Shown: positions 1-64,000 of the stretch, piece by piece
Layout of the letters: every line of letters starts with the position of its first letter
How positions within the stretch are numbered: the first letter of the stretch is position 1
DNA from: a virus
Taxonomy: Duplodnaviria > Caudoviricetes
IMG/VR virus record: IMGVR_UViG_3300028833_000158
Coordinates: 1,274-65,273 of that record
DNA length: 64,000 bases
Strand: one strand, 5' to 3'
Made by a program: the position numbers and the translations under genes
Notes under the pieces: model-generated
What the model was told of the DNA's origin: nothing
What the model saw: the letters and a program-made list of their open reading frames with translations, nothing else
The model's database searches: none

Positions 1-8
1 CTGCAGAG

Positions 9-1394
9 TTGAGAAGTCGTCTTTCCAGATATGGTGTAATTCATGATGATCAGTTAAATAAGGCTATATTGTCTATAGGTGATACTACGATGGAGCATTC
101 AGACATAATTGATGTATCTGGAGATGAGTTTATTGAACACAAACTTAACAGAACAGAATTTCAGCATCCTGGGTATTATACACCAAATCTTAGGCCGACT
201 GTCGTTTACAAATGGCATAGTGCTTCATTAGAAGAAGATCCATCAGGAAGACTTAATCCTACTGTTTGGTTTGACTTTGCTGAGAATGTTCCTATACACG
301 AAGGAGATGTGTTTGTAACTACTCATTTCGTATCAGATCCAAGAATGATTAATGATGACAACTTGTTAAGGAACCGTATAAGAGGAGCCGTCGAGCAGAT
401 GGCTAAAAATGCAACAAAAAATGGAAAACTTCCATATACCATTCCTGACAGCGAACTTATGCACTGTACAAGAAGTATTCAGAGATTGCTTAAGCAGTAT
501 CAGCAGTCCCATCCGAATTTTGTAAATAAGTTAACTCATTCTATTGGAACTTATTACGTAGTAGATTCTGACTACCTTGAGCATCATGGTATTTTAGGAA
601 TGCATTGGGGAGTAAGACGGTTCCAGAATAAAAATGGATCTCTTACTCCTGCTGGAAGAGATAGGTATTTAAAAGGCGGAAGAAATTCTGAAAGTAAATC
701 TGAATCCGAGTCAAAGTCTGAAAATAACCAAGATGAAAAGTATGGTTTTAGTGCTGTAGGTATGGTAACGTTAGCTTATGCCGGAGCTTATCTGGCATTG
801 TTCGGAATTGCTATTGGAAGTGAAGTTGCTGCAGCAGCTAAAGAAAAACATCGTGAAAAGAAAGCAGAAGAAGAATTATTCGCTGAGGATAAGCAGTACG
901 GTCTTAAGAAAGAAGATCTTAAGAAATGCAATCCAAATTTTGGAAAAGACGGTTATAATAATAACTGTCCAAAATGCTCTACCGTAATGGAACTCAGAAA
1001 AAGAGGAATGGATGTACAAGCAAATTCTGGAAGTGGTCAGACAATGAAAGAAATGTGCTCATGGTTTAAGAATTGCAAGTACGAGAGTGATATGCATGTT
1101 TCAGCAGCAAAAGAAAAGATACTAAGCTATCCTCCAGGATCCAGCGGATTCGTTTCTGGATTTTACAAAGGTTTTGGCGGTCATGTTGTGCACTGGACAA
1201 ATGTTGGCGGAGAAATACGAATCGAGGACGGACAGAGTGGAAAGGTATATACCTGGGATCAGGCAGTGAAAAGGTATAATTGGCAAGAGGATAGATATTC
1301 TGTAGCAAGATTAGACAATTGTGCTATAAATGAAAAAGCCATGAAGAAGGCCGGAGTTTATACAGAATATGAAGAAGGAGACAAAAAGAAATGA
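9..1394 (+). CDS. HHG-motif putative virion protein with C-terminal papain-like (Tox-PL/glutamine deamidase-like) domain; 5' end may lie outside the window
   Basis: Internal YLEHHGILGMHWGVRRFQN motif, then a hydrophobic helix, then NCPKC..MELRKRGMDVQA / GGHVVHW / IEDGQSG (Cys-His-Asp papain-fold pattern). The frame is open to the window edge. Confidence 0.65.
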   Translation: MRSRLSRYGVIHDDQLNKAILSIGDTTMEHSDIIDVSGDEFIEHKLNRTEFQHPGYYTPNLRPTVVYKWHSASLEEDPSGRLNPTVWFDFAENVPIHEGDVFVTTHFVSDPRMINDDNLLRNRIRGAVEQMAKNATKNGKLPYTIPDSELMHCTRSIQRLLKQYQQSHPNFVNKLTHSIGTYYVVDSDYLEHHGILGMHWGVRRFQNKNGSLTPAGRDRYLKGGRNSESKSESESKSENNQDEKYGFSAVGMVTLAYAGAYLALFGIAIGSEVAAAAKEKHREKKAEEELFAEDKQYGLKKEDLKKCNPNFGKDGYNNNCPKCSTVMELRKRGMDVQANSGSGQTMKEMCSWFKNCKYESDMHVSAAKEKILSYPPGSSGFVSGFYKGFGGHVVHWTNVGGEIRIEDGQSGKVYTWDQAVKRYNWQEDRYSVARLDNCAINEKAMKKAGVYTEYEEGDKKK

Positions 1395-1711
1395 ATGAAA
1401 GGGAAGCAGCTAATATAGTTGAGCAGAAACATCCTGAATATGTGGCTTCTGCTGCAATGAAACTTGGTAATGGTTTTGTTGTAAATATGAAAGGTAAAGA
1501 TGGTGAAGAACTTCTTGACTGTATGTATGCAGTAAACGAAGATGGAACAAAAGTAATGGAATTTAATCCTGAAGCTTGCTTTGAAGAGTTCCAGAAAGCT
1601 TTACCTAATGTCGTTGAGTTCGGAAAAGAAACAAAGCAATCTGCTATAATTCCTGAACTTGATGATTTTCTTGAGCATCACGGCGTTAAAGGAATGCAGA
1701 TAAAGAAATAA
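1391..1711 (+). CDS. Hypothetical protein, possible immunity partner; ends in a truncated HHG motif
   Basis: ATGA overlap with the upstream gene; acidic; C-terminal FLEHHGVKGMQIKK. Confidence 0.55.
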   Translation: MNEREAANIVEQKHPEYVASAAMKLGNGFVVNMKGKDGEELLDCMYAVNEDGTKVMEFNPEACFEEFQKALPNVVEFGKETKQSAIIPELDDFLEHHGVKGMQIKK

Positions 1712-1855
1712 CTCCTCTCATAAGCTATAGCTAGAGAGGGTTATATATTTTAGATTAGGGTCCTAGTAAAACCTTATCTAAATCATTAAAATAACCCAAG
1801 TCTTAAATCGCGCAATGGGTTATCACAACAACACAATTTTTAAAGGAGAATTATT

Positions 1856-2566
1856 ATGAGCGCTTTAAAATGGGACGAAGTAGGAGAGCATCTCTTCGAA
1901 ACAGGTATTGACCACGGTGTACTTTATCCTATGTCAGATAGTGGTACTTATCCTCTTGGAGTAGCTTGGAATGGCCTTACTGGCGTAACCGAGTCTCCCG
2001 AAGGAGCCGAGGCTAATGATAAGTATGCTGACAACATTAAGTATCTGTCAATCAGATCAGCAGAGACCTTCAAGGCTACTGTTAAAGCATTTACTTATCC
2101 TGATGAGTGGGCACAGTGCAATGGCGAAGCTGTTGTAAATGGTGTTACTGTAGGACAGCAGTCAAGAAAGAGCTTTGGTCTTGTTTACAGGACTATCGTT
2201 GGTAACGATATTAAGGGTAATGACTACGCTTACAAGCTTCACCTCGTATACAATGGCACTGCATCACCTTCCGAGAGAGATTACCAGACTGTTAACGATA
2301 GCCCCGATGCAATCGAATTCAGCTGGGAGATCGATACCACTCCTGTAACTCTTACTACAAAGATTGATGGTAAGACTCTTAAGCCTACATCAATTCTTAC
2401 TATCGACAGCAGCAATTTCACTACAGAAGCAGCTAAGGCTAAGCTTAATACTCTTGAGGCAGCTCTGTTTGGAACTGATGCTGATCCCGAGGATCCTCAG
2501 TCTGTTGGAACTGAGCCTTATCTTCCGGATCCTGACACCGTTATTAGCATGCTTTCTGTTGGCTGA
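1856..2566 (+). CDS. Major tail (tube) protein
   Basis: LKWD..GE..FETG.DHGVLY, GVAWNGLTGVTESPEGAE, YADNIKY.SIRSAE.F, YKLHLVY pattern of siphovirus tail tube proteins; AAAGGAG RBS. Confidence 0.85.
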   Translation: MSALKWDEVGEHLFETGIDHGVLYPMSDSGTYPLGVAWNGLTGVTESPEGAEANDKYADNIKYLSIRSAETFKATVKAFTYPDEWAQCNGEAVVNGVTVGQQSRKSFGLVYRTIVGNDIKGNDYAYKLHLVYNGTASPSERDYQTVNDSPDAIEFSWEIDTTPVTLTTKIDGKTLKPTSILTIDSSNFTTEAAKAKLNTLEAALFGTDADPEDPQSVGTEPYLPDPDTVISMLSVG

Positions 2567-2590
2567 TAACAAGTAATTTCAAAATGATTT

Positions 2591-2619
2591 AGGGGCTGGC
2601 TTAATCGCTGGCCCCTTTT
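2591..2619 (+). terminator. Intrinsic terminator after the tail tube gene
   Basis: AGGGGC..GCCCCT stem followed by TTTT. Confidence 0.65.
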
Positions 2620-2643
2620 GTTGTGCTTAGAAAGGAGCATATT

Positions 2644-3096
2644 ATGTATATTAAGACTATCGAATACAAAGACTACATGGGTAATCCTAGAAAGGAAGAT
2701 TTCTATTTCAACCTTAGTGAGGCTGAAATAATGGAAATGGAGCTTTCTAAAGAGGGTGGATTTGATCAGTGGATTACCAGGATTGCTAATGCTCAGAATA
2801 CTCCTGAGCTTATCAAACTTTTTAAGAGCCTTATTCTCATGTCTTACGGTGAAAGATCTCTTGACGGAAAGAGTTTCCTCAAGAAAGATCCTGAGACCGG
2901 AAGACCCCTGAGCGAGGCTTTTGAGCAGACAGCTGCATATCCCGTACTTTTTATGCAACTTGCTACCAACACCGAAGCAGCTACGGAATTTATTAATCAG
3001 GTTATACCTGAAGATGCAGCTAATGCTGTAGAAAAAGCTAAAGCTGACGGAAGCTTGGAAGAGGCAACATCTAAGATCTATCCCCTCTCCAAGTAA
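2644..3096 (+). CDS. Tail assembly chaperone
   Basis: Follows the tail tube gene; TIEYKDY.GN.RKEDFYFNLSEAEI..MEL..SYGERS.DG..F.K pattern; RBS AAAGGAG supports ATG 2644. Confidence 0.7.
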   Translation: MYIKTIEYKDYMGNPRKEDFYFNLSEAEIMEMELSKEGGFDQWITRIANAQNTPELIKLFKSLILMSYGERSLDGKSFLKKDPETGRPLSEAFEQTAAYPVLFMQLATNTEAATEFINQVIPEDAANAVEKAKADGSLEEATSKIYPLSK

Positions 3097-3108
3097 AGAT
3101 ATGGACTT

Positions 3109-3210
3109 GAATCCCCATACTCTATGAGAGTGCGAGGGCTATTGTAAGACCATTCTTTGTCTCCTTTCCTTGGCTGATAGTCTTCGCATTTTCACAAAGT
3201 ATGGGGATTC
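3109..3210 (+). other. 34-bp imperfect inverted repeat (probable RNA hairpin)
   Basis: Arms 3109-3142 and 3177-3210; 4 of the 6 deviations are G-U pairs on the + strand. Confidence 0.75.
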
Positions 3211-3232
3211 TTATTAAAGAGGAGATCTTAAT

Positions 3233-4081
3233 ATGAGCTATTATTACTATGTTGGAAGGTCTCCAGATTATTTGGAGCATCATGGGATTCTAGGAATGAA
3301 ATGGGGAGTTAGAAGATTCCAGAATAAAGATGGATCACTTACTCCGGAAGGGAGAGCTAGGTATGGCGATATTCTCACTAAGAAACAGATGCAGAACTAT
3401 ATTAAAGACTATAATCTTCGGACTGGAGCAAATAAAAAGATCACTAAAAACACTGTTTTCAAGACCGCTGACGGCATGTACGACTATAAAGGCCGCAAGA
3501 TGAATACGGATGTAACAGTTGATGATCCGATGAATGATGTAGAGAATAAAACCGAAACAAAGCCTAAGAAAATTTCTGATTTAACAGATTCTGAACTTGC
3601 AGCAATAAATAAAAGAATGCAGTTAGAGGAAGAATACAAAAAGCATTTGGACAATACGATTCCTCCTAAGAAAGTAAATTTCATCAAATCTTCTCTTGGA
3701 AATTTAAAGAATAATTTAGTAAATGATCTTCCTAAAGGAATAAGCAGCGGTCTTCAGAGTGCACTTTCTGATGCTATAAAAGATTCTTTAAAAACAAAAG
3801 AACCTCCAAAGAAAACAGACATGCACATGGACACAACAAAAGCTTCAGATAAGGATATAGCAGACCTAGCAACAAGATGGGAAAATTTGATGAAGATTGA
3901 AAGGAATAAAAGAGATTACGATAATCGTATGGCAGAAATTGGAGAAGAGATGCTATCCGATTATTGGCCTAAGGAAGACAAAGCTATTAAATATGACGAA
4001 AGATCTAAATCTGATATGGAAGGAAATCCGCTTAATCCTGACAATTACAGATACTATTTAGATGACAAGAGCAAGAAATAG
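3233..4081 (+). CDS. HHG-motif putative virion protein
   Basis: N-terminal YLEHHGILGMKWGVRRFQNKDGSLTPEGRARY, near-identical to the motif in 9..1394; immediately upstream of portal. Confidence 0.7.
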   Translation: MSYYYYVGRSPDYLEHHGILGMKWGVRRFQNKDGSLTPEGRARYGDILTKKQMQNYIKDYNLRTGANKKITKNTVFKTADGMYDYKGRKMNTDVTVDDPMNDVENKTETKPKKISDLTDSELAAINKRMQLEEEYKKHLDNTIPPKKVNFIKSSLGNLKNNLVNDLPKGISSGLQSALSDAIKDSLKTKEPPKKTDMHMDTTKASDKDIADLATRWENLMKIERNKRDYDNRMAEIGEEMLSDYWPKEDKAIKYDERSKSDMEGNPLNPDNYRYYLDDKSKK

Positions 4082-4107
4082 TTTCTTTGAGAAAGGAAAA
4101 ATTCAAA

Positions 4108-5367
4108 ATGGGTTTAAAAGATAGACTTCAGCATGGATGGAATGCCTTTCTCGGAAGAGACGGCCCCTACTATGATTATAGGGATTATGGTGAAGCATAC
4201 TTTACAAGACCCGATAGGGTTAGATTTACAAGAGGACATGAGCGTTCAATAATAAATGCTGTATACAATAGAATAGCTATTGACGCAGCCACAATTGACA
4301 TTCGTCACGTTCGAACTGATAAAGATGGAAGGTACACTGAAGAGATTAACAGTGGACTTAATGATTGTCTGTCTTTATCTGCAAATAAAGATCAGAACGG
4401 AAGACAGTTTATTCAGGATGTTGTCATGTCGCTTCTCGATGAAGGTTGCATAGCTATAGTACCTATAGATACCACAGTTGACATAACAAAGGGTGCTTTT
4501 GATGTTAATTCAATGCGTCCAGGTAAAATCGTTCAGTGGTATCCTGATTATGTTAGAGTTAAAGTATACAACGATAGAATTGGGCACGAGCAGGAGATAA
4601 CTCTCCCTAAAGAGTCGGTTGCAATAATAGAGAATCCGTTTTATTCAGTAATGAATGAACCTAGCTCAACCGCATCAAGACTTATGCGAAAGCTTAATTT
4701 GTTGGATACTATAGACGAACATAATTCAACAGGAAAGCTCGATATGATTATACAGCTTCCATACATTATTAAAACACCTGCTAGAAGACAGCAGGCTGAG
4801 AATAGGCGTAAAGACATAGAGCTTCAGTTGTCTAGTTCAAAGTATGGGATAGCCTATACTGATGGTACAGAAAGGATAACTCAGCTTAATAGATCAATAG
4901 ATAACAACATGATCGAACAGGTTGAATACTTCACCAATATGCTGTACAGTCAGTTAGGTATAACTCAGGCTATAATGGACGGAACTGCTGATGAAAAAGT
5001 CATGCAGAATTATTACACAAGAACAATTGAGCCTATAGTCTCTGCTATAACTGATGAAATAAAACGTAAATTTCTTACTAAAACGGCTAGAACCCAAGGT
5101 CAGTCGATTATGTTCTTTAGAGACCCGTTCAAACTTATGCCCATTGCTGATTTCGCGGAGTTGGCAGATAAGCTTACTAGGAACTGTATCGCTACTTCTA
5201 ACGAAATAAGACAGGCAATAGGAATGAAACCGGTTAATGATCCTCAGGCTGATCAGCTTATCAACAACAATCTTTCACAGCCGAAAGAGGCACTTGAAGG
5301 AGCTGAAGCAGTTGAGATAGATAAGAACCTTAAAGGTAAGAAAATGGAGGAAATTCAAAATGGGTAA
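4108..5367 (+). CDS. Portal protein (HK97-like)
   Basis: RLQHGWNAF, RIAIDAA..DIRHVR, GKIVQWYP..VRV.VYND, GKLDMIIQLPY, NEIRQ.IG..P; adjacent to protease/capsid. Confidence 0.9.
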   Translation: MGLKDRLQHGWNAFLGRDGPYYDYRDYGEAYFTRPDRVRFTRGHERSIINAVYNRIAIDAATIDIRHVRTDKDGRYTEEINSGLNDCLSLSANKDQNGRQFIQDVVMSLLDEGCIAIVPIDTTVDITKGAFDVNSMRPGKIVQWYPDYVRVKVYNDRIGHEQEITLPKESVAIIENPFYSVMNEPSSTASRLMRKLNLLDTIDEHNSTGKLDMIIQLPYIIKTPARRQQAENRRKDIELQLSSSKYGIAYTDGTERITQLNRSIDNNMIEQVEYFTNMLYSQLGITQAIMDGTADEKVMQNYYTRTIEPIVSAITDEIKRKFLTKTARTQGQSIMFFRDPFKLMPIADFAELADKLTRNCIATSNEIRQAIGMKPVNDPQADQLINNNLSQPKEALEGAEAVEIDKNLKGKKMEEIQNG

Positions 5368-7210
5368 AACCAGAGACTTTGGAGGTTACGCCACCAGGTA
5401 TAACATCAAGTGCGCTGACGGTCGTACAATAAGACCTAATGCATTTGATGATATGGACGGCGAAACAGTACCTCTTGTGTGGGATCACAATCATAAATCC
5501 CCATTGAATGTTCTCGGCCACGCTCTTCTTCACAAAAGAGATGATGGCGTTTATGCAGATTTATATTTCAATGAAGAGACTACTCAGGGCGCTAATGCTA
5601 AGGCTCTTGTAAAGAACGGTGATGTTAAAGCGCTCTCTATCTTTGCAAATGGTCTTGCCCAGGACGAAGCAAAGAACGTTATGCACGGAGTAATTCGTGA
5701 GGTTTCTCTTGTTCTTGCTGGAGCTAATCCTGGAGCTTTCATTGATACTGCTATGGCGCATAGTATTGATGGTGAAGATCCTGACGAGGCTATAATTTAT
5801 ATGACCGAAGATCCGATAACACATAGTTTTTATGGAATCGATAGTGCCGCAACAGAAGTTGATGAAAGTAATATCGATGAAGAAGAAATCGTCGAGCATT
5901 CGGATAAAAAAGATGATGAATCCGATGATAAAGATGATGAAACTTATGGAGACGTTATAGCTTCCATGACAGAAAAGCAGCAAAAAGTAGTCGCAGAACT
6001 TGTAGCAAGAGCTGCTATAAAGTCTGATGAATATGATAACAATTCCGATGATAAAGGAGAAAAAGAAATGAAGCACAATGTTTTTGACAATGATTCTGCT
6101 AGCGCTTATGTCGAGCATGGTTTAACCAAAGACGAACAGAAAATGATCATCGCAGACGCAGACAGATATGGATCACTCAAGCAGTCTTTCCTTGCTCATA
6201 GTGAAGAGCTTGGAATTAGCGGTGATGTTCTTATGCATGGAACCGACATCGAGTATTCTGAGGACAAACAGGCGTACATGGTAAATGATCCTTCATTCCT
6301 GTTCCCTGAAGCAAAGGCTCTCAACAATCCTCCTGCATGGATCAAGAGAGATACTGGTTGGGTTTCTGGAGTTCTTTCTGGAACCAAGCATGTTCCTTTC
6401 AGCCGTATCAAGTCTGTATTTGCTGACATCACCGAAGATGAAGCAAGGGCTAAGGGATACATTAAGGGTGATAAGAAGCTTGATGAGGTCTTCACTCTGC
6501 TTAGAAGAAGCACCGATCCCCAGACCATTTACAAGCACCAGTCAATGGATCGTGATGATGTTATCGACATCACCGATTTCGACGTTGTAGCTTGGATCAA
6601 GTCTGAGATGAGAATGATGCTCGACGAGGAGATCGCTCGTGCTATTCTCATTGGTGATGGAAAGCTTACTTCTGATAGAACTCACATTGCTCATGATCAT
6701 ATCAGACCTATCTGGCTTGATGACGATCTCTTCACCATTAAGACTCTTGTTGAGCTCGCTGCTAATGCTACTGATGATACTAAGGCTAAAGCTTACATCA
6801 GAGCTGCAGTTAAGGCTCGTAAGAACTACAAGGGATCTGGAAACCCTGTATTCTACACCACTGAGGATGTTCTTACCGATATGCTGCTTCTTGAGGATAA
6901 CATGGGGCATAGACTTTACAAGTCTGAGTCTGAAGTTGCTTCCGCTATGCGTGTAAGTAGGATCGTAACTGTTCAGGTCATGGAAGGACAGAGCAGAACT
7001 GTTGATAATGTTACAAGAAATCTCGTAGGTATCATCGTTAACCTTTCCGACTATACCGTAGGTGCAGATAAGGGTGGAGCTGTTGCTATGTTCGATGACT
7101 TCGACATCGATTACAACAAGCAGAAGTATCTGATTGAGACCAGATGCTCTGGCGCTCTTACTGTTCCTTACAGTGCAATCGTTATCGAGTCTGCTGTAGC
7201 TAACTCATAA
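5360..7210 (+). CDS. Prohead protease-major capsid protein fusion
   Basis: N-terminal HK97-type protease (VPLVWDHNH, LSIF, EVSLVLAGANPGA), acidic linker, C-terminal capsid domain (EMRMMLDEEIARAILIGDG, FDIDYNKQKYLIETRCSGAL). Confidence 0.9.
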   Translation: MGKTRDFGGYATRYNIKCADGRTIRPNAFDDMDGETVPLVWDHNHKSPLNVLGHALLHKRDDGVYADLYFNEETTQGANAKALVKNGDVKALSIFANGLAQDEAKNVMHGVIREVSLVLAGANPGAFIDTAMAHSIDGEDPDEAIIYMTEDPITHSFYGIDSAATEVDESNIDEEEIVEHSDKKDDESDDKDDETYGDVIASMTEKQQKVVAELVARAAIKSDEYDNNSDDKGEKEMKHNVFDNDSASAYVEHGLTKDEQKMIIADADRYGSLKQSFLAHSEELGISGDVLMHGTDIEYSEDKQAYMVNDPSFLFPEAKALNNPPAWIKRDTGWVSGVLSGTKHVPFSRIKSVFADITEDEARAKGYIKGDKKLDEVFTLLRRSTDPQTIYKHQSMDRDDVIDITDFDVVAWIKSEMRMMLDEEIARAILIGDGKLTSDRTHIAHDHIRPIWLDDDLFTIKTLVELAANATDDTKAKAYIRAAVKARKNYKGSGNPVFYTTEDVLTDMLLLEDNMGHRLYKSESEVASAMRVSRIVTVQVMEGQSRTVDNVTRNLVGIIVNLSDYTVGADKGGAVAMFDDFDIDYNKQKYLIETRCSGALTVPYSAIVIESAVANS

Positions 7211-7225
7211 TCTTAAGTAATTTTA

Positions 7226-7255
7226 GCCATCCCGGGCGTAAAAACTCGGGGTGGT
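7226..7255 (+). promoter_or_regulatory. Conserved 11-bp hairpin with CGTAAAAA loop (copy 1)
   Basis: GCCATCCCGGG-CGTAAAAA-CTCGGGGTGGT; structural twin at 16924-16953. Confidence 0.6.
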
Positions 7256-7277
7256 ATTATTGGTAAAGGAGACACCA

Positions 7278-7838
7278 ATGATTACTATACATGTTCCTGA
7301 ATCTAAAGGCAAAGATTATTGGGACCCTAAAAAGGAAGAATTTGTGACTATTCCTTCAACAAAGGCCTATGATTTAAATCTCGAACATTCTTTAATATCG
7401 ATTTCCAAATGGGAATCTAAGTATCATATTCCATTCATTTCAAAAGAATCCCACACTGAGGATCAGGTTTTGCATTACATAAAATGCATGACTATTAACC
7501 AGAATGTTCCAGATTCTGTTTACGAGAATTTAACTGTTGATAACATAAAAGCAATATCGGATTACATAAACGATCCGATGAGCGCTACGACTGTTAATAA
7601 ATTACCAGGAATAGATAAGTCAAGAGAAGTTGTTACTTCAGAGTTGATTTATTATTGGATGATAGCGCTTCAAATACCTTGTGAGTTTGAAAAATGGCAT
7701 TTGAATAGACTATTGAAGTTAATAGAAGTATGTAACGTTAAGAATACTCCGCCTAAGAAGATGAGCAAAAACGAGATCATGGCACGTAATAAATCTCTTA
7801 ATGCCGCTCGTAGAGCGAAATACAATACGAAAGGCTAG
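7278..7838 (+). CDS. Probable second tail assembly chaperone
   Basis: LEHSLISISKWESKY..PF, TSELIYYWMIALQIP.E.EKWHLNRL..LI; lies upstream of the gp10-like and tape measure genes. Confidence 0.6.
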   Translation: MITIHVPESKGKDYWDPKKEEFVTIPSTKAYDLNLEHSLISISKWESKYHIPFISKESHTEDQVLHYIKCMTINQNVPDSVYENLTVDNIKAISDYINDPMSATTVNKLPGIDKSREVVTSELIYYWMIALQIPCEFEKWHLNRLLKLIEVCNVKNTPPKKMSKNEIMARNKSLNAARRAKYNTKG

Positions 7839-7849
7839 GAAAATTCAAA

Positions 7850-8236
7850 ATGAGTTCAGCAATCACATGTACAGTTAAAGGTAATTTTAAGAAAACTAAT
7901 TCGTTTCTTGAGAGATGTTTAAACTTTGTAAAACTTGGAAGGCTGGACCATTATGGACGTGTAGGAGTAGAGGCTTTTAGAAACAACACTCCTAAATACA
8001 CTGGATTAGCGGCATCTTCTTGGTATTACAAGATAGAAAGAAACGATCAAACTGCTAGTCTTATATTTTGTAATGATGACATAGAAGGTGGATTAAATGT
8101 GGCTATACTTATTGCTTATGGACACGGCACCAGAGGAGGTGTTTATGTTCCAGGTGTTGATTATATAACGCCATCTATGAAAAAGGTTCTTGTAGAAGTA
8201 GCTAATGATATGAGAAAGGAGATAGGGTCATTATGA
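7850..8236 (+). CDS. HK97 gp10-like tail completion protein
   Basis: KGNFKKT..FL, TP..TG..ASSWYY.I, VAILI.YGHGTRGG.YV.G.DYI.P. Confidence 0.6.
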   Translation: MSSAITCTVKGNFKKTNSFLERCLNFVKLGRLDHYGRVGVEAFRNNTPKYTGLAASSWYYKIERNDQTASLIFCNDDIEGGLNVAILIAYGHGTRGGVYVPGVDYITPSMKKVLVEVANDMRKEIGSL

Positions 8237-11200
8237 GTGCTGACATTATTGATACTAATGTTGTGCAGCTAAGATTTGACAATAGAGAATTTGTCAATAA
8301 CGTCAACCATAGTGTCGAAGCTGTAGAATCTTTAAAAGATTCTCTTAACTTTGATTCAACGTCTTTTGACAGTTTAACAAAAGCCGCTAATAATATTGAC
8401 TTGTCTGCTGTAGCTGCTAATATAGAATCATTATCTGATAGGTTTTCTACATTTGGAATTGTAGGAATGACCGCTATTCAGAAAATTACCGAAGAGGTCA
8501 TGAACCTTGGAGGAAAGTTAGTAGGCCTTCTTGCAAAACCTTGGAAACAGATAGTAACTGGTGGTTGGAGTAGAGCCTCCAATATTGGACAGGCTACATT
8601 CCAGCTTGAAGGTCTGTTCGGTAAGACAGAAGAAGGTGTCGCTAAGCTTAACATGACAATGAAAGCTACAAGCGACCAGGTAATAGCTCTTTCTAAACAA
8701 AGTGGCGATTTAATAGTAGCTATGAACGCTGCTGACTATGCTGTTGCAGATACAGCTTATGGTCTTGATTCGGCTGCTAAAGCTGCTTCAGTTCTTGCAA
8801 CTTCAGGTGTTGATGTTCTTCATTTCTCTGAAGATTTGAAAGATGCAAACGGTTTGATGAGAACCGAAATGCAGGTCGCATTGAGAGCAATTTCTGGTGT
8901 TGCTTCAATGGCAAACAGAAGTTATGACGATGTTGCTCGAGTGTTTGAAAGAGTATCTGGTGCCGGAAGAGTAATGGGTGATGATCTTAACTCTTTGGCT
9001 AGTTATGGTCTTAATGCAGCTGCAACATTAAGAGATTACCTTAATGATCTTGGCGTTACAGTAAATGCGACAGAGCAAGACATTCGAGACATGGTGTCAC
9101 ATGGCGAAATAGACTTCATGACGTTCGCTAAAGCAATGGACAATGCGTACGGCGACCATGCTAAAGATGCTAACAACACTTTTAGTGGTGCTTTTAGCAA
9201 CATGAAGTTTGCTTTGTCTAAAATCGGTGCGGATTTCATCTCTCCGATAAGAACTAAGATGGTTCCACTTTTTAACGATGTTCGAATAGCCATTAACAAC
9301 GTAAGGAAAGCTCTGAATTTCAAAATGAAATTTCCTTGGGTTGAAGAAGAGATTAGTATTGTAGAACTGTTTACGAATGTCATAACTAATCTTACAGCTA
9401 AAGCCCACGATTTGTTCACAGCTTGGAATGGTGGGCAGACCGTTATGGAAAAAGCCATGGCTGGTTTAGCAGAGTTTACCGGCGTGTCAATGGTTGAAAT
9501 AAAAAACGTATATGATGGAGTAGAAAAAGGAACTATAAAGTCTGCTGACGCAATAAGGAGACTTATAAGTATCACTTCTAATAGTGGTAAAGACATGCGA
9601 GAAGTGTTTAAGACACTTTCCGAGTCCCTTGGCGAGACAGAAGATGATATTTACAGAATGTGCTATAATGGCGAAATTTCTTTTGAGGATTTTTCGAATG
9701 CTGTATCATCAACATTTGGAAATCTCGTGCAGGAAACGAGAATTAGTCAATTAGCACAGCTTTTTAATAATGTTATACAGGCTGTTGTAAACTTGGCAAG
9801 TACAGTTACTTCTATAGTAGGCCCTGCAATATGGGCATTCTTCCAGGTATTTACTGGAGGAGGTATAAAAAGTGTTATTGATGTAACTAGTGCTTTTTCA
9901 GAATTCACAAAAAGGCTTATACTTTCGAGACAGAATCAGGAAAAAGTAAGAAGAGTTGCTTTTAGACTGTTTATGGTTCTTAAGAGTGGTTTAAAAATAG
10001 TTGCTCGTCTTGCTTCATCTGCTTTTAAAATTGTCGAAAGTATGGCACCGTTGATTGGCCATGTATTAGACTTTGTAGATGTACTTTCAGAAGTAATAGA
10101 GTATCTTGTAAATATTGTAGTAGAATCTAATCTGCTTTCTTCTACGATAAGTGTATTATGCAATGTTATAAAGTTAGCTGGATACATAATAGTAAATGTT
10201 CTTAAAACATTGATGGTTCTTATAGAGCCTGTTATAAGAGGAATTAGTGAAATATTTGCATTCCTTGCTAGAAGTATAGGTAGTGTTGATGTTTCTTTCT
10301 TAGATGTTATTATAGAAAGATTCAGAGATCTTCTTGCAACGGTTGCAAATGGTGGTTTAGCATATGTTCTTCAGAATTTAATTGGTACAATATTCTATAC
10401 GATAGCTTCTGTATTTAGAGCTATGACGTTAACATTTTCATGGTTCAATAATATGTTGCAGAATGCTGCAAATACTGTAGCTAATATTATCGATAGAATA
10501 ACCACAATATTCAGAAATTTTAGAGATGTTGTAATAAATCTGTTTAATGGAATAAAAGACTTCTTCAACAATGACTTCAACTTAGAAACCGCTATAGCAA
10601 TGTTTGGCCGTTTGGTTGGTTTGTCGGCAATGATTAGACTTGCTACCGGTATAAGAGGTATTGGAAGAGCTCTCGATGGTTTTGCTAATATTGTAAACTC
10701 TAATGCTTTAGTAAATGTTACGGCTGCTATAAAAACTGTTGCTAGAGCTGTTCTTGAATTCTCAATAGCAATGGTTCTTGTGTCGTCTATACCTAGAGAA
10801 AATTTAAGTACAGCAATCACACTGTTTTCTACATTGGTTGCCGCTATTATAGCGTTCATGGTTGTATTTTACGGTTATCAGCTTATTCTTAACCATATGA
10901 ATAATAAGATAATATCTGATCCGTATGTAAAATTCATGAATAAACTTAGTGCATCTATAAATGCAATGATGGCTAATGTCGGTAGAGCTGCCGTTATAAT
11001 GTCATTCGGTTTTCTTTTAATGTCAATAGCACTTGCATTAGGATTCATGATCAAGGGAATAGTTCAGCTTAACGAGCTCCCCATGAATACATTTACCGAT
11101 GGATATTATAGACTTGTAGCGATTTTCTCTCTATTGGCCGGATTTTTTGCAATAATAGCTTTTGCTCAAAGGTCAATAGTCCAGGCCAGCGGTGCTCAAT

Positions 11201-14200
11201 TTATTACCAACAATAATATTAGCACGCACAACGGCATGATGGGTGTAGCTGTAACATTAATGGCGTTGCTTGTTGTTGTAAAGGCATTTGAGACAATAAT
11301 AGTTGAGTATTCGCAGATAGATCCCGATCAGTTTACTGCCGGATTTGCTTATATTGCTTCGACATTAATGATTATGGCATCAATGATTGCCATAATTGGC
11401 CTTGCAGTTAAGAATGCAGGTTTTGGTATGGTCGGAGCATCAATAGCGATGCTAAGTTTCCTAGTCGTTCTTCATGGGTTTATTGATATTATACGAGATT
11501 ATACTAAATTAATAAAGAATTTTAGAAGTGTTGATCAGCTTAAGCTTGCTTTAGGAACAGTATTAACAATATTAGTATTCCTTACAGTTGCAATTTCAGC
11601 TATAGGTCTTGCTCTGACATATTTTGGAGGAGGAAGTGCTTTTTCAGCATCTATCAAGAATGGACTATCATTTACTAACAATGCTCCGAAGTTCTTGGGT
11701 GTTGTGATGACTATAGTGTCATTAGCTGTGGCTTTGCAGTCTGTAAGTTTGTTAATAATGGCTATAAATTATGCCGGAATAGAGAAAGCTTGGGCTGCTA
11801 TAGGAATAATATTTGTAATATTAGGTGGCGTATTTGCCTCGATGATGGCTATAAGAGGTGTTAAAGCTGGAAGTATAGCTGGAGTTGCAGCAATATTACT
11901 TGAATTGGCTCTTGTATTACCTGTTCTTATGAATTATGATCCAATGAAGGTACTATCAAGCGCTACAGGAATGTTGCTTGTAATATATGCTATAAGTTTC
12001 ATGCTTAAAGCAATGGGAGAAGCAAAAGTAGATATTGCAAAAGGAATAGGATTTTCTATACTTCTTTTTACACTTCTTTTAATGCTATCTTCTGCTTTTA
12101 TGATTCTTGCAAATATGGATTCGGCATCTGTTCTTTCATCAGGTTTAGCAATAGCAGCTACTTTAGCAGCATTCGGTGTAGCACTTAAATTTGCAAGTGG
12201 ATTTAAGTTTAAACCAGGTATATTCCGTACCATTGTTGCAATGCTCGGCGCTATAATACCGTTCTTGCTGCTTTTGACCGCAGTTAAAGACTTTGATCCT
12301 GTTAAGTTTTCAGTTCTTGGAACAGTTCTTTCGGTTTTAGCAGTATCAATAGGCGGAGCAATCAGACTTATGAAAGGCGTCATATCTGCCGGAGCTCAAA
12401 CTATTTTTGCATCGTTTATAGGAATAGCTATAGCATTATCGGTGCTTATGGCAGCTCTTGTCCTTTCAGCAAATGGCATAACAACTGACATATCAACGAT
12501 AGCCGGATTTGCTGCAGCTTTGATGTTGTTACTTCCTACTATAGCAGCTATGGCTGCAATATCGATTGCACTTAGTCGTTTTAAAGCAACGTTTGCAAGT
12601 GTTGGTGTTTTAGCTATAATAGCAGGAATTTTAGCTGGTTTAATAACTGTATTTTCGGTTATTGCTAGGTTTTCAGATGTTAACGCTACTGTAAGTTTGA
12701 TAGAAGGTCTTCAGTGGGGATTATTAAGATTATCAGCGTTCATGACTGTACTTGCTGGTTTTGCAATTGCTTTAGGATTTTTGTTCATGACTCCTTTAGG
12801 AATTGCTGACTTTGCATTAGGTCTTCTTGCAGTCGGTTCAATGCTGGCTACTATATCTGTATTCATAGGCATGATAGCAGCTTCAGCTACACTTGGAGAT
12901 GCTAATTCAACAGTATATTTATTAGAGAATTTAGGAACAATCCTTGATTCTATGGTTCCTTTCCTGCTTAAGATGGCCGGAATGTGTGCTTTATTCGGAT
13001 TAGTTTCACCTTTAGTTTTAGGTGGGGCTATTGGAATGGGTGCTATTCTTACTGTAATAGCAGGATTTGCTGGAATGATTGCTGCTATAGCACTAATAGG
13101 CAATCCCGAAGAAACTGTAGATCTTTTAAGAGGATTGATATTTGCGATGGACAACTTTAATGACTTTTTAGGTCATTTTATGCTTGTCCTTACATTATTA
13201 GGTTCCGTTGCTCCAGTAGCATTTTTAGGAGCTATGGTTCTCAATACTATATTTGCTATACTTACTAATTTCACAGCATCAATAGCTGTTATAGGAACTG
13301 TTGGAAACACCAGTGACACACTAACAGTGATGACAATGCTTGTCGATTCTCTTAGAGAATTGGTTAATGTATTTATGATAGTAATGGTGCTCGGTGCTAT
13401 GGGTGCCGCTGTTCTTACAGGAATGATATTAATATCTGAGAGTATGTCTCTGCTTTTAGGTCTTTCATTCATGATTGGGCAGATTGGTTCTATAAGAAAG
13501 CCGATAATTACAGGAATAAATACTATACTATTTACCGCTGTTGCTATGCTCGAAGCTACAAGAGCAATGGGCGATATAGAATTAGGTTCAATACTTAACT
13601 TTATATTTGCTATGAGTTTAATTGCTCTTACACCAATAAATGGTGTAGCAAAGTTTTCTCAGATTGGCACCATGCTGCTAATGATGGGCATGTCTAGTGT
13701 TTATATTCTTAAAGGAACACAGACTGCTATAAGCATGATCGAAGGTTTGAGAAGGGCTTCATATCTAATAAGAGACATAGTTAGAATTGATTCAAAGAAA
13801 TTAGTAAATCTTAGTCGTGATATTTTATCGACATCAACTACGATCAATGCTATTTATGCTAGCATAGGCGGTTGGGTTGGTCATAGTATAGCAGAAGGTG
13901 TTTTAAGTGGTGGAAGTCTTGGTGCAGTTGTCGAAGCAGGTGTTATTCTTGCTCATGCGTTGGAAGAGAGCATCAGAGATACAGCTCATATACATTCATA
14001 CAGCCCTTTATATGGTGAAATAGGTGGATGGTCTTCTAGAAGTATGGGAATAGGAGTTCTTTCCGAATCAGGATTCCTGATGAATTCTGGAAGCGATATG
14101 ATGGGTAATTTCGGCTCATTAATGGGTAACTTGTCGACCGTTTACGGTACAGACTCTGGCGCTCAGTATGTAGAGAGCTTCTCTGAGACATTGTTTTCTG

Positions 14201-16905
14201 GATTACAGTATGTTGTTCAAGGCTGGGGTGATTTATTCACTTATGCTGGTCAATCTGGAGCGCTTGGTGGCTTTGGGCACATGATTTTTGATGATAAAGA
14301 AATCAAAGCTCTTACCAACAATAATAACAACTATGCTGCCTCTGTAGATGCCGTAAATAATGCAAACACAAGACTTATTAATCAGAATGGTACGAGACCT
14401 TACTTTAGTCCTAACTTAGTTAAAGAGGTTTCAGAAGATGAGTATATCGATTATTTAATGAATGAAGCCATGCCTGACTTTGGCGATTTGTCAAGCTGGT
14501 TTGAAGGACTTAAAGAGTCATTTAATTTAGGTTCTATTACTGAAGGACTTGAGGACTTTGGTGGAGCTATAGAAGATGTTGGAGATGTTTCCGGTTCAGC
14601 TTCAAGTAAGATTTCAGATCTTCAAAGGAAGATCGATAATCTTATGGAAGATTATGAGAATCGAATGGAAACTGCTAAAGAAAGAGCAAGCAAAGACTTG
14701 TTTAAGAATGTCGACGAACAGGGAGAGGATTTCCTCGAAAAGATTCAAGACATAATGAAGCAGTACAATAACATTTACAAGTCTGCTGTAGAAGAAACTA
14801 ATAACCAGGATTTGTTCGCTGAAGTAAAAGAGAATGATGAATCGTTTGCTCCTGAAACATTATTAAAGAATCTCGAAAATCAGGTAGATCAGGTTAACGA
14901 GCTCAACACGATTGTTCTATCACTTAGCCAGAGAGTTGGCGACGAAAATCTTAGACAAGCAATTTCTAATATGGACGTCGATCAATTACCTCAGCTTAGA
15001 GCTCTTTATAGAATGTCGTCGAGCGAATTAGCTAATTACGAGAAACTTTATCAGGAAAAAGTCGCAGCTAATCAAGAGAAAATTCAAAATAAGTTAAGTG
15101 GAGAGATTTCTCAGATAACCGGAAAGTATACAAACATAGCATCGTTCGTTGCTACAGATGCGTCTACTCAGTTATTAGAGCATAATCTTCAGACTCAGAT
15201 AGATAAGCTTAACGAATACAATGAAACAGTATCGTCTTTGATGGTTCGTATTAAGGATGTTAATCTCAGAGAGGCAATTTCCAACATGGGAGTTGAATCT
15301 GTAGAGGAACTTAAGATTCTTAATGCTATGACAGATGAACAGCTTGATAATTATGTATCTTTGTATAATGTGAAGATGCAGGGAGAGCTTAAGAATGTCA
15401 CAAACGAACTTTCTGGTCAATTAGGTTCTCTTTTAGGCGAAGCTATTGATATTGAGGAATTTTATCAGGCTTATAAGCTTAAGATGGGCGATTTGTCAGA
15501 AATGGTTAGTTCAGATGATTCTGGAACTAAGAACGTTGGCAGATCAGCAGGTCGTACTATTGGAACGGGAATGAGCGAAGGAATAAGTGAAACATATAGC
15601 TCGGAGAACGCATATCAGACAGGTAAAGACTATACTATGTCTGTAGCTAAAGGTATGTCTGATCCTGAAGTAATTACGTTCCTTGAAACAACTGCTGATG
15701 GAATTATTAACATGATTATTGAGCCTCTTCAGGAAGCTCATGAAGATTACAAAGCTGGCGGAATAGAAGTAGTAACAGCACTTCTGTCCGGAATAAATGA
15801 AGCAAAAGATGAAGGTTTTGATGAGGTTATTGATGGCATAACATCTAGAATACTTGAAACATTTGCTGAATGTGACGACGATTATAGAGAGAGTGGACAT
15901 GCTTTAATAAATGCTTTCTGTCAGGGAATAGAAGAAGGTATGAGTTATGAGCAGGGGTTCGAAGGAACCATAGATTCGATAATAAATACTATCATAGCTA
16001 CTTTCGAAGAAAGCTATGAAGCAGATTTCCCTCAAATCGGTCACAATGTACTTCATTATGTAAGTGAAGGAATAGAAGAGGCAAAAGATCAAGGATTTGA
16101 AGAAACAATCGACGACATAGTTAACATAATTATTCAGACTTTATCTATTGAAGATACTTATGAAGACTATTTCGAATGCGGTCATACAATAGTTCACAAA
16201 CTTTGTGAAGGTATAGATGACGCTAAAGATTGGAGCTTCACTAGTTGCATAGAAGACATCGTAACTAGAATTAAAACAGCTATAACTAATAAGAATGATG
16301 TTATTGTTGCAGTTGGTGAGTTTATTTCGTTTGGTTTGGCTAGAGGAATGAATTCAGAAAGAGCACTTCATTCTGTAGAAACTTCTGCTGCCGCCGTTGC
16401 TAGTAAAGCAATAGGAAAAGCTAAAGAGGTTCTTGATTCGCATTCACCCTCAAGAGTATTTATTGAGATTGGTCGTTTCATAGATGAAGGTCTCGCAATA
16501 GGCTTAAGGCAGTATTCTGGTCTTGCTGAAGATGCTTCTACTGATGTTGCTGAGACTTCTATTTCAGCTGTTCAGGAAGCAATAAATCAGCTTTCAGGCA
16601 TGCTTGACGGATCAATCGATGTTAACCCTGTAATCACACCAACACTTGATCTGAGCGAAGTAAATGCTAGATCTCAAGCTCTTGCTGGCATGTTCAGTAA
16701 TCGTCAGATTGCAGTTCAGGCTCGAGCAGATGAGCAGCAGACAGAGATGATGAATCAGCTTGGAAATATTCTTGCTGAGCAGAACTCCGAACCCAGAAGC
16801 ATTACATTCAATCAGACTAACAATAGCCCTAAAGCATTGTCAAGAACTGAAATCTATCGTCAGACACGAAACGGTTTCTCACAACTTGCCAATGCTATTT
16901 CCTAA
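8233..16905 (+). CDS. Tape measure protein (2890 aa)
   Basis: Very long helical ORF between tail chaperones and Dit; N-terminal VVQLRFDN..F, tape-measure-like segment, long hydrophobic middle, C-terminal HSPSRVF..IG.FIDEGLAIG. Confidence 0.95.
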   Translation: MSADIIDTNVVQLRFDNREFVNNVNHSVEAVESLKDSLNFDSTSFDSLTKAANNIDLSAVAANIESLSDRFSTFGIVGMTAIQKITEEVMNLGGKLVGLLAKPWKQIVTGGWSRASNIGQATFQLEGLFGKTEEGVAKLNMTMKATSDQVIALSKQSGDLIVAMNAADYAVADTAYGLDSAAKAASVLATSGVDVLHFSEDLKDANGLMRTEMQVALRAISGVASMANRSYDDVARVFERVSGAGRVMGDDLNSLASYGLNAAATLRDYLNDLGVTVNATEQDIRDMVSHGEIDFMTFAKAMDNAYGDHAKDANNTFSGAFSNMKFALSKIGADFISPIRTKMVPLFNDVRIAINNVRKALNFKMKFPWVEEEISIVELFTNVITNLTAKAHDLFTAWNGGQTVMEKAMAGLAEFTGVSMVEIKNVYDGVEKGTIKSADAIRRLISITSNSGKDMREVFKTLSESLGETEDDIYRMCYNGEISFEDFSNAVSSTFGNLVQETRISQLAQLFNNVIQAVVNLASTVTSIVGPAIWAFFQVFTGGGIKSVIDVTSAFSEFTKRLILSRQNQEKVRRVAFRLFMVLKSGLKIVARLASSAFKIVESMAPLIGHVLDFVDVLSEVIEYLVNIVVESNLLSSTISVLCNVIKLAGYIIVNVLKTLMVLIEPVIRGISEIFAFLARSIGSVDVSFLDVIIERFRDLLATVANGGLAYVLQNLIGTIFYTIASVFRAMTLTFSWFNNMLQNAANTVANIIDRITTIFRNFRDVVINLFNGIKDFFNNDFNLETAIAMFGRLVGLSAMIRLATGIRGIGRALDGFANIVNSNALVNVTAAIKTVARAVLEFSIAMVLVSSIPRENLSTAITLFSTLVAAIIAFMVVFYGYQLILNHMNNKIISDPYVKFMNKLSASINAMMANVGRAAVIMSFGFLLMSIALALGFMIKGIVQLNELPMNTFTDGYYRLVAIFSLLAGFFAIIAFAQRSIVQASGAQFITNNNISTHNGMMGVAVTLMALLVVVKAFETIIVEYSQIDPDQFTAGFAYIASTLMIMASMIAIIGLAVKNAGFGMVGASIAMLSFLVVLHGFIDIIRDYTKLIKNFRSVDQLKLALGTVLTILVFLTVAISAIGLALTYFGGGSAFSASIKNGLSFTNNAPKFLGVVMTIVSLAVALQSVSLLIMAINYAGIEKAWAAIGIIFVILGGVFASMMAIRGVKAGSIAGVAAILLELALVLPVLMNYDPMKVLSSATGMLLVIYAISFMLKAMGEAKVDIAKGIGFSILLFTLLLMLSSAFMILANMDSASVLSSGLAIAATLAAFGVALKFASGFKFKPGIFRTIVAMLGAIIPFLLLLTAVKDFDPVKFSVLGTVLSVLAVSIGGAIRLMKGVISAGAQTIFASFIGIAIALSVLMAALVLSANGITTDISTIAGFAAALMLLLPTIAAMAAISIALSRFKATFASVGVLAIIAGILAGLITVFSVIARFSDVNATVSLIEGLQWGLLRLSAFMTVLAGFAIALGFLFMTPLGIADFALGLLAVGSMLATISVFIGMIAASATLGDANSTVYLLENLGTILDSMVPFLLKMAGMCALFGLVSPLVLGGAIGMGAILTVIAGFAGMIAAIALIGNPEETVDLLRGLIFAMDNFNDFLGHFMLVLTLLGSVAPVAFLGAMVLNTIFAILTNFTASIAVIGTVGNTSDTLTVMTMLVDSLRELVNVFMIVMVLGAMGAAVLTGMILISESMSLLLGLSFMIGQIGSIRKPIITGINTILFTAVAMLEATRAMGDIELGSILNFIFAMSLIALTPINGVAKFSQIGTMLLMMGMSSVYILKGTQTAISMIEGLRRASYLIRDIVRIDSKKLVNLSRDILSTSTTINAIYASIGGWVGHSIAEGVLSGGSLGAVVEAGVILAHALEESIRDTAHIHSYSPLYGEIGGWSSRSMGIGVLSESGFLMNSGSDMMGNFGSLMGNLSTVYGTDSGAQYVESFSETLFSGLQYVVQGWGDLFTYAGQSGALGGFGHMIFDDKEIKALTNNNNNYAASVDAVNNANTRLINQNGTRPYFSPNLVKEVSEDEYIDYLMNEAMPDFGDLSSWFEGLKESFNLGSITEGLEDFGGAIEDVGDVSGSASSKISDLQRKIDNLMEDYENRMETAKERASKDLFKNVDEQGEDFLEKIQDIMKQYNNIYKSAVEETNNQDLFAEVKENDESFAPETLLKNLENQVDQVNELNTIVLSLSQRVGDENLRQAISNMDVDQLPQLRALYRMSSSELANYEKLYQEKVAANQEKIQNKLSGEISQITGKYTNIASFVATDASTQLLEHNLQTQIDKLNEYNETVSSLMVRIKDVNLREAISNMGVESVEELKILNAMTDEQLDNYVSLYNVKMQGELKNVTNELSGQLGSLLGEAIDIEEFYQAYKLKMGDLSEMVSSDDSGTKNVGRSAGRTIGTGMSEGISETYSSENAYQTGKDYTMSVAKGMSDPEVITFLETTADGIINMIIEPLQEAHEDYKAGGIEVVTALLSGINEAKDEGFDEVIDGITSRILETFAECDDDYRESGHALINAFCQGIEEGMSYEQGFEGTIDSIINTIIATFEESYEADFPQIGHNVLHYVSEGIEEAKDQGFEETIDDIVNIIIQTLSIEDTYEDYFECGHTIVHKLCEGIDDAKDWSFTSCIEDIVTRIKTAITNKNDVIVAVGEFISFGLARGMNSERALHSVETSAAAVASKAIGKAKEVLDSHSPSRVFIEIGRFIDEGLAIGLRQYSGLAEDASTDVAETSISAVQEAINQLSGMLDGSIDVNPVITPTLDLSEVNARSQALAGMFSNRQIAVQARADEQQTEMMNQLGNILAEQNSEPRSITFNQTNNSPKALSRTEIYRQTRNGFSQLANAIS

Positions 16906-16923
16906 CTACTGTACCTCTTTTCA

Positions 16924-16953
16924 GCCTCTCAGGGCGTCACAACTCTGAGAGGT
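16924..16953 (+). promoter_or_regulatory. Conserved 11-bp hairpin with CGTCACAA loop (copy 2)
   Basis: GCCTCTCAGGG-CGTCACAA-CTCTGAGAGGT. Confidence 0.6.
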
Positions 16954-16989
16954 AATCTTTAAAAACTATGGTAAAGGAGAAAATTCAAA

Positions 16990-17856
16990 ATGATTGAAAG
17001 CATCACTGTTTATCAGAAGTTAGACAAGTCAGACGCCTTTACTATGGTGTTAAATGACCCGCATAATGTTACTGATCATTCTGGTTTTGTTATAGAAAAC
17101 ATAGACGGTCTTGGTCCAGTCGATGCCAATATTAATATGACAGAAATGGCAATAGACGGAGATAACTTTAATTCCGCTAGAATAGGTAAAAGGAATATAG
17201 TATTTGATCTCGTTTATTATGGTGAATACGGAAATGATATTCAGGGAGTAAGACGAAGATCATACAGCCTGTTTCCAACTAAAAAGAGAGTCTTTATAGA
17301 AGTAGCAACAGATGATCGAACAGTTTGGACGGTAGGTAATGTAGAAAAGAACGAACCGGATATTTTTAGTAAAGACTGTAAGAGTCAAGTGAGCATACTT
17401 TGTGGAGATCCTAAATGGTATGATAGTGATGGTGCCGAAACTACAACGTTTACACAAGTCGAGACTACAGATCCCCCGTTTTATTATGGGGAAATTAATT
17501 ATGGATACGATTCCGTAGAAGTAGGAGGAATACTAACAATTACTTTTGGATCCGACATAACTGGTGATAGTGATCCTATACTTAGAGTATCTTGTGTGAA
17601 TGCAACTTTCGATATTTATGCTCCTGAAAATGGATTTAAAAATGGAGATACATTAGCCATTTCCAGTATACAAGGTAATAAATATTGCATTTGGAAAGAT
17701 GAAACTGAAGCCGAAATCAATGCTCTTCATTTATTAAGTAAAGATCCTGATTGGATTGCAGTAGAACCAGGCGGTTGTGACATAATGGTTACAGGATCGA
17801 CTAATGCTATAGAAAGCGTTGTGTTCGAGAACCCAATATGCTATGAAGGAGTTTAA
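16990..17856 (+). CDS. Distal tail protein (Dit-like)
   Basis: Directly after the tape measure; SGF.IENIDGLGPVDANIN, KRNIV, EKNEPDIFSK, SILC.DP, C-terminal YEGV. Confidence 0.75.
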   Translation: MIESITVYQKLDKSDAFTMVLNDPHNVTDHSGFVIENIDGLGPVDANINMTEMAIDGDNFNSARIGKRNIVFDLVYYGEYGNDIQGVRRRSYSLFPTKKRVFIEVATDDRTVWTVGNVEKNEPDIFSKDCKSQVSILCGDPKWYDSDGAETTTFTQVETTDPPFYYGEINYGYDSVEVGGILTITFGSDITGDSDPILRVSCVNATFDIYAPENGFKNGDTLAISSIQGNKYCIWKDETEAEINALHLLSKDPDWIAVEPGGCDIMVTGSTNAIESVVFENPICYEGV

Positions 17857-17858
17857 TC

Positions 17859-19307
17859 ATGATTAACATTTCTGTTTTAGATTCCGATCAGAAGTGCATT
17901 GCTGTTCTCGACAAGTATAAGTCGTTCATATGGACTGACCGATACGATGAAGCTGGAGAGTTTGAACTTTGTATACCGATTAATGCTAAATATGCCCAGA
18001 GTATAAAGGAAGACATGTTTCTGACTATTCCGACATCAAACCGAATGATGGTTGTTGAAACCATTAAGATCGAGGCAGATGTTGAAGAGGGTAATTATTT
18101 CGTTATAAGTGGTAGATCAATAGAGTCCATTCTCGATAGAAGAATAGTATGGAAACAGACCAATGTTAATGGTTCAGTTCAGAATGCACTTCATTTACTT
18201 ATCAATGATGCAATAATCAATCCCGTGGACAGTAGAAGACGAATCAACAATTTCATTTTTTATGTATCAGATGATCCTGCAGTTACTTCTGTAGCCTATT
18301 CTGACGTCGCACAGTACAAAGGTGACAGTATTTATGACGTTGTAAAAAAGGTTTGTCAATCTTTTCACATAGGATTCAAAATGGTTGTAATTGACGGTCA
18401 ATTCGTGTTCGGTTTGTTTGCCGGAGTTGATAGATCTTACAGCCAAAATTCTATATCATATGTTGTATTTAGTCCTAAAAGTGACAATCTTATGAATAGT
18501 AGTTATCTCAGGTCAATTAAGAACTACAAGAATGTTCTTAGAGTGGTTGGCGAAGGAGAAGGAGCTACTAAAACAGAAATAACCCAGTACATTGAGTTCG
18601 ACTACGATAAAGCAAGTGAGATGACAGGTCTTGCAAGACGTGAAGCATATGTCGATTGCTCAAATGTGTCGTCAATACTTAATGGTAACGTCACAATGGA
18701 CGTAGAACAGTATTCTAACACCCTTGTTCAGAAGGGTAATGAGAAGATGGTTGACTATGTTCCTGAAACAGCATTTGATGGCGAAATAGATGCTACCAAC
18801 ATGTATACGTATGGCTCTGATTATGACGTTGGGGATATTTGTGAGATAAGGAATGAATACGGAATGAGTGACCGGGTTAGAGTTACTGAAGTAGTTCAGA
18901 CCTGGGAAGCAGATGGCTACACTTGTATTCCGACTCTTGAAAGCATGTCTAAAGAAGAGTTAGACTATGCTAGCAAAGATAAAGAAAAGACAACAATTGT
19001 TGAAACAGTTGAGACGACATCAATTAAGATTGAGACTGCTGGATTAGCTATTAAGTGGACCGATTCTTATGGTTCATCTGAAGACGCTTCAATTACTTAC
19101 TTAACACATTCAGATGTTAAGATGACGACTCAGTTGATGCGTATTAAGTATTATAGTAGTATTGACCAGTGGCAGATTACAATTCTTAAAGACAATACAA
19201 GTGTTAAGAATAATATTGATGGAACTACAGTTGTTTATAATCGCATGAGGACTATTAATTGGACTTACGATGAATTAGTTAACTATGAGGTAAGTTATAC
19301 AAATTAA
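17859..19307 (+). CDS. Baseplate hub/Tal-like minor tail protein (Gp37-like)
   Basis: YKSFIWTDRY.EAGEFEL, GRS.ESILDRRI, FDGEID.T..Y.YG.DY..GDI. Confidence 0.7.
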   Translation: MINISVLDSDQKCIAVLDKYKSFIWTDRYDEAGEFELCIPINAKYAQSIKEDMFLTIPTSNRMMVVETIKIEADVEEGNYFVISGRSIESILDRRIVWKQTNVNGSVQNALHLLINDAIINPVDSRRRINNFIFYVSDDPAVTSVAYSDVAQYKGDSIYDVVKKVCQSFHIGFKMVVIDGQFVFGLFAGVDRSYSQNSISYVVFSPKSDNLMNSSYLRSIKNYKNVLRVVGEGEGATKTEITQYIEFDYDKASEMTGLARREAYVDCSNVSSILNGNVTMDVEQYSNTLVQKGNEKMVDYVPETAFDGEIDATNMYTYGSDYDVGDICEIRNEYGMSDRVRVTEVVQTWEADGYTCIPTLESMSKEELDYASKDKEKTTIVETVETTSIKIETAGLAIKWTDSYGSSEDASITYLTHSDVKMTTQLMRIKYYSSIDQWQITILKDNTSVKNNIDGTTVVYNRMRTINWTYDELVNYEVSYTN

Positions 19308-19321
19308 GTAAAGGAGATGCC

Positions 19322-22072
19322 GTGAGTAATACTGAAAGAAAATATGAATACCACGATGACGGCATATTGCCGGAAAGCGGTGATTACAAAATAACTTATC
19401 TTACCGTATTTTCATCAGGGGCAGGTAATGTTTATGACGGATGGATTTGGGATCCTGACAGGAAGAATCACTCAGAGACTGAAAGAACTTTTGGTTACAG
19501 GAATCCCGACTATCCTGATTATTGTTGGGATGATGAGGTTGTCGTTGACTTAAGTAATGCCCAGAATAGGCAGGAAAGTTCAGAGTTTGAGCAGGGAAGA
19601 ATAACATCTTTCAATACAAATGTCAGCGATCAACCCATCATTCTGCAAGATATAGACCCCACTGGTCTCACAGAAAAACAGCGTGAAGCGAAAGCCACAA
19701 CCGTTCTCTTTAGTGCAATACCTCTGATTAAAGATGCGTATATTCATGCTGAAGTTGAAGTGGCTATGAAGATGAATCTCAGTTCGAGTAACACAACAGG
19801 CCGAATGAGACTTGAAGCGTTTTATATTTTAAATGATTCATCTGATAGAACTATGAGGCCTCATCCGATTAACCATTATTCGGTTGCTACAGAGAATGAA
19901 TGGAATTTATTAAGGCTTCTGTATTGGAATCCGGCGCTAAAGCATGAGGACATGAATTATATTGGTGTCAAACTTCTTTGTAGTGGCGGCACCGCTGAGA
20001 TAGGTATAAGCGATAATCCCGAATACGGTGATGCTATAATTACTTTGACAAGTGCTGGACTTGTTGGAGACCATATAGATGAGAAGAGAACACCTGTGTC
20101 TCTGGATATTTTTGGTAGGGAAGAGGTATTTATAGGTTATGAAATAGATGCAGACGATTATACCGTATTATGTGAATACGATGATGGCTCAATATTTGAA
20201 GTAACCAGATTGTGTGATTTCACTCCAGAGATAGGCAGTGAGATAGAGCTTCCTATTACTACTTTAACAGCTAATTATGAAGGTCTTAGTGCTTCAATGG
20301 AGCTTATTGCAGCATCAGTTGATCACATAGAAGTAACTGGATTGGATTATTTCGCTGGAGAAAGTTTACTTCTTGATGCCAACAACTATAAAGTATATGC
20401 TTATTATACAGACGACAGAGTTGTAGAAGTAACAGACGAATGCTCGTTTAGTCCACAGATGGGAAGTTACATCTGGGGCACAACAACATTAAATGCTTAT
20501 TATACACCTTCATTCATGCCGGGAAGAACATTCACCGGCAGTCTTGTAATTTCTAAGGTAAGTGTTGTAAGTCAGCAAGGAACTGACATAATATATACCT
20601 TGTACGACAATGGATTGGGTGTTATAAGTGGATCTGTTAATGATAGTTGGCATATAACTAATGAAGAGTTCTATAATGCTGATCCGAATTATCCCGGTGA
20701 TATGGTTTATAGAGCAACTGTTGTCGGTAGAGGCAACCATGATAGCTCAGATAAGACTCTAAGTTGGACTCCAGGAAGTAATAGCGTTACCGGTAATCCT
20801 AATTATTACTTCGATGTTAGGATTCCGGAAATATTTCAAAATGCCACGAAAATACGCTATGAATTAACCGGAAAACCTTTAGGATTAACTTCATGTCATG
20901 CAAGCAATGCTACAACAAATGGCTATCCTTGGAATGCAGAAGCAATCGGATTCGAGAATATGGATACGTCAAAGATCGTCTCCATGAGAAATGCGTTTAG
21001 AATTAGCAATAATAATTATACGGCTCATGGAAGAAACTCTATAGACCTATCATTCTTGAATGGAAAAGAATTCCCTAATCTTAAAGACTTGTATGGAACA
21101 TTCGAGTATAATGAGTTAAATGGATTAGAGAATTTAGATGTCTCTAATGTTGTGAACTTTAATAGAACTTTCCATATAGCTCTGTTTAACAATGCCGATC
21201 TGTTTGACAATATTGACACATCGAATGCAATGTATTGCTATCGTGCATTAGGCGGTATTGAAGGATTTACGAATTTAGATTTCATGTCCAATTTCAATTT
21301 TTCAAATGTCGTCGATGCAGAGTATATGTTTGCTGGATGTCAAATTTCAAATATTGATGGTATTAGAAGTCTTGATACGAGCAGTCTTACAAATTGTCGA
21401 GGTATGTTCTCCGGAAATCGTGTTATCACATCTATACATAACACCATAGGACAGTGGGATTCGTCAAGTATAACGGATTCGAGAGAAATGTTTGCTACTT
21501 GTACAGCACTTGTAAATCTGGGTGCTAATAACGATTTCTTCTTGAATATGGCAAACGGGGCGTTAATAAATGGCATGTTTAAAGACGATACAGCACTTAC
21601 TTCTGTAGCAGGCATTTCAATTGGACTGAACATTGCAAACGTAGCTCAATTATTCTCCGGATGTACGAGTCTTACAGATTTGGCTGGAGCAGAACTTTGG
21701 CAGATGGGTAATAAAGGATACCTGTCTCAGATGTTCTATAATTGCCCTATCAGTGCTGATTCAGTCCAGTACCTCGCAAGCTGGGATGTGTCAAATGTTG
21801 CTGCGTTCTATCAATTCATGAACGATACTTCCAATATAAGAATCCCTTCAAGAGAACCAAATTATCAGCATACTTACGAGTATCCGGCATTAGAGTATCT
21901 TAACAATTGGAATGTACGAAGAAGCAGAGGTTTGACGATGAACGATCAATTAGCTTTCGGAAGAGAATACTATTCAAGTTCCCGTTATGTATTACCGAAC
22001 GTTGTTGAGTATAGCACTTCTTCCCATAGCTATAAGACAGTTCCTACTTGGTATAGAGATTCTTCAACTTAA
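19322..22072 (+). CDS. Putative receptor-binding tail protein with Ig-like and BspA/DUF285-type repeats
   Basis: Two Big-like segments (YTVLCEYDDGS, YKVYAYYTDD) and many ~25-aa (W/L)DxSxxxxxxxMF repeats; GTG start with RBS. Confidence 0.65.
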   Translation: MSNTERKYEYHDDGILPESGDYKITYLTVFSSGAGNVYDGWIWDPDRKNHSETERTFGYRNPDYPDYCWDDEVVVDLSNAQNRQESSEFEQGRITSFNTNVSDQPIILQDIDPTGLTEKQREAKATTVLFSAIPLIKDAYIHAEVEVAMKMNLSSSNTTGRMRLEAFYILNDSSDRTMRPHPINHYSVATENEWNLLRLLYWNPALKHEDMNYIGVKLLCSGGTAEIGISDNPEYGDAIITLTSAGLVGDHIDEKRTPVSLDIFGREEVFIGYEIDADDYTVLCEYDDGSIFEVTRLCDFTPEIGSEIELPITTLTANYEGLSASMELIAASVDHIEVTGLDYFAGESLLLDANNYKVYAYYTDDRVVEVTDECSFSPQMGSYIWGTTTLNAYYTPSFMPGRTFTGSLVISKVSVVSQQGTDIIYTLYDNGLGVISGSVNDSWHITNEEFYNADPNYPGDMVYRATVVGRGNHDSSDKTLSWTPGSNSVTGNPNYYFDVRIPEIFQNATKIRYELTGKPLGLTSCHASNATTNGYPWNAEAIGFENMDTSKIVSMRNAFRISNNNYTAHGRNSIDLSFLNGKEFPNLKDLYGTFEYNELNGLENLDVSNVVNFNRTFHIALFNNADLFDNIDTSNAMYCYRALGGIEGFTNLDFMSNFNFSNVVDAEYMFAGCQISNIDGIRSLDTSSLTNCRGMFSGNRVITSIHNTIGQWDSSSITDSREMFATCTALVNLGANNDFFLNMANGALINGMFKDDTALTSVAGISIGLNIANVAQLFSGCTSLTDLAGAELWQMGNKGYLSQMFYNCPISADSVQYLASWDVSNVAAFYQFMNDTSNIRIPSREPNYQHTYEYPALEYLNNWNVRRSRGLTMNDQLAFGREYYSSSRYVLPNVVEYSTSSHSYKTVPTWYRDSST

Positions 22073-22087
22073 AGGAGAAAATTCAAA

Positions 22088-22447
22088 ATGGAAGATAGTA
22101 TACTCATTTCTGTAAAGAAATATTTAGGTATAGCCGATGAAGATCACGGATTTGATACCGATATTTTAATGTCTATCAATTCAGTATTTGGTATACTTAC
22201 TCAGCTGGGTGTAGGTCCTAAAGAGGGGTATACTATCTCGGATGAGTCTGCCAAATGGTCTGACTATCTCCAGGACAATACGTACTTGGAGATGGTTAAG
22301 ACCTATATGTACTTAAAGGTAAGAATGATATTTGACACCCCCACTTCAGGCTCGATGAACTCCGCCCACGAACAATTGATTCAGGAGCTGGAGTGGAGGA
22401 TCAATGTCATGGTAGACCCGGGATTTGAGGAGGTGCCTGATGATTGA
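22088..22447 (+). CDS. Probable head-tail connector/adaptor
   Basis: SIL.SVKK.LGI..ED.GFD.DI.M.INSVF..L.QLGVGP, VKTY.YLKVR..FD.P, ELEWR.NV pattern. Confidence 0.55.
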   Translation: MEDSILISVKKYLGIADEDHGFDTDILMSINSVFGILTQLGVGPKEGYTISDESAKWSDYLQDNTYLEMVKTYMYLKVRMIFDTPTSGSMNSAHEQLIQELEWRINVMVDPGFEEVPDD

Positions 22448-22661
22448 ATATGATGGTACATTTAAAACTATGCAAGATGTAGTTAGTCAAGCAAACGAAT
22501 ATGAAACTTCTATTCCGGATATAGTGACCGCTTTGGAAGGCATAGCTGATGCTATAACGAATAAAGAAGAAAGTATAATACCCGATCCGCCTACAACTGA
22601 TGGAACTTACACTCTTCAGTGTACAGTAACCAACGGTGTGGCAACTTATGCTTGGGTATAA
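22440..22661 (+). CDS. Hypothetical virion-associated protein
   Basis: RBS GAGGAGG; overlaps upstream stop; C-terminal DGTYTLQCTVTNG beta motif. Confidence 0.5.
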   Translation: MIEYDGTFKTMQDVVSQANEYETSIPDIVTALEGIADAITNKEESIIPDPPTTDGTYTLQCTVTNGVATYAWV

Positions 22662-22675
22662 AAAGGAGGATATTT

Positions 22676-22900
22676 ATGGCTAGTAGAATTGAGTTCGCGA
22701 CCATAGGCCAGGTCGATATGAGTAAATACTCAAAAAACCAGGTATTTAGTGCTCAGACAGCAGGTCTCGACCTTGGAGCAAACATGCCTGAAGGTGGTGG
22801 AAACACTCCAGCAGGAGCTTCAATCACAAATGTAACACATAATCCTCTGTCTCTTGGAGGAGTAAATACTGTAGTAACCGTAGAGAAAGAGGAGGGTTAA
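22676..22900 (+). CDS. Hypothetical protein
   Basis: AAAAGGAGG RBS before ATG 22676. Confidence 0.55.
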   Translation: MASRIEFATIGQVDMSKYSKNQVFSAQTAGLDLGANMPEGGGNTPAGASITNVTHNPLSLGGVNTVVTVEKEEG

Positions 22901-22903
22901 ACC

Positions 22904-23383
22904 ATGTTAACAGCTAACGGAAAAGCAATTTGTAAGATTACTAACGGAATATCCAGACCGAATTATACTTATTTGATACCTGATGAAGGAGACGTTCAGA
23001 TATTTTTTAATAGTGGTGGTAATGTTCAGTATTTTAATGAATTACTTGCTGGCATGCACATCGTTGTAGGAAGTGGAAACACAGCACCTGCTTCTTCAGA
23101 TAAGGCTATGGAGAGTGAAGTTACAGATCTTACTGTCATATCAACTACCGGAACAAATGACAATGGCAACGCATCTTATGAACAGGATTACATTGCCATA
23201 TTCTCCAGAACATATAGAAATGACACGGAGTCTGATGTTGTAATTTCAGAAGTAGGTATCCAGCATTATGGACATGCTTCTAATACTTCACCTCTTGCTA
23301 ATTTCCTCCTTGCTCGTGACGTGATCTCTCCTGTTACTATTAAGCCCGGAGAAGCTTATACTTTCACTATGTATATAGGATAA
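22904..23383 (+). CDS. Tail-collar/fibre anchoring-like protein
   Basis: IVVGSGNTAPA..D..MESE, ISEVGI, LLARDV.SPVT pattern typical of fibre N-terminal modules. Confidence 0.5.
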   Translation: MLTANGKAICKITNGISRPNYTYLIPDEGDVQIFFNSGGNVQYFNELLAGMHIVVGSGNTAPASSDKAMESEVTDLTVISTTGTNDNGNASYEQDYIAIFSRTYRNDTESDVVISEVGIQHYGHASNTSPLANFLLARDVISPVTIKPGEAYTFTMYIG

Positions 23384-23387
23384 GACA

Positions 23388-23765
23388 ATGTTTATCAAAT
23401 TCAACCCCAATCCTGCACATAACCGTGTAGGAGATTGCGTAATTCGAGCTATTTCCAAAGTTATGAACCAGGATTGGGATGTTTCCTACATGGGTGTGGT
23501 GTTACAAGGCTATATAGACAAAGATATGCCATCTTCAAACGATGTTTGGGGCGGATATTTATACTCTAAAGGCTTTAGAAAGTACACCATACCTAACACT
23601 TGTCCTCGTTGCTATACAGTTAGAGATTTCTGTATGGACAATCCTGTCGGGACGTTTCTGCTTGCCACAGGTAGTCATGTAATTGCTGTAGTTGATGGTG
23701 ATTACTATGACACCTGGGACAGCGGAGATGAAGTGCCTATTTATTATTGGAGAAAGGAGAAATAA
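23388..23765 (+). CDS. Small papain/C39-like peptidase-fold protein
   Basis: GDCVIRA, GSHVIAV, YYDTWDS: ordered Cys-His-Asp. Confidence 0.5.
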   Translation: MFIKFNPNPAHNRVGDCVIRAISKVMNQDWDVSYMGVVLQGYIDKDMPSSNDVWGGYLYSKGFRKYTIPNTCPRCYTVRDFCMDNPVGTFLLATGSHVIAVVDGDYYDTWDSGDEVPIYYWRKEK

Positions 23766-24146
23766 ATGGCATACCCTAATTTTTATTCAGCACCTAATAA
23801 CTTTCAAACACCCCAGCCTCAGTATCAGCCGCCTGTAGCTCAGTCAAATATTATCTGGGTTCAGGGCGAATCTGGCGGTAAGGCTTTTCCTCAGGGAGTT
23901 AACTGTAATACGATTCTTCTCGATTCTGAAGGAGATTTCTTTTACATCAAATCAACAGACATGAGCGGGATGCCCAGGCTGAGAAAGTTCGCATACAAAG
24001 AAGTTACTAATGAGCAGGAAAATGCTCCATCTGTCCAGCAGTCTCAGACAGAATATATCACTCGCAAAGAGTTTGAGAAGTTCAAGTCTGAGTACAGACC
24101 GCACTATAATAAGAACTACAAGAAGGAGGGTAGAGTAAATGAATAG
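23766..24146 (+). CDS. Conserved hypothetical protein with P/Q-rich N-terminus
   Basis: IIWVQGE.G.KAF..G.N..ILLDSEGD.FYIKSTD.SGMP; RBS AAAGGAG. Confidence 0.7.
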   Translation: MAYPNFYSAPNNFQTPQPQYQPPVAQSNIIWVQGESGGKAFPQGVNCNTILLDSEGDFFYIKSTDMSGMPRLRKFAYKEVTNEQENAPSVQQSQTEYITRKEFEKFKSEYRPHYNKNYKKEGRVNE

Positions 24147-24372
24147 TTTATACCAGTCTATGCAGCAGAATTCGATGCAGAACCAGTATAACCAGTTTAC
24201 TCAGAACCCCCTTCAGTTTATTATGCAGAAAAGAGGAATCGATATTCCTCAGACTTTTCAAAATGACCCTCGTGGAGCTATTCAGTACATGTTGAACAAT
24301 GGCCAGATGTCTCAGGCACAGTTCAACAGACTGTCTCAGATGGCTCAGATGATGGGGATTAGACTAACATAA
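24139..24372 (+). CDS. Q/N/M-rich small protein
   Basis: MNSLYQSMQQNSMQNQYNQF..NP.QF; overlap-coupled to upstream gene. Confidence 0.7.
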   Translation: MNSLYQSMQQNSMQNQYNQFTQNPLQFIMQKRGIDIPQTFQNDPRGAIQYMLNNGQMSQAQFNRLSQMAQMMGIRLT

Positions 24373-24383
24373 GGAGGTAATCT

Positions 24384-24689
24384 ATGTATAGAGGCACTAC
24401 CCCAACTTTATATTTGGAGTTGGATACAGATTTATCTCTTGCTAATTTGACTGAGCTCTGGGTCACGTTTAAAACCACTACTGTCACATTAACGAAGACA
24501 TTAGAAGAGGTTTCTTTAGATCCAGAAACAAAGACAATAATTGTCCAACTTTCTCAAGAAGAAACTCTTAAGACTTATAATGGTAATTGTGAAGTTCAAG
24601 TCAGATTTAAAACCGAAACTGGTTTAGCTTACGCATCTACTATAGAAAACATAGATGTTGAAAGGATACTGAAGGAAGGGGTGATCTGA
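24384..24689 (+). CDS. Hypothetical tail protein (BppU N-terminal-like)
   Basis: RGTTPT..L, LSQEETL, VQVR; AAGGAGG RBS. Confidence 0.55.
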   Translation: MYRGTTPTLYLELDTDLSLANLTELWVTFKTTTVTLTKTLEEVSLDPETKTIIVQLSQEETLKTYNGNCEVQVRFKTETGLAYASTIENIDVERILKEGVI

Positions 24690-24690
24690 T

Positions 24691-24942
24691 ATGTTCCCTT
24701 TGGAAATACATATACCTCTTACTGTTAAAGAAGAGAAACATATAAAACTTACTGTTAAAGATAGTGGAGGAAGTCAGTATCCTTATTACATTGGAGAGAC
24801 TGTCATCACTCCAAAAGTTAGAGAAGAAACAGAACTTGAAACTAAGAATAAGATTCTTCTCGAAAATATTATAGTTGAAGAAATCCCGTACTATGAAACC
24901 AGTAACATAAAAGGTACCACATTTATCGTTGGAGGAAATTAA
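24691..24942 (+). CDS. Hypothetical tail-associated protein
   Basis: Y.GE..ITP....L.TK.K.L.ENI.VE.IPY.E.SN..G.T pattern; RBS GAAGGGGTG. Confidence 0.6.
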   Translation: MFPLEIHIPLTVKEEKHIKLTVKDSGGSQYPYYIGETVITPKVREETELETKNKILLENIIVEEIPYYETSNIKGTTFIVGGN

Positions 24943-24943
24943 C

Positions 24944-25534
24944 ATGGCCATAAATAAAGTAGTGTTCGGAAATCAGACACTTATAGATCTTACCGCAGAT
25001 ACAATTACTCCTGCCGATTTGCAGAGTGGTGTAACTGCCCATGATGCATCTGGTACTGCTATAACCGGTATAAGTACCAAAGATAGTGATACATCTGATG
25101 CGACAGTTCTTGTTGGCGAGATGCTTACTGATAGAACCGCTTATGCCAGAGGAACAAAACTGACAGGTACTATGCCTAACAACGGATCAATCGACGTTGA
25201 TATTACAACGAAAGCTCAGGTTGTATCAGTTCCTCAGGGTTATCATGACGGTTCAGGAACGGTTCAGATTGATTCTACTGAACAGGCTAAGATTATTGCT
25301 AATAATATTAAAGATGGTGTTGAAATTCTCGGTGTAACAGGTACTTATACTGGTGAAGGAGTTACAGCACAGTCGAAAAATGCAACACCGTATACTACAG
25401 CACAGACGATATTACCCGATTCAGGATATGACTATCTGTCTCAGGTTAATGTAGAAGCGATTTCATATGTCGAGACCGATAATTCAGCAGGAGGAAAAAC
25501 CGCTACAATAGGCCAGGTTGCTCCTACACCGTAA
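24944..25534 (+). CDS. Tail fibre-like protein
   Basis: MAINKVVFGNQTLIDLT.DT, LTGTM.NNG, IP.GYHDGSG.V, NIK.GV.ILGV.G repeats. Confidence 0.6.
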   Translation: MAINKVVFGNQTLIDLTADTITPADLQSGVTAHDASGTAITGISTKDSDTSDATVLVGEMLTDRTAYARGTKLTGTMPNNGSIDVDITTKAQVVSVPQGYHDGSGTVQIDSTEQAKIIANNIKDGVEILGVTGTYTGEGVTAQSKNATPYTTAQTILPDSGYDYLSQVNVEAISYVETDNSAGGKTATIGQVAPTP

Positions 25535-25558
25535 TTTATATTTTAGGAGGAATAGATT

Positions 25559-26983
25559 ATGGCCATAAATAAAGTGGTTTATGGGAACGATACACTAATC
25601 GATTTAACCAATGATACAGCAACAGAAGATGATGTATTAGAGGGAGTAACTTTTCACGATAAAAGTGGTTCCTTAAGAAGCGGAAGTTTAAAACCTGTTC
25701 TTGATGTAGAAGTCGATGGTAATTCTATTGTTGATCAAGATGGAGTGGCTAATATAACTTCCGATAATCTATCGGTAATAGCAAAAGACCTCACCGAGAA
25801 CAAAACGGCAAACGTGACGGACGGAGTTGCAGACTTTGAAACGATAGACGGCTCACTCGTGAAGTCGCTCATTGTTGAGATTGAGCCGAGCCAAAGCGGT
25901 TCGGGAACACCCTCACCCTCAAACATTAGACCGATAAGCGGATATACACAGGAAGATTTGACGGTTGTTGGGAAGAATAGATTACCTTTAGTTTTTGCTG
26001 ATATTAAGTCTCTTAATACAAGTGGAACGTGGTCAGGGAATGTTTATACCTTCAATGGTATAACGTTTACTATTCACACAGATAATAGTGAAAATATAAC
26101 AAGCATAAGTATAAGCGGAACAGCAACCACAGGTGTGTCATTGCTGATTAAGGATTTTACCGAATATCTCTTTTCAGAGAATAGTTATATATTAAATGAT
26201 TCGGTAAATGCGTCTGCTATAAGCAAGGGCTCTTGCTATGTGTCGGTTGAACGTAAAAAAGGTGCGAGTGGAAATGTAAATTATCCAGCAAATACAAACA
26301 ACGCATCAAGAAGGGGAGCATTTACAGTTGATTATTCACAGTATGACAGATATAGAGTTCTTATCTATATGCCTGTAAATACAGTTGTGAACAATGCTGT
26401 ATTTTATCCCATGGTGCGTCTTTCGACAGAATCAGATTCCACCTTTGAACCCTATCACGGCAAGACCTACACCACCCCCTTCAATCAGACCATCTACGGG
26501 GGAACTTTAGATGTGCTGACAGGGGAGTTGACGATTGATAAGTGGTATGTGCAGATAACGGCTCAAAACGTAACCTTTAACAGCACCAATAACAGAGGAC
26601 TTATCAGAACTAACCTTGTCAGTATACCCTACGCAATTTCAAGTCCTAACACGGTGAACTGTATTTGTGACAAATTCGAGAGCATATCGCAGACAGAGGG
26701 AGTTGTAACGGGCAACGTTGGAGTATATGCACACGGTCAGATTATTGCTATTTGTGGATATAAAACCTCTTTAGAGGATTATCAGAGTTGGCTTACCGAC
26801 AACCCAGTAACCATTGTTTATGAGATTGACACACCTCAAACCATCCAACTCACCCCTCAAAAAGTTAAATCACTTGTTGGGGAGAACCATATAATGGCGA
26901 GTACGGGGGATGTTCTTGAGTGCAAGTATTCGATGTTGATTAATGGCGATGACTTGGAAATGCTGTTATCATCTATTTCTTAA
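25559..26983 (+). CDS. Tail fibre/receptor-binding-like protein
   Basis: Same N-terminus as the upstream gene (MAINKVVYGNDTLIDLT.DT); GKN.L, YPM.R, FEPY.G, YGGTLDV.TG, W...NP..IVYE...P modules. Confidence 0.6.
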   Translation: MAINKVVYGNDTLIDLTNDTATEDDVLEGVTFHDKSGSLRSGSLKPVLDVEVDGNSIVDQDGVANITSDNLSVIAKDLTENKTANVTDGVADFETIDGSLVKSLIVEIEPSQSGSGTPSPSNIRPISGYTQEDLTVVGKNRLPLVFADIKSLNTSGTWSGNVYTFNGITFTIHTDNSENITSISISGTATTGVSLLIKDFTEYLFSENSYILNDSVNASAISKGSCYVSVERKKGASGNVNYPANTNNASRRGAFTVDYSQYDRYRVLIYMPVNTVVNNAVFYPMVRLSTESDSTFEPYHGKTYTTPFNQTIYGGTLDVLTGELTIDKWYVQITAQNVTFNSTNNRGLIRTNLVSIPYAISSPNTVNCICDKFESISQTEGVVTGNVGVYAHGQIIAICGYKTSLEDYQSWLTDNPVTIVYEIDTPQTIQLTPQKVKSLVGENHIMASTGDVLECKYSMLINGDDLEMLLSSIS

Positions 26984-27077
26984 TCTTTTTAACGATACTT
27001 AATCTTGTGCGCGCGAGCAAGATTTAGTATAAAGTAACCTATTAACAATTTATATTTTTATGAAGGAGGACATTAAT

Positions 27078-27785
27078 ATGTCTTTAACCGAAAATGGTAA
27101 CGGAATGGTTATGCCCGTTGGTCCTATGTATGGCAACGGCGGTTTCGGAAATGGTTTTGGTGGTGACGGTTGGTGGGTTATCCTGTTCCTGTTTGCTCTT
27201 ATGGGTAATAACGGATGGGGCGGCTTTGGCGGAGGAAATGGCGGCCAGCTTTATCCTTGGATGAACCAGTCGGATCAGATCAATGGTGGATTCAGAGATC
27301 AGATGATCAATGGAAACATCAACTCAATTCGTGATAACCTTAATAACCTTCAGGTTGCTAATATGCAGCAGACTTTTGACCTTTCTTCTCAGTTTGCTAA
27401 TTGCTGCTGTGAGAATCGTCTCGCTACTGCAAATCTTGGAGCAACTATTGCCAGTGAAGCATGTGCTACAAGAACAGCCGATTACCAGAATACCCAGAGT
27501 GTCCTCAATGCAATAAATGGTGGAATCCAGTCTATAAAGGATCAGATTTGTCAGGATAAGATCGATGCTAAGAATGATGAGATTTCTCAGCTTCGTCAGG
27601 AGATCCTTTACGCGCGCGGACAGGCTTCCCAAGTTCAGCAGAATGCTACCATCGTAAATGATATTTACAACAGGCTTAATCAGTGCCCTGTAGGAACTGT
27701 TCCTGTATATGGCGAGCAGCCTATCTTCACCTGCCCTAACAACAACGGCGACTGCAGATGTAATGGTAATGCTTTTTTCAACTGA
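27078..27785 (+). CDS. Gly/Asn-rich conserved protein with hydrophobic segment and CCC motif
   Basis: GFGNGFGGDGWWVILFLFALMG, ANCCCENR, coiled-coil C-terminus; RBS AAGGAGG. Confidence 0.8.
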   Translation: MSLTENGNGMVMPVGPMYGNGGFGNGFGGDGWWVILFLFALMGNNGWGGFGGGNGGQLYPWMNQSDQINGGFRDQMINGNINSIRDNLNNLQVANMQQTFDLSSQFANCCCENRLATANLGATIASEACATRTADYQNTQSVLNAINGGIQSIKDQICQDKIDAKNDEISQLRQEILYARGQASQVQQNATIVNDIYNRLNQCPVGTVPVYGEQPIFTCPNNNGDCRCNGNAFFN

Positions 27786-27800
27786 TCAGGAGGTATTAAC

Positions 27801-28256
27801 GTGGCAGAATATTTAACACCAAGTGATGTGAATGTTGCTCTCAATGGGACAATTCCATTCAGTGTTGTTTCTATCCCTTGCAATACCGGTAATGTTGTAC
27901 CTCTTGCATCTGGGGTTCTTAATCTGAAGGGTAATACCACTAATAGATTTGCCAGATACAACGTAAGAGTCAAGGCAAATGTTCAGATACCTACTGGTGG
28001 AGCTGTCACTCCTATAGCTATAGGTATAACTGTAAACGGATCAATAATTCCTGAAAGTGTTGCAATCATAACGCCAGCAGCCGTAGAAGAGTATCAGTTT
28101 ATAAACACTGATGCTACTATTACGGTTCCTTGTGGATGTTGTGTTTCTGTATCAGCAGTTTATGTTGATGGAACCGAAGATAATCCGGCTACTACACCTA
28201 CACCTTCTATCGGAATAAGACGTAATGCGTCAATAACCGTAGAAAGAAAAGCTTAA
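27801..28256 (+). CDS. Beta-rich conserved protein (possible C1q/TNF-like fold)
   Basis: GTG start with AGGAGG; PC..G.V, RYNV...AN...PTGG, VPCGCC..VS. Confidence 0.7.
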   Translation: MAEYLTPSDVNVALNGTIPFSVVSIPCNTGNVVPLASGVLNLKGNTTNRFARYNVRVKANVQIPTGGAVTPIAIGITVNGSIIPESVAIITPAAVEEYQFINTDATITVPCGCCVSVSAVYVDGTEDNPATTPTPSIGIRRNASITVERKA

Positions 28257-28268
28257 GGAGGAGTGACA

Positions 28269-28694
28269 ATGAACGCTTTAGATGATCTTAAACTCGTTCT
28301 CGAGAACGAAATTAAAAAAGTCACGGCTAAAGGTGAAGTCTCTCCTACTGAAATCAAGCCTCTTGGTGAGGTTGTTGATATTTTAAAGGATATAGAGACC
28401 ATCTGCGCCATGAAAGAGTACGGAAACGACGACTCTTCATATGCTATGTCTAATCGTGGATATTCTTCAATGAGATACTCAAGTCGTCCTGAATGGGACA
28501 ACAGAGGCATGTACTACGATGATGGCAACTCTTACAAGAGAGACAGCATGGGAAGATACAGTCGTGACAATTACAGCGGGCATAGCGAGAAAGACGAAAT
28601 GATATTCAAGCTTGAGCAGATGATGAACTCTGCAAAGACTGAAAAGGATCGCATGATGTACATCGACGCTATTGAAGCACTTAAACGTAATTGA
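28269..28694 (+). CDS. Conserved hypothetical protein with Y/S/R/D-rich centre
   Basis: RDSMGRYSRD..SGH motif; RBS AAGGAGG. Confidence 0.7.
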   Translation: MNALDDLKLVLENEIKKVTAKGEVSPTEIKPLGEVVDILKDIETICAMKEYGNDDSSYAMSNRGYSSMRYSSRPEWDNRGMYYDDGNSYKRDSMGRYSRDNYSGHSEKDEMIFKLEQMMNSAKTEKDRMMYIDAIEALKRN

Positions 28695-29101
28695 TACTGT
28701 CCTATTCTAAACTCATAACCCTTCCTACCTTCCAAGAACGTTATAGATATTTGAAACAATCGGGAACCGTTGCTGAGGAAACTTTCGGCGGACACCGATA
28801 TTTGAATCAAGCATATTACCGCTCTCCTGAATGGAAACAAGTACGTAACCGCGTTATCATCCGCGATAAAGGATGTGATTTAGGTATGGAAGGGTTTGAG
28901 ATAAATGACCGGATCTACATCCATCATATCAACCCCATCACTGAGGAAGATATTTTGGATCGTAGTCCGGCATTGTTTGACATGGACAACCTGATCTGTG
29001 TAAGCTTCAACACTCATCAGGCTATACATTACGGCGATGAAAGCATGCTACCGATTAATTATTTCGCAGAACGCCAGCCCGGCGATACAAAATTATGGTA
29101 A
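28691..29101 (+). CDS. HNH endonuclease (packaging-associated)
   Basis: RNRVIIRD.GCDLG, IHHINPI, NLIC.S..TH.AIH; directly upstream of terminase. Confidence 0.85.
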   Translation: MILSYSKLITLPTFQERYRYLKQSGTVAEETFGGHRYLNQAYYRSPEWKQVRNRVIIRDKGCDLGMEGFEINDRIYIHHINPITEEDILDRSPALFDMDNLICVSFNTHQAIHYGDESMLPINYFAERQPGDTKLW

Positions 29102-29122
29102 TAGGATACTAGAGGTAAAAAT

Positions 29123-30853
29123 ATGTTATCAAATACTGCAACACCGTATTATTACGGATTATTCCGGGATGCAGTATTAAGAGGAGAAATACCTGTAAAC
29201 AGGGAAATCTCTTTGGAAATGAACCGTATAGATAATCTCATACGCAACCCGGATTATTATTACGACGATAGAGCAGTTGAAGGATGGATTGCCTTTTGCG
29301 AAAACGAATTGACACTAACTGATGGATCAGATATGCATATGCTTGACTCATTTAAATTATGGGGCGAGCAAGTATTCGGATGGTGGGAATTCATAGAAAA
29401 GTCAACATATGATCCAGAAATTGGACGATATGTTTCAAGACTAGCGAAGAAACGTCTTATAAATAAACAGTATCTCATAGTTGGTCGAGGTGCTGCTAAG
29501 TCATTATACGACACTTCGATTCATGGATATTTTTTAAATGTTGACACTACAGCGACTCATCAGATAACAACAGCACCTACTCTTCAGTTGGCTGATGAGG
29601 TATTAAGTCCATTAAGAACTGCTATTACAAGAGCTAAAGGACCATTATTTGCTTTCTTAACGGAAGGATCTTTACAGAATACAACCGGTAGTAGAGCAAA
29701 TAGACAAAAATTAGCAGCAACAAAGAAAGGAATAGAGAATTTCCTTACTGGTTCATTGCTCGAAGTTAGACCTATGTCTATAGACAAACTTCAGTCAATG
29801 AGATGTAAGATTGCTACTATTGATGAGTGGCTATCTTCTGATGTAAGGGAAGATGTTATGTCAGCTCTTGAGCAGACTTGTTCGAAGGTTGACGATTGGC
29901 TAATAATTTCAACATCATCTGAAGGTACTGTTCGTAATGGTCCTGGAGATGACATAAAGATTGAGTTAAGTAAAATATTAAGAGGAGAATACAACAATCC
30001 TCACGTAAGTATATTCTGGTATAAGCTTGATGATTTAGAAGAAGTTGGAATGCCTGAAATGTGGCTCAAAGCAAATCCTAATTTAGGAAAGACTGTAAGC
30101 TATGACACATATCAGACTGAAGTAGAAAGAGCTGAAAACGTTCCAAGTACAAGGAATGATATTTTAGCAAAGAGATTTGGAATACCTATGGAAGGATTCA
30201 CATACTTCTTCACGTATGATGAGACGGAGCCTCAACGACTTTACAATCTTAAAGGTATGGCTTGTTCTATGGGCGCAGACTTATCACAGGGAGACGACTT
30301 CTGTTCATTTAGTTTCTTGTTCCCGCTTCCCGGAGGAGCATTTGGAATAAAGACCAGGAATTATATTTCAAGTAGAACATTAGATAAGTTACCTCAAGCC
30401 ATGAGAAACAAGTATGAAGAGTTTATAGCAGAAGGTTCATTAATTGTTCTAGATGGCGTTATACTGGATTTAATGGTCGTTTATGACGAGCTTGATGACT
30501 TTATAACTAAGATGGAATATGATATAAGATGCTTTGGATATGATCCATATAATGCTAAAGAATTTGTTGAGAGATGGGCTTCCGAGAATGGTCCATTCGG
30601 AATTGAAAAAGTTATACAGGGAAGTAGAACTGAATCAGTTCCTCTTGGAGAAATTAAGAAATTGGCAGAAGATCGTTTATGGATATTTAATGAGGGAATA
30701 ATGCAATTTGCAATGGGTAACTGTATAGTTATGGAAGACACAAATGGTAACAGAAAACTCCTTAAGAAACGCTATGAGGCAAAGATTGACCCTGTAGCAA
30801 GTTCTATGGACGCTTTCATTGCTTACAAGAACAATCAAGATGCATTCGAATAA
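29123..30853 (+). CDS. terL: Terminase large subunit
   Basis: Walker A (GRGAAKS), Walker B (ATIDEW), nuclease motifs GADLSQGDDF and KIDPVA..MDA. Confidence 0.95.
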   Translation: MLSNTATPYYYGLFRDAVLRGEIPVNREISLEMNRIDNLIRNPDYYYDDRAVEGWIAFCENELTLTDGSDMHMLDSFKLWGEQVFGWWEFIEKSTYDPEIGRYVSRLAKKRLINKQYLIVGRGAAKSLYDTSIHGYFLNVDTTATHQITTAPTLQLADEVLSPLRTAITRAKGPLFAFLTEGSLQNTTGSRANRQKLAATKKGIENFLTGSLLEVRPMSIDKLQSMRCKIATIDEWLSSDVREDVMSALEQTCSKVDDWLIISTSSEGTVRNGPGDDIKIELSKILRGEYNNPHVSIFWYKLDDLEEVGMPEMWLKANPNLGKTVSYDTYQTEVERAENVPSTRNDILAKRFGIPMEGFTYFFTYDETEPQRLYNLKGMACSMGADLSQGDDFCSFSFLFPLPGGAFGIKTRNYISSRTLDKLPQAMRNKYEEFIAEGSLIVLDGVILDLMVVYDELDDFITKMEYDIRCFGYDPYNAKEFVERWASENGPFGIEKVIQGSRTESVPLGEIKKLAEDRLWIFNEGIMQFAMGNCIVMEDTNGNRKLLKKRYEAKIDPVASSMDAFIAYKNNQDAFE

Positions 30854-30867
30854 GGAGGAATCCTCAA

Positions 30868-31206
30868 ATGGATAAGTGGGATTTGTTTATGACCGTTGTC
30901 ATTACATTAATCGGTAGTGGTGGTTTTTGGTCAGTCCTACAGATATTTATTAATAACCGAATTGAAAGAAAGTCTGATACTACTAAAATGATACTTGGGT
31001 TGGGCCATGATCGAATAATGCAGTTATGTCAGATTTATATTTCAAGAGGTTGGATCACAATGGGCGAATATGAAGATTTGATGAAGTACCTATATAAGCC
31101 ATATATTAAACTTGGCGGTAATGGATCTGCTGAGAAGATGATGGCAGAAATAGACAAATTACCCGTTCGCCCTGATAAGATGAAAGGAGATAATAATAAT
31201 GAGTAA
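30868..31206 (+). CDS. Membrane-anchored lysis-region protein
   Basis: N-terminal TM helix; LGHDRI..LC..YI.RG.IT..EYEDL..YLY.PY..LGGNG. Confidence 0.7.
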   Translation: MDKWDLFMTVVITLIGSGGFWSVLQIFINNRIERKSDTTKMILGLGHDRIMQLCQIYISRGWITMGEYEDLMKYLYKPYIKLGGNGSAEKMMAEIDKLPVRPDKMKGDNNNE

Positions 31207-31420
31207 TAAGTGGTATGACAGACTTAAATGGGTTGCAATTCTTGGACTTCCTGGACTTGCTAGTGCAATAAGAATTATATTTGCACTTTGGGGCCTTCCC
31301 TATACTGATGCTATAGCTGGAACCATCGACGCAATAGCTTTTATGCTTGGCACTTGGCTCGGAATATCTCACATCCAGTATAAGAAGAAAGAGGAGGTAA
31401 AACCTAATGACAGCGAATGA
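31199..31420 (+). CDS. Holin (Dp-1 type)
   Basis: MSNK.YD.LKW.A...LP..A; two TM helices; basic C-terminus. Confidence 0.8.
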   Translation: MSNKWYDRLKWVAILGLPGLASAIRIIFALWGLPYTDAIAGTIDAIAFMLGTWLGISHIQYKKKEEVKPNDSE

Positions 31421-32033
31421 TATTTGCGAAAAAGCAAAGAACCTGGCATCAATGAAAACTCTTTATGTAAAAGGATGCCCTTGCAAAAAACTTAATCGGT
31501 CAAATAAACTCAGGTACGCTAACAGCAATACATTCAATAGCAAGCATGCTAAATTTATATTTGCAGCGGATGAAGATACTATGGGAATTGATGAAATACA
31601 GATGTTTAATTTCCTGTTCCCGAGCAATCGTTTTACCAATCTCGGTGAGATTATGGATCGTTGCCATGATATTTCTAAGGATTTCGATAGTATCATTCCT
31701 GGTGAAGTAGTATTCTTTAGTGATCGAGCAGGTATTTACATTGGAAACGGTGACATAGTTACTTGCTTTGATAGTGGTATTAGTATAACAAAAGCTGTTG
31801 GTGTATCTCATGGTAAGATGATGTTTGTTGACTATGTAGACAATGAACTTGTTGATATTGTCGAAAAAGCAACAGAGATGGAAAAAGCTGTTAATTCCAT
31901 AGTGGAGGAGATCAACAATGAAGAAACCAATGTGGAAGTACGTGATGGCGGAACTGGGAGCGGGGATAGAGTGCACGAGTTGTCATCACAAGCTAAAAGC
32001 TATGACCGTGGTAATGGGAGACGTCGCTCTTGA
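31407..32033 (+). CDS. Degenerate NlpC/P60-like endolysin homologue
   Basis: MT..D...KAK..A..KTLYV.GC N-terminus and PGE.VF....AGIYIGNG; expected catalytic C and H are replaced (GIDEI, DRAG). Confidence 0.5.
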   Translation: MTANDICEKAKNLASMKTLYVKGCPCKKLNRSNKLRYANSNTFNSKHAKFIFAADEDTMGIDEIQMFNFLFPSNRFTNLGEIMDRCHDISKDFDSIIPGEVVFFSDRAGIYIGNGDIVTCFDSGISITKAVGVSHGKMMFVDYVDNELVDIVEKATEMEKAVNSIVEEINNEETNVEVRDGGTGSGDRVHELSSQAKSYDRGNGRRRS

Positions 32034-32112
32034 TACTTGTCCATTTTGTCAGAAAGAGATGGAACCAATAGAGCAGGAGCTCCTTGATCGTATGAAGGAG
32101 GAAGTAAGATGA
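31918..32112 (+). CDS. Zinc-ribbon protein
   Basis: CTSC...CPFC; RBS GGAGGAG; overlaps the 3' end of 31407..32033. Confidence 0.55.
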   Translation: MKKPMWKYVMAELGAGIECTSCHHKLKAMTVVMGDVALDTCPFCQKEMEPIEQELLDRMKEEVR

Positions 32113-33002
32113 GTTATAAGGTTGATCCGAATAGAAAGCCGGATAGCCCTCTTGCAAAGTGTGCTATTTGGACTTCTAACTGCACTTTCCCTAGAAATAC
32201 AAAAAAGAAACCGTCTGAATGGACTATTATACCTCATGTAATTGATGGTAATCCTCCAGCGGAAGGCCAGGCTAGAGCTTTCCAAAATCCAAACAGAGGT
32301 GCCTCTGCTCACTACATAATAGATTCTATAGGAACTATTGTGCAGAATGTGCCAGAGTGCTGCAGGGCTTGGACTACGGGAGGCGATCTGAATGTTAATG
32401 GACTTACCGGATCAGAAATAGATCATGAAGCTATAACTATGGAGATTGCCAATGTCACACCTAGACCTTACTGTGGCATGACACCTGAAGCTGTCAACAG
32501 TCTTGTTATGCTTATGGTTGATATTTGCCAGAGAAATGGAATACCGGCTGTAAAATGGTCTGGTAACAAGTTTCTTGCAGGTACGCCTGAGCAGAATGTA
32601 GCAGCTCATAGATGGTTTGCTAAAAAATCATGTCCTGGAGATTTCCTGTATAATAATATGGGTGCCGTATGTGATACAGTTAACATGTATCTTACAAAGG
32701 GTCTTCCTACAAATGGATATTTCATTAACGGACTTGACTATAGCGTAGTATTTGACCCTGTTTACTATGCTAACAAGTATGCAGACCTTGAAGATGCTTT
32801 TGGCTTTGATGAGTTCATGCTTTGGAAGCATTTCTGTGACTTTGGTATGAATGAATTCAGACAGGGATCAGATAACTTTAATCCCCAGGTATACAAAGAC
32901 AATAATCCTGATATTTCAAACTCTCCTTATGGTGAGGATGAAAAAGGATACTATGATCACTTCGTACAGTTTGGACAGTACGAAAATAGAATACACAATT
33001 AA
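32109..33002 (+). CDS. Endolysin: N-acetylmuramoyl-L-alanine amidase with C-terminal repeats
   Basis: IIPH, ASAHY.I, ITMEIAN, AHRWFAKKSCPG (Amidase_2 Zn ligands); two F.P.YY...Y.D...HF..FG..E.R repeats. Confidence 0.9.
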   Translation: MSYKVDPNRKPDSPLAKCAIWTSNCTFPRNTKKKPSEWTIIPHVIDGNPPAEGQARAFQNPNRGASAHYIIDSIGTIVQNVPECCRAWTTGGDLNVNGLTGSEIDHEAITMEIANVTPRPYCGMTPEAVNSLVMLMVDICQRNGIPAVKWSGNKFLAGTPEQNVAAHRWFAKKSCPGDFLYNNMGAVCDTVNMYLTKGLPTNGYFINGLDYSVVFDPVYYANKYADLEDAFGFDEFMLWKHFCDFGMNEFRQGSDNFNPQVYKDNNPDISNSPYGEDEKGYYDHFVQFGQYENRIHN

Positions 33003-33017
33003 AAGGAGAAAACAATT

Positions 33018-33215
33018 ATGTCAGCAAGATTTGAAACAAGAACAAATGCAGAAACTGGTAAGGTTGAGTATCTTGAAAGGGGTGTCAATCTTTCAGTTGG
33101 CGAGCCTTCAGAACTCTTCAACGACGATCCCATGATCAAGGTATCTGATCTTAAGGCTCTTGTAGCAGAAGCATCGTCTTTTGAAGACTTTGTAGCAGCT
33201 ATAGAGGCTCTTTGA
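33018..33215 (+). CDS. Hypothetical protein
   Basis: AAAAGGAG RBS; codon style like the late genes. Confidence 0.65.
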   Translation: MSARFETRTNAETGKVEYLERGVNLSVGEPSELFNDDPMIKVSDLKALVAEASSFEDFVAAIEAL

Positions 33216-33264
33216 TATTTGCTTAAATCCCTTAATTGGGAAGACTTTTACCTCCTATCCTATA

Positions 33265-33330
33265 TGGCTAAAGGGCGGTGGGAATTTCCTGCCGCTCCGA
33301 TGCCAAGGATATTTTACCCTTTTCTTTTTC
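33265..33330 (+). terminator. Terminator at the end of the late/lysis block
   Basis: GGGCGGTGGG/CCTGCCGCTC stem followed by T-rich tract. Confidence 0.6.
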
Positions 33331-33390
33331 GCAAATTTTTGTTATCCTATTATGAAGGGTAATAGTGCCCTGACAAGAAAGGAGAGAATT

Positions 33391-33618
33391 ATGTATACAG
33401 CTATATTATATGTTATAATGATGCTCGCATTAAATATCTACGTGGCAGCACTTGTCGTAATGGATATTATTGAATCCAAAAAGAAGAAGAAATTCACTTG
33501 GTTTGACTACGAGTGGACTTTATCAAAAGATGGAGAAATAATAGTACACTGGGACAAATTGAGACACAGTATAGAATGGTACGAGAGAAATAACTATGAT
33601 ATGGAGAGCCTGATTTAA
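33391..33618 (+). CDS. Small membrane protein
   Basis: AAAGGAG RBS; N-terminal hydrophobic helix followed by KKKKK. Confidence 0.65.
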   Translation: MYTAILYVIMMLALNIYVAALVVMDIIESKKKKKFTWFDYEWTLSKDGEIIVHWDKLRHSIEWYERNNYDMESLI

Positions 33619-33686
33619 GGCTCTTCTTTTTTTTCTTTTTGCAAATTTTTGTTATCCTATTATGAGGAGACAGAAAGGAGAATTAT

Positions 33687-33821
33687 ATGAAATCTATATT
33701 TATAGCAGACGTAAAGAATTGTCCGACATACTTAGTAATTCACACAATAGAAAGTATTGAAGAACTTGGGTGCACTTGGACATGGACTAAAGACGGCAAT
33801 ATTAAGTATTGGTTTAAGTAA
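33687..33821 (+). CDS. 44-aa hypothetical protein (below ORF-track cutoff)
   Basis: MKSIFIADVKNCPTYLVIHTIESIEELGCTWTWTKDGNIKYWFK; motif plus AAAGGAG RBS. Confidence 0.6.
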   Translation: MKSIFIADVKNCPTYLVIHTIESIEELGCTWTWTKDGNIKYWFK

Positions 33822-33893
33822 AACTAATTTTATTGTCTCCTCTTTTCTTTTTGCAAATTTTTGTTGTCCTATTATGGAAAGGAGGTAAATTAT

Positions 33894-34013
33894 ATGAGAC
33901 CAGACGATATTATGTGTATTAGTCTCGTTATAGGATTTATCCTCGGATGGTTTGTAAAGAAACTTGACGTGGATTTATTCCATAACAAGACTGATAACAA
34001 CAACGAGGACTGA
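33894..34013 (+). CDS. 39-aa membrane peptide
   Basis: MRPDDIMCISLVIGFILGWFVKKLDVDLFHNKTDNNNED; AAAGGAGG RBS. Confidence 0.6.
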   Translation: MRPDDIMCISLVIGFILGWFVKKLDVDLFHNKTDNNNED

Positions 34014-34082
34014 TATTTAGTCCTCTTTTCTTTTTCGCAAAATTTTGTTATCCTATTATGAGGAGACAGAAAGGAGAAAATT

Positions 34083-34274
34083 ATGACAGAAAGAAAAGCA
34101 ACTATATCAGTTAACAATATTGATGAGGTTAAAAGAATTGAAAACATTCTTCACAGAACTTTCAGCGAAGGCAACGATTTATATAAAATCGGAGTAGCTG
34201 GAGTATGGAGTAAGTATCAATTATTTATGCAGCAGTATGAACTTAATATGATTATAGAAGAGTTGATGAAATGA
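34083..34274 (+). CDS. Hypothetical protein
   Basis: Motif plus AAAGGAG RBS. Confidence 0.65.
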   Translation: MTERKATISVNNIDEVKRIENILHRTFSEGNDLYKIGVAGVWSKYQLFMQQYELNMIIEELMK

Positions 34275-34380
34275 TTATTAAATTTTATCGTCTCCTCTTT
34301 TCTTTTTTCGCAAAATTTTGTTATCCTATTATGAGAAGTAAAACTTGTAAACTTTTTGATAATGAAAGGAGATAAAAAAC

Positions 34381-34602
34381 ATGAAGAGATTTTTAACGAT
34401 AGTTTTAACGGCAATTGTAACAGCGATAGTTTTAACAGTTGTGGCAATCTTTAAGTTTGGTTCTGTAAATGTACAGAACCATACCGATAGGTATGTAACA
34501 ACATGTAACGATGTAATCGTTGATATGCACGATGAAACCGTCACAGACAGAATTGATTTCAACATAGATGTAAAGCAGGGATTTAACCTGTTTACAAGAT
34601 AA
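34381..34602 (+). CDS. Small protein with N-terminal TM/signal segment
   Basis: MKRFLTIVLTAIVTAIVLTVVAIF; AAAGGAG RBS. Confidence 0.7.
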   Translation: MKRFLTIVLTAIVTAIVLTVVAIFKFGSVNVQNHTDRYVTTCNDVIVDMHDETVTDRIDFNIDVKQGFNLFTR

Positions 34603-34679
34603 ACTACTTCTCAAAGGTAAAGGAAGCTGAATAAGCTTCTTTTCCTTTTATTTTTCGCAATTATATTTTGCCCCTTTAT

Positions 34680-34823
34680 GAAGAAAAGGGCAGTATAAAA
34701 GTACGGCGCAGAGCTTGAAAGGAGGGGAGCTCTTAATGAAAGATGGAAGCTTGTGAAGTGGTTTCCACGGATCAAGAAAAACGTCCAACTCCCTCTCGGT
34801 ATTAAGATTCCGAGCCTTTTCTT
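34680..34823 (+). ncRNA. Candidate structured ncRNA A
   Basis: Follows the promoter motif; no ORF over 20 aa; 5' AAGAAAAGG pairs with 3' CCTTTTCTT; internal GAGC/GCTC and CTCGG/CCGAG hairpins. Confidence 0.4.
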
Positions 34824-34850
34824 TTTTGCAATTTTTTCATATCCCATTAT

Positions 34851-34984
34851 GAGAAAAGGAACTTGGCACCCATAAGATGCCACACGGAGTGGACACGAGA
34901 AACTCTAGGCAGTGCCGCTAGACGGGTAAGGTGAAAATCCCACTACCAAGTATAAGTTGATTCGAAATCAGCCTTTTCTTTTTT
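34851..34984 (+). ncRNA. Candidate structured ncRNA B
   Basis: Follows the promoter motif; no RBS-ORF; nested stems AGAAAAGG/CCTTTTCT, ACTTGG/CCAAGT, GAGT/ACTC; T-loop-like GGTGAAAATCC. Confidence 0.55.
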
Positions 34985-35035
34985 GCAAAATTTTCATCTA
35001 CTTTTATGACGGATATCGTCAGAAAGGAGATAATT

Positions 35036-35323
35036 ATGAATTTTGCAGAAAATTGTATTGAATGCATTAAAGAAGAAGTGAAAGAGGCAGCAAAAGCTAA
35101 AAAAGCTGAGGATAGGCTTGACAGTGTACATGTTATACTGGATTATCGTCACGAAGGATTTATATTCTTCGAGGTAGATAATGGTATGCAGGTAGACTAT
35201 GATAAGCAGGTATTTTTCAGTGAAAAGGAAGCTAGAAAGCTGTTTATGAGATGCTTCTATAGCAATAAAAGATTTGTTGATGCATGCAGATTCATAGCAA
35301 AACACAAAGGACGGATATTTTGA
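35036..35323 (+). CDS. Hypothetical protein
   Basis: Motif, 5' hairpin GACGGATATCGTC, AAAGGAG RBS. Confidence 0.7.
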   Translation: MNFAENCIECIKEEVKEAAKAKKAEDRLDSVHVILDYRHEGFIFFEVDNGMQVDYDKQVFFSEKEARKLFMRCFYSNKRFVDACRFIAKHKGRIF

Positions 35324-35390
35324 TTATATAGAACGGGGCAGAAATGTCCTGTTCTATTTTCTTTTTCGAAATTAATTCATATCTTATTAT

Positions 35391-35520
35391 GAACGCGGCA
35401 GAAGTGAGTCGAGGGTGAGAGTCCCTCTAGCTGAGATGCTATCACATAGGAAATAAGATTGGGCGACTCCCAACTAGGAAATGAACTAGACAAGACCACG
35501 TACTTTTCTTTTTATATTTT
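35391..35520 (+). ncRNA. Candidate structured ncRNA C
   Basis: Follows the promoter motif; GAGGGTGAGAGTCCCTC T-loop-like hairpin and TTGGG/CCCAA hairpin; no RBS-ORF. Confidence 0.45.
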
Positions 35521-35575
35521 GCAAATTATTCATATACTATTACGAGACGGTAACGTCATTCGAAAGGGGATAAAA

Positions 35576-35797
35576 ATGGTAATGAACATGGCAGTAACTA
35601 TCATAGCAATTATGTCACTTGTGGCGACTATATCATTAGTCATCATGGCAGCAGCTTGCTACCGATTAGTATTCGGTTACAAGAAGCTTATGGATGAAAT
35701 GATTGATGTCATAACTGAACAATTGGATGGTAAGATTTCTGACATCATCGACGAAACGATCGAAGACGAACTAGAGAACGAGGATGGAGCCCAGTAA
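35576..35797 (+). CDS. Small membrane protein with acidic tail
   Basis: AAAGGGG RBS; TM helix; stop inside the CAGTAATG hairpin loop. Confidence 0.65.
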   Translation: MVMNMAVTIIAIMSLVATISLVIMAAACYRLVFGYKKLMDEMIDVITEQLDGKISDIIDETIEDELENEDGAQ

Positions 35798-35861
35798 TGG
35801 GCTCTTCCTTTTATATTTTTGAATTTTTTTCACCTTCTATTATAGAAAGGAGGAAACAATT

Positions 35862-36011
35862 ATGAAGAAATTTTTAACGGTATTAGGTTTAATCTTAAAG
35901 CTGCTCGGAAAGATATTCATGACAGGTATGTTTACCTGGTGTGCAATAGAAGAAGTACGAGAGCTTACAGATTGGCTAACAACAGAAGACTTTAATTTAT
36001 CCGACGATTGA
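35862..36011 (+). CDS. 49-aa amphipathic peptide
   Basis: MKKFLTVLGLILKLLGKIFMTGMFTWCAIEEVRELTDWLTTEDFNLSDD; AAAGGAGG RBS. Confidence 0.6.
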   Translation: MKKFLTVLGLILKLLGKIFMTGMFTWCAIEEVRELTDWLTTEDFNLSDD

Positions 36012-36087
36012 GAAATTTTGAGAGGCTTGATATTTAAGCCTCTTGAAATTTTTTCACTTCCTTTAATGGAGGCGGAAAGGAAAATAA

Positions 36088-36207
36088 ATGATCACAGCTA
36101 TTTGTGAAATGGCTTTCGTAGTATTATTGTTTATTGGATTATACACAATACCAATTATACCAATAATATTAGGAGCCGGGTTTCTAATATGGCTAATCAA
36201 ACATTAA
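36088..36207 (+). CDS. 39-aa hydrophobic peptide
   Basis: MITAICEMAFVVLLFIGLYTIPIIPIILGAGFLIWLIKH; GGAAAGG RBS. Confidence 0.55.
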   Translation: MITAICEMAFVVLLFIGLYTIPIIPIILGAGFLIWLIKH

Positions 36208-36311
36208 AAGAAACCGCCAGAAAGATTAGAGAGTTATATTTATAGCTCTCTAATTTTTTCATGTTCTATTATGGAGGCAATAGGGTCTCCATAATAGAAA
36301 GGAGAAATAAA

Positions 36312-36635
36312 ATGAAAGATTTTATTACTAAAGGAACTAATGTTTTTGGACGTACGATTAGTGTTGTACTAACCGCAGTGAACTTGATGTTAGCAATCGC
36401 GTTAAACATCTTATCTTGTAAGAAGCTTAAGAAAGGCTGGAAAATCGTAGGTGTAATAGCATCTAACGGTTTGGTCAGCGTTATCTCATGGCTTGAATCA
36501 AGATATGCAGTTAAGAAAGATTGCGAGAACGAAGGACTGCGTTTTAAACACTATACTTACGTCGACAGAATTAAATGGTTAATGGAAGGAGATGACTATT
36601 TAGAGAATTGTTATGAAGATCCCTATGAGGAGTAA
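36312..36635 (+). CDS. Two-TM membrane protein
   Basis: AAAGGAG RBS; two hydrophobic segments. Confidence 0.7.
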   Translation: MKDFITKGTNVFGRTISVVLTAVNLMLAIALNILSCKKLKKGWKIVGVIASNGLVSVISWLESRYAVKKDCENEGLRFKHYTYVDRIKWLMEGDDYLENCYEDPYEE

Positions 36636-36784
36636 ACTCTATGTAGAGGACTGGATATTTCTGGTCCTCTAAAGTTTTCGCAAATTTTTCATGTCCCTTA
36701 ATGGAAGAGCGGATAGATGCTCTTTTAGTTTTTTCAACTATTATATTTTTTTAAAGTCGGTAAAGAGCCGCGGAAAGGAAAGAA

Positions 36785-37309
36785 ATGACTAACAAGGAAA
36801 GACTGGTAGAAGTGTTTGGTGAAGAGAGCTATAACAATCTTGTAAAGGCAGCGAAGGAATCTAACGCTGTTGATATTTTTGTTTGGCTTCTTGATGAGTT
36901 TCAGGTAAAAACACAGTTGAGTGATGCAGAGATCGAGTATGTCAAGAACGACGAGAAAGTGGTGACTGATATTTTGGCAGAGGAAACCCCTGCAAAGAAG
37001 AGCCGTCGTGGTGGATCACGCAAAGGTAGAGGATATGATCTCAAGTGGTATGTTGATGCAGTGTCAGACTTTTATCTTGGAAAAGCTGCAAGCATTGAGT
37101 TTACTTTGAAAGACGACAGATCTTCCGGAAAGAAGACAAATACCATGGACGGCTTTAAGAGCAGATGGATTGTGGCCGTTAAAAGCCTTGGACTTGAAGA
37201 AGAGGTAATGATTCATAAGTATTATAAAGGAACTTGCAATGAGTGCATTTGTCTTGAGAAACCGAACTTTAAGAACTCAAAGGCAGCTGGCTTTCAGTAT
37301 ATGAGGTGA
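36785..37309 (+). CDS. Hypothetical protein with basic KKSRRGGSRKGRG linker
   Basis: ORF with GGAAAGG RBS. Confidence 0.75.
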   Translation: MTNKERLVEVFGEESYNNLVKAAKESNAVDIFVWLLDEFQVKTQLSDAEIEYVKNDEKVVTDILAEETPAKKSRRGGSRKGRGYDLKWYVDAVSDFYLGKAASIEFTLKDDRSSGKKTNTMDGFKSRWIVAVKSLGLEEEVMIHKYYKGTCNECICLEKPNFKNSKAAGFQYMR

Positions 37310-37316
37310 TGATATT

Positions 37317-37853
37317 ATGAGTAAATCAATATGGATTTTTGAAGAAGATCAAGCCAATATAATTGCAGTGGGAAAGAGCGAATTAAAAAATTTCAATCTT
37401 TACAGCATAGATGAGATATTTATTCCAAAAAAGAAAGTTATTATAAAACATGCAAGAAAAGATTCAGAGTATTTAATAATTCGTATTCATGGAGACAATA
37501 CGAAATATTTAGTTAAATCAAATGATGTGAAAAACGATCACATTATTAGCCATGTTGAATATTTTTGGAATGGTGCTAGAAGTATTGAAGCTGAACCATT
37601 AACTGACGACACTATTGAAATATGTAAAAATAGAGGAATCAAAGTTTTTACTGCAAGACACTGGTGGCCTGGTAATAGTGTTTATGATAAAATTCACACC
37701 ATGTATCATGCTTCTTCTAACATGACAGATGAAGAAATATCGGCATATTGTTTAAAAGAAGAGCAAGATACTCAATTGGAATTAGAAAATTTTCGTAGAA
37801 AAGAAAAAGAAAGAGGAAGTGTCAATAATCATGCTTTGTTTGTAAAAATTTGA
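37317..37853 (+). CDS. Hypothetical protein (AT-rich)
   Basis: ORF with GAGGTG RBS. Confidence 0.65.
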   Translation: MSKSIWIFEEDQANIIAVGKSELKNFNLYSIDEIFIPKKKVIIKHARKDSEYLIIRIHGDNTKYLVKSNDVKNDHIISHVEYFWNGARSIEAEPLTDDTIEICKNRGIKVFTARHWWPGNSVYDKIHTMYHASSNMTDEEISAYCLKEEQDTQLELENFRRKEKERGSVNNHALFVKI

Positions 37854-37872
37854 TTAAAAAGGAGGTAACAGA

Positions 37873-38109
37873 ATGAAAGTCTTGATCATGATTTACATTC
37901 TAATTGGTTTTGTTATTGATGTTATACTTGCTATAGGATTAATCTATTTAAATGAGGGTAAGGTTACACTAGATAAAATAGCTAAGGACTTTAAAAAGAA
38001 GCATCTTAACCTTATCTTGGCGTTATTTTTCATAGAAATGCTGTTTATATGGCCATATGTTATGTTCATATATAAACCAAAAAGTGACATGGAGGTATCT
38101 GATGAGTGA
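37873..38109 (+). CDS. Two-TM membrane protein
   Basis: AAAAGGAGG RBS; hydrophobic. Confidence 0.65.
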   Translation: MKVLIMIYILIGFVIDVILAIGLIYLNEGKVTLDKIAKDFKKKHLNLILALFFIEMLFIWPYVMFIYKPKSDMEVSDE

Positions 38110-38383
38110 TCTTTACAGAGAGAAAGATGGTCAGCTGTCATTCGTAAAGCCAGTCAAAGAAACCGATAAGCGGAGCTTGTATAAGTATACAGGCCCCGTT
38201 TTTCGTTTCGATCAGTGTATTGCCACAGTAACCCTTGAAACCTGGGCCAATACTCCGGCAAAGGCATATAGTAATATGGTCTATCAGGTTAAGCAGAGAC
38301 TTGGCTATCAGCCTACTGCTCAACTAAGAATAAGCAAAAATTTAATTATTAAGGAGGAATTGAAATATGGGAAGACTTGTTAA
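38102..38383 (+). CDS. Conserved hypothetical protein
   Basis: GGAGG RBS; Y.YTGPV.RFD.CI....LETWA.T.AKA.SN..YQ.K pattern. Confidence 0.7.
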   Translation: MSDLYREKDGQLSFVKPVKETDKRSLYKYTGPVFRFDQCIATVTLETWANTPAKAYSNMVYQVKQRLGYQPTAQLRISKNLIIKEELKYGKTC

Positions 38384-38525
38384 TGCAGCACTTATCGTAG
38401 CAGCTATAGGTATAGCTTACGAGTGTGGAAGAGAAAAAGGAGCACGAGATATGTTCTTTAAGTGGACTGAGGCTGTTCTCACAGTTAAAGCCAACGAGGA
38501 GAAGGAGATCGAGAAAGATGAATGA
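38367..38525 (+). CDS. 52-aa hypothetical protein
   Basis: AAGGAGG RBS; MGRLVNAALIVAAIGIAYECG. Confidence 0.55.
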   Translation: MGRLVNAALIVAAIGIAYECGREKGARDMFFKWTEAVLTVKANEEKEIEKDE

Positions 38526-38715
38526 TCTTCGTACAGAGGGGTGCGCCAAATGCGGTGTACCTCTCTTTGAAACCATAGATGGCAGTAATTATAGAAAGAT
38601 ATTTCGTTCGTTTGCCACTAAAAGTGTTAATGATGTTGAGTTGCATTTCTGCATTGATTGCTATAAACAGTTGAATAATAAGTTTGAAGAGGAGAAACAG
38701 GATGAAATGGTGTGA
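38518..38715 (+). CDS. Zinc-finger small protein
   Basis: CAKC...CIDC; AAGGAG RBS. Confidence 0.6.
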   Translation: MNDLRTEGCAKCGVPLFETIDGSNYRKIFRSFATKSVNDVELHFCIDCYKQLNNKFEEEKQDEMV

Positions 38716-39175
38716 CAAGTTTGGTTATCCACAATTAAAAGAAGAAGTTATTAAGCGCGATCCCCAGGCAATTAAAGAAATTCTAGAACTACGTTCTCAG
38801 GATCTTGGTATGCATACTATTGCTAAGACCTTAATTGATAGGCATGTCAGTTATAGAATACCTGAGGGTGATAAAAGGATAGATGATCTGGCTTTCAGTG
38901 AAGGCGGAATTTATGATATTTTATTACCCAAGCCTAAAGACGGATACGACCTCGATGGTTTGAGGAATCTTGCTACTTCTGTTATTGGATGTGCAGTGGA
39001 GGATTATGGATATTCTTTGTCTCATAATATGTCCAACGAGCATCCTGCTTCTGAAAAGTTCTTTACTTCGGGATTGTGTGATTTATATTTAGGTGTGTTT
39101 GATGTTCCTATGACAGGAAAAGATGTAATGAACGAAGTTAAAAATAGGGTAGCTAATGGAGCACGTTGGAGGTAA
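38702..39175 (+). CDS. Hypothetical protein
   Basis: GAGGAG RBS; C-terminal LA..VI..AVEDY...L...SE.FF.S pattern. Confidence 0.7.
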   Translation: MKWCDKFGYPQLKEEVIKRDPQAIKEILELRSQDLGMHTIAKTLIDRHVSYRIPEGDKRIDDLAFSEGGIYDILLPKPKDGYDLDGLRNLATSVIGCAVEDYGYSLSHNMSNEHPASEKFFTSGLCDLYLGVFDVPMTGKDVMNEVKNRVANGARWR

Positions 39176-39178
39176 ATC

Positions 39179-39406
39179 ATGATAGATGCATTATTGATAT
39201 TTGTGCTGTTCTTATCTCTGTTTCTAAACTTTTGCCTAATATCGAGGATCCTTTGCCATGATGCAGAGTTCTATCTGGATATTTCTGACCCAGAAAACGT
39301 AAAGCCGATTCTCAAATTTGACATTGACGAAGTAGAGAATAAGCCGTTCTTTATAGTAAAGGTCATAAAGAAAGAAAATAATTCATGCAATATTAAGGAG
39401 CGGTAA
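39179..39406 (+). CDS. Small membrane-anchored protein
   Basis: GGAGG RBS; N-terminal TM. Confidence 0.6.
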   Translation: MIDALLIFVLFLSLFLNFCLISRILCHDAEFYLDISDPENVKPILKFDIDEVENKPFFIVKVIKKENNSCNIKER

Positions 39407-39431
39407 CGCTATTTTACCATAGGAGGTAACA

Positions 39432-39812
39432 ATGGAAGAAGAACTTGACAAATTAAAGGAGGCTTTGACTAAGTCTACTGAAAAGTATCTTGCAAGCGTT
39501 GAAGAAGGATCAGACTCGAAAGCAGCAGCAGACGAGATGTGCCACATCGCTGAAACCACGGCAAAAATCGAAGATTTAGCTGAACAGAGAAAAACCGAAA
39601 AGGCAAAGATTAATCTGGAAAAGTTAAAGAATGGATTAATGATCGTGGGAGCAGCAATAGGTACATTTGCAATGCGATATGTGCTTCAGAAGGATGATCA
39701 GCATTTCAGACGTAACATGCAGCGAGAAAACTGGCAGAATGAAAGAGACGGAGTTATTATGTCTCCGACTGGAAAGTATTGGAACCAGGAAAGCGTAAAA
39801 AACAGTAAGTAA
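39432..39812 (+). CDS. Hypothetical coiled-coil/TM protein
   Basis: AGGAGG RBS. Confidence 0.7.
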   Translation: MEEELDKLKEALTKSTEKYLASVEEGSDSKAAADEMCHIAETTAKIEDLAEQRKTEKAKINLEKLKNGLMIVGAAIGTFAMRYVLQKDDQHFRRNMQRENWQNERDGVIMSPTGKYWNQESVKNSK

Positions 39813-39858
39813 CGCACCAATTGAGAGATTGATATTTATTATCGGTCTCTCTTTTTCT

Positions 39859-39885
39859 TCGCAATAAAAACACTTCCTTTAATGG
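39859..39885 (+). promoter_or_regulatory. Promoter-like motif copy
   Basis: TCGCAATAAAAACACTTCCTTTAATGG; G39861 to ATG 39882 = 21 nt. Confidence 0.7.
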
Positions 39886-39900
39886 AAGGAGGTGATATGT

Positions 39901-40065
39901 ATGATTTTATTCACAATCATGGCATTAATAATAGTTTTAGTATGTATTGCCATCGTAGCAATAGGCGGTGCCTATCTGTTAATAAGATGGATAATACCAG
40001 TAGGACTATTGATATTGCTGGTATATGTAATAATAAAGATGATACAATCACTATTCAGAAAGTGA
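39901..40065 (+). CDS. 54-aa two-TM membrane peptide (frame differs from ORF track)
   Basis: MILFTIMALIIVLVCIAIVAIGGAYLLIRWIIPVGLLILLVYVIIKMIQSLFRK; GGAGG 8 nt upstream. Confidence 0.65.
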   Translation: MILFTIMALIIVLVCIAIVAIGGAYLLIRWIIPVGLLILLVYVIIKMIQSLFRK

Positions 40066-40119
40066 AACTTTAAGAGGACTGGTATATTCTGGTCCTCTAA
40101 ATTTTTGAAAGGAGACTAA

Positions 40120-40944
40120 ATGAGAATTAAGGATGTTCTACCAATTGCATTAACCGCTATTTCTGTTGTTGGAAGCATAGCAGCAGTTATTATGGCAGCA
40201 AATGAAACACCAAAAGCCGTAGAGATTTTAGACGATAAGAGACTCGAAATAGACCCAACAGGTGAGACTGATATTTCTGTAAAGGAAAAAGCGATCATAT
40301 GCGCAAAGAGCTATTGGAAGACTGAAGTTCTGATTGGTGTATCCATAACTGCAAGCATAGCATCGTGTGTCATTGGTCATAAGAATTATCGTGCGCTTAT
40401 GGCTTCAACTGCTGTTTTATCAACTGCTTATGCTAAGCATAAAGATAAAGTAAAGAAGTTCATAGGTGAGGAAAAGGCTAAACTTATCGATCAGCAAGTA
40501 AAAGAAAGCATGAAACTGGAGAAAGCCAAGAATCCTACAGAGCTTGTGTGGTTCTATGATACAGTTTCAGATACATATTTCCAGATGACTTGGCAAGATT
40601 ATTGGAATGCTAAGATCTGCGCAAACCGTGACATTAATACTTACGGTGATATTTCTCTTGGAAACATGTTTCCTAACATAAAGAACTACATGGAAGATAA
40701 GAACTGTGCAGATTATACTTGGTTCTATGATGACATAGTCGAGAACTATGGCTATCCTTGGCTTGATATTTATGAGGAAGCATGGAATATGCCGTATACC
40801 GAGGGAGATAAGAATAACTATGACAAATCCATTCGTGACGGAAAGCCCACATGGGTTATAAGGTATGGTATTTGGCCTCTTCCTCCAGATGTGGCTAGGG
40901 ATCTTCAATATATTGGCACAGAATCAGATCAGGCAGCAACGTAA
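40120..40944 (+). CDS. DUF6353-like protein, paralog 1
   Basis: Hydrophobic N-terminus, A..ETPKA..IL, K.YWK, S..S...G, C-terminal FYD..S..YF. Confidence 0.65.
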   Translation: MRIKDVLPIALTAISVVGSIAAVIMAANETPKAVEILDDKRLEIDPTGETDISVKEKAIICAKSYWKTEVLIGVSITASIASCVIGHKNYRALMASTAVLSTAYAKHKDKVKKFIGEEKAKLIDQQVKESMKLEKAKNPTELVWFYDTVSDTYFQMTWQDYWNAKICANRDINTYGDISLGNMFPNIKNYMEDKNCADYTWFYDDIVENYGYPWLDIYEEAWNMPYTEGDKNNYDKSIRDGKPTWVIRYGIWPLPPDVARDLQYIGTESDQAAT

Positions 40945-40965
40945 ATATTTCACCTTCTATTATGG
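40940..40965 (+). promoter_or_regulatory. Promoter-like motif copy
   Basis: CGTAAATATTTCACCTTCTATTATGG; G40941 to ATG 40962. Confidence 0.7.
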
Positions 40966-40980
40966 AAAGGAGGTTAAATT

Positions 40981-41145
40981 ATGAAGTTCAAAAGTAAGAT
41001 ATTTTGGGCAGTATTAACTATTATAATGGGCGCTACTGAAATAGCAACAGCGTCTAAAGATATTTATGATGCTGCAAAATTAAAGAAAGCTTTAGAACCT
41101 AAGAAACTTAGCGATCCGGTAGTTGAAAAAGAGGGGGACCAGTAA
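40981..41145 (+). CDS. 54-aa hypothetical protein
   Basis: AAAGGAGG RBS; stop in the CAGTAATG hairpin loop. Confidence 0.6.
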   Translation: MKFKSKIFWAVLTIIMGATEIATASKDIYDAAKLKKALEPKKLSDPVVEKEGDQ

Positions 41146-41182
41146 TGGTCCTCTTCCTTTTATATTTTTGGAAAGGAGTAAA

Positions 41183-41971
41183 ATGAATATTCGTTCAATA
41201 TTTGGAGCCCTGCGTTCAGGGGTTGTCAAACATAGTCCTGAAATATTAACTGCTGTAGGAACGATAGGACTTATAGCTGCTGGTGTTATGGCTGTAAATC
41301 AGACTCCTAAGGCTGTTAAAATTCTGGAAGATTATAGCAATGATGTTAGTGTAGAGGAACCAATAACACCTCAAGAAAAGTTTAAAATGTGCTGGAAGTT
41401 GTATCTTCCTTCAGTATTAATGGCGACAACATCTGTAGCCAGTATTATATTTGCCAGGAGAATAGATTCCAAACGAATGGCAGCATGGGCAGCTGCATAT
41501 CAGATGTCTGAAACGGCTATAAATAGACTCGAGCAAACTATAAAGGATGAGTACGGAGAACGAAAACTCAAGAAGCTCGAGCAGCAGTCTGATATTAAAT
41601 TACTTGAGGAAAATCCTATAAATCCTGACGAGATAGTCAATACTGGAGATGGTGATGATCTATTCTGCGATTATTATTCAGGTGGATATTTTAGATCTAC
41701 TCCGGAAGCTGTAAGAGCTAGATATAATCATTGGATCGCGAAATTACAGAGAAACGATTCAATGAGTGTTAATAGTTGGGTGACAGAGCTGGAACTACGT
41801 CCTATGGGTGATGATGTTGGCGAAGAAATGGGCTTTACATCGTCTATGTATCAGAATAGAGAGCTTGATGACGAGCCGATATTCGAATATGGTCCTGGAT
41901 ATTTAGGAAAGCCGTGTGCAGTTGTCAAACTGTCTTGTAGACCTACCGTAGACTACAAATACAACTATTAA
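41183..41971 (+). CDS. DUF6353-like protein, paralog 2
   Basis: KHSPEILTAVG..G, AVNQTPKAVKIL, WKLY.P, LFCDYYSG.YF.S. Confidence 0.7.
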   Translation: MNIRSIFGALRSGVVKHSPEILTAVGTIGLIAAGVMAVNQTPKAVKILEDYSNDVSVEEPITPQEKFKMCWKLYLPSVLMATTSVASIIFARRIDSKRMAAWAAAYQMSETAINRLEQTIKDEYGERKLKKLEQQSDIKLLEENPINPDEIVNTGDGDDLFCDYYSGGYFRSTPEAVRARYNHWIAKLQRNDSMSVNSWVTELELRPMGDDVGEEMGFTSSMYQNRELDDEPIFEYGPGYLGKPCAVVKLSCRPTVDYKYNY

Positions 41972-41976
41972 TTCAT

Positions 41977-42001
41977 CGCAAAAAATTCATATATTATTAT
42001 G
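41977..42001 (+). promoter_or_regulatory. Promoter-like motif copy
   Basis: CGCAAAAAATTCATATATTATTATG; G41978 to ATG 41999. Confidence 0.7.
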
Positions 42002-42045
42002 AGGCAACTAACAACCAGCTCACATTCACACGAAAGGAGAATAAA

Positions 42046-42357
42046 ATGAGCAAAGAAAAGGAAGTTAAGGAAGTAAAGGAACAGGAAGTTAAGGCAGTTG
42101 AGCCCGAGAAGAAGGAAGAAAAGAAATCTATACGTCAGAAGATGGCAGAGAAGAAGGAAGCTTTTGTAGAGAAGCATCCTAAGGCAGCAAAAAGGATTTC
42201 TACCGTAGGTAAGGTAGGAACTGGAGTTGTGTTAGGTGTTATCGCAAAGTTTGGATTCGACGCAATCACAGACGCGATTTCTGGATCATCAAACTCAGGT
42301 GATGTCATTGACACCACTTATACAGATGTAACTACTGATAATAGCAATAACTCGTAA
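42046..42357 (+). CDS. K/E-rich protein with C-terminal hydrophobic segment
   Basis: AAAGGAG RBS. Confidence 0.7.
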   Translation: MSKEKEVKEVKEQEVKAVEPEKKEEKKSIRQKMAEKKEAFVEKHPKAAKRISTVGKVGTGVVLGVIAKFGFDAITDAISGSSNSGDVIDTTYTDVTTDNSNNS

Positions 42358-42433
42358 AGAGCGTTGTTAGCCTCCATTTAGAGAGATCAGAAATGGTCTC
42401 TCTATTTTATTTTTTCTTTTGAAAGGAAATGCT

Positions 42434-43099
42434 ATGGAAAAGTTACCAAACAACTCAGATTCTGCTAATAATAAGCAGAAACCGTCAATAAATACAAACG
42501 TAAATAAAATTGACGGAATAAGTGCAAGTCACAGACCAACATTCTTGAAAATGCTAAAGACAAGTATATTTCCTGAGAATATGACTGTTATGGATCTTGT
42601 TCAAGATGTTGTAGTTCCGGCTATTAGAGATGGAATGTTTGATATTTTGATGAGTTCTATAGATCATTGGAGAGCTGGTGTCGGAGGCTCTTCCATGATA
42701 AGAACCGGAACTCGTATCAATGGAAATGTTGCAACTAGAATAACATCTGGAACTAACTATAACAGGATTTCTAGAATAAGCCAGAACTACGAGAAACCTC
42801 AGGTAATCGTAACAGCTCCGACATATGATGATATTTTCATAGAAGATGGAGTTGACAAGAATGGCAAATTTATGAGCGGAGCAGTAAGAGCTCAGCTGGT
42901 TATTGCTCAACTTGATGACGATATAGCAAAGTATCAGGTAGCCAGAGTATCCGATTTGTTTAAGTATTGCGGATTGTCACCGTCACCTAACGGATCTGAT
43001 TTCAACTACGGATGGACAAATCTTAGTGAAGCAGGATACAAGCCCTGCAGAGGCGGAGTACGTCTGGTATTACCTGAAGCTATGCAGATAGATGATTGA
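42434..43099 (+). CDS. Conserved hypothetical phage protein
   Basis: LPNNS, DVVVPAI.D...D, A.V.DL....G......D..YGWT.L, L.LP.A..ID. Confidence 0.75.
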   Translation: MEKLPNNSDSANNKQKPSINTNVNKIDGISASHRPTFLKMLKTSIFPENMTVMDLVQDVVVPAIRDGMFDILMSSIDHWRAGVGGSSMIRTGTRINGNVATRITSGTNYNRISRISQNYEKPQVIVTAPTYDDIFIEDGVDKNGKFMSGAVRAQLVIAQLDDDIAKYQVARVSDLFKYCGLSPSPNGSDFNYGWTNLSEAGYKPCRGGVRLVLPEAMQIDD

Positions 43100-43111
43100 A
43101 AGGAGTAAAAA

Positions 43112-44038
43112 ATGAAAATCAAAGTTCCCACAAAAGCCGTTAACATGGCAATAAACTTATTAGGAAAGGTGAAGCAGTATTCACCTCAGATCATGATGGC
43201 AGTAGGAGCTGCAACTTCTGTGGCAGCAGTCGTAGAGGCAGTTAAACAGACTCCTAAAGCTATTGATATTCTCGAGGAGCATAAGAAAGAGCTCGAGACA
43301 TTTAAAGAGGTTCTTGATGAAAAGCCTGAACAGTATCAGGTTGCTGATTATAAGAAGGACACATATGCACTTTGCATTAGAACTGGTCTTAAACTTACAA
43401 AGACGTTTGCTATGCCTATGATCATGGAAGCAGCGTCTCTTATTTGTTTCTTCGGTGCTCATAAAATTATGAGTAATAGAAATAAGACATTGTCAGTTGC
43501 TCTTGCGACGATGACCGATGCGTATAACAGTTATCGTAATAAGATGATCGAAGCACTTGGAGAGGAAAAGGAAGAGCAGATAAGACTCGGTACAACTAAA
43601 GACAAGATCACTAAAGAAATAACGGATAAATCTGGAGAGGTTAAAAAAGTAACTGAACGGATTGACGTTGTTGATCCGAGTAATATTGGCCCTTATGATA
43701 TTCTCTGGGTTGAGGGTGATCCAGGATTCGATCAGTCCGAAGAACTTAGAACGTTATATAAGGCAAATGTCGCTGACATGTGGACTAAATTTATATATGA
43801 AACAAAAGTCAGAGATAAGGTGCCTCTTGCTGAAATCACCAAATACTTTAAAGACAATAAAGAAGCTTATTCAAACGAACTTCACATAGTCGCTGGATAC
43901 AAGCAGTCTGATGATGACAAAAGAGTAATAATAAGATCCAAAAACGTTGAAGTTAAGCAGCCCAATGGCTTATATCTTGATGGAGAGGTTCTGTCATTCA
44001 ATGTACAGGGTTCAATAGTTCCGTCAATAATAAAGTAA
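43112..44038 (+). CDS. DUF6353-like protein, paralog 3
   Basis: KQYSPQIMMA.G, AVKQTPKA..IL, GAHKIM..RN..L..A......AY..YR. Confidence 0.7.
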   Translation: MKIKVPTKAVNMAINLLGKVKQYSPQIMMAVGAATSVAAVVEAVKQTPKAIDILEEHKKELETFKEVLDEKPEQYQVADYKKDTYALCIRTGLKLTKTFAMPMIMEAASLICFFGAHKIMSNRNKTLSVALATMTDAYNSYRNKMIEALGEEKEEQIRLGTTKDKITKEITDKSGEVKKVTERIDVVDPSNIGPYDILWVEGDPGFDQSEELRTLYKANVADMWTKFIYETKVRDKVPLAEITKYFKDNKEAYSNELHIVAGYKQSDDDKRVIIRSKNVEVKQPNGLYLDGEVLSFNVQGSIVPSIIK

Positions 44039-44050
44039 AGGAGAATCAGC

Positions 44051-44650
44051 ATGAAAGTCATTGATATTTTGTTTGCGGCAGTAGGAGCAGGAATAGGATC
44101 CGGAATTACTTACTTCGTAATGAAAAAGAAGATTGAAAAGAAGTCAGAAGAAGTAAATGATATTCGTGAGATGTATAACGAAAGGATCAGAAATATCGAA
44201 AAGGCTCGTACTGAGATCGACACCATGAACGAGAAGAAAGAAGAAATAGCAAAGGAAGTCGAAAAGAAGGTTGAAGAAGATCCTATAGCTAATTCTGAAA
44301 ACTTCATAGATTACTCAGCCATAAGTAAGAAGGGAAAGAAGTCCAAAAAAGGTAATAGTCCTATAAAGATCATATCTGAATCTGAAGCTCAGCAGTATAG
44401 CAAAGATTATGAGCTTATAGGTCTTAGCTTATATGAAGATGATGTTTTGATTGACGACGAGACAGAGAACATTATATCTCCGTCTGAAATGACGTATTGG
44501 ATTGGAGAGAATGGAATTGAGAACATAAGGAATTCGTTCGAAAGTAACGGCGGAACTTATATTCTTAACGAAACTCGTAAGGCTATATATGACATCACCC
44601 TTCTTGACGAAAGGTTCGGTGATGACTATGAACCTGTCACAATCGAGTAA
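44051..44650 (+). CDS. Conserved hypothetical protein with N-terminal anchor
   Basis: GAG.GS..TYF..KKK, acidic C-terminus with L.LY.DDVL.DD. Confidence 0.75.
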   Translation: MKVIDILFAAVGAGIGSGITYFVMKKKIEKKSEEVNDIREMYNERIRNIEKARTEIDTMNEKKEEIAKEVEKKVEEDPIANSENFIDYSAISKKGKKSKKGNSPIKIISESEAQQYSKDYELIGLSLYEDDVLIDDETENIISPSEMTYWIGENGIENIRNSFESNGGTYILNETRKAIYDITLLDERFGDDYEPVTIE

Positions 44651-45152
44651 GTATTTTAGATCCATATGTCGATTAGTTTGGGATGACCGATTCGGAAAAA
44701 GTTATCGACTGCTTTTTGAGCATTTATATTCTAGGGACTTTGAATGGTCTATTATCATGGATCGTAACAGAGCTATAGATGGTATTTGTTTGCGAGAAAA
44801 GTATGGATGTAGTAACAGCTTATTGAACGAACCTTGCTCAGTTCTAGAAATGCTAATAGCTTTAGCAGCCAGAATGGAAAATCAGATTATGTCTAGTTTC
44901 GATGCTGGAGATAGAACTGGGCAATGGTTCTGGACAATGATTAATAATCTTGAGTTAAATAAATTGGATGACGATCATTTTAACGCAGAGTTGGCTGATT
45001 ATTACATAGATCGATTTCTTTATAGGGAATACGAGTTTGATGGGTCTGGTGGAGGTTTATTCGTATTAGATAGACCTCCGCAAGATTTAAGAGATGTTGA
45101 AATATGGATACAAGCTAATTGGTATCTTGGAGAAATGGATGGATATTTGTAG
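44622..45152 (+). CDS. Conserved hypothetical phage protein
   Basis: F.W.I.MD.NRA.DG..LR, CSVLEMLIALA.R, QWFW.M..NL.L, Y..DG.GG.F, EIW.Q..WY. Confidence 0.8.
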   Translation: MTMNLSQSSKYFRSICRLVWDDRFGKSYRLLFEHLYSRDFEWSIIMDRNRAIDGICLREKYGCSNSLLNEPCSVLEMLIALAARMENQIMSSFDAGDRTGQWFWTMINNLELNKLDDDHFNAELADYYIDRFLYREYEFDGSGGGLFVLDRPPQDLRDVEIWIQANWYLGEMDGYL

Positions 45153-45166
45153 ACGGAGGTATATTA

Positions 45167-48100
45167 ATGTTAGACTTTATGATGGTTACTACGCGTGCAC
45201 CTAAACGCGGAACTATCGAAATATACCCGAAGTTTATTGTTGGAAACTCCAAAGATCTTATGATTAGAGGAGGAGACTTTTACGCAATTTGGAATGATGA
45301 AACTGGTTTATGGTCAACTGATGAAGTAGATGCCCTTAGGATGATTGATAGAGAACTCGATACTTTCGCAGAGAAACATAGAGAAGAGTATCAAGGTGAC
45401 ACTGTCAGGATAATGCATATGTGGGATGCTGATACTGGCTCTATAGACAGATGGCATAAATATTGTCAAAAGCAGACTAGAGATAATTATCACATGCTTG
45501 ATGACAAAATTATATTTTCTGATGCCAACACAAAAAGGTCGGATTATGCAAGTAAAAAGCTGCCATATGCGTTAGTGCCTTGTGACATTCCTAACTACAC
45601 AAAGCTATCTACTACTTTATATTCTGAAGAAGAACTTCATAAACTTGAATGGGCTATAGGTGCAATAATAACCGGAGATGCTAGAAAGATACAGAAATTT
45701 GAAGTTCTGTATGGTTCAGCAGGAACTGGTAAAGGAACAATGCTTGATATTATAGCACAGTTGTTTGAAGGGTATTATTGCACGTTTGAGGCTAAAGCTC
45801 TTGGATCAGCTAATGCGTCTTTTGCATTGGAACCGTTCAAGAACAATCCTCTTGTGGCAATCCAATTCGATGGAGATCTTTCAAGAATAGAAGACAATAC
45901 CCGTCTTAACTCATTGATATCTCATGAAGAAATGATTGTTAATGAGAAATTCAAATCGAGTTATGCTAGTAGATTCAAATGCTTTCTGTTCATGGGTACT
46001 AATAAACCTGTTAAAATCACAGATGCAAAGTCAGGTCTAATAAGACGTCTTATTGATATTTCACCTACTGGTAATAAGATTCCTGTACGAGAGTATAAGA
46101 AACTTGTTGATGGTATAAAATTTGAACTTGGCGGTATAGCATGTCATTGTCGAGATGTATATTTGGATGATCCTGATTGTTATGAGGGTTATATTCCGAT
46201 TAACATGATGGGTGAGTCAAATGACTTCTATAACTTTATAGAAGACTCAGCAAATGTGTTTTCTGCTCAAGAGGCTATAACTCTTAAACAGGCATGGAGT
46301 ATGTATAAGGAATATTGTGATGAAGCAAAGATACCTTATCCGTTCTCAATGAGAGTATTCAAAAGCGAATTAAAGAACTATTTTAACACTTTTGAAGAAC
46401 GTTATACATTTGAAGACGGTACTCGTACATACAATTGCTATATTGGTTTCAAACTCAAATTCGACAAACCACAAGTGAAAACAAAAAAAGACTCTGAGTC
46501 CTGGCTTAAGTTCGGAGAGTATGATTCTGTATTCGACTTAATGGCTAAGGATTATCCTGCGCAGTATGCAACATCTGAAGGTATTCCTAGCAAAAAATGG
46601 CAGAATAACAAAACATTACTTGGCGAACTTAATACATCGAAATTACATTATGTAAAAGTTCCAACAGAGCATATAGTTATAGACTTTGATATTCCGGACG
46701 AGCATGGCAATAAGTGTCTCGCGAAGAATCTAGAAGCAGCTGCTAAGTGGCCTCCTACATATGCAGAATTATCTAAGTCTGGTCAAGGTATACATCTGCA
46801 TTATATTTATACAGGAGACCCTACTAAGTTATCAAGTATATACGACGAGCATATAGAGATAAAAGTTTTTAATGGCAATAGCAGTTTGAGAAGACAATTA
46901 AGCAAGTGCAACAATCTTCCTATAGCTAAGATAAGCTCGGGTTTACCACAGAAAGGAGACAAGGTGACAAACTTTGAGGGACTTGCTAATGAAAAATCTA
47001 TAAGAACTTCAATAAAGAACAATCTTGAAAAGAAAGTTCATCCAGGAACTAAACCAAGTATCGATTTCATTGCTAAAATCTTGAACGACGCTTATGAATC
47101 AGGAATAAAGTACGATGTATCAGATATGCGAACTGCTGTACTTGGCTTCGCAGCTGGAAGTACGCATCATGCTTCTGAGTGTATCAAGATGGTCAATCAG
47201 ATGAAATTTAAGTCTAAAGAAATTTTGGACGACGATATAATTGACGAGGTTCCTATCGAACCACTTGACCCTACATTGATATTTTATGATTGCGAGGTGT
47301 TTCCTAACCTTTTGCTAATAAATTGGAAAAGACAGGGTCATGGTGAAAAAGTTGTTCGCATGATCAATCCGAAGCCGTCCGAAGTTGAAGAGTTAATGAA
47401 GCACAGACTTGTTGGTTTCAACTGTCGCAGGTATGATAATCACATACTTTGGGCAAGGATGATGGGATATTCAGAAGAGCAGTTGTTCAGATTATCGCAA
47501 AGGATAATTAGTGGTGATAAGGATGCCTTCTTCAGCGAAGCATATAATGTCAGTTACACCGATATTTATGATTACTGTGCAAAGAAGCAGTCCCTTAAGA
47601 AATGGGAGATAGAGCTTGGTATTAGACATATGGAGCTTGGTCTTCCTTGGGATCAGCCAGTTCCTAAAGAACTGTGGGAAAAGGTCGCTGAATATTGTGA
47701 CAACGACGTTATATCCACAGAAGCAGTATGGAATGCTACTCAAGGCGATTTCCTTGCCAGAGAGATTCTCGCAGACCTTGCTGGCGGAACAGTAAATGAT
47801 ACCACTAACACTCTTACTACCAGATTGATATTTGGCAATAATAAGAAGCCTCAATCATCATTCAACTACAGATTCCTCGGAGACAAGCCGAAAGGTAAGT
47901 CATTTACGTGGAAAGATGTTATATCTTATGCCTCAGGTAAGACCGATCATAAGCCTGAAGGCCAGGTATGGTTTGATGGATATACTTATGTTAACGGCGT
48001 AAGTTCATATCGTGACGTCGCAGAAGTAGGTGAAGGCGGTAGAGTCTATGCAAATCCTGGATCATATGGTCATGCAAAGACATTCGATGTAGCTTCGCAG

Positions 48101-49069
48101 CATCCTCACAGCATAATAGCCGAAAGACTGTTCGGAGATTACACTGATATTTTCGAAGAACTTGTTAATGCTCGTGTAGACATAAAACACAAGGACTTCG
48201 ATAAGGCATGTCAGTTGTTTGGTGGAAGGCTTGCTAAATACTTGACAGATCCTGATCAGGCAAAGATGTTGGCTCAGGCACTGAAGATAGCAATTAATTC
48301 GGTGTATGGCCTGACTGCTGCTAAGTTTGCTAATCCGTTCAGAGATCCCAGGAATGAAGACAACATTGTTGCAAAACGTGGAGCTCTGTTTATGATCGAC
48401 CTGCAGCATGCTGTAGAAGACCTTGGATACAAAGTCATACACATTAAGACTGATTCAATTAAGATACATAAGCCCGATGAATTCATTGAGAACTTCGTTA
48501 ATAGATTCGGTGAATGCTATGGATATTCTTTCGAAGTTGAAGATGAGTGGGATCGTATCTGTCTTGTAAATGATGCAGTATTCATAGGTCACACTGAAGA
48601 AGGATGGAAAGCTACAGGTGCACAGTTCCAGCAGCCTTATGTGTTTAAGACTCTGTTCACTCACGAGCCTATAACATTCGATGACCTTTGCGAGACTAAA
48701 GCAGTGTCTAAAGGCGCTTTATATTTGGACTTTGAAGATGGTACAGAGCCTAGGTTTGTTGGTAGAGTTGGTCAGTTCTGCCCTGTAAAGCATGGTGGTG
48801 TTCTATATCGTGTTGATAACGGCAAGAACTACGCAGCAGCTGGAACAAAAGGATACCATTGGCTTGAATCTGAAGTAGTTAAACAGCTTGGTAAGGAAGA
48901 TGACATTGATATTTCTTACTATGAAAATTTAGCACATGATGCAATGGGTGCCATAATCTCATTCGGATATTTTGATGACTTTGTTGATGTGTCAAAGCCT
49001 TATGAGTTTGAACCATTCATGAATGAACCAGTTGAGAACGGTGTTCCTCTGGAATTACCGTTTAAATAA
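45167..49069 (+). CDS. Fused SF3 helicase / AEP primase / 3'-5' exonuclease / family B DNA polymerase
   Basis: GSAGTGKG P-loop; VIDFD and ELSKSGQGIHLHY (AEP); FYDCEVF, GFN..RYD, YCDND (exonuclease); FDVASQHP, KIAINSVYG, HIKTDS (PolB). Confidence 0.9.
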   Translation: MLDFMMVTTRAPKRGTIEIYPKFIVGNSKDLMIRGGDFYAIWNDETGLWSTDEVDALRMIDRELDTFAEKHREEYQGDTVRIMHMWDADTGSIDRWHKYCQKQTRDNYHMLDDKIIFSDANTKRSDYASKKLPYALVPCDIPNYTKLSTTLYSEEELHKLEWAIGAIITGDARKIQKFEVLYGSAGTGKGTMLDIIAQLFEGYYCTFEAKALGSANASFALEPFKNNPLVAIQFDGDLSRIEDNTRLNSLISHEEMIVNEKFKSSYASRFKCFLFMGTNKPVKITDAKSGLIRRLIDISPTGNKIPVREYKKLVDGIKFELGGIACHCRDVYLDDPDCYEGYIPINMMGESNDFYNFIEDSANVFSAQEAITLKQAWSMYKEYCDEAKIPYPFSMRVFKSELKNYFNTFEERYTFEDGTRTYNCYIGFKLKFDKPQVKTKKDSESWLKFGEYDSVFDLMAKDYPAQYATSEGIPSKKWQNNKTLLGELNTSKLHYVKVPTEHIVIDFDIPDEHGNKCLAKNLEAAAKWPPTYAELSKSGQGIHLHYIYTGDPTKLSSIYDEHIEIKVFNGNSSLRRQLSKCNNLPIAKISSGLPQKGDKVTNFEGLANEKSIRTSIKNNLEKKVHPGTKPSIDFIAKILNDAYESGIKYDVSDMRTAVLGFAAGSTHHASECIKMVNQMKFKSKEILDDDIIDEVPIEPLDPTLIFYDCEVFPNLLLINWKRQGHGEKVVRMINPKPSEVEELMKHRLVGFNCRRYDNHILWARMMGYSEEQLFRLSQRIISGDKDAFFSEAYNVSYTDIYDYCAKKQSLKKWEIELGIRHMELGLPWDQPVPKELWEKVAEYCDNDVISTEAVWNATQGDFLAREILADLAGGTVNDTTNTLTTRLIFGNNKKPQSSFNYRFLGDKPKGKSFTWKDVISYASGKTDHKPEGQVWFDGYTYVNGVSSYRDVAEVGEGGRVYANPGSYGHAKTFDVASQHPHSIIAERLFGDYTDIFEELVNARVDIKHKDFDKACQLFGGRLAKYLTDPDQAKMLAQALKIAINSVYGLTAAKFANPFRDPRNEDNIVAKRGALFMIDLQHAVEDLGYKVIHIKTDSIKIHKPDEFIENFVNRFGECYGYSFEVEDEWDRICLVNDAVFIGHTEEGWKATGAQFQQPYVFKTLFTHEPITFDDLCETKAVSKGALYLDFEDGTEPRFVGRVGQFCPVKHGGVLYRVDNGKNYAAAGTKGYHWLESEVVKQLGKEDDIDISYYENLAHDAMGAIISFGYFDDFVDVSKPYEFEPFMNEPVENGVPLELPFK

Positions 49070-49092
49070 TTTATATTTTAAGGAGATTAAAA

Positions 49093-49620
49093 ATGAGCAG
49101 AAATTTACTCGAAATCGAAAATGCACAGATCATGTTTAAGAACTTCTCTGGACAGGAGAAGCAGGCTATGGTTAACGGTCGTATGAAGATCGTTAACGAA
49201 GCAGGAAAAAGGAACTTTAATGTTCTTATCGATCCCGAAAAGAGCACTATTTACTGGAATGGCGAGCTTGTTACAAATCCTGACTTCGGTCAGGAACTCG
49301 CCAACCTCGGTTTTAATATCATACTGAGACCCGGAAAAGAAGAGGGAGAAGGACCTCAGTACAGGCTCCCTGTTCATGTTGGCTTTGACAACTTTGTTCC
49401 TGATCTCTATCTTGTTACCGGAAACAAGAAGGTCAAACTTGACGCAGAAAGCATCGATTGCCTTGACAACGCCGATATCATCACGGCTGATATATCTATA
49501 AATAACGGTAGATCGTACGTCGGGAATGACGGTAAGGAAAAGGTTAAGGCTTGGTGTAATATTGGATATTTCACCATTGAGCAGAACCGTTTTGCTTCCA
49601 AGTACGATTTTGCTGAGTGA
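49093..49620 (+). CDS. Probable single-stranded DNA-binding protein
   Basis: IENAQI.FKNFSG.E, N.AG.RNF.V, LD.ADI..ADI.I, aromatic/acidic C-terminus; follows the polymerase. Confidence 0.6.
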   Translation: MSRNLLEIENAQIMFKNFSGQEKQAMVNGRMKIVNEAGKRNFNVLIDPEKSTIYWNGELVTNPDFGQELANLGFNIILRPGKEEGEGPQYRLPVHVGFDNFVPDLYLVTGNKKVKLDAESIDCLDNADIITADISINNGRSYVGNDGKEKVKAWCNIGYFTIEQNRFASKYDFAE

Positions 49621-49643
49621 AAATAATTCATACCTTCTTATGA
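49619..49643 (+). promoter_or_regulatory. Promoter-like motif copy
   Basis: GAAAATAATTCATACCTTCTTATGA; then the GGGTAATAGTGCCC hairpin, identical to the one after copy 33331. Confidence 0.7.
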
Positions 49644-49680
49644 GGGTAATAGTGCCCGGTTTAATAAGGAGGCAAAAAAC

Positions 49681-49983
49681 ATGACACTAAATGCAATACA
49701 GGTTTTGAGCTCTTTAGCAGAGATCGAAAGACTGCTCGACAGAGAAAAAGACGAATGCAGAAACTATATGCACGATATCGTTATTCCACAGACAATGGAT
49801 ATAATGAAACTCGCGCAAGGTGACCTGCTGGACGTCGGAATTGAAGATGTCGAGAAGATCATCGAGATTCGTGCAAAGAGTGAAGAGAAACTCGAACGCA
49901 TGAAGTTTCTGGCTGAATTGTCAGAAAAAATGGCAGAATTGACACATGCACTATGTCCTAGCAAAGAGGATGGAGTCCAGTAA
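49681..49983 (+). CDS. Hypothetical helical protein
   Basis: AAGGAGG RBS; stop in the CAGTAATG hairpin loop. Confidence 0.7.
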   Translation: MTLNAIQVLSSLAEIERLLDREKDECRNYMHDIVIPQTMDIMKLAQGDLLDVGIEDVEKIIEIRAKSEEKLERMKFLAELSEKMAELTHALCPSKEDGVQ

Positions 49984-50024
49984 TGGGCTCTTCCTCTTCT
50001 TTCTGCCCAAAAAGGAGACCACAA

Positions 50025-50504
50025 ATGAAAATAAAAATGATCTTGCTCTTAACTGCAGCATTTATATTTTTATGCGGATTTACTCAAAAGACAGAATCAC
50101 CGAAAGCCATTTATACTGACACAGGTGTTGTTGTACTTGACGGTCGCTTAGAAACTCTAGGACTAACTAGGCAGGAACGTTATGAACTTCGAGCAATCGC
50201 TGAATCTGAAGCTCTAAACCAAGGCATTAAAGGAATGGCCCTAATTATGAGGGTCGTCCTTAATCGCCGCGAGTATGGTGGCTATGGAGAAGACATACAT
50301 TCTATTATATTTGCATATAAACAGTTCTGGACCTATGGTATGCCGCAATCATACGAAAGTTTAAGTAAGGAATCTGAATTAGCACTCATATGGGTAATGA
50401 ATGGCTGGGACGAATCTGAAGGCGCTTTATATTTTTGTGCTTACGGATGGAATGGACCCGAACATTTATTCAAATATGGTGATCATTGGTTTAGTAAAAA
50501 GTGA
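50025..50504 (+). CDS. SleB-like cell wall hydrolase (Hydrolase_2) with signal peptide
   Basis: Signal-like MKIKMILLLTAAFIFLCG; AESEA.NQ...GMA....VVLNR, I...KQF, GALYF, YGDHWF. Confidence 0.75.
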   Translation: MKIKMILLLTAAFIFLCGFTQKTESPKAIYTDTGVVVLDGRLETLGLTRQERYELRAIAESEALNQGIKGMALIMRVVLNRREYGGYGEDIHSIIFAYKQFWTYGMPQSYESLSKESELALIWVMNGWDESEGALYFCAYGWNGPEHLFKYGDHWFSKK

Positions 50505-50511
50505 GGGAAGT

Positions 50512-50694
50512 ATGAGTATATTTAACATTAAGAAAAAGAAAATAGTAAGTGTTATTAAATGCTGTAACTGCGGAAGAAAGTTAGGAGAGTATGTAAAGAC
50601 TGCAGAGATCGAAGATGGTACAGATGATATTTACAATGTTTGCCCGGATTGCTATAAGATAATGATAGATAAGATATCTGGAAAGGAGAAATAA
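50512..50694 (+). CDS. Zinc-finger small protein
   Basis: CCNC...CPDC. Confidence 0.6.
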   Translation: MSIFNIKKKKIVSVIKCCNCGRKLGEYVKTAEIEDGTDDIYNVCPDCYKIMIDKISGKEK

Positions 50695-50912
50695 TGTTTG
50701 TAAAGTTTACTCTGGTTGAAAAAGGAAAAGAACTCAAGATCCTTGCTAACGCTAATTTAATTGACTATGTAGTTGACAATGACGATAAGGAGAAAGATAC
50801 CTGTATACTCATGCTCACAACTGGCATGAAGGGTATTGTTAAGGGTTCTTATGATGATATTTGTAGGCAGGTTATAGCTGCTACAAAGCAAAAGGTACCC
50901 ATAACAAAATGA
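50694..50912 (+). CDS. Hypothetical protein
   Basis: AAAGGAG RBS. Confidence 0.65.
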   Translation: MFVKFTLVEKGKELKILANANLIDYVVDNDDKEKDTCILMLTTGMKGIVKGSYDDICRQVIAATKQKVPITK

Positions 50913-50915
50913 TAT

Positions 50916-50942
50916 TTGCAAAAAATCCATCTTCTATTATGG
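50916..50942 (+). promoter_or_regulatory. Promoter-like motif copy
   Basis: TTGCAAAAAATCCATCTTCTATTATGG; G50918 to ATG 50939. Confidence 0.7.
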
Positions 50943-50970
50943 ACAATAATGTCCAGAAAGGAGATAAAAC

Positions 50971-51321
50971 ATGACAGTAAACAAATATTTAACTACCCGA
51001 TATTGGAAAAGGCGTAATTTGCATAGTGCGCCTTCAGAGAGAGAACTCAGAGATAATTACAACGATGAGGTATTTTATGTTATCGAAAGTTCTGATGTTG
51101 AATGGGTCTTTGAACCGGAATCAGATAAGACGTTTCCAAAGATCAAAGTAAAGCATCAGACTATGGGACATATGTACTACGTGTATCTCGTTCAACTCGA
51201 AGGCGACTTGTATTTTACGAGGTCCATTGGGTCAGAAAGGGAAAACCGCGATTTATTAGCGGCAGGTTTTATGAAAATCCCGAAAGACGTATTGGCAAAG
51301 GAAACACCTTTAACAGTGTAA
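50971..51321 (+). CDS. Hypothetical protein
   Basis: Motif, GGACAATAATGTCC hairpin, AAAGGAG RBS. Confidence 0.7.
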   Translation: MTVNKYLTTRYWKRRNLHSAPSERELRDNYNDEVFYVIESSDVEWVFEPESDKTFPKIKVKHQTMGHMYYVYLVQLEGDLYFTRSIGSERENRDLLAAGFMKIPKDVLAKETPLTV

Positions 51322-51378
51322 CCAATCAAGAGAGATTGATATTTATCAGTCTCTCTTATTCTTTCGAAAGGAGGTAAT

Positions 51379-51579
51379 ATGGTCACGGTAATTAATCAAA
51401 ACGTGCCGATATGTCCAAAATGTGCTTCAGGTATGCACAAGAGGTATAACATGTTCGGTATTGTTTATATTTGTAACGACAATAACCACATCTGGAGAGT
51501 TGTGGATCGCAACAAGAACGATAATGAAATAGTAGTAACTGACAACCATCTCGAAGCGGAGGCGTATAATGGAGAATGA
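51379..51579 (+). CDS. Zinc-ribbon-like small protein
   Basis: CPKC...YIC...H; AAAGGAGG RBS. Confidence 0.65.
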   Translation: MVTVINQNVPICPKCASGMHKRYNMFGIVYICNDNNHIWRVVDRNKNDNEIVVTDNHLEAEAYNGE

Positions 51580-51763
51580 TATTTGTGAAGGCGATGATGT
51601 AATCATATCAGGTAAAGTTACTGCCGTACTTGATATTGACCTTGGCGTACGATATCTTGTAGTATTGCCTAGTAATCGTCGTGTAATTGTAGGGGAAATG
51701 GATATTAAGTCATACCGTCCGGAAGTAAAGGTCGATGGTGAAGATCACAGAAAGGGGAATTGA
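51569..51763 (+). CDS. Hypothetical (SH3/KOW-like) protein
   Basis: EGDDVII.GKV.AV pattern; GGAGG RBS. Confidence 0.55.
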   Translation: MENDICEGDDVIISGKVTAVLDIDLGVRYLVVLPSNRRVIVGEMDIKSYRPEVKVDGEDHRKGN

Positions 51764-52001
51764 TATTATGGTAAATGATCCTACTGTAAAAGAAGTTGTT
51801 TATGGAATGTCAAAGAGAAAGAGACTGGCACTATTCAGAATTATCGAATGTGTTGCAGATAAAAAGCTAATCAAAACAACTGATCTTCTTGTCTATGAAA
51901 GAAAGATGAATAATCAAGAACAGGAAGTAACTCGTTTTCTTATGGCACAGTTATTTACAAGAGTAGGAGGACAAGATGAACCGAGCAGAGAGAAGATCTA
52001 A
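51735..52001 (+). CDS. Hypothetical protein
   Basis: ORF in an overlapping chain. Confidence 0.55.
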   Translation: MVKITERGIDIMVNDPTVKEVVYGMSKRKRLALFRIIECVADKKLIKTTDLLVYERKMNNQEQEVTRFLMAQLFTRVGGQDEPSREKI

Positions 52002-52248
52002 AGGTAACAGACGTAGGAATGATATTTACCAGAAGTATCGTAAGTTTCTGGAGATCGTGGACGACGTAAAGACTTACACATGTGAGACTTGTGGTACGAC
52101 GTTTGGTATCATAGCCTATAAAGATGGAAGGAAATCAGGTACAGCTCAGGCAGGTTTTGCTGAGCCTTGTGAGAAATGTAAGGAGATGATGGCTAATGGA
52201 GATTACGGACAAGGAATTAATAAACCTTCAGAAACAGCAGGCGATTGA
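51976..52248 (+). CDS. Zinc-binding hypothetical protein
   Basis: MNRAERR start; CETC...CEKC; AGGAGG RBS. Confidence 0.65.
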   Translation: MNRAERRSKGNRRRNDIYQKYRKFLEIVDDVKTYTCETCGTTFGIIAYKDGRKSGTAQAGFAEPCEKCKEMMANGDYGQGINKPSETAGD

Positions 52249-52432
52249 AACATTAGAAGATGTGCTTGACTTACTTGATCTGGAAGACCTTGATATTCAC
52301 AGAGAGCTCGAGTTTAAGTTTCTGAACAGACGTGGTAAAGATATGTACGCCGGTATGGATAAGATCCTCAATAGAACTCGTAAGAGAATACGTGAGGCTA
52401 TTGTTTATATTAAGGAGGATATGGATGAATAA
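52196..52432 (+). CDS. Hypothetical protein
   Basis: ORF in an overlapping chain. Confidence 0.55.
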   Translation: MEITDKELINLQKQQAIETLEDVLDLLDLEDLDIHRELEFKFLNRRGKDMYAGMDKILNRTRKRIREAIVYIKEDMDE

Positions 52433-52856
52433 CGATATGGACGCTCAATTCTTATGTAAGGATTGTTCGAGATTCAACCAGTGCCAGTACTACGACAGAA
52501 GAAAAGGTGATTCCTACATCTGTAAATATTTTCACTTGGCAGAAACCTATGGCGTGACTAATGGTGATGTGATGAGGGTGCTGTTTCCGAATTGCGTGCA
52601 AAACGAGAATAGGAATTGGGTAGGTACAAACATTGACGGTTATACAACGTTTTCAACAGTGTGGTGGAATGCAACTTATAAGAAAGAATGTATCAAGACA
52701 TTGCCGACAGTCGAGAAAGAAAGTTGTCGTTGTAATACTTGCAAGAATAATGATGATGAATTAAGTGGCGAATGCTACGAATGTGTCAAAGGGATATTTG
52801 ACCACTATGAAAAAGAGAATAAAACGGAGGTAGAAAATGGACGAACGAATGATTGA
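52425..52856 (+). CDS. Cys-rich hypothetical protein
   Basis: AAGGAGG RBS; CKDC..C, TNGDV.R.LFP, CNTC...CYEC. Confidence 0.65.
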   Translation: MNNDMDAQFLCKDCSRFNQCQYYDRRKGDSYICKYFHLAETYGVTNGDVMRVLFPNCVQNENRNWVGTNIDGYTTFSTVWWNATYKKECIKTLPTVEKESCRCNTCKNNDDELSGECYECVKGIFDHYEKENKTEVENGRTND

Positions 52857-53055
52857 ACAATTACAAAAAGACAATGTAAGAAAGCAGATAATGGATTTTA
52901 TTCCCAACAATCTCGGAATTAACCTTTGTTCTGTCGAGGATATTATTGTACGCAGACAGAAAAATGGAGAAATCACAAAAATCATCATTGATTTTATTCC
53001 CGAAGAACCCGAACCTAAACCAATGGTTGGTTTAGATGGTGCTGTTTTAGCGTGA
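52837..53055 (+). CDS. Hypothetical protein
   Basis: GGAGG RBS. Confidence 0.6.
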   Translation: MDERMIEQLQKDNVRKQIMDFIPNNLGINLCSVEDIIVRRQKNGEITKIIIDFIPEEPEPKPMVGLDGAVLA

Positions 53056-53081
53056 TGCAGAGCAGATATGAGAGGTGAAGA

Positions 53082-53174
53082 ATGCTTGACAAAATCCTAA
53101 TGGTCGCAATTGGCCTTCTTTGTATTTGGCTCGTGTGGTTGCTGATAATGATAATTAAAGGAGATAAGAAATGA
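53082..53174 (+). CDS. 30-aa membrane peptide
   Basis: MLDKILMVAIGLLCIWLVWLLIMIIKGDKK; GAGGTG RBS; ATGA overlap with the next gene. Confidence 0.5.
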   Translation: MLDKILMVAIGLLCIWLVWLLIMIIKGDKK

Positions 53175-53650
53175 GCTACGAAACAAACGATAAGATGGTA
53201 AGTCATCCGGATCATTATAAGTCCGGGAAGTATGAGGTCATTGATATTATTGACGAGTTTACTAAAGACTTGTCAGGAACTGAGGCTGTATGTACGGCTA
53301 ATGCAATTAAGTATATTCTGAGATGGAAGAAAAAGAACGGCATTCAGGATGTGAAGAAAGCTATTTGGTATCTCACACATCTGGTTGAGCATTTGGAATC
53401 TCAGGTGATTCATGCGGATCCAGAATGTGCTAGGAAGATGGAAGAGTTTGAGAATTCTATTGATATTTCCAGAGAGCTCGAATTTGCACAGACTGGCAAA
53501 TGGCCGGAAAGGGAAGTGGAGTATGATGGGCCTGACGAGCACTGTAGAACTTGCATGTCTAGGTTTGAAACGCCGGAGAATGACGAAAAGTGCATTAACT
53601 GTTATGGAAGAGAGAATTATGAACCAGATCTGAATAAGGAGAGCAACTAA
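53171..53650 (+). CDS. DUF3310 / T7 gp1.7-like nucleotide kinase domain protein
   Basis: MVSHPDHY.SG..EVID.I, NAIKY..RW.KKNG.QD.KKA.WYL. Confidence 0.8.
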   Translation: MSYETNDKMVSHPDHYKSGKYEVIDIIDEFTKDLSGTEAVCTANAIKYILRWKKKNGIQDVKKAIWYLTHLVEHLESQVIHADPECARKMEEFENSIDISRELEFAQTGKWPEREVEYDGPDEHCRTCMSRFETPENDEKCINCYGRENYEPDLNKESN

Positions 53651-53844
53651 TGAGCCTACAAGACAAGATAACTAATGCTAAACCCACGACGTTTCTTACA
53701 GATGGGTTGACACAGGAAGAAGTAAAGCAGTGTGTTGAGAGCGGTAGGAAAGTCACAATAGATGACGATGAAGCTCCAACTACACCTATGAGAGTTGTAG
53801 ATATTCCGGGACAGGAAAATAAAATCTACGTGCCAATTAATTGA
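53650..53844 (+). CDS. Hypothetical protein
   Basis: AAGGAG RBS. Confidence 0.55.
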   Translation: MSLQDKITNAKPTTFLTDGLTQEEVKQCVESGRKVTIDDDEAPTTPMRVVDIPGQENKIYVPIN

Positions 53845-53869
53845 TTAAATAGGAAAAGAGGTATGAATT

Positions 53870-54601
53870 ATGGAAGAAGAAAATAAACTTTGTTGCAACT
53901 GCAAATTTGTGACAGTACTTTATAATGAAGAGCCTTGCAAGTCTTGTCATTTGAGATCAAATTGGCAGAGTAATGTCAAATTCAAGACGGGTGATTTAGT
54001 GGTTTCGAAAAACGACCCTTGTAGAAAAAACCTTTATGTTTATTTGCGTAATAAATGGGTTCTGCGCGTACCAAATTATGTCACTACTAGGTCAAGTTAT
54101 ATTATATCATCAGCCGGTTATCGTGGTTCCGAAATGATAGATAAACTTATACGTAATTCTAACGCCGAATGTGAATGGTTAGATGATCTAGAATATGCCA
54201 GCCCGGAAATTATTACGCAACACGATGACAGAGCGGAGAATCTTTATATTCCTGAGCCTTTTGGCGAATGGTTTCCTAAATTAATTGAAGAGGAACGTGA
54301 TCAGAAACAGAAGATAGCATTAGATGAAGTATATAGCGCTAAAGAATTCTTCACATTTTTTGATAGGAAACCAAAAGTATTCACCACGCCAAACATGATC
54401 AAGAACGTCATCTTCAGTGATCCGGCTACTATTATATTCTGGGAGGACGGTACTAAGACCGTTGTGAAAACTCAGGATGGCGAGAAGTATGATAAGGAAA
54501 AAGGATTTGCAATGGCGGTATGTAAGAAGGTATTTGGTAATGAAAGAGACTACTATAATGTCTTTAAACGTTGGATGAGAAAAGGAAAAGAGGTAAAATA
54601 A
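53870..54601 (+). CDS. Hypothetical protein with conserved phage C-terminal domain
   Basis: IKNVIF.DPATI.FW.DGTKTVVK...E.YD.EKG.AMA..KK..GN. Confidence 0.75.
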   Translation: MEEENKLCCNCKFVTVLYNEEPCKSCHLRSNWQSNVKFKTGDLVVSKNDPCRKNLYVYLRNKWVLRVPNYVTTRSSYIISSAGYRGSEMIDKLIRNSNAECEWLDDLEYASPEIITQHDDRAENLYIPEPFGEWFPKLIEEERDQKQKIALDEVYSAKEFFTFFDRKPKVFTTPNMIKNVIFSDPATIIFWEDGTKTVVKTQDGEKYDKEKGFAMAVCKKVFGNERDYYNVFKRWMRKGKEVK

Positions 54602-54602
54602 T

Positions 54603-55202
54603 ATGGAAATAGCATTTTATATTCTGTTAGTGAGCTGGGTAATACTGCTTGCGTGTTGTATAGTTGCTATATCGCGTTTTAAGAAGGCTAATGACAGTCT
54701 TGACACCAGCCTTGATACGGTGATTGAGCGTAATGAAGAGATTCAGAGCCTTATGAATCAGCTTGATGTCGCCGAGCAGGACATAGACTTTTGGAAAGAT
54801 ACATGCGACAAGATGCAGTGGACAATAAATGATCTCAATAAACGCATAGGTAACATGAAAGCCACTGAAGAAAACGGAAGTATTCTATATGTGGATAAGG
54901 GGAACATTGAGTATGTCAATGCAGCTATCGATATAAGCGCTAATGTAATAAAAGATATTACTGAAGGTAGACTTGATATTGATCAAGTAGAAGACTCATT
55001 ACGTTTTAACATTAAGCGTGTGATGATGGACGAACTGCTGTCACATGCTAAGTTCTATGTGACTTATGATATTTCAAGCAATTCTTATAGTTTTGTAGTA
55101 AGGATTCCTATTGTTGCGTTAAATGGTTCAGAGCGGGAATACAGTAAATGTGCTGGGTATCCGCTTACAAATATTCTGCTTGAAAAGGTTAAGGAGGAAT
55201 AA
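54603..55202 (+). CDS. Membrane-anchored coiled-coil protein
   Basis: N-terminal TM helix followed by heptad repeats. Confidence 0.65.
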   Translation: MEIAFYILLVSWVILLACCIVAISRFKKANDSLDTSLDTVIERNEEIQSLMNQLDVAEQDIDFWKDTCDKMQWTINDLNKRIGNMKATEENGSILYVDKGNIEYVNAAIDISANVIKDITEGRLDIDQVEDSLRFNIKRVMMDELLSHAKFYVTYDISSNSYSFVVRIPIVALNGSEREYSKCAGYPLTNILLEKVKEE

Positions 55203-55203
55203 T

Positions 55204-55473
55204 ATGTTACGTTTAGATTTAAATGATATCAACGAAACAGTCTTATTTGTTAATCCCGTGAATGGTGTTAAGATTCTTAAACAAAAAGATGATGATTCTG
55301 AAGAAACAACCTATGTATTATTAATCGATACGGGTGACATCGTGTGCTATGCTGAATATAATTCAGAAGACATTCGCGATGCGGTTTATGGGTATGTCCT
55401 GAATAAGATTAATGAATACTTATTTCAACAGATTGAAGCTGCTCAGTTGCGTTGTAAGGAGGAAACATGTTAA
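55204..55473 (+). CDS. Hypothetical protein
   Basis: AAGGAGG RBS. Confidence 0.6.
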   Translation: MLRLDLNDINETVLFVNPVNGVKILKQKDDDSEETTYVLLIDTGDIVCYAEYNSEDIRDAVYGYVLNKINEYLFQQIEAAQLRCKEETC

Positions 55474-55703
55474 AAGCTATAGTAACGGTGATGGACGAAA
55501 ATGATAGAATCATTCAGGCTAACAGATTGATATTTGAGACTGATCCTTTTGGTACACCTGTTGGCTGTGGCATTGAGCATGACTTTCATTTTAAGATCAT
55601 CACTGCAGATGAAGAGCTTATACGTAAGGTCACAGAAGAAGGTCTTAAACTTAGTGCTGAAGAAATTCATAAAATGATAATTCATAAAATGATGGAGGAA
55701 TAG
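55467..55703 (+). CDS. Hypothetical protein
   Basis: AAGGAGG RBS. Confidence 0.6.
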   Translation: MLKAIVTVMDENDRIIQANRLIFETDPFGTPVGCGIEHDFHFKIITADEELIRKVTEEGLKLSAEEIHKMIIHKMMEE

Positions 55704-55704
55704 A

Positions 55705-56118
55705 ATGAACAAGGATGAGATTTTGATAATTATGTATCCTTTTTGGATGAAGAATAATCAACTTAGTTCAATGTATGAAAACATTCTTAAACAAAGAGCA
55801 AATAATCTTATACTTCTTCCGGATTACTGTAAGGTTGTTACAGCACCTAAAGATGTCGAGATTAAGACAGAGATGGAGAATGACGATTCATCTTCACTTT
55901 GGTTACTTGTTGATAATCCGAATTATTCTCCATTTGATCGTAGAACTAGACCAGTAAGTCTGAAATGTGACGTATGTCATAGGCGTATAGACAAATGGGG
56001 TGATGATTATTTGAGATGCCCTTATTGTGGTAAGAAGCATACGTTTGGAGCGGAAGAGGAGAAGGAATATACTAATGAAGAATTAGATGAAGCTTTTGAT
56101 AATGGAAGAGGAGGTTGA
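55705..56118 (+). CDS. Zinc-ribbon protein
   Basis: CDVC...CPYCG; GGAGG RBS. Confidence 0.65.
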   Translation: MNKDEILIIMYPFWMKNNQLSSMYENILKQRANNLILLPDYCKVVTAPKDVEIKTEMENDDSSSLWLLVDNPNYSPFDRRTRPVSLKCDVCHRRIDKWGDDYLRCPYCGKKHTFGAEEEKEYTNEELDEAFDNGRGG

Positions 56119-56124
56119 TATTTT

Positions 56125-56484
56125 ATGGGATACAGACCTACTATATATGTAAATCGTAGACCGAAATTGGAACTTGGTAAATTTTATGGGTATGTAAACA
56201 TGGATAATCTTAAGTCAGTTAAGTGGCTCGAGGATCACGGTAAAATAGAGCTGGATGAGATGTTTGCTGGATACGGACCGGAAATAGATTTTACTGCTGA
56301 TGAGTTTCGTGAATTCTGGGATCTTTATGTTCAGGATATTAACGAATATGTTTGGAAAGAAGACGATTGGATAAGATATGACGAACCATTCAATCCTGAT
56401 TATTATCCTCATGCCTGGAAAAGAGGAACTTTCAAAGAAAACTTATATGATACAGACGATGTAAAGACTATTAAGTGGTTTTAA
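56125..56484 (+). CDS. Hypothetical protein
   Basis: AGGAGG RBS; MGYR...Y, GKFYGY. Confidence 0.7.
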   Translation: MGYRPTIYVNRRPKLELGKFYGYVNMDNLKSVKWLEDHGKIELDEMFAGYGPEIDFTADEFREFWDLYVQDINEYVWKEDDWIRYDEPFNPDYYPHAWKRGTFKENLYDTDDVKTIKWF

Positions 56485-56499
56485 GGAGGATTGATATTC

Positions 56500-56686
56500 T
56501 ATGCGGTGGCGGAATAGGTAGACGCAAATACAAATTCATGAGGATTCCAGCAGCTAACGGTTGGCAGTCATGCGAGGGTTGAGACTACGTGCCGAAAAAG
56601 CGGGACCAGGTGGAGATCATTAAACTCAAATCATGAAGAAAAAGACCGTATGTAAGGTGACAGAAATTCAAATCCTTACCCGCATA
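56500..56686 (+). ncRNA. Oversized tRNA-like element (Leu/Ser-type D arm, no canonical anticodon arm)
   Basis: Perfect TATGCGG/CCGCATA acceptor stem, TG-GCGGAATAGGTAGACGC D arm, GTAAGG/CCTTAC T stem with TTCAAAT; ~125-nt structured insert; no encoded CCA. Confidence 0.6.
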
Positions 56687-56705
56687 TTAAAAGAAAGGAG
56701 GAACA

Positions 56706-56909
56706 ATGAAAGTTTCCGAACTATATAATGAAATGCTTAAGTTATTGGAAGACGGAAAAGGAAATTATGAAATTATGATTCGCGTTGCGGACGATGACGA
56801 AAAAAGGGATTTGATATCTCATATTGACAATGTTAAATCTTTTTCTTCAAAAGTTGGATATGTTGAACTGACATCTGTTAATAACGCGTATTTAGATTGG
56901 AGAGAATGA
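56706..56909 (+). CDS. Hypothetical protein
   Basis: AAAGGAGG RBS. Confidence 0.6.
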   Translation: MKVSELYNEMLKLLEDGKGNYEIMIRVADDDEKRDLISHIDNVKSFSSKVGYVELTSVNNAYLDWRE

Positions 56910-56942
56910 CATTTGGTTCAAAGTAAGGAGGATTGATATTCT

Positions 56943-58103
56943 ATGATCGATCTTGACAAAATGCTTTACGATCATCAGAAGAAAGCAATCCGTAATATGA
57001 GGAACGGTTGTATACTTAATGGTGGAGTGGGGTCTGGGAAATCTCGGACCTCACTTGCTTACTATTACCAGAAAGAAAAAGATCGTCCTCTTTATATTAT
57101 CACCACTGCTATGAAGCGTGATTCAAGAGAGTGGGAAGAAGAGGTTTTATATTTCTTTCCTTGTAAAGCCACGGCAATAGACAGTTGGAATAATATTAAG
57201 AAATACACGGATGTAAAAGATGCTTTCTTTATATTTGACGAAGACCGTGTTACAGGCTATGGCGCATGGGTTAAGGCATTTCTCAAGATAACAAAGTCTA
57301 ACCATTGGATAATATTATCAGCTACGCCTGGAGACACATGGTCTGATTATATTCCTGTATTCATAGCTAATGGTTTCTATCGTAATAAGACAGAATTCAC
57401 GCAAAAGCATGTCATATGGAATCGTTATACTACCTTTCCTAAAATAGATGGTTATGTTCATACTGGATATTTAAATGGCCTTCGTAGGAAAGTTCTAGTT
57501 AATATGGAAGACGAAAGGAAGACAGTACAGCACCATGAAGATATTTATTGTACGTATCCGATTACGGATTATAAGCGTGTTATTAAAGATCGCTGGGATA
57601 TTTTCAAAGAGGAACCATTCCAGAATGCAGGAGCGATGTGCTATTGCCTCAGGAAAGTTGTTAACTCAGACCCTAGCAGACTTGATAAGGTATATGATAT
57701 TACAGAACGGAAGGGAAAGGCTATCATATTCTACAACTACGATTACGAACTTGAGCGACTTAAGGCTGGATTTGCAGATGGATATTTTGAAGTTGCGGAA
57801 TGGAACGGACACCGACATCAAGAAATTCCTGTTGAGAGTGAAAGATGGATATACTTGGTGCAATACAATTCTGGGTCAGAAGGATGGAATTGTGTCTTAA
57901 CTGACACTATTATATTTTACTCGCAGACATACAGCTATAAGCAATTGAAGCAGGCGTGTGGTAGAATAGATAGGATTAATACTCCTTACCATGATTTATA
58001 TTTTTATCATCTTAAGAGTCGTTCGGGCATTGATCTGGCAATCAGTCGTGCACTTGCTGATAAGAAGAACTTTAATGAGAATGATTTTGTTGTTGGGATG
58101 TAG
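56943..58103 (+). CDS. SF2 (SNF2/DEAD-like) helicase
   Basis: LYDHQ, GGVGSGKS, IFDE, ILSATP, EGWN, QACGRIDR. Confidence 0.9.
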   Translation: MIDLDKMLYDHQKKAIRNMRNGCILNGGVGSGKSRTSLAYYYQKEKDRPLYIITTAMKRDSREWEEEVLYFFPCKATAIDSWNNIKKYTDVKDAFFIFDEDRVTGYGAWVKAFLKITKSNHWIILSATPGDTWSDYIPVFIANGFYRNKTEFTQKHVIWNRYTTFPKIDGYVHTGYLNGLRRKVLVNMEDERKTVQHHEDIYCTYPITDYKRVIKDRWDIFKEEPFQNAGAMCYCLRKVVNSDPSRLDKVYDITERKGKAIIFYNYDYELERLKAGFADGYFEVAEWNGHRHQEIPVESERWIYLVQYNSGSEGWNCVLTDTIIFYSQTYSYKQLKQACGRIDRINTPYHDLYFYHLKSRSGIDLAISRALADKKNFNENDFVVGM

Positions 58104-58142
58104 TAAATAATTCATGCCTTCTTATGAAAGGAGGAAATATTT

Positions 58143-58403
58143 ATGTTTGAAAACAAAGCTTTTGAAAAGATTTATTACTCGAGATTTATAGCATCTTGGT
58201 ATAATTCTGGAGGAAAGCGTATCAGATCATACGTTGACAGTGAAAAGAGACCTAACGATTTTGTTAGGTGGCTTCGCACGTTAACTATAAATGATAAGCA
58301 AATTCCGGAAGATGTAATCAAGGATATTCTCGAAATGGCAACAAATGGCAAGGCAGAGTTGGAATGGAACTTAAACAAATACTTAAAAGAGATTGGGCAG
58401 TAA
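58143..58403 (+). CDS. Conserved hypothetical protein
   Basis: I.YSRFIASW...GG, F..WL..L, I..MA.NGK.ELE; stop in the CAGTAATG hairpin loop. Confidence 0.75.
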   Translation: MFENKAFEKIYYSRFIASWYNSGGKRIRSYVDSEKRPNDFVRWLRTLTINDKQIPEDVIKDILEMATNGKAELEWNLNKYLKEIGQ

Positions 58404-58463
58404 TGCCCTTTCCCTTTTATTTTGTAAATAATTCACTTCCTATTATGAAAGGAGGTGATGAAT

Positions 58464-58655
58464 ATGACTTATGGAGAATTCAAAGACGTAGTTAAAAAGA
58501 CTTATCCGAATAGCGAGAATCATTTTGCAATTGGAGGCGGAATATTATTAAAGATGCCTTCATGGAAAGATGAAGAGATTAACGCATTGACGGTAAAAAG
58601 TTATGAACAGGATAGCTACGACGATGAAAACTGGTTTTTTGTCACAGCAAAGTAA
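58464..58655 (+). CDS. Hypothetical protein
   Basis: AAAGGAGGTG RBS. Confidence 0.65.
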   Translation: MTYGEFKDVVKKTYPNSENHFAIGGGILLKMPSWKDEEINALTVKSYEQDSYDDENWFFVTAK

Positions 58656-58741
58656 CAAATTAAGAGGGCTTGATATTTGATCAGGCTCTCTTATTCTTTT
58701 CGTAATTAATTCACTTCCTATTATGAAAGGAGGTAATTATT

Positions 58742-58957
58742 ATGACTAATAAAAGTTTTGAAAACACAATGATGGCACTTATTGAAGTTGGAAAACTGAT
58801 TAAGTTTGACGAGACCAGCAGTGATTACACTGATGATCTTTGTGACAAGTTAGCAGAAGTAACTAAAATATTGTCATCTATGTATGGTGATCAACAACTT
58901 AGAAAGAGTAAAAAACTCAATAAAAAACTTGAAGAAATATACGGAGATTGGGGCTGA
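58742..58957 (+). CDS. Hypothetical protein
   Basis: AAAGGAGG RBS. Confidence 0.65.
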   Translation: MTNKSFENTMMALIEVGKLIKFDETSSDYTDDLCDKLAEVTKILSSMYGDQQLRKSKKLNKKLEEIYGDWG

Positions 58958-59019
58958 AATATGCCCCTTTCCCTTTTATTTTTTATCGAAGGTTTATCAT
59001 TTGGGCTATTTTTGGGTCA

Positions 59020-59290
59020 AAAAATCGTGGTTAAAAATGTGGTTAAAAATAACCATTTGGTTAAAAATATTTAACCATTTGCAAAATTTTTTGGAATTTT
59101 TGGTTAAAAATGTAAAAATTTTTAACCAAATGGTTAAAAATAAAAAATTTTTAACCAGGCTGAAACCCAGTATTCATGCGGGTTTCAGAGGTTTTTGGTT
59201 AAAAGGTTAAAAATATTTTATAATTAATGTGAAAAAAAAATATGTATATATAATAATATAGAAAAATTTTTAACCATTTAACCAAAATGA
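59020..59290. repeat. AT-rich iteron-like region, candidate replication origin
   Basis: GGTTAAAAAT at 59029, 59041, 59059, 59102, 59132 and later, inverted TTTTTAACC copies interleaved, plus a long A/T-only stretch. Confidence 0.65.
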
Positions 59291-59313
59291 TATTTTTCAC
59301 GATTTTTAGAGTT

Positions 59314-59369
59314 TCGCAAAAAAATGTTGCCCTTTTATGGGAGAGAAGGTTATATGATGACCTTTTCTC
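59314..59369 (+). promoter_or_regulatory. Promoter-like motif plus 5' hairpin upstream of the nuclease/RNAP operon
   Basis: TCGCAAAAAAATGTTGCCCTTTTATGG (G59316 to ATG 59337), then GAGAAGGT..ACCTTTTCTC stem. Confidence 0.7.
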
Positions 59370-59411
59370 TTATTTTTATTTTTGTGTTTGGATTTTGGGA
59401 AGGAGACAAAC

Positions 59412-59732
59412 ATGAAGACGAGTAAGCAAAGACAGTACAAAAAAGAAGAAAGGAAGTTTCAATCTAGTCTTATACGAGAAATCAAAGAAAGGTTCCCTGG
59501 TTCGATGGTCTTGAAGAATGATCCGAATTATATTCAGGGAATTCCGGATTTGTTAGTATTGTATAACAAGCGTTGGGCGTCTTTGGAATGCAAACGTTCG
59601 TCGTCTAGTACTCACCAACCAAATCAGGATTATTATGTTGACAAGATGAACAAAATGTCATTCAGTCGATTTATATTTCCCGAGAATAAGGAGGAGGTAC
59701 TAGATGATCTGGAACAATCATTCAAATCTTGA
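59412..59732 (+). CDS. VRR-NUC/Holliday junction resolvase-like nuclease
   Basis: E..FQ..L..EIK.RFPG..V.KND...IQGIPDL.VL....WA.LECKRS. Confidence 0.8.
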   Translation: MKTSKQRQYKKEERKFQSSLIREIKERFPGSMVLKNDPNYIQGIPDLLVLYNKRWASLECKRSSSSTHQPNQDYYVDKMNKMSFSRFIFPENKEEVLDDLEQSFKS

Positions 59733-60264
59733 AGGCCAGCACGCTTTTATGAGTGCGAGCAAATTTCAGTGGATTAATTACACAGATATGAAATTGCTTG
59801 AAACTTATAACAACATGATGGCTGCACAAAGAGGAACTGAGTTACATGCATTTGCAGCTCAGTGTATTAAGCTTAGACAAAAATTAAAAGGCAAAGATAA
59901 TTTAGCAAACTATGTAAATGATGCAGTCGGATTTGGAATGACTCCTGAAGTTGTTTTATATTATTCCGATGTTTGCTTTGGTACTGCCGATGCTATTAAG
60001 TTTGATGAGAAGAAAAAGTTTTTAAGGATTCACGATTTAAAAACTGGTGTCACTAAAGTTCACATGGAACAGCTGGAAGTTTATGCAGCTTTATTTTGTC
60101 TTGAGTATCACATGAAGCCTGGCGATATAGGAATGGAGCTAAGGATATACCAGAATGATGATGTAATGATATTTGAACCTACTGCTGAAAACATAGTTCC
60201 AATTATGGACAAAGCAGTTAGCTTCACAAAACTAATTCATAACAACAATTTAATAGGAGTTTGA
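59704..60264 (+). CDS. PD-(D/E)XK exonuclease (DUF2800/Cas4-like)
   Basis: HAF.SAS...W, GT.LH.FA, FGTADAI, LRIHDLKTG, QL.VYAALF. Confidence 0.8.
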   Translation: MIWNNHSNLEGQHAFMSASKFQWINYTDMKLLETYNNMMAAQRGTELHAFAAQCIKLRQKLKGKDNLANYVNDAVGFGMTPEVVLYYSDVCFGTADAIKFDEKKKFLRIHDLKTGVTKVHMEQLEVYAALFCLEYHMKPGDIGMELRIYQNDDVMIFEPTAENIVPIMDKAVSFTKLIHNNNLIGV

Positions 60265-60266
60265 AA

Positions 60267-63236
60267 ATGAATGAGTATGAAAGTTTCAAAGCTTATGAAG
60301 AGCTTGAAGAGGGTTTATATTTAGAGCATTACGGAACTCCTAGACATTCTGGTAGATATCCTTGGGGCTCGGGAAAAAATCCTTATCAGCACGACAGCGA
60401 AGACTGGTTAGCAAGAGTAGAAAAGCTTCGTTCAAGAAAAAATATGGATGATAAGCAGATTGCTCGAGAAATGGGATGTACGATTAACCAGTTAAGAGCT
60501 TGGGAATCAGTTGCTAAAAACGAAAGAAAGAATGCTCAGATCACTTGGTGTAAGAAACTTGCATCTGAAGGAAAATCAGTTGCAGAGATAGAGCAGATAA
60601 CTGGAATCAAAGACAGAACAGTAAGAAACTATCTTAACAGCAATAGAGATGTTAAACCTTTGCAGGCTCAGGCAACAGCTAAGTTCTTGGAAGAACAGGT
60701 TGATAAGAAAGGTTATATTGATATTGGTAAAGGTGTAGAGAAAGATATTGTAGCAGTTGATGGAACTCTTGGAATTACATCTAACAAGCTTAAAGAAGCT
60801 ATGGAAATAATGAAAAGAGATGGCTATGATATTTACACCAATCTTAAGGTTCCTCAAGCAACTAATCCAAAGAATATGACAACTCGAGTAGTTGCATGTA
60901 AGTTCCCTGAAGGAATGACAACTAACGAGAAATACAAAGAGCTGTATAAAGCAAGAGATAATGGTGATATTCAGTCTGTTGCCGAGTATCATTCAGATGA
61001 TGCTGGTCTTACATGGAATGCTCCTAAACCTCCTGTATCTATTGATTCAAATAGAATAAAAGTTGTTTATGCTGAAGATGGAGGAATTGAGAAAGATGGT
61101 GTCATCGAAATAAGAAGAGGCGTTGCAGACTTAAGTCTTGGTGATTCTCATTATGCTCAGGTTCGTATTGCTGTTGATGGAACTCATTATCTTAAAGGTA
61201 TGGCAGTTTATAGAGATGGCAAAGACATGCCTGATGGAGTTGATATTTTGTTTAACACCAACAAGCATAGTGACAAGAAGATGATCGATGGTGATAATGG
61301 TGTTCTTAAACCAATGAAAGAAGATCCAGCTCATAAAGGAAAGATAGATCAGAGTAATCCATTTGGAGCTGTTATTATGCGTGGTGGACAATCTGATTAT
61401 GAGGATCCTAAAACTGGTGAAGTTAAACAGTCTGCTATAAATAAGATACATGATCAGGGTGATTGGGGAGAATACTCTAAAGATCTTCCTGCTCAGTTCT
61501 TATCTAAACAGAACACAGATCTCATAAAGAAACAGCTTCAGTATTCTATTAATGACATGCGTAATGAGTTCAACGATATTATGGCGATCGATAATCCTAC
61601 GATTCGTAAATATTATTTGGACAAGTTTGCATCAAGTTGTGATTCAAAAGCCGTGCATCTTAAAGCTTCTGCTCTTCCTAGGCAGCAGTATCAGGTTATT
61701 CTTCCTGTTCCGTCACTTAAGGACAATGAGATCTATGCTCCTAATTACAGAGATGGAGAACAAGTAGCGTTGGTAAGGTTTCCTCATGGTGGAACATTTG
61801 AGATACCTATATTGACTGTTAATAATAAGAATCCAGAAGCTAAGAAGTTACTTGGCACTGATCCTTCTGATGCTGTCTGCATAAATAAGAATATTGCAGA
61901 TCGATTGTCAGGTGCAGACTTTGATGGAGATACAGCAATTGTCATACCAACAGGCAGAGGAAACAAGGTTAAGATAACTAACTCTGATCCTCTTAAAGGT
62001 CTTGTTGGTTATGATGCGAAAGAAGAATATGCAACTCATGTCGAAGAGAAGAATGGTAAGAAAGTATATGTCAATAAGAATGGCGTTGTAATAAAACCCA
62101 TGGATGAGAGGACAACTCAGATAGAAATGGGTAAAGTTACAAATCTTATTACAGATATGACTGTTGCTGGTGCTCCTCTTGATGACATTGCTAAAGCTGT
62201 TAGGCATTCTCAAACTGTAATCGATGCTAAGAAACACCATCTTGACTATAAACAATCAGAGATAGACAATGACATAGCATCATTAAAGGTTATGTATCAG
62301 AGAAGAATAGATGAGAATGGTGATCTTCACATTGGTGGTGCATCTACACTGTTGTCTAGAGCTAAGCATGAGAAAGCATATCCTGAAACCAAAGGTCAAG
62401 TACATTACAACCAGATAGGAAAGCCTTGGTATAATCCGGACCTTCCTGAAGGAGCATTAATACTTAAAGAATCTGGTAGAACATTCGAAGAGACTAAGCC
62501 TGTCAAGGATGCTGATGGTAATGTAATGTACTATGAGGATACTGGTAAGCCTATAAAGGCTAAGACTGGTAAGGTTAAGCTAGCCACAGTAGATAGACCC
62601 GAGATGGCTATGACTAATGATGCTCGTACCCTGTTGTCTGCTATAAGGAGCGAGCCGGAGCTACTATATGCGGACTATGCAAACCAACTTAAAGCATTAG
62701 CAAATGAGTCACGAAAGACAATCATGTACACAAAAGGTTTGCAGTACAATCCTTCAGCTAGGAAAGAGTATGCAGAAGAAGTAGCGTCCCTTAAGGAGAA
62801 GCTAGACAATGCCTATAGGCAGAAGCCTAAGGAGGCTAGAGCACAGAACATAGCCCTGGGTATAATCAATGAGAAGATTAAGGCAGACCCTAACCTTAGT
62901 AAGAAGGATGAGAAGAAGATTAGACAGTTAGCTATAGAAACAGCAAGGTCACAGGTGGGTGTTGATCGAAAAGATAGGGAAATCACACTCACAGATAGGG
63001 AATGGGCAGCAATACAAGCTGGTGCAATTAGTGATCATATACTTTCTGAGATACTAAACAATACAAATCCTGACAGTTTAAGAGAAAGAGCAACTCCTTC
63101 TAACAACAGAGCGTTGTCTGAATCTCAAATGGCAAGGATTCGTAACATGCATAATGGTTACTATACTATTGCAGAGATTGCTGATGCAATGGGTGTTTCT
63201 ACATCAACTGTTTCTAGAGTTTTGAAAGGAGCATAA
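60267..63236 (+). CDS. Putative single-subunit two-barrel (DFDGD) RNA polymerase with N- and C-terminal HTH domains
   Basis: QVR....YLKG (61158-61199), VRFPH (61776), LSGADFDGD (61911-61931); HTH-like segments at both ends; N-terminal YLEHYG tag. ATG 60267 fits the RBS better than TTG 60261. Confidence 0.75.
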   Translation: MNEYESFKAYEELEEGLYLEHYGTPRHSGRYPWGSGKNPYQHDSEDWLARVEKLRSRKNMDDKQIAREMGCTINQLRAWESVAKNERKNAQITWCKKLASEGKSVAEIEQITGIKDRTVRNYLNSNRDVKPLQAQATAKFLEEQVDKKGYIDIGKGVEKDIVAVDGTLGITSNKLKEAMEIMKRDGYDIYTNLKVPQATNPKNMTTRVVACKFPEGMTTNEKYKELYKARDNGDIQSVAEYHSDDAGLTWNAPKPPVSIDSNRIKVVYAEDGGIEKDGVIEIRRGVADLSLGDSHYAQVRIAVDGTHYLKGMAVYRDGKDMPDGVDILFNTNKHSDKKMIDGDNGVLKPMKEDPAHKGKIDQSNPFGAVIMRGGQSDYEDPKTGEVKQSAINKIHDQGDWGEYSKDLPAQFLSKQNTDLIKKQLQYSINDMRNEFNDIMAIDNPTIRKYYLDKFASSCDSKAVHLKASALPRQQYQVILPVPSLKDNEIYAPNYRDGEQVALVRFPHGGTFEIPILTVNNKNPEAKKLLGTDPSDAVCINKNIADRLSGADFDGDTAIVIPTGRGNKVKITNSDPLKGLVGYDAKEEYATHVEEKNGKKVYVNKNGVVIKPMDERTTQIEMGKVTNLITDMTVAGAPLDDIAKAVRHSQTVIDAKKHHLDYKQSEIDNDIASLKVMYQRRIDENGDLHIGGASTLLSRAKHEKAYPETKGQVHYNQIGKPWYNPDLPEGALILKESGRTFEETKPVKDADGNVMYYEDTGKPIKAKTGKVKLATVDRPEMAMTNDARTLLSAIRSEPELLYADYANQLKALANESRKTIMYTKGLQYNPSARKEYAEEVASLKEKLDNAYRQKPKEARAQNIALGIINEKIKADPNLSKKDEKKIRQLAIETARSQVGVDRKDREITLTDREWAAIQAGAISDHILSEILNNTNPDSLRERATPSNNRALSESQMARIRNMHNGYYTIAEIADAMGVSTSTVSRVLKGA

Positions 63237-63246
63237 GAATAATATT

Positions 63247-63516
63247 ATGGGACAAATAATTAAATCTATGCTCACAACAGTTGACAATCCTTACAATCCA
63301 TTCAATAACTTTGATGATTGGTATCGTTTTGACAAAGACAATCATCACGATAGTTGTGAGCGACTTGCTGAAATTCTTCCTGATCTTGATGATGCAAATG
63401 AAGTTGAAGCAATTAAAATGACAGAATCAGCTATTAATTACATTGTTGAAAATGATTTACTTGGTGAGTTCACAAAAGTTCAGAAAGTTTGTGAAATAGA
63501 TGACGGAACTGAATAG
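63247..63516 (+). CDS. Conserved hypothetical protein
   Basis: MLTT.DNPYNPF..FDDWY.FD....H..C..LA pattern. Confidence 0.75.
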   Translation: MGQIIKSMLTTVDNPYNPFNNFDDWYRFDKDNHHDSCERLAEILPDLDDANEVEAIKMTESAINYIVENDLLGEFTKVQKVCEIDDGTE

Positions 63517-63548
63517 TTTTTTCATGTTTCTATTCAGTTTTGTTATTT
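63507..63548 (+). terminator. Intrinsic terminator
   Basis: Perfect AACTGAATAG/CTATTCAGTT stem followed by T-rich tract. Confidence 0.7.
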
Positions 63549-63943
63549 CTATTTGTTCATTCAGGCATTAAAGACCTATAGGGAGTAATATTACCGTCAC
63601 TGTAACCTTAACAACCTAAACCCCTCTAAGCGCGCACTAACTCTTGTTTAGGCCTTTAATGTTCTGATTGAACGTAATTGTTTAGTATCTATTGCTTTGG
63701 TTAATAATCATTTAAAAGAATTGTGAAGAATAAATCTTAATCTTTGTAGTAAATGTTTTTTTAATTAAATTTAAAAAGATTTTACTTTAAAACAAATGTA
63801 AACTTGTTGACGAGATTCTTTTGTTAAGTTTTATGTTAGTTTTTGTTTAAAAGTTTTTGAAATCTTTTAAGTTTAATTCATTCTCTGTTTGTTTTTTGCT
63901 TTTTAAAGCGTCAAGGATGGCGTCATAGAGGTATTTTTCAATT

Positions 63944-64000
63944 TGCTACCCTATTTTTAGGTATAGGGGGGGTCTAAAAAATCAGCCCCCCACCCGAAAT
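63944..64000. other. G-tract/C-tract hairpins, probable genome-end/packaging region
   Basis: CCCTAT..ATAGGG and GGGGGG..CCCCCCC stems at the end of a gene-free AT-rich tail. Confidence 0.4.

Follow-up and report, generated by a model that had tools for sequence, protein, structure and literature searches.

Classical stabilisers of the mRNA 5' end are a stem-loop or a 5'-proximal Shine-Dalgarno (SD) sequence, as in ompA, aprE, ermC and cryIIIA (STAB-SD), by which the first few nucleotides are paired or bound by a ribosome. [quoted passage not shown] In S. aureus icaR, a pyrimidine-rich motif of the 3' UTR pairs with the SD, which leads to decay by RNase III (Ruiz de los Mozos 2013; reviewed in PMC7821165). 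Among the tiny promoter-to-terminator units of a sheep-rumen phage and of its relatives, about one quarter have a transcript 5' end complementary to their own 3' UTR, and the closer precedent is hbs rather than hok, the system with which the original prediction had compared them.

The window, by which we mean the whole 64-kb stretch of phage DNA analysed, carries about 23 copies of a 26-nt promoter motif, all on the + strand in a PWM scan that gave a single weak match (score 8.3) on the minus strand. The copies head an array of autonomous mini transcription units, in each of which this phage-type promoter and a leader precede an SD, a small ORF or noncoding RNA, and a terminator. The last G of the motif is the probable transcription start, as suggested by the cultured Faecalibacterium phage FP_oengus, in which a tRNA-like gene begins 1 nt past the promoter G. 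Rumen metatranscriptome contigs of units 39397, 34333 and 42001 begin 3–14 nt past the predicted G and lie within units, a weak indication given that these are assembled contigs from one study and cannot define transcript ends. The array is represented in the RNA libraries; depth was zero across 33668-34335 and 34670-35003, a gap that proves nothing for RNAs of less than 250 nt such as those of the type 1 units and ncRNA A and B. A sigma-A reading of the motif was dropped, as its -35-like and -10-like hexamers lie 13 nt apart and the consensus scan was at background level (45 sigma-70-like matches, 37 expected). Similarly, the repeat TTCAAAATG of more distant TerL relatives proved to be a translation-start context and no promoter. 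Rfam covariance models gave no match at E<=1 across 32500-43000, and nothing matched 33000-37000 when the phage collection was searched at the nucleotide level, or the 991-aa polymerase-like protein among PDB sequences. SD usage and Firmicute-infecting relatives are the sole pointers to the host and its probable set of RNases.

Two of the units with paired ends, 33664 and 34060, belong to what we call type 1, in which the 3' arm adjoins a T-run and a suitably placed local hairpin is absent:

33639 to 33664, + strand: promoter motif TTGCAAATTTTTGTTATCCTATTATG of unit 33664 (PWM score 33.4); its final G is the presumed start
33664 to 33672, + strand: 5' arm GAGGAGACA of unit 33664
33687 to 33821, + strand: 44-aa ORF of unit 33664, with homologues in relatives L008 and L092
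33834 to 33852, + strand: 3' arm TGTCTCCTC (33834-42), then directly the T-run TTTTCTTTTT, with no local hairpin
34035 to 34067, + strand: promoter (34035-60) and 5' arm GAGGAGAC (34060-67) of unit 34060
34083 to 34274, + strand: 63-aa ORF of unit 34060
34290 to 34308, + strand: 3' arm GTCTCCTC (34290-97) adjoining the T-run

Units 34333 and 42001 belong to type 2, in which, as in hbs, the 3' arm is found past the stop codon, ahead of a separate terminator hairpin:

34308 to 34352, + strand: promoter (34308-33) and bipartite 5' arm GAGAAGTA-AAA-CTTGTAAAC (34333-52) of unit 34333
34381 to 34602, + strand: 73-aa membrane-type ORF of unit 34333
34590 to 34612, + strand: 3' arm GTTTACAAG-ATAAAC-TACTTCTC, with the stop codon TAA (34600-02) in the internal loop
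34619 to 34655, + strand: separate terminator hairpin and T-run of unit 34333
41976 to 42021, + strand: promoter (41976-42001) and tripartite 5' arm GAGGC..CTAACAAC..GCTC (42001-21) of unit 42001
42046 to 42357, + strand: 103-aa ORF of unit 42001, compared together with its flanks to homologues P0002-P0005
42359 to 42374, + strand: 3' arm GAGCGTTGTTAGCCTC (GAGC-GTTGTTAG-CCTC), 2 nt past the stop codon
42379 to 42414, + strand: terminator hairpin, invariant among the homologues, and T-run of unit 42001

All four pairs, which the original prediction took to close the whole gene into a stem, stand exactly at these coordinates, with the final G of the 26-nt motif as the first base of every 5' arm. 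Covariation in relatives strongly supports this stem between the transcript 5' end and its own 3' UTR, and the compensatory changes sought there were found, for example, in the 42001 family and between 34333 and its L008 counterpart, unit 7104.

The pairing of the arms is not due to chance, as both a permutation test and a whole-window scan established. When 23 5' ends were compared with 23 3' ends, the unit's own pair ranked first for 33664, 34333 (z about -8) and 42001, and second for 34060; the best duplex site for the 34333 arm in the entire 64 kb is its own partner. Among 67 non-redundant units from nine related sequences, the own pair ranked first in nine (permutation z = -4.6, 0/20,000), and in FP_oengus, which has the same design, it did so in three of ten. 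Purine-rich leaders and pyrimidine-rich terminator tails create background complementarity (e.g., unit 33876), for which the cross-pair controls account. In folds of whole transcripts, the closing helix is part of the minimum-energy structure, with a pairing probability near 1 for 33664, 34333 and 42001, and of about 0.5–0.9 for 34060. An automatic tabulation of T-runs and local hairpins was too noisy for use.

The same scans bear on the notion that the arms are DNA-level inverted repeats of mobile, integron-like cassettes, or complementary merely by chance or composition, which we regard as hardly credible. The array does look modular, relatives differ in cassette content, and one DNA run has a 2155-bp skip between 34137 and 36293; nevertheless, it is the gene and not the junction that the arms enclose, successive units show no complementarity between the 3' arm of the first and the 5' arm of the second, and no locally folding inverted repeat of the attC kind was found at cassette junctions. 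The sole match across a promoter, TTACCCTT/AAGGGTAA at 33354, has been lost in L092, where the downstream half has changed as part of a covarying local 5' hairpin and the upstream half has not. Further, covariation that tolerates G.U pairs and strand-specific placement both point to RNA.

In homologous genes, the helix is kept while its sequences differ. Each of the four sequence variants of the 42001 family folds into a helix of its own, at -15 to -20 kcal/mol (16 bp and -20.4 kcal/mol for 42001 itself), with at least five positions changed on both sides, plus one G.U; these arms were compared sequence by sequence with RNAduplex, as MAFFT/RNAalifold on whole units put the leaders out of register and did not recover the closing helix. 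The protein of L008 unit 7104 is 37% identical to the 73-aa product of 34333 and is its only homologue, a separate homologue search having returned only the query itself and a metagenome scan with the protein pair nothing. The helices of these two units (17 and 18 bp; -19.9 kcal/mol for 34333) are unrelated in sequence, yet both have the stop codon in an internal loop. In type 1, arms of the form GAGGAG+N and N'+CTCCTC are shared by five ORF families unrelated to one another, their extensions matching (ACA/TGT, GCA/TGC, ATGT/ACAT and AGCA/TGCT), and L162 provides one further case. Across the 13 long-range units read in detail, the helix begins at +1 to +5 of the presumed transcript. The pattern has exceptions: the homologous unit of L092 retains only 6 bp, shifted to +22, and one CTCCTC+T-run element of L160 has no 5' partner within 2.9 kb. 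Searches of IMG/VR with two small proteins gave no matches, and an exact promoter-pattern scan of that collection yielded mostly chance single matches, only L092 and L122 being useful.

The T-run TTTTCTTTTT follows the 3' arm within 0–1 nt in window units 33664 and 34060 (where it directly abuts 33834-42 and 34290-97), L004 6849, L002 6456 and FP_oengus gp12. As these arms abut a T-run and a properly placed local hairpin is absent, the closing helix of type 1 (8–13 bp) probably supplies the stem of an intrinsic terminator as well. That this is its primary function, with the transcript 5' end as the upstream half of the hairpin, the gene as its loop, and pairing at the U-tract releasing the polymerase, seems to us possible, if distinctly doubtful. 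The T-run is the same as that after local terminator hairpins elsewhere, whose 3' halves (AGTCCTC+T-run) resemble the long-range 3' arms; in L160 unit 3937, an intermediate, the 3' half of the terminator has two possible partners, a local one and the 5' end; and the acceptor stem of the FP_oengus tRNA-like unit abuts a T-run. Like intrinsic terminators and such acceptor stems, type 1 arms, including those of L004, L002 and FP_oengus gp12, place a G+C-containing stem 0–2 nt before the U-tract. Yarnell and Roberts reportedly found in 1999 that oligonucleotides annealed in trans can replace the upstream arm of a terminator hairpin. The loop, however, is the whole gene (arms 161-330 nt apart) in place of a few nucleotides, and loops of 160–330 nt are far beyond those of known terminators; a good T-run past the arm is missing from L008 units 7685 and 7889, L004 6849 has a competing local AU-rich hairpin, and type 2 units, which have their own terminator, would go unexplained. 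A terminator role is plausible only where the 3' arm abuts a T-run. We think it rather unlikely that type 1 units are genuine split terminators, in which release of the polymerase depends strictly on the 5' end of the same transcript folding back to meet the nascent 3' arm at the U-tract; if they were, occupation of the SD-like 5' arm GAGGAG by a 30S subunit, another RNA or a protein would cause read-through into the next unit, and the phage gene array would contain a new form of attenuation that senses the 5' end. In the literature searched, neither a terminator whose upstream arm is the transcript 5' end nor the FP_oengus promoter was described.

Type 2 arms, found in 34333, 42001, L008 7104, L008 10336, L158 686 and FP_oengus gp11, resemble hbs most closely: a short monocistronic mRNA in a Firmicute context, with roughly 14 nt or more of the 5' UTR complementary to a 3' UTR segment just upstream of the terminator hairpin, the same geometry and a similar energy. 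The hbs arm, in contrast, follows two leader hairpins, whereas the phage 5' arm is formed by the very first nucleotides; the phage device also recurs in many unrelated genes of one clade, and its 3' arm may overlap the stop codon. The helices are 16–18 bp long and bulged, which might suggest processing stalks, the arms serving as an RNase III-type site that excises mini-mRNAs from read-through transcripts, in the manner of rRNA maturation or of T7 and SP82 early mRNAs. At least one hairpin is read through (RNA contig 36215-36619 crosses promoter 36273), and the abundant RNA contig of unit 42001 runs from 42015 to 42372, ending inside both arms, with adapter sequence just before 42015. Were 42015 the true 5' end, most of the 42001 helix would be absent from the mature RNA. 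We nonetheless judge processing unlikely: a processing site has no need to begin exactly at the promoter's last base, the contig ends, which cannot define transcript ends, lack the 2-nt 3' stagger of RNase III, and the helices of type 1 are short for RNase III, a processing stem for which has about 20 bp or more of largely continuous duplex.

Translation could instead be gated as in the fbi form of hok or in icaR, with a closed transcript inert or targeted for decay, opening or 3' processing activating it, and proteins that are toxic or tightly dosed. The predicted fold of type 1 pairs +1 to +13 and reaches the first bases of the SD region, the 3' arm CTCCTC is anti-SD-like, some products are small membrane proteins, and icaR and hok are precedents. 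The phage units share with icaR a pyrimidine-rich 3' UTR facing a purine-rich 5' region of the same mRNA, but their 5' arm lies upstream of the SD, starting at +1. In 34333 and 42001, the SD lies 12–20 nt past the 5' arm, outside the closing helix, neither 33664 nor 34060 encodes a hydrophobic product, and the same closure occurs in units that have no ORF; we therefore see only a slender chance that gating is the function. The analogy to hok drawn in the original prediction holds as far as a small-protein mRNA whose 5' end pairs with its 3' end, but not beyond. The only minus-strand promoter match is the weak one, so that no promoter for an antisense RNA over the leader was found; nor was there a mok-like overlapping frame, and none of 33664, 34060, 34333 and 42001 combines a small hydrophobic toxin ORF with a sequestered SD, the proteins not being consistently toxin-like and the type 2 SD being unlocked. 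Membership in the hok type of toxin has no support.

The ORF-less units, for which end pairing had also been predicted, are as follows:

34680 to 34836, + strand: ncRNA A; its 5' AAGAAAAGG (34681-89) pairs with the terminator U-tract CCTTTTCTT (34815-23)
34851 to 34992, + strand: ncRNA B; its 5' AGAAAAGG (34852-59) pairs with CCTTTTCT (34972-79)

Their complementarity is real, but it sets an A-rich 5' end against the terminator's own U-tract, and relatives keep 6–9 bp of it with no informative compensatory change. The internal hairpins of ncRNA A covary in three relatives.

Leaders of the window also differ in what occupies their first nucleotides. In eight, a local hairpin begins at +1 to +3, nine have an SD at +1 to +4, and the six with neither a 5'-terminal hairpin nor an immediate SD are exactly the six with a long-range partner. 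The syntenic units 39397 of the window (local hairpin) and 10336 of L008 (long-range helix) encode weakly homologous proteins, suggesting that the two devices are interchangeable. The local hairpins and SDs, which recall the classical stabilisers, share the position of the long-range arms and exclude them, the difference being that the long-range partner is 160–370 nt away in the 3' UTR and not adjacent. The first nucleotides of transcripts in this clade may thus be occupied in three interchangeable ways, by a local 5'-terminal hairpin, by a 30S subunit at an SD within the first four nucleotides, or by pairing with the 3' UTR of the same transcript. The long-range helix would most likely serve to keep the 5' terminus double-stranded, making 5'-end-dependent decay through RppH, RNase J1 and RNase Y more difficult in a Firmicute host, and it may also tie down the 3' UTR, as in the hbs interaction. 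In type 2, a terminating ribosome would have to melt the helix, making the protection intermittent. Of stability, translation control and long-range termination, the evidence favours stability through protection of the 5' end. We put at somewhat better than even the overall reading that real, selected RNA helices close small phage transcripts end to end, probably protecting their 5' ends, with type 1 doubling as a split terminator.

A gut and rumen Firmicute phage clade thus uses 5'/3'-UTR pairing repeatedly in unrelated genes, with clear compensatory evolution, and the pairing appears interchangeable with two classical 5'-end stabilisers. Type 1, if functional, would widen the definition of an intrinsic terminator, and the compact promoter-leader-terminator modules may be useful as insulated expression parts. 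The clade offers a natural comparative test bed for the relation between the state of the 5' end and the fate of mRNA in Gram-positive hosts, and FP_oengus, as a cultured phage of Faecalibacterium prausnitzii, makes experiments feasible.

The window covers 64 kb of a 65.3-kb phage genome assembled as a single contig from sheep gut/rumen samples, and all of its genes lie on the + strand. The structural module is of the siphovirus type (portal, protease-capsid, 2890-aa tape measure, TerL); other genes encode a primase-polymerase and a 991-aa protein whose two ends both carry HTH domains. Strong Shine-Dalgarno (SD) sequences and relatives with Faecalibacterium and Lactococcus hosts both suggest that the phage infects a Firmicute. 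About 23 copies of a 26-nt motif (consensus TCGCAAATTTTTCATATCCTATTATG) precede small genes at 33.3-42.0, 49.6-51 and 58-59.3 kb; the minus strand holds one weak match only. In most units the 3' end consists of a hairpin and then TTTTCTTTTT, which continues into the next promoter; this T-run is missing where no gene ends upstream, and is therefore part of the terminator, not of the promoter. As the -35-like and -10-like parts of the motif are only 13 nt apart, we rejected its reading as a sigma-A promoter. A candidate for the reader of this promoter is the 991-aa protein (60261-63236; PHROG 4291, annotated 'RNA-dependent RNA polymerase', i.e., YonO-like), whose terminal HTH domains are sigma-region-4-like by Pfam. 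It has 250 phage homologues (in Arthrobacter, Gordonia, Streptomyces, Lactococcus, and Faecalibacterium phages), often labelled merely HTH proteins, and a sequence search of the PDB gave no match.

The original prediction, that transcripts of this array are closed by pairing of their own 5' and 3' ends, was confirmed at the sequence level: all four arm pairs lie exactly at the coordinates given, and each 5' arm starts at the final G of the promoter motif.

Closing arms and ORF-less units of the window
33664-33672 and 33834-33842, + strand, 5' and 3' arms of unit 33664
34060-34067 and 34290-34297, + strand, arms of unit 34060
34333-34352 and 34590-34612, + strand, arms of unit 34333
42001-42021 and 42359-42374, + strand, arms of unit 42001
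34680-34836, + strand, ncRNA A
34851-34992, + strand, ncRNA B

Duplex energies were computed for all combinations of unit starts (first 24 nt) and unit ends (last 75 nt). By this measure, 33664, 34333 (z about -8), and 42001 each had their own pair in first place; for 34060 it came second, the sole better pairing being with the identical arm of 33664. In a duplex scan of the entire 64 kb, the best site for the 34333 leader was its own 3' arm, and the own sites of 42001 and 33664 fell narrowly short of the four best among about 4,200 windows. In whole-transcript folds, the minimum-energy structure contained the closing helix, whose pairing probability was near 1 for 33664, 34333, and 42001, and 0.5-0.9 for 34060. 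Folding also bore out the predicted closure of ncRNA A and B, in which an A-rich 5' end pairs with the U-tract of the unit's own terminator.

Relatives carrying the same promoter were gathered via TerL-based and protein-based searches, yielding arrays in L002/L003, L004, L008, L092 (the L007/L163 contig), L122, L158, L160, and L162, as well as the short contigs L153-L157. The compensatory changes sought there as a check were found, on both sides of the helix, in the 42001 family, whose members encode homologues (53-95% identity) of a 103-aa protein. All four distinct sequences pair the first post-promoter nucleotides with the bases directly after the stop codon, in helices of common architecture and differing sequence (-15 to -20 kcal/mol). 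Both sides are altered at five or more positions; the downstream terminator hairpin is invariant.

Closing helices of the 42001 family
Window: GAGGC..CUAACAAC..GCUC
L154: AGG.CUAAUUAACUA
L156: as L154 apart from one G.U
L158: GGA..CUAAUUAAUC..UAGCA

Similarly, the 73-aa protein of unit 34333 shares 37% identity with its homologue in L008 unit 7104, and both units form bipartite helices of 17-18 bp, unrelated in sequence, in which the inner helix comprises the last three codons and the stop codon lies in an internal loop. Arms of a GAGGAG type occur in five unrelated ORF families, their variable extensions matched.

GAGGAG-type arms (5' / 3') and one additional case
Window, two units: GAGGAGACA / UGUCUCCUC
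L004: GAGGAGGCA / UGCCUCCUC
L002: GAAGAGGAGAUGU / ACAUCUCCUCUUC
L008 7889: GAGGAGAGCA / UGCUCUCCUC
L008 7685: homologue of window 33664
L162, additional case: GGAGAGCA / UGCUCUCC

Pooling nine sequences gave 67 non-redundant units, of which nine had the own pair in first place (one expected) and 13 had it among the top three (three expected); the summed own-pair energy beat 20,000 of 20,000 permutations (z = -4.6). This result and the scan of the entire 64 kb exclude chance as the source of the pairing. Two observations count against the pattern: an orphan CTCCTC with T-run in L160, and an L092 homologue of unit 33664 in which the pairing is weakened and displaced.

The closures take two forms. 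In type 1 (window 33664 and 34060; L002 6456; L004 6849; L008 7685 and 7889; L162 222; gp12 of phage FP_oengus), the T-run follows directly on the 3' arm, and a properly placed local hairpin is lacking. In type 2 (window 34333; window 42001 with its homologues; L008 7104 and 10336; L158 686; FP_oengus gp11 and gp19), the position of the 3' arm is at the stop codon or slightly beyond it, with a separate terminator hairpin downstream; L008 10336 (17 bp) and L158 686 (9-10 bp) are independent new cases. As the type 1 helix sits where a terminator stem would be, it plausibly also terminates transcription. Against such a role stand its loop of 160-330 nt, to our knowledge unprecedented for a terminator, the poor T-run of two L008 cases, and a competing weak local hairpin in L004.

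FP_oengus (NC_047916.1), a cultured Faecalibacterium prausnitzii phage with a 55% identical DNA polymerase, carries a related promoter (CGCGAAAAAWNCAGNNNNCTTTATG) in 12 copies, with promoter Gs at, for instance, 4931, 5202, and 8270, and the own pair ranks first in three of its ten units: gp11 (type 2), gp12 (type 1-like, lacking a local hairpin), and gp19 (type 2), which occupies the same place after a DUF6353 gene as unit 42001. A tRNA-like gene forms its own mini-unit at 2910-3015 (ARAGORN 2935-3006; odd anticodon loop); it starts 1 nt past the promoter G, and the 3' strand of its acceptor stem (CUCUUUC) directly joins the T-run.

We infer that transcripts start at the promoter's final G (+1) from the positions of local hairpins, from this tRNA-like gene and, weakly, from rumen metatranscriptome contigs. 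The latter, from two sheep-rumen runs of one study, are assemblies and therefore indicate presence and not ends: the units occur as separate pieces in RNA libraries. Apart from 36215-36619, the contigs start 3-31 nt past the predicted starts and end short of the terminator hairpins.

Rumen metatranscriptome contigs
33385-33588
34347-34570
35029-35312, depth about 290
36215-36619, depth 73
39400/39407-39790/39817
42015-42372, depth 67 (about 4 downstream, about 2 upstream)

Adapter sequence immediately precedes 42015, within the 5' arm of unit 42001, which is compatible with either library end loss or a processed 5' end. Contig 36215-36619 extends across both the hairpin at 36220-59 and promoter 36273 and reaches the next ORF; there is therefore read-through at least there, and either the hairpin is leaky or the promoter call is wrong.

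In the 13 long-range units examined in detail, the helix begins at +1 to +5 of the presumed transcript. A survey of the window's 24 leaders found a local hairpin with its first paired base at +1 to +3 in eight, several of which covary in relatives, and an SD within the first four nucleotides in nine; the six with neither device are exactly those with a long-range partner, and the remaining leader, 35391, is ambiguous. Among syntenic units with weakly homologous proteins, window 39397 has a local hairpin and L008 10336 a long-range helix. This mutual exclusivity and interchangeability argue that the three devices serve one purpose, the long-range helix occupying the 5' terminus as local hairpins and 5'-proximal SDs would. 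Terminal stem-loops and ribosome binding near the 5' end stabilise mRNAs against 5'-end-dependent decay. In Bacillus subtilis hbs, the 5' UTR forms a 14-bp interaction with a segment lying immediately ahead of the terminator; this interaction restricts cleavage by RNase Y and has an effect on both decay pathways, as proved with compensatory mutants (PMC5737220). Its geometry is precisely that of the type 2 units.

The comparison with hok made in the original prediction holds as an analogy for the 5'-3' closure. A translational lock of the hok kind is unlikely: beyond the one weak motif match, the minus strand offers no antisense promoter, hydrophobicity is not a consistent trait of the products, the type 2 SD lies outside the closing helix, and ORF-less units close likewise. 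It is possible that the longer helices serve RNase III excision; this would leave the start of the arm at +1 unexplained, and contig ends do not match a 2-nt stagger. A reading of the arms as DNA-level cassette repeats was rejected, as they flank genes rather than junctions, neighbouring arms lack complementarity, and the lone across-promoter match is not conserved. In a DNA run from the probable source sample, one contig joint skips from 34137 to 36293 (2155 bp) and another jumps back from 34066 to 34023 (window 34023-36293), which suggests that strain variants gained or lost cassettes through recombination between repeated promoter/terminator modules.

Several further elements of the array were observed. 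Three relatives (L092, L008, L002) retain ncRNA A with 77-85% conservation; its sole ATG is ATA in L002, and the unit is therefore probably non-coding. One of its hairpins covaries (GAGCU/AGCUC, GCGCU/AGCGC, GUGGU/ACCAC) and displays an SD-like loop, UGAAAGGAGGGG, that does not vary; downstream, a segment CAACUCCC is likewise invariant and could form a pseudoknot or mimic an anti-SD. Unit 35391-35544 (153 nt, good promoter, neither SD nor ORF evident at its start), 90% identical in nucleotides to L002 6953-7084 and in this far above neighbouring units, may be a third small RNA. The stretch 33215-33330 leads from the end of an ORF near 33215 to the first strong promoter and is 83% conserved in L004. 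With an end that resembles a degenerate promoter (CCTCCTATCCTATATGG) and an AAAGGG...CCCTTT pairing with T-run, it may be another small closed RNA. Right behind promoter 36703, at the start of a 2.7-kb operon with low RNA contig depth, a hairpin and T-run at 36702-36727 (AAGAGC..GCTCTT TTAGTTTTTT) resembles a terminator or an attenuator; in L158 (1162), L004 (7597), and L162 (3995), the homologous promoters are likewise trailed by equivalent hairpins of different sequence.

Rfam yielded no family matches, and we found no description of these promoters or closures in the literature. The principle of intramolecular 5'/3'-UTR pairing is already known; what is new is its systematic use, with covarying arms, exactly at the 5' terminus of many unrelated genes in one phage clade, the apparent equivalence of long-range closure to other 5' stabilisers, and a variant in which the closing helix would replace the terminator stem.

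Follow-up and report, generated by a model that had tools for sequence, protein, structure and literature searches.

The right end of this phage genome raises a double question: what kind of enzyme is encoded by the long gene located there, and from which signals would it transcribe? The source phage is uncultured, with a 65-kb genome of 38% G+C, and the window analyzed here is a stretch of 64,000 nt of that genome. An open reading frame runs uninterrupted along the + strand from 60261 or 60267 to 63236. Its likely start is the ATG at 60267, 7 nt past an AGGAG ribosome-binding site, which gives a protein of 989 aa (the numbering used below). The gene and its neighbors are as follows.

59382..60264, + strand: VRR-NUC endonuclease (phrog_93) and Cas4/RecB-like exonuclease (phrog_3953), co-oriented and upstream of the long gene
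60267..63236 (stop included), + strand: putative RNA polymerase (RNAP) gene; open reading frame with ribosome-binding site and ATG; full-length match to PHROG 4291 (E=0, 1072 bits); AlphaFold model with pLDDT of 87.1 and pTM of 0.81
63247..63516, + strand: small conserved gene (phrog_4303, no assigned function), after the RNAP gene and the last one before the right genome end

Active-site motifs and predicted fold

The original prediction described a protein of about 990 aa carrying QVR..KG, RFPH and DFDGD in this order, with RFPH about 45 aa ahead of DFDGD, and this description proved accurate. The barrel-A motif Q298-V-R300 ... Y-L-K310-G311 (nt 61158-61199) is followed by R504-F-P506-H (nt 61776-61787) and then by SGADFDGD, within L547-S-G-A-D551-F-D553-G-D555 (nt 61905-61931); RFPH and the first Asp of DFDGD are 47 residues apart. 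To follow these residues through the family, we used 100 homologues, mostly 43 to 56% identical to the query and drawn from cluster representatives (50% identity clustering), 817 of which matched the RNAP at E<=1e-30. Q298, R300, K310, G311, R504, P506, S548, G549, A550, D551, D553, G554 and D555 were invariant in the alignment, including the whole metal-binding signature. D277 and D288 of the first barrel were invariant or nearly so, as were R300 and K310. Such invariance of the catalytic residues across 100 homologues indicates that the motifs are more than a chance occurrence. The active-site set comprises the three Asp of DFDGD, R-x-P, R300/K310 and the further invariant Asp of barrel A, and the structural matches described below suggest that these residues cluster around one metal site. 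They agree in kind and order with the eight residues of QDE-1 (D709, R738, K743, R962, P964, D1007, D1009 and D1011) given by Ruprich-Robert & Thuriaux 2010 (PMC2919709). A DNA-binding regulator in which the polymerase fold is a noncatalytic relic would fit with the detection by Pfam of helix-turn-helix (HTH) domains only; it is, however, hardly credible, as all the metal- and substrate-binding residues are invariant in 100 homologues from 817 diverged representatives, which points to selection on catalysis.

The regions distinguished along the protein, all on the + strand, are the following.

60315..60386, + strand: N-terminal conserved tag (~aa 17-40), predicted disordered (pLDDT ~46-53), with G23, S28, G29, R30 and G36 invariant
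60405..60710, + strand: N-terminal helical region with two HTH units (~aa 47-148), from Pfam matches and helices in the model
61023..61466, + strand: first barrel, DPBB-A (beta/Rpb2-like, ~aa 253-400), with D277, D288, R300 and K310-G311; the QDE-1, RDR2 and gp64 alignments begin at aa 253
61656..61961, + strand: second, catalytic barrel, DPBB-B (beta-prime/Rpb1-like, ~aa 464-565), with R504-x-P506 and D551-F-D-G-D555, from Rpb1-type matches and the invariant motif
62016..62366, + strand: helical region past the catalytic barrel (~aa 584-700), with helices 614-634 and 638-657, inside the Rpb1-type matches
63105..63233, + strand: C-terminal HTH (~aa 947-988), from matches to Pfam HTH_23, HTH_38, HTH_3 and HTH_7, all above their cut-offs

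The model shows the fold, with two barrels in a single chain and an intact, invariant active-site set. In Foldseek searches its matches were QDE-1 (E=9e-10), RDR2 (~1e-6) and the Thermus-phage proteins P74-26 gp62 and P23-45 gp64 (~1e-6). VIA-align gave a Z of 15.8 for QDE-1 (363 residues, rmsd 4.3, model aa 253-822), 15.4 for the plant RDR2 and 13.4 for gp62/gp64 (aa 253-825). These matches take in both barrels, the first one (aa 253-400) included. Largest RNAP subunits (Rpb1/beta-prime) aligned with Z ~10.5 over aa 464-691, where Rpb1, African swine fever virus (ASFV) RNAP and the largest subunits of Pol I and Pol III gave values of ~10.2-10.8; the two DPBB domains expected in a predicted structure are both there. 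Folded alone, barrel A reached a pLDDT of 88 and its best matches were nearly all double-psi barrels (RDR2, QDE-1 677-787, designed DPBBs and the second-largest subunits of viral and Pol III RNAPs among them), at Z values of only 2.3-3.9 that make this a qualitative support. The helices at 614-634 and 638-657 contain many invariant residues (M621, G622, N626, L627, I628, D630, A644, I652, D653, K656 and H657), and the region of ~aa 584-700 is a candidate bridge-helix-like element, judging from the model.

Taken with the invariant catalytic residues, these fold matches support the compact phage two-barrel RNAP that had been predicted. The open reading frame at 60267-63236 most likely encodes a single-chain RNA polymerase that belongs to the two-barrel (double-psi beta-barrel) superfamily and, within it, groups with the QDE-1/RdRP-like and single-subunit phage enzymes. 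Its likeness to the eukaryotic RNAi polymerases QDE-1 and RDR2 (PF05183) extends over both barrels and the helices that follow, with the same order of Asp, R..K, RxP and DxDGD, at an identity of only 12 to 17%. QDE-1 differs in being a dimer without HTH domains that works on single-stranded RNA or DNA in silencing, not from promoters. At the sequence level, phmmer of the RNAP against PDB sequences found nothing, and the 100-homologue profile retrieved HTH proteins and no significant match to QDE-1 or any other polymerase among PDB chains, apart from a nonsignificant contact around DFDGD with the tape-measure RNAP of P23-45 (E ~0.4). No sequence-level similarity to gp64/gp62 was found, and PF05183 was not among the best 25 of 40 Pfam families matched at E<=1. 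For the family alignment, an HHpred probability of 95.7% of a match to this kind of polymerase has been reported (Koert et al. 2021, bioRxiv 10.1101/842583).

The closest phage counterparts by fold, P23-45 gp64 and P74-26 gp62, are minimal single-chain two-barrel non-virion RNAPs. gp64 is DNA dependent (PMC10770324) and is reported to use a promoter motif of its own for early and middle genes, the late genes being left to the host enzyme. They differ from our RNAP in their length (~600 aa), the lack of fused HTH domains and a GC-rich promoter; P23-45 also has a second RNAP, a virion enzyme fused to the tape measure protein. YonO of SPbeta, of ~100 kDa, is another phage RNAP with two barrels in one chain and carries the signature residues of the superfamily; DNA dependent and processive, it transcribes only the late operon (PMC5467207), and it differs in having no annotated HTH ends. 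[quoted passage not shown]

HTH units, relatives and database names

Pfam detects only HTH families in the RNAP, in three units, two N-terminal and one C-terminal. The N-terminal stretches at ~aa 50-126 matched Sigma70_r4_2 (32.6 bits, above cut-off), HTH_19, GerE and MerR_1, and a match to Sigma70_r4 fell below the cut-off. Sigma-70 region 2 was absent by Pfam, and the region-4-type HTH is one among many generic HTH families. We considered the possibility of a sigma factor and rejected it, given region-4-type matches without region 2. The region-4-like HTH may work as a built-in specificity module.

By its sequence, the RNAP is not new as a kind and belongs to a family already predicted computationally, that of the phage 1706-like Lactococcus phages, Faecalibacterium phage FP_oengus and a supercluster of actinophages (Streptomyces BI, Arthrobacter AM/AU, Gordonia DJ and related clusters). 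They share the full-length homology, the HTH units at both ends and the motifs, and in their genomes, too, the gene follows VRR-Nuc and an exonuclease at the right end. The order VRR-Nuc, exonuclease, RNAP, small gene and genome end is found in Streptomyces, Arthrobacter and Gordonia phages, and a small gene follows the RNAP gene in these three actinophages and in Lactococcus phage P092. Orthologues of the RNAP include gp83 of Gordonia phage Secretariat and gp98 of Arthrobacter phage Circum. The family is very large, with more than 8000 clusters at 90% identity and homologues in 250 deposited isolate phages, which grow on culturable hosts. By tblastn, 249 of the 250 deposited records cover 97% of the query, the protein identity being 36 to 44% over that 97% and no higher than 44% to any. 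A near-identity DNA search with 14 kb against deposited phages retrieved nothing but a patch of 192 nt shared with the RNAP gene of Arthrobacter phages.

In the databases, this family appears under several names. Most of the 250 GenBank homologues are annotated as “helix-turn-helix DNA-binding domain protein,” and metagenome sources name relatives “CsgD family transcriptional regulator.” A polymerase hidden behind an HTH label was therefore correctly foreseen for Pfam and for most GenBank relatives. The concealment is not complete, however: PHROG 4291, which matches RNAP aa 20-990 with its profile positions 11-907 of 909 (E=0), and some RefSeq records are named “RNA-dependent RNA polymerase,” the phage 1706 family was listed among YonO-like polymerases, with the 1706 and SPbeta proteins as separate and distantly related families (Ruprich-Robert & Thuriaux 2010, PMC2919709), and exactly such an HTH-flanked protein was described as a putative RNAP (Koert et al. 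2021, bioRxiv 10.1101/842583). The HTH label is incomplete, and the RNA-dependent one is probably wrong. Our literature search found no biochemical test of this family. Surveys of Arthrobacter (PMC5513430), Rhodococcus (PMC13313380) and Microbacterium (PMC7302621) phages mention neither the RNAP nor the motif described below, and the supplements of PMC10770324 do not name the family.

The 28-nt promoter-like motif

A 28-nt motif occurs in the window in 23 copies, all on the + strand, all between 33.3 and 59.3 kb and all upstream of gene starts; nearly every early or middle transcription unit is preceded by one. The consensus is roughly cGCAaaaatTaCAtg.ccTaTaATGaga, with the lineage-specific variants CGCAAA / CGCGAAA / CGCGTAAA. 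The structural region at 1-33 kb has no copy of it, and no repeated candidate late promoter was found there. Three features are of importance here.

33330..59342, + strand: span of all 23 motif copies, candidate early/middle promoters (motif scan)
59315..59342, + strand: motif copy upstream of the operon VRR-NUC / exonuclease / RNAP / phrog_4303 (PWM match of 33.6 bits)
59337..59383, + strand: leader hairpin (17 bp) and U-run directly 3' of the operon motif (dG of -19.5 kcal/mol, z of -5.4; 0 of 200 shuffles fold as well)

In dozens of related loci, the operon site lies again ~960 nt before the RNAP start, and phages of Arthrobacter, Gordonia and Streptomyces have it in the corresponding position. 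Across 80 related loci, ~100 forward matches were found against 1 in reverse. With a matrix built solely from the sites of the source phage, Gordonia phage Secretariat gave 9 sites of 15.7-26 bits (shuffle mean maximum of 11.7), all directly upstream of small genes past the tail genes. The same matrix found the motif copies of Streptomyces phage RosaAsantewaa as its top five forward matches, of which only the best (18.8 bits) scored above all the shuffle maxima, the highest being 14.7. In Arthrobacter phage Circum, 8 copies stand in the same register, and no match was found in Pumancara, an RNAP-less phage with the same Arthrobacter strain as host. A 50-kb stretch of SPbeta contained one forward match of 14.3 bits, no better than the reverse strand (12.0) or shuffles. 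The family thus spans phages of different bacterial phyla with one promoter-like signal. The motif string was not found in the papers searched, and those consulted on the family mention neither motif, N-terminal tag nor leader hairpin.

In Lactococcus phage P092, 23 kb examined contained two half-sites only, in the two largest gaps, with scores not above the reverse strand or background, an observation that counts against the motif as the promoter of the RNAP.

The motif includes a box similar to a -10 element, a perfect TATAAT in the actinophages and TATTAT in the source phage. Outside this box, CGC (positions 1-3), ACA (11-13) and GA after the ATG are kept in register between gut Firmicutes phages and those infecting three actinobacterial genera. 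A TTGCAA-like box lies only 13-14 nt from TATTAT, and there is no usable -35 at 16-18 nt. Sigma-70-type promoters were not enriched in a scan at 33-37 kb (19 versus 13.6 +/- 3.5).

Candidate readers of the motif

The best explanation for the whole set of observations, probable in our view if well short of certain, is a DNA-dependent, self-targeting RNAP that reads the 28-nt motif. The enzyme would very probably transcribe the phage's own double-stranded DNA rather than copy RNA, since its phage relatives by fold, gp64 and, more distantly, YonO, are DNA dependent and since three HTH units are present in the chain. A true RNA-dependent RNA polymerase, as in the PHROG and RefSeq name, copying phage or host RNA (e.g., to double-stranded or antisense RNA), would agree with the RNAi polymerases being the closest solved folds and with the activity of QDE-1 being both RNA and DNA dependent (PMC9508822). 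We regard it as highly improbable: the source phage has a double-stranded DNA genome, gp64 (PMC10770324) and YonO (PMC5467207), the phage enzymes that have been tested, use DNA templates, the fused HTH domains point to recognition of duplex DNA, and the database name appears to derive solely from similarity to the Pfam RdRP family.

How this DNA-dependent RNAP would find its promoters is a matter of smaller confidence. We lean slightly toward self-location through the N- and C-terminal HTH units, with the 28-nt motif as the promoter and initiation at or just past the ATG. T7-type RNAPs offer a functional analogy, being one polypeptide with a promoter of ~25 nt that runs through the start site and has an A+T-rich melting box followed by purines; their right-hand fold is unrelated, and no homology is claimed. 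Scans of other genes (71 small and medium open reading frames by Pfam and ~20 larger ones by PHROGs or Pfam) revealed no HTH or sigma domain. Small DNA-binding proteins outside Pfam could nevertheless be the true readers of the motif.

The main competitor, which we consider unlikely if worth weighing with care, is a late-gene RNAP similar to YonO: the host sigma-A, perhaps with a phage factor, would read the motif to make the early and middle genes and the RNAP itself, which would then transcribe the 1-33 kb region, with its structural and lysis genes, from a promoter close to the genome ends. YonO does serve only late genes and not early ones (PMC5467207), TATAAT/TATTAT is at the right distance from the putative start and could act as a -10 with the upstream blocks serving a regulator, and the structural region, devoid of motif copies, must be served by some other signal. 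In addition, the RNAP gene lies behind a motif copy, and no injected enzyme would be needed. Against it, the conservation of CGC, ACA and GA in register across phyla is unexpected for host sigma-A promoters, which would also lack a usable -35, and many gut relatives as well as the Streptomyces phage have TTAAAT or TTTTAT as the box, without A at position 2. The absence of the motif from the RNAP-less phage of the same Arthrobacter host and of a repeated candidate late promoter at 1-33 kb also counts against this alternative.

The position of the gene gives rise to another reading. It closes a module for replication and recombination (the primase-polymerase at 45119-49069 and the helicase at 56943-58103, followed by VRR-NUC and the exonuclease) whose synteny is kept across phyla, so the RNAP could make primers or an origin-activating transcript for the neighboring primase-polymerase/helicase module and not mRNAs. 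This seems improbable, as the 1316-aa polymerase already carries a primase domain and as three HTH units together with a 23-copy motif upstream of genes suit transcription better.

If the RNAP alone recognizes the motif, it would provide a compact model (110 kDa, one chain) of promoter recognition by a two-barrel enzyme without a sigma or general factor, and possibly a tool for orthogonal transcription in Gram-positive hosts. It would also offer a concrete explanation of how this phage lineage could cross between phyla and still retain a G+C content remote from that of its hosts.

A self-targeting RNAP leaves the beginning of infection to be explained. Were all the early units, including the RNAP operon, to need the phage enzyme, it would have to be injected, which counts against the model. 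The first molecules may, tentatively, arrive with the virion, a proposal drawn from the resemblance of the RNAP N terminus to the tag of several head-module proteins; otherwise, the host RNAP must make the first transcripts. The first 8-10 residues of the RNAP tag resemble the DUF7211 tag of the head-module proteins, a YL[EA]H[HY]G start is common to both, and intermediate forms exist in Gordonia and other relatives; the RNAP N terminus gave no match to Pfam DUF7211 at E<0.1. The idea of early transcription being initiated by a phage enzyme is shared with the virion RNAPs of crAss-like phages (gp66) and N4, packaging being hypothetical in our case. The N4 virion RNAP is T7-like, not two-barrel. 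These enzymes are much larger (2166 residues for gp66 and ~3500 for N4) than the 989 aa of the RNAP. The strongest version, a self-sufficient promoter-specific RNAP whose fused HTH units read a portable 28-nt promoter kept across Firmicutes and Actinobacteria phages, and which is loaded into the capsid via a tag shared with cargo proteins and injected to start infection, is quite unlikely. If true, the enzyme would be much smaller than any other virion RNAP, and it would be the first known case of a two-barrel polymerase with a specificity module of its own in a single chain.

The late structural genes (1-33 kb) would be left to the host enzyme or be reached by read-through across joined genome ends. 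The RNAP would drive its own operon from the motif promoter, and the leader hairpin with its U-run could attenuate this expression. The same hairpin arms are seen, by eye, in the leaders of relatives.

Predicted polymerase gene, catalytic residues and genome setting

The gene for the predicted two-barrel RNA polymerase (RNAP) flanked by helix-turn-helix (HTH) units is a single open reading frame (ORF), for which the ATG at 60267 is the likely start (989 amino acids) because an AGGAG box sits 7 nt before it. The source record, a 65,273-bp IMG/VR virus of which the window covers bases 1274-65273, is rated complete. Gene direction is rightwards throughout the phage and the RNAP gene is the second to last, with genes for a VRR-NUC endonuclease and a Cas4/RecB-like exonuclease upstream and a small phrog_4303 gene on its 3' side. 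Streptomyces phage RosaAsantewaa, Arthrobacter phage Circum and Gordonia phage Secretariat have the same gene order.

RNAP gene and replication genes
60261/60267-63236, + strand: RNAP, single ORF (ORF scan)
45119-49069, + strand: primase-polymerase, 5' of the RNAP gene
56943-58103, + strand: helicase, 5' of the RNAP gene

All three motifs named in the original prediction were found, in the order proposed: Q298-V-R300 ... Y-L-K310-G311, R504-F-P506-H and L-S-G-A-D551-F-D-G-D555, with RFPH 47 residues ahead of the first Asp of DFDGD (about 45 had been claimed). Scanning 1.84 billion cluster representatives in full, we found 2224 relatives at E<=0.001, of which 817 reached E<=1e-30. A word-indexed search gave at least 8000 clusters at 90% identity. 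Across an alignment of 100 relatives, mostly 43-56% identical to the query, residues Q298, R300, K310, G311, R504, P506, S548, G549, A550, D551, D553, G554 and D555 were invariant, and D277 and D288 were each kept in 99. These are of the same kind and in the same order as the eight residues described for QDE-1 and all two-barrel polymerases (D709, R738, K743, R962, P964, D1007, D1009 and D1011; Ruprich-Robert & Thuriaux, PMC2919709), and we infer that the fourth acidic residue is D277 or D288.

The left genome end (G000:C1:1-88, just left of the window) opens with two tandem 44-nt copies, and a G7/C6 hairpin (63966-63991) lies near the right terminus. Both ends resemble those of RosaAsantewaa, as would be expected if the cohesive ends are genuine and the packaging signals conserved. 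The tape measure protein (8233-16905) is very long, at 2890 amino acids. The large terminase gene (29123-30853) follows the tail genes and is separated by about 22 kb from the portal and protease-capsid fusion genes (4087-7210) upstream of it. In actinophage relatives no more than a few small genes stand between terminase and portal, or none at all.

Predicted fold and family

The AlphaFold2 model built from the 100-sequence alignment was confident (pLDDT 87.1, pTM 0.81), and its closest match was QDE-1. Matches to RNAP largest-subunit chains, bacterial beta-prime included, had Foldseek E values of about 1e-2.

Structural matches to the RNAP model
QDE-1: Foldseek E 9e-10; VIA-align Z 15.8, 363 residues, rmsd 4.3, model residues 253-822
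Plant RDR2: Foldseek E about 1e-6; VIA-align Z 15.4
P74-26 gp62 / P23-45 gp64: Foldseek E about 1e-6; VIA-align Z 13.4
Largest subunits of Pol I/II/III and ASFV RNAP: VIA-align Z 10.2-10.8 over residues 464-691 (DFDGD barrel and the helices behind it)
crAss phi14:2 gp66: Foldseek E 0.028; not among the VIA-align matches listed

Domain layout of the RNAP protein (residues)
1-45: predicted disordered, includes a conserved tag (AlphaFold2 model)
47-148: helical region with two HTH units (Pfam Sigma70_r4_2, 32.6 bits, among others; model)
150-250: small alpha/beta domain (model)
253-400: barrel A (model)
409-464: helices (model)
464-565: barrel B (model)
584-700: long conserved helices (model)
700-780: beta-rich part (model)
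796-945: long helices (model)
947-988: C-terminal HTH (Pfam, model)

Modelled separately (residues 250-420, pLDDT 88.4), barrel A gave low Z scores (3.9 at most) but matched almost purely double-psi barrels: RDR2, QDE-1 677-787, gp62, designed DPBBs, VAT-N/Cdc48-N and, from the AR9, phiKZ, ASFV, vaccinia and Pol III enzymes, the second-largest subunits. Matches to the RNAP model in the BFVD library were P23-45 gp64 and further viral proteins predicted to be "RNA-dependent RNA polymerase". The two barrels and the conserved DFDGD on which the original prediction hinged are both present, since the fold matches cover both barrels and the DFDGD aspartates are invariant in the 100 homologues. The likeness expected to QDE-1 was clear and that to crAss gp66 marginal, but none to YonO emerged: the family profile had no similarity to the single YonO sequence, and at the sequence level the two are therefore not close.

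PHROG 4291, "RNA-dependent RNA polymerase", matches the protein end to end (E=0), and tblastn found homologues of 36-44% identity in 250 deposited phages of Arthrobacter (95), Gordonia (55), Streptomyces (54) and Lactococcus (13), the rest having Curtobacterium, Rhodococcus, Microbacterium or Faecalibacterium hosts or coming from gut viromes. As had been anticipated, Pfam shows HTH families only, among the best 25 of the 40 matched at E<=1, and the usual annotation in these phages is "helix-turn-helix DNA-binding domain protein", with "RNA-dependent RNA polymerase" in some. The protein of phage 1706 has been assigned to a set of five YonO-like families (Ruprich-Robert & Thuriaux 2010, PMC2919709). 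Koert et al. 2021 (bioRxiv 10.1101/842583) described the same protein, noting an HTH at either end, DxDGD and, by HHpred, a link to Pfam RdRP; its gene is the hallmark by which they define a supercluster uniting actinophages with Lactococcus and Faecalibacterium phages. The polymerase interpretation is supported, and the gene adds one more, fairly divergent, member to a family whose proteins had earlier been predicted to be polymerases and for which we found no biochemical study in the literature.

A promoter-like 28-nt motif and its putative reader

A repeat search revealed an intergenic family of roughly 40 nt, and a position matrix for its promoter-like 28-nt motif located 23 copies, all on the + strand and within 33.3-59.3 kb (33330-59342; e.g., 33330, 33640, 34036, 36679, 41977, 58423 and 59315). 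Every copy is shortly 5' of a ribosome-binding site, and nearly every early or middle unit has one upstream; the matrix found none in the structural half of the genome. Three paralogous genes of Pfam DUF6353/phrog_2152 (40120-40944, 41123-41971 and 43112-44038) lie in the early/middle region.

A TTGCAA-like box stands just 13-14 nt from a TATTAT box, and a sigma-70-type scan of 33-37 kb showed no enrichment (19 versus 13.6 +/- 3.5 expected) and missed the motif copies, bar one partial overlap at 35511. Intrinsic terminator-like hairpins were strongly enriched at 33000-37000 (13 versus 2.0 +/- 1.6 expected) and sit directly before the motifs; the region is therefore a row of terminator-promoter-gene units. 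These are self-contained mini-units, some of them with no evident ORF.

Among 80 related IMG/VR loci, the matrix gave about 100 distinct forward matches and one reverse, and a site some 960 nt 5' of the RNAP start, ahead of the VRR-NUC/exonuclease/RNAP operon, recurred. Built solely from the 23 sites of this phage, the matrix found nine sites in Secretariat (52% G+C; 15.7-26.0 bits against a shuffle mean maximum of 11.7), all forward, at 30.5-37.7 kb, just 5' of small genes located beyond the tail genes. The top five forward matches in RosaAsantewaa were motif copies, with only the best (18.8 bits) above the highest shuffle maximum (14.7); a spacing pattern picks out six copies in register in RosaAsantewaa. 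Circum has eight in the same register. The shared core is CGC at 1-3, ACA at 11-13, a T-A-rich box at 19-24 and ATG-purine at 23-26. Pumancara (same Arthrobacter strain, without the RNAP) had no match (maximum 7.4 bits), a 50-kb stretch of SPbeta showed no enrichment, and we found no mention of the motif in the literature on these phages.

Most simply, the conserved HTH-bearing polymerase would use this motif as its promoter. Pfam detected no HTH or sigma domain in 71 other ORFs of this phage, and scans of larger proteins against PHROGs or Pfam gave none either. The chief reservation concerns the box: three actinophage lineages have a perfect TATAAT there, so host sigma-A could use it.

Timing, N-terminal tag and operon leader

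If the phage polymerase reads the motif, all early and middle units, its own operon included, would depend on it, and infection would have to begin with enzyme that is injected or with a first transcript made by the host. By analogy with YonO, the RNAP might alternatively be a late-gene enzyme. At its N-terminus the RNAP has a YL[EA]H[HY]G stretch. Pfam DUF7211 elements open in the same way, both in three proteins encoded close to the portal gene and in many small proteins of relatives, which have up to five DUF7211-element proteins.

DUF7211 elements and the RNAP tag
570-668, 1663-1698 and 3266-3364: DUF7211 elements (start YLEHHG / FLEHHG) in proteins next to the portal gene
60315-60386, + strand: DUF7211-like stretch of the RNAP N-terminus

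The RNAP tag itself gave no score against Pfam DUF7211 at E<0.1; intermediate forms exist, e.g., the Gordonia RNAP. The tag may be a shared capsid-loading or processing signal, but we consider it rather unlikely that the RNAP is packaged in the virion.

The very start of the VRR-NUC/exonuclease/RNAP operon transcript folds into a 17-bp hairpin with a U-run behind it (59337-59383; dG -19.5, z -5.4), with matching hairpin arms in the leaders of relatives, and could attenuate the operon. The protein encoded at 9-1394 combines a DUF7211 element in its interior with a hydrophobic stretch and, in its C-terminal part, a weak match to a papain-fold glutamine deamidase (Pfam Gln_amidase, E=0.011, below the cut-off), and may be an injected effector.

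Follow-up and report, generated by a model that had tools for sequence, protein, structure and literature searches.

Gene content and family assignment

The window (the whole 64,000-nucleotide stretch of phage DNA that was analysed) carried on the + strand an operon encoding a nuclease-like protein (59382-59732), a DUF2800-type exonuclease (59704-60264) and an HTH-flanked, single-chain two-barrel RNA polymerase (60267..63236). The polymerase gene was delineated from the ORF list, its translation, its match to PHROG 4291 and an AF2 model (pLDDT 87.8, pTM 0.81). Translation from the ATG at 60267 gave a protein of 989 aa, and an in-frame TTG at 60261 offered an alternative of 991 aa (translated ORF 60261-63233). 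As an identical database copy of the polymerase has 989 aa, the start was placed at the ATG at 60267, where an earlier sequence-only reading of this DNA had also put it; polymerase residue numbers given here are counted from 60261.

PHROG 4291 matched the polymerase from end to end (E = 0), residues 20-990 aligning with positions 11-907 of the 909-position profile, and on this match the polymerase is assigned to the PHROG 4291 / Lactococcus phage 1706 orf75 family. This family was described by Ruprich-Robert and Thuriaux 2010 (PMC2919709), who listed the SPbeta and 1706 families separately among the YonO-like enzymes. At full length, the protein matched 250 phage records, and 817 clusters at 50% identity (E < 1e-30); the nearest metagenomic relative was 84% identical. 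Lactococcus phage 1706 orf75, the 'putative RNA polymerase' of FP_oengus and the 'HTH DNA-binding domain protein' of actinophages belong to the same family and have the same architecture, and matches to the 1706 orf75 family showed 36-44% identity across 97% of the length. These relatives also share the locus, in that the right end of the genome carries a nuclease gene, an exonuclease gene, the polymerase gene and a small ORF. The window polymerase, which comes from a gut phage of sheep or rumen type, stands further off from them within the family. In almost all relatives with complete genomes, the gene lies at the right end.

HTHs at both ends, together with an RdRP-like core and the DxDGD motif, were already reported from this phage family in 2021 (Koert et al. 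2021; bioRxiv 10.1101/842583), and the polymerase described here is a new member. A literature search found no biochemical or transcript-mapping experiment on any member of the family. Family members are commonly deposited as 'HTH DNA-binding protein', and the GenBank and PHROG label is 'RNA-dependent RNA polymerase'. One 95-kb record (G012), which is either one genome or a joined assembly of two phages, possessed two different full-length polymerase copies about 65 kb apart. A second candidate for a two-polymerase phage (G019) was rejected, its second ADFDGD match corresponding to no polymerase ORF.

Catalytic core

A search of the PDB with the sequence of the whole protein returned zero matches, so that fold searches were needed. 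In the AF2 model, the two-barrel catalytic core (61023..62735, +; residues 255-825) was delimited with VIA-align and Foldseek. VIA-align superposed it best on QDE-1 (2j7n; Z 16.2, 386 residues aligned, rmsd 4.5), followed by RDR2 (Z 13.2) and by the P74-26 gp62 and P23-45 gp64 polymerases (Z 12.5-12.6), while beta-prime-type subunits reached a Z of about 10.5 over residues 466-693; Foldseek matched the core to QDE-1 with an E of 7e-10. In the model, the active-site fold therefore consists of two double-psi beta-barrel domains, as in the QDE-1/YonO clade. The catalytic DFDGD motif (61917..61931, +; residues 553-557) fell in invariant columns of the 84-sequence alignment, in which D553, D555, D557, R506 and P508 (RFPHGG), D279, R302 and K312 were all invariant. 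Together these residues fit the eight-residue signature of two-barrel polymerases (defined in PMC2919709), D279, R302 and K312 of the first barrel being assigned by pattern, without superposition. The 'putative RNAP' that had been proposed from sequence to lie between the HTHs is thus borne out by the PHROG match (E = 0), the superposition on QDE-1 (Z 16.2) and the invariant D553, D555 and D557.

Two groups of single-chain two-barrel enzymes offer the closest comparison. YonO, from the Bacillus prophage SPbeta and of the QDE-1/phage clade, has been proven to use DNA as its template; it starts transcription of phage genes at a site of its own, by a mode of promoter recognition that is unexplained (PMC5467207). 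It transcribes late genes, whereas the promoter-like motif described below precedes early and replication genes. We know of no report of HTH flanks in YonO. In the Thermus phage group (PMC10770324; PDB 8f72, 8f5m), ChIP-seq and 5'-end mapping linked the P23-45 enzymes gp64 and gp96 each to a promoter motif of its own; one of the two is delivered with the virion. The non-virion enzymes of this type, P23-45 gp64 and P74-26 gp62, have cores that superpose on the model; gp64, however, is about 590 aa long and has no HTH flanks, and gp96 is fused to the tape measure protein, whereas the enzyme described here has three HTHs and an N-terminal tag around its core. Overall, the enzyme is a single-chain, two-barrel RNA polymerase that is most likely DNA-dependent, a template type that we infer.

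HTH units and N-terminal tag

The sequence-only reading had named two tandem HTH-like segments near the N-terminus and one at the C-terminus, and all three peptides were located in the translation, at residues 64-81 (DKQIAREMGCTINQLRAW), 106-125 (SVAEIEQITGIKDRTVRNYL) and 969-988 (TIAEIADAMGVSTSTVSRVL). They are also true HTH folds, two of the units scoring above Pfam cut-offs and all three being modelled by AF2 as three-helix units.

HTH1 (60405..60515, +; residues 49-85) was recognised from sub-threshold Pfam matches (HTH_3, 22.0 bits against a threshold of 23; MerR, 22.9 against 28.2), from AF2 and from conservation. It formed three helices in both AF2 models (H49-60, H64-71 and one starting at residue 75; pLDDT 80-84), with G61, I67, A68 and R79 conserved, and its recognition helix begins at about residue 74 with the family consensus S-T-T-x-L-R (R79 in 75 of 84 sequences). 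HTH2 (60549..60641, +; residues 97-127), likewise supported by AF2 and conservation, matched Sigma70_r4_2 (PF08281; 28.8-32.6 bits against a cut-off of 25.7, the upper score at 6.1e-8) as well as HTH_23 and HTH_28. Its AF2 helices span residues 107-114 and 118-126, the latter being the recognition helix (family consensus E-S-[ST]-V-R-S-L-L; R122 in 74/84), and one long helix of 28 residues (75-102) bridges HTH1 and HTH2. The C-terminal HTH (63108..63230, +; residues 950-990) rests on the same three kinds of evidence, with matches above the Pfam cut-offs for HTH_23 (8.1e-9), HTH_38 (6.9e-8) and HTH_7 (7.4e-7), a match to LacI (1.8e-6) and AF2 helices at 954-965, 970-977 and 981-989. Its recognition helix (980-989, STSTVSRVLK) was conserved at S980 (81/84), S982 (72/84) and T983 (73/84).

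Ahead of HTH1, a conserved but disordered N-terminal peptide (60315..60401, +; residues 19-47, LYLEHYGTPRHSGRYPWGSGKNPYQH) had a pLDDT below 50 in AF2. G25, S30, G31, R32 and G38 of this tag were invariant in the 84 sequences, and its mean column entropy was lower than that of the core (1.27 vs 1.47). The pattern YLEH[HY]G was common to the tag and to three DUF7211 proteins of the head module. An identification of the tag as DUF7211 was nonetheless rejected, since DUF7211 gave no match to the tag at E <= 1 and YLEH[HY]G was all that they had in common. A role of the tag in virion targeting or processing is possible.

The core is accompanied by the full set of modules (tag, HTH1, HTH2 and C-terminal HTH) in 263 of 266 relatives; the HTHs are thus integral to the enzyme and all but universal in the family.

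Likeness to sigma factors

The HTHs had been suggested to give sigma-region-4-like promoter recognition. The likeness held in a generic, tri-helical sense, HTH2 exceeding the Sigma70_r4_2 cut-off, and was not borne out as a specific kinship, as other HTH families matched equally well or better. The C-terminal HTH scored 23.2 bits against region 4 (PF04545; cut-off 24.1), and the Pfam scores for HTH_23, HTH_38 and HTH_7 (resolvase) equalled or exceeded those for sigma region 4. In PDB profile searches, sigma region 4 (E 0.04-0.9) ranked behind the HTHs of cI, IS21 transposase, DeoR and TrpR-like proteins, and overall resolvase, IS30, IS21 and cI-type HTHs matched equally well or better. A specific kinship to sigma region 4 therefore found no support in the profile and fold comparisons with the PDB, which favoured other HTHs.

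Sigma70 region 2 (PF04542) was absent, at E <= 1, from both the protein and the complete 65,273-nt genome, the controls having matched in 11 of 14 genomes, and the sole region-4-like matches in the phage genome were the HTHs of the polymerase itself. Like sigma-70 region 4 (PDB 2h27), the HTHs are tri-helical and could read an upstream promoter box, and HTH2 superposed on sigma-E region 4 with an rmsd of 2.3 over 43 residues. Unlike sigma-70, which is a dissociable subunit, the HTHs are fused in cis within one 989-aa chain in essentially all relatives, and region 2 is lacking.

Foldseek returned zero significant neighbours for the N-terminal HTH pair; the best, non-significant ones for residues 46-160 (E >= 0.15) were of the IS21 IstA, Tc3 and AraC type, and IS5376 came up in the PDB profile searches. 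The bipartite HTHs of IS21 IstA, Tc3 and AraC are likewise tandem tri-helical pairs, which could contact successive major grooves, whereas the units here are bridged by the single 28-residue helix.

A promoter-like motif accompanies the polymerase

One motif (tTCGC[G/A]a5tACA-N4-CTATwATG) was present in 32/32 related genomes, in 5-29 strand-specific copies per genome. The genomes were scanned with a family PWM refined per genome, at a threshold above the best reverse-strand score. This PWM was used in place of unconstrained EM, which in about one third of the genomes ended up on T-runs or codon periodicity; in Arthrobacter phage Mudcat, de novo EM recovered the motif. The enzyme and the motif thus co-occurred in phages of gut Firmicutes, Streptomyces, Gordonia, Arthrobacter, Bifidobacterium and Lactococcus. 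CTATwATG was the most conserved block. The CGC and ACA boxes have centres 10 bp apart and so lie on the same face of the helix, and a conserved 'spacer' of 14 bp separates the TTCGCG box from a TATAAT-like hexamer, compared with 17 bp in sigma-70 promoters. Variants were found in the window phage (T/CGCAAA and TTCA boxes, CTATTATG), in 1706 (CACA...CTATAGTA) and in Mudcat (CGCG...CTATAATG).

In the window, the PWM scan placed 23 co-oriented copies between 33325 and 59341 (+; window consensus tttTcGcAAatttTTcat.TcCTaTTATGaa), all of them ahead of early or replication genes and 0 in the structural module (1-33000). They stand upstream of the ribosome-binding sites of about 23 gene units and are the presumed targets of the polymerase. 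The last copy (59310-59341, +), followed by a 17-pair hairpin with a T-run (59337-59373), lies ahead of the polymerase operon. Sigma-70-like sites between 58000 and 64000 were at chance level (22 found vs 20.9 expected). Both the position of the operon behind its own motif and the chance-level frequency of sigma-70-like sites count in favour of a self-sufficient polymerase.

It is conceivable, but highly improbable, that the enzyme is no phage transcriptase at all, and acts as an RNA-dependent polymerase or as an HTH-guided maker of primers at the origin, with the motif being read by the host RNAP. The 'RNA-dependent RNA polymerase' label of GenBank and PHROG points that way, as do the use of both RNA and DNA templates by QDE-1 (the closest fold), the place of the gene in a replication module beside nucleases and iterons, and the TATAAT-like core of the motif. 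The label, however, was given by homology only, and YonO, which belongs to the same clade, has been proven to be a DNA-dependent RNAP (PMC5467207). The conserved spacer and the 14-bp box distance are also unlike sigma-70 promoters, and the same motif recurs across host phyla in every enzyme-bearing genome, here ahead of the ribosome-binding sites of some 23 gene units.

Pairing of HTHs and promoter

Covariation between the HTHs and the promoter, which the sequence-only reading had put forward as a check, was looked for across the 32 genomes. The promoter hardly varied, and partial correlations for the HTHs were essentially no stronger than for a control region. In partial Mantel tests with core divergence controlled, the upstream block correlated with HTH2 (r = 0.29, p = 0.004) and with the non-HTH control (r = 0.27, p = 0.0125), signals that fail multiple-testing correction. 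The top columns by mutual information were hypervariable and showed no enrichment in the HTHs, and a by-eye table of the 32 genomes did not show a clean HTH-promoter pairing. Promoter divergence followed polymerase divergence (r = 0.78), a correlation that shared descent alone would also produce. As the promoter barely varies, these tests are uninformative rather than negative.

Conservation differed between the HTHs. The recognition helices of HTH1 and HTH2 (TTTQLR and ESSVRSLL), each with a near-invariant Arg, were conserved over the same span as the motif. In the C-terminal HTH, positions 985-989 differed widely among actinophages with near-identical promoters; this variable second half of the recognition helix, where the promoter is constant, argues against a reading of conserved promoter bases by the C-terminal HTH.

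The HTHs could instead be non-specific or weakly specific anchors that raise affinity or processivity on duplex DNA, with specificity residing in the core or in family-specific domains (residues 131-254 and 826-945), much as T7-type enzymes have theirs in loops of the polymerase body. We regard this explanation as doubtful, although it has several points on its side: no covariation of HTHs and promoter was found, the C-terminal recognition helix varies where promoters are constant, and the most conserved block, CTATwATG, falls where melting and initiation presumably take place, normally a task of core elements. Moreover, in the solved structures of QDE-1 and P23-45 gp64, the aligned ranges lack flanking HTHs, and gp64 is associated in vivo with a promoter motif of its own all the same (PMC10770324). 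Against anchors of this kind, the recognition helices of HTH1 and HTH2 are conserved far beyond what non-specific binding would need, down to a near-invariant Arg in each, and two upstream boxes one helical turn apart require a reader, for which the tandem HTH pair is the obvious candidate.

A tether to the phage DNA for packaging and ejection along with the genome, for example at iterons near the right genome end, would be another role for the HTHs, in place of promoter selection. The location of the gene at the right end in nearly all complete relatives is in line with this, as are the structural-protein label of the 1706 homologue, the resemblance of the N-terminal tag to a head-protein tag and, in most genomes, an iteron cluster that precedes the gene by 1-3 kb. 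Three genomes (G001, G011 and G017), however, share the recognition helix STSTVSKYLK and have the iterons AAAGTGGGCA, GTACGTACA and TGTGCACAA, respectively. A reading of the upstream iteron cluster by the HTHs was rejected on such pairing of identical recognition helices with different iterons, which are more likely a replication origin read by another protein. Tethering as the role of the HTHs is unlikely, and it would in any case be compatible with promoter reading, so that both could hold.

Proposed mechanism and significance

Taken with the established fold, catalytic motif, HTH folds, family-wide retention and co-occurrence of enzyme and motif, promoter reading in cis by the fused HTHs is the best-supported hypothesis, with a probability of roughly 0.45, and one in which we infer every DNA contact. 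The polymerase would need no additional sigma-like factor to start at the phage's own promoters of about 26 bp. Of its HTHs, the N-terminal tandem pair would dock on duplex DNA at the upstream CGC and ACA boxes, the core would handle the CTATwATG initiation region, and the C-terminal HTH, extending from the helical C-terminal (clamp-side) region, may give a less sequence-specific contact with the DNA.

The polymerase is probably delivered with the virion, in which case built-in promoter recognition would be needed. As with virion-delivered polymerases such as N4 vRNAP, crAss gp66 and P23-45 gp96, the phage's own promoters precede its earliest genes and the last copy stands before the polymerase operon. 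The 1706 homologue bears the GenBank label 'structural protein', yet is encoded outside the morphogenesis module, and this label, so placed, counts in favour of virion delivery. Combining these elements, we tentatively propose, as an attractive possibility that may well prove wrong, that the family represents the first two-barrel RNAP with promoter recognition in the catalytic chain: a virion-delivered, factor-independent enzyme in which the N-terminal HTH pair reads CGC/ACA and the core melts and reads CTATwATG.

To our knowledge, it is not understood how YonO, crAss gp66 and P23-45 gp64 and gp96 find their promoters. The PHROG 4291 family offers a compact test system for this question. The enzyme has a mass of about 110 kDa and three separable HTH modules, and the promoter, some 26 bp long, is sharply defined and recurs unchanged from gut Firmicutes phages through to actinophages. 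Lactococcus phage 1706 and many SEA-PHAGES actinophages are among the members in culture. If the HTHs do not read the promoter, hundreds of 'HTH DNA-binding protein' annotations still conceal an RNA polymerase. If they do, the family would provide a natural orthogonal transcription system and show how a polymerase core gains specificity without a sigma factor. The enzyme as proposed here would then reduce the sigma/TFB principle to a minimal form in cis, one that is conserved together with its promoter in phages of at least two bacterial phyla.

The polymerase and its family

The polymerase open reading frame (60261/60267-63236, + strand) translates into 991 or 989 aa; residues are numbered here from 60261, and the recorded copy of the protein begins at the ATG at 60267. 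The three helix-turn-helix (HTH) peptides quoted in the sequence-only reading were all recovered in the translation, at residues 64-81, 106-125 and 969-988. The C-terminal HTH scored above the Pfam cut-offs (HTH_23, 8.1e-9; HTH_38, 6.9e-8; HTH_7, 7.4e-7), as did HTH2 (Sigma70_r4_2, 6.1e-8), and HTH1 lay slightly under them. In an AlphaFold2 model based on an 84-sequence alignment (pLDDT 87.8, pTM 0.81), all three formed three-helix units (HTH1, residues 49-85; HTH2, residues 97-127; C-terminal HTH, residues 950-990), HTH1 and HTH2 being bridged by a single long helix (residues 75-102). Identical helices were obtained when residues 46-160 were modelled separately.

The middle of the protein, between the HTHs, is a polymerase. 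PHROG 4291 matched residues 20-990 (E = 0), and the best Foldseek match was QDE-1 (E 7e-10), with P74-26 gp62, P23-45 gp64 and the plant RDR2 next. VIA-align gave Z scores of 16.2 against QDE-1 (model residues 255-825), 12.5-12.6 against the Thermus phage non-virion polymerases, and about 10.5 against beta-prime-type subunits of multisubunit enzymes, both cellular and viral (residues 466-693). Eight residues were invariant in 84/84 sequences (D553, D555, D557, R506, P508, D279, R302, K312), fitting the eight-residue signature of two-barrel polymerases (PMC2919709).

The polymerase joins a known family, hitherto described computationally; the literature search found no experimental work on any PHROG 4291 member. 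The Lactococcus phage 1706 protein is one of the five YonO-like families of Ruprich-Robert and Thuriaux (2010; PMC2919709), and the HTH-flanked architecture of the 1706 orf75 family has already been published (Koert et al., bioRxiv 10.1101/842583). Full-length tblastn matches were present in 250 phage records (Arthrobacter, Gordonia, Streptomyces, Lactococcus, Faecalibacterium and others), annotated mostly as "helix-turn-helix DNA-binding domain protein" and sometimes as "RNA-dependent RNA polymerase", and an exhaustive search returned 817 clusters (50% identity) with E < 1e-30. An N-terminal tag (residues 19-47), HTH1, HTH2 and the C-terminal HTH occurred together in 263 of the 266 full-length relatives.

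The gene order at the right end is common to the gut phage (window 59382-63516) and Arthrobacter phage Mudcat (45603-49390, gp92-95), and comprises a small nuclease-like gene, a DUF2800/Cas4-type exonuclease, the polymerase and a small acidic ORF (about 85-89 aa) without known family. Two distinct full-length polymerase genes with HTH flanks, encoding 896 and 950 aa and separated by about 65 kb, were present on one related IMG/VR contig (G012, 95,107 nt; loci L189-L193). Either the assembly has joined two related phages, or a single phage carries two paralogues, in which case it would resemble P23-45.

Likeness of the HTHs to sigma factors

The HTHs had been proposed to act as a built-in sigma factor, recognizing promoters in cis in the manner of sigma region 4. 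They are indeed simple HTHs, as region 4 is, but a specific kinship was not borne out, as the HTH_23, HTH_38 (IS30) and HTH_7 (resolvase) models scored as well as or better than the sigma Pfam models. When all PDB sequences were searched with profiles of the N-terminal pair and the C-terminal HTH, cI repressors, IS21 transposase, DeoR, TrpR-like and UPF0122 proteins came up, and sigma factors reached E values of 0.04-0.9 at best. The tandem N-terminal pair had no significant Foldseek neighbour, the best being the bipartite domains of IS21 IstA, AraC and Tc3, and region 4 of sigma-E superposed at 2.3 Å over 43 residues, as did many other HTHs.

Region 2 defines the sigma family and reads the -10 box. 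It was absent from the polymerase and from the entire 65,273-nt genome (100% complete by CheckV), in which region-4-like matches were confined to HTH2 and the C-terminal HTH of the polymerase itself, indicating a phage without a separate sigma-70-type factor.

A promoter-like motif in 32 related genomes

De novo EM on Mudcat recovered CGCGTAAAtTACAaGGGCTATAATGA, and the window and phage 1706 share the plan of this motif. Its distribution was assessed in 32 related genomes, namely the window, 23 IMG/VR contigs and 8 GenBank phages. The family matrix used for scanning was adjusted to each genome in turn, and only sites that scored above the best reverse-strand score were kept. All 32 possessed gene-strand copies (5-29 each), with the consensus tTCGC[G/A]aaaaatACA-N4-CTATwATGa. 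The CGC and ACA boxes lie 10 bp, or one helical turn, apart, whereas 14 bp separate the TTCGCG box from the TATAAT-like hexamer, a spacing that does not fit sigma-70 promoter geometry. Sigma-70-like sites at the polymerase operon showed no excess over shuffled sequence.

In the window, the matrix scan placed 23 copies (+ strand) exclusively within 33325-59341, before early and replication genes and usually a few bases 5' of the ribosome-binding site. The polymerase is the final gene of the operon headed by the last of these copies (59310-59341), and the motif is likely the target of this enzyme. Within that copy, right where the nuclease-exonuclease-polymerase transcript presumably begins, starts a hairpin of 17 pairs with a T-run behind it (59337-59373); it could regulate polymerase expression as a leader terminator or attenuator, or as a 5' stabiliser. 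As the structural and lysis half (1-33000) contained no copies and all genes of the genome are on one strand, the late genes must be expressed otherwise, by a route such as the host polymerase or read-through over the joined genome ends.

Upstream of the polymerase gene, at a distance of 1-3 kb, most of the 32 genomes also harbored a cluster of short iterons unique within the genome. The cluster of the window (59028-59287) is a dense array of about ten TGGTTAAAAAT repeats, facing both ways, which lies just upstream of the polymerase operon and occurs nowhere else in the genome. The iterons vary by genome (AAAGTGGGCA, the commonest, GTACGTACA, TGTGCACAA, GGCCAAAAA and others). Since identical recognition helices occur in genomes with different iterons, the polymerase HTHs are unlikely to read them, and the cluster is probably a replication origin.

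HTH-promoter covariation

Over the range of phages that share the motif, the recognition helices of HTH1 (consensus TTTQLR) and HTH2 (ESSVRSLL) are conserved too, R79 and R122 being near-invariant. In the C-terminal HTH, the first half of the helix (S-x-S-T-V/L) is conserved, and residues 985-989 vary (KETLS, HDALA, NNAMK, KAGLS, TSSMK) among actinophages with virtually one promoter; the C-terminal HTH thus seems less likely to read conserved bases.

The covariation check suggested by the sequence-only reading had little variation to draw on across the 32 genomes, the promoter being nearly invariant. Promoter distance followed core distance (r = 0.78). With core distance controlled, correlations were obtained for the upstream block with HTH2 (r = 0.29, p = 0.004) and for the 4-bp spacer with the C-terminal HTH (r = 0.25, p = 0.0095). 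The first of these was matched by a control region outside the HTHs (r = 0.27, p = 0.0125). As 16 tests were made, these HTH correlations are unconvincing, and when all 991 columns were ranked by their mutual information with each variable promoter position, HTH columns were not enriched.

Overall, that the HTHs may serve as built-in promoter readers is a reasonable hypothesis, already half-published. Recognition in cis has become somewhat more concrete, given that the genome lacks a sigma factor, that the helices of HTH1 and HTH2 are conserved and that one helical turn separates the two upstream boxes.

Possible delivery with the virion

The N-terminal tag (LEHYG..RHSGRYPWGSG..PYQH; residues 19-47, window 60315-60401) is predicted to be disordered, yet it is the best-conserved stretch outside the active site, its mean conservation exceeding that of the catalytic core. 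It opens with YLEH[HY]G, also the first word of the DUF7211 tags in three head-module proteins (573-590, 1667-1684 and 3269-3286), although the DUF7211 model itself did not match the polymerase tag. The word likewise opens the DUF7211 tag of head-module proteins in gut phages and actinophages, and DUF7211-type tags were found in head-module ORFs of the Gordonia, Arthrobacter and Bifidobacterium phages of the group. Phage 1706 orf75 is annotated as a "structural protein", its gene lying far from the morphogenesis genes. The polymerase gene itself appears to depend on a promoter of its own kind, and we infer that the enzyme may be delivered with the virion. If so, the injected enzyme would need to recognize promoters either on its own or with the help of factors that are co-injected or come from the host.
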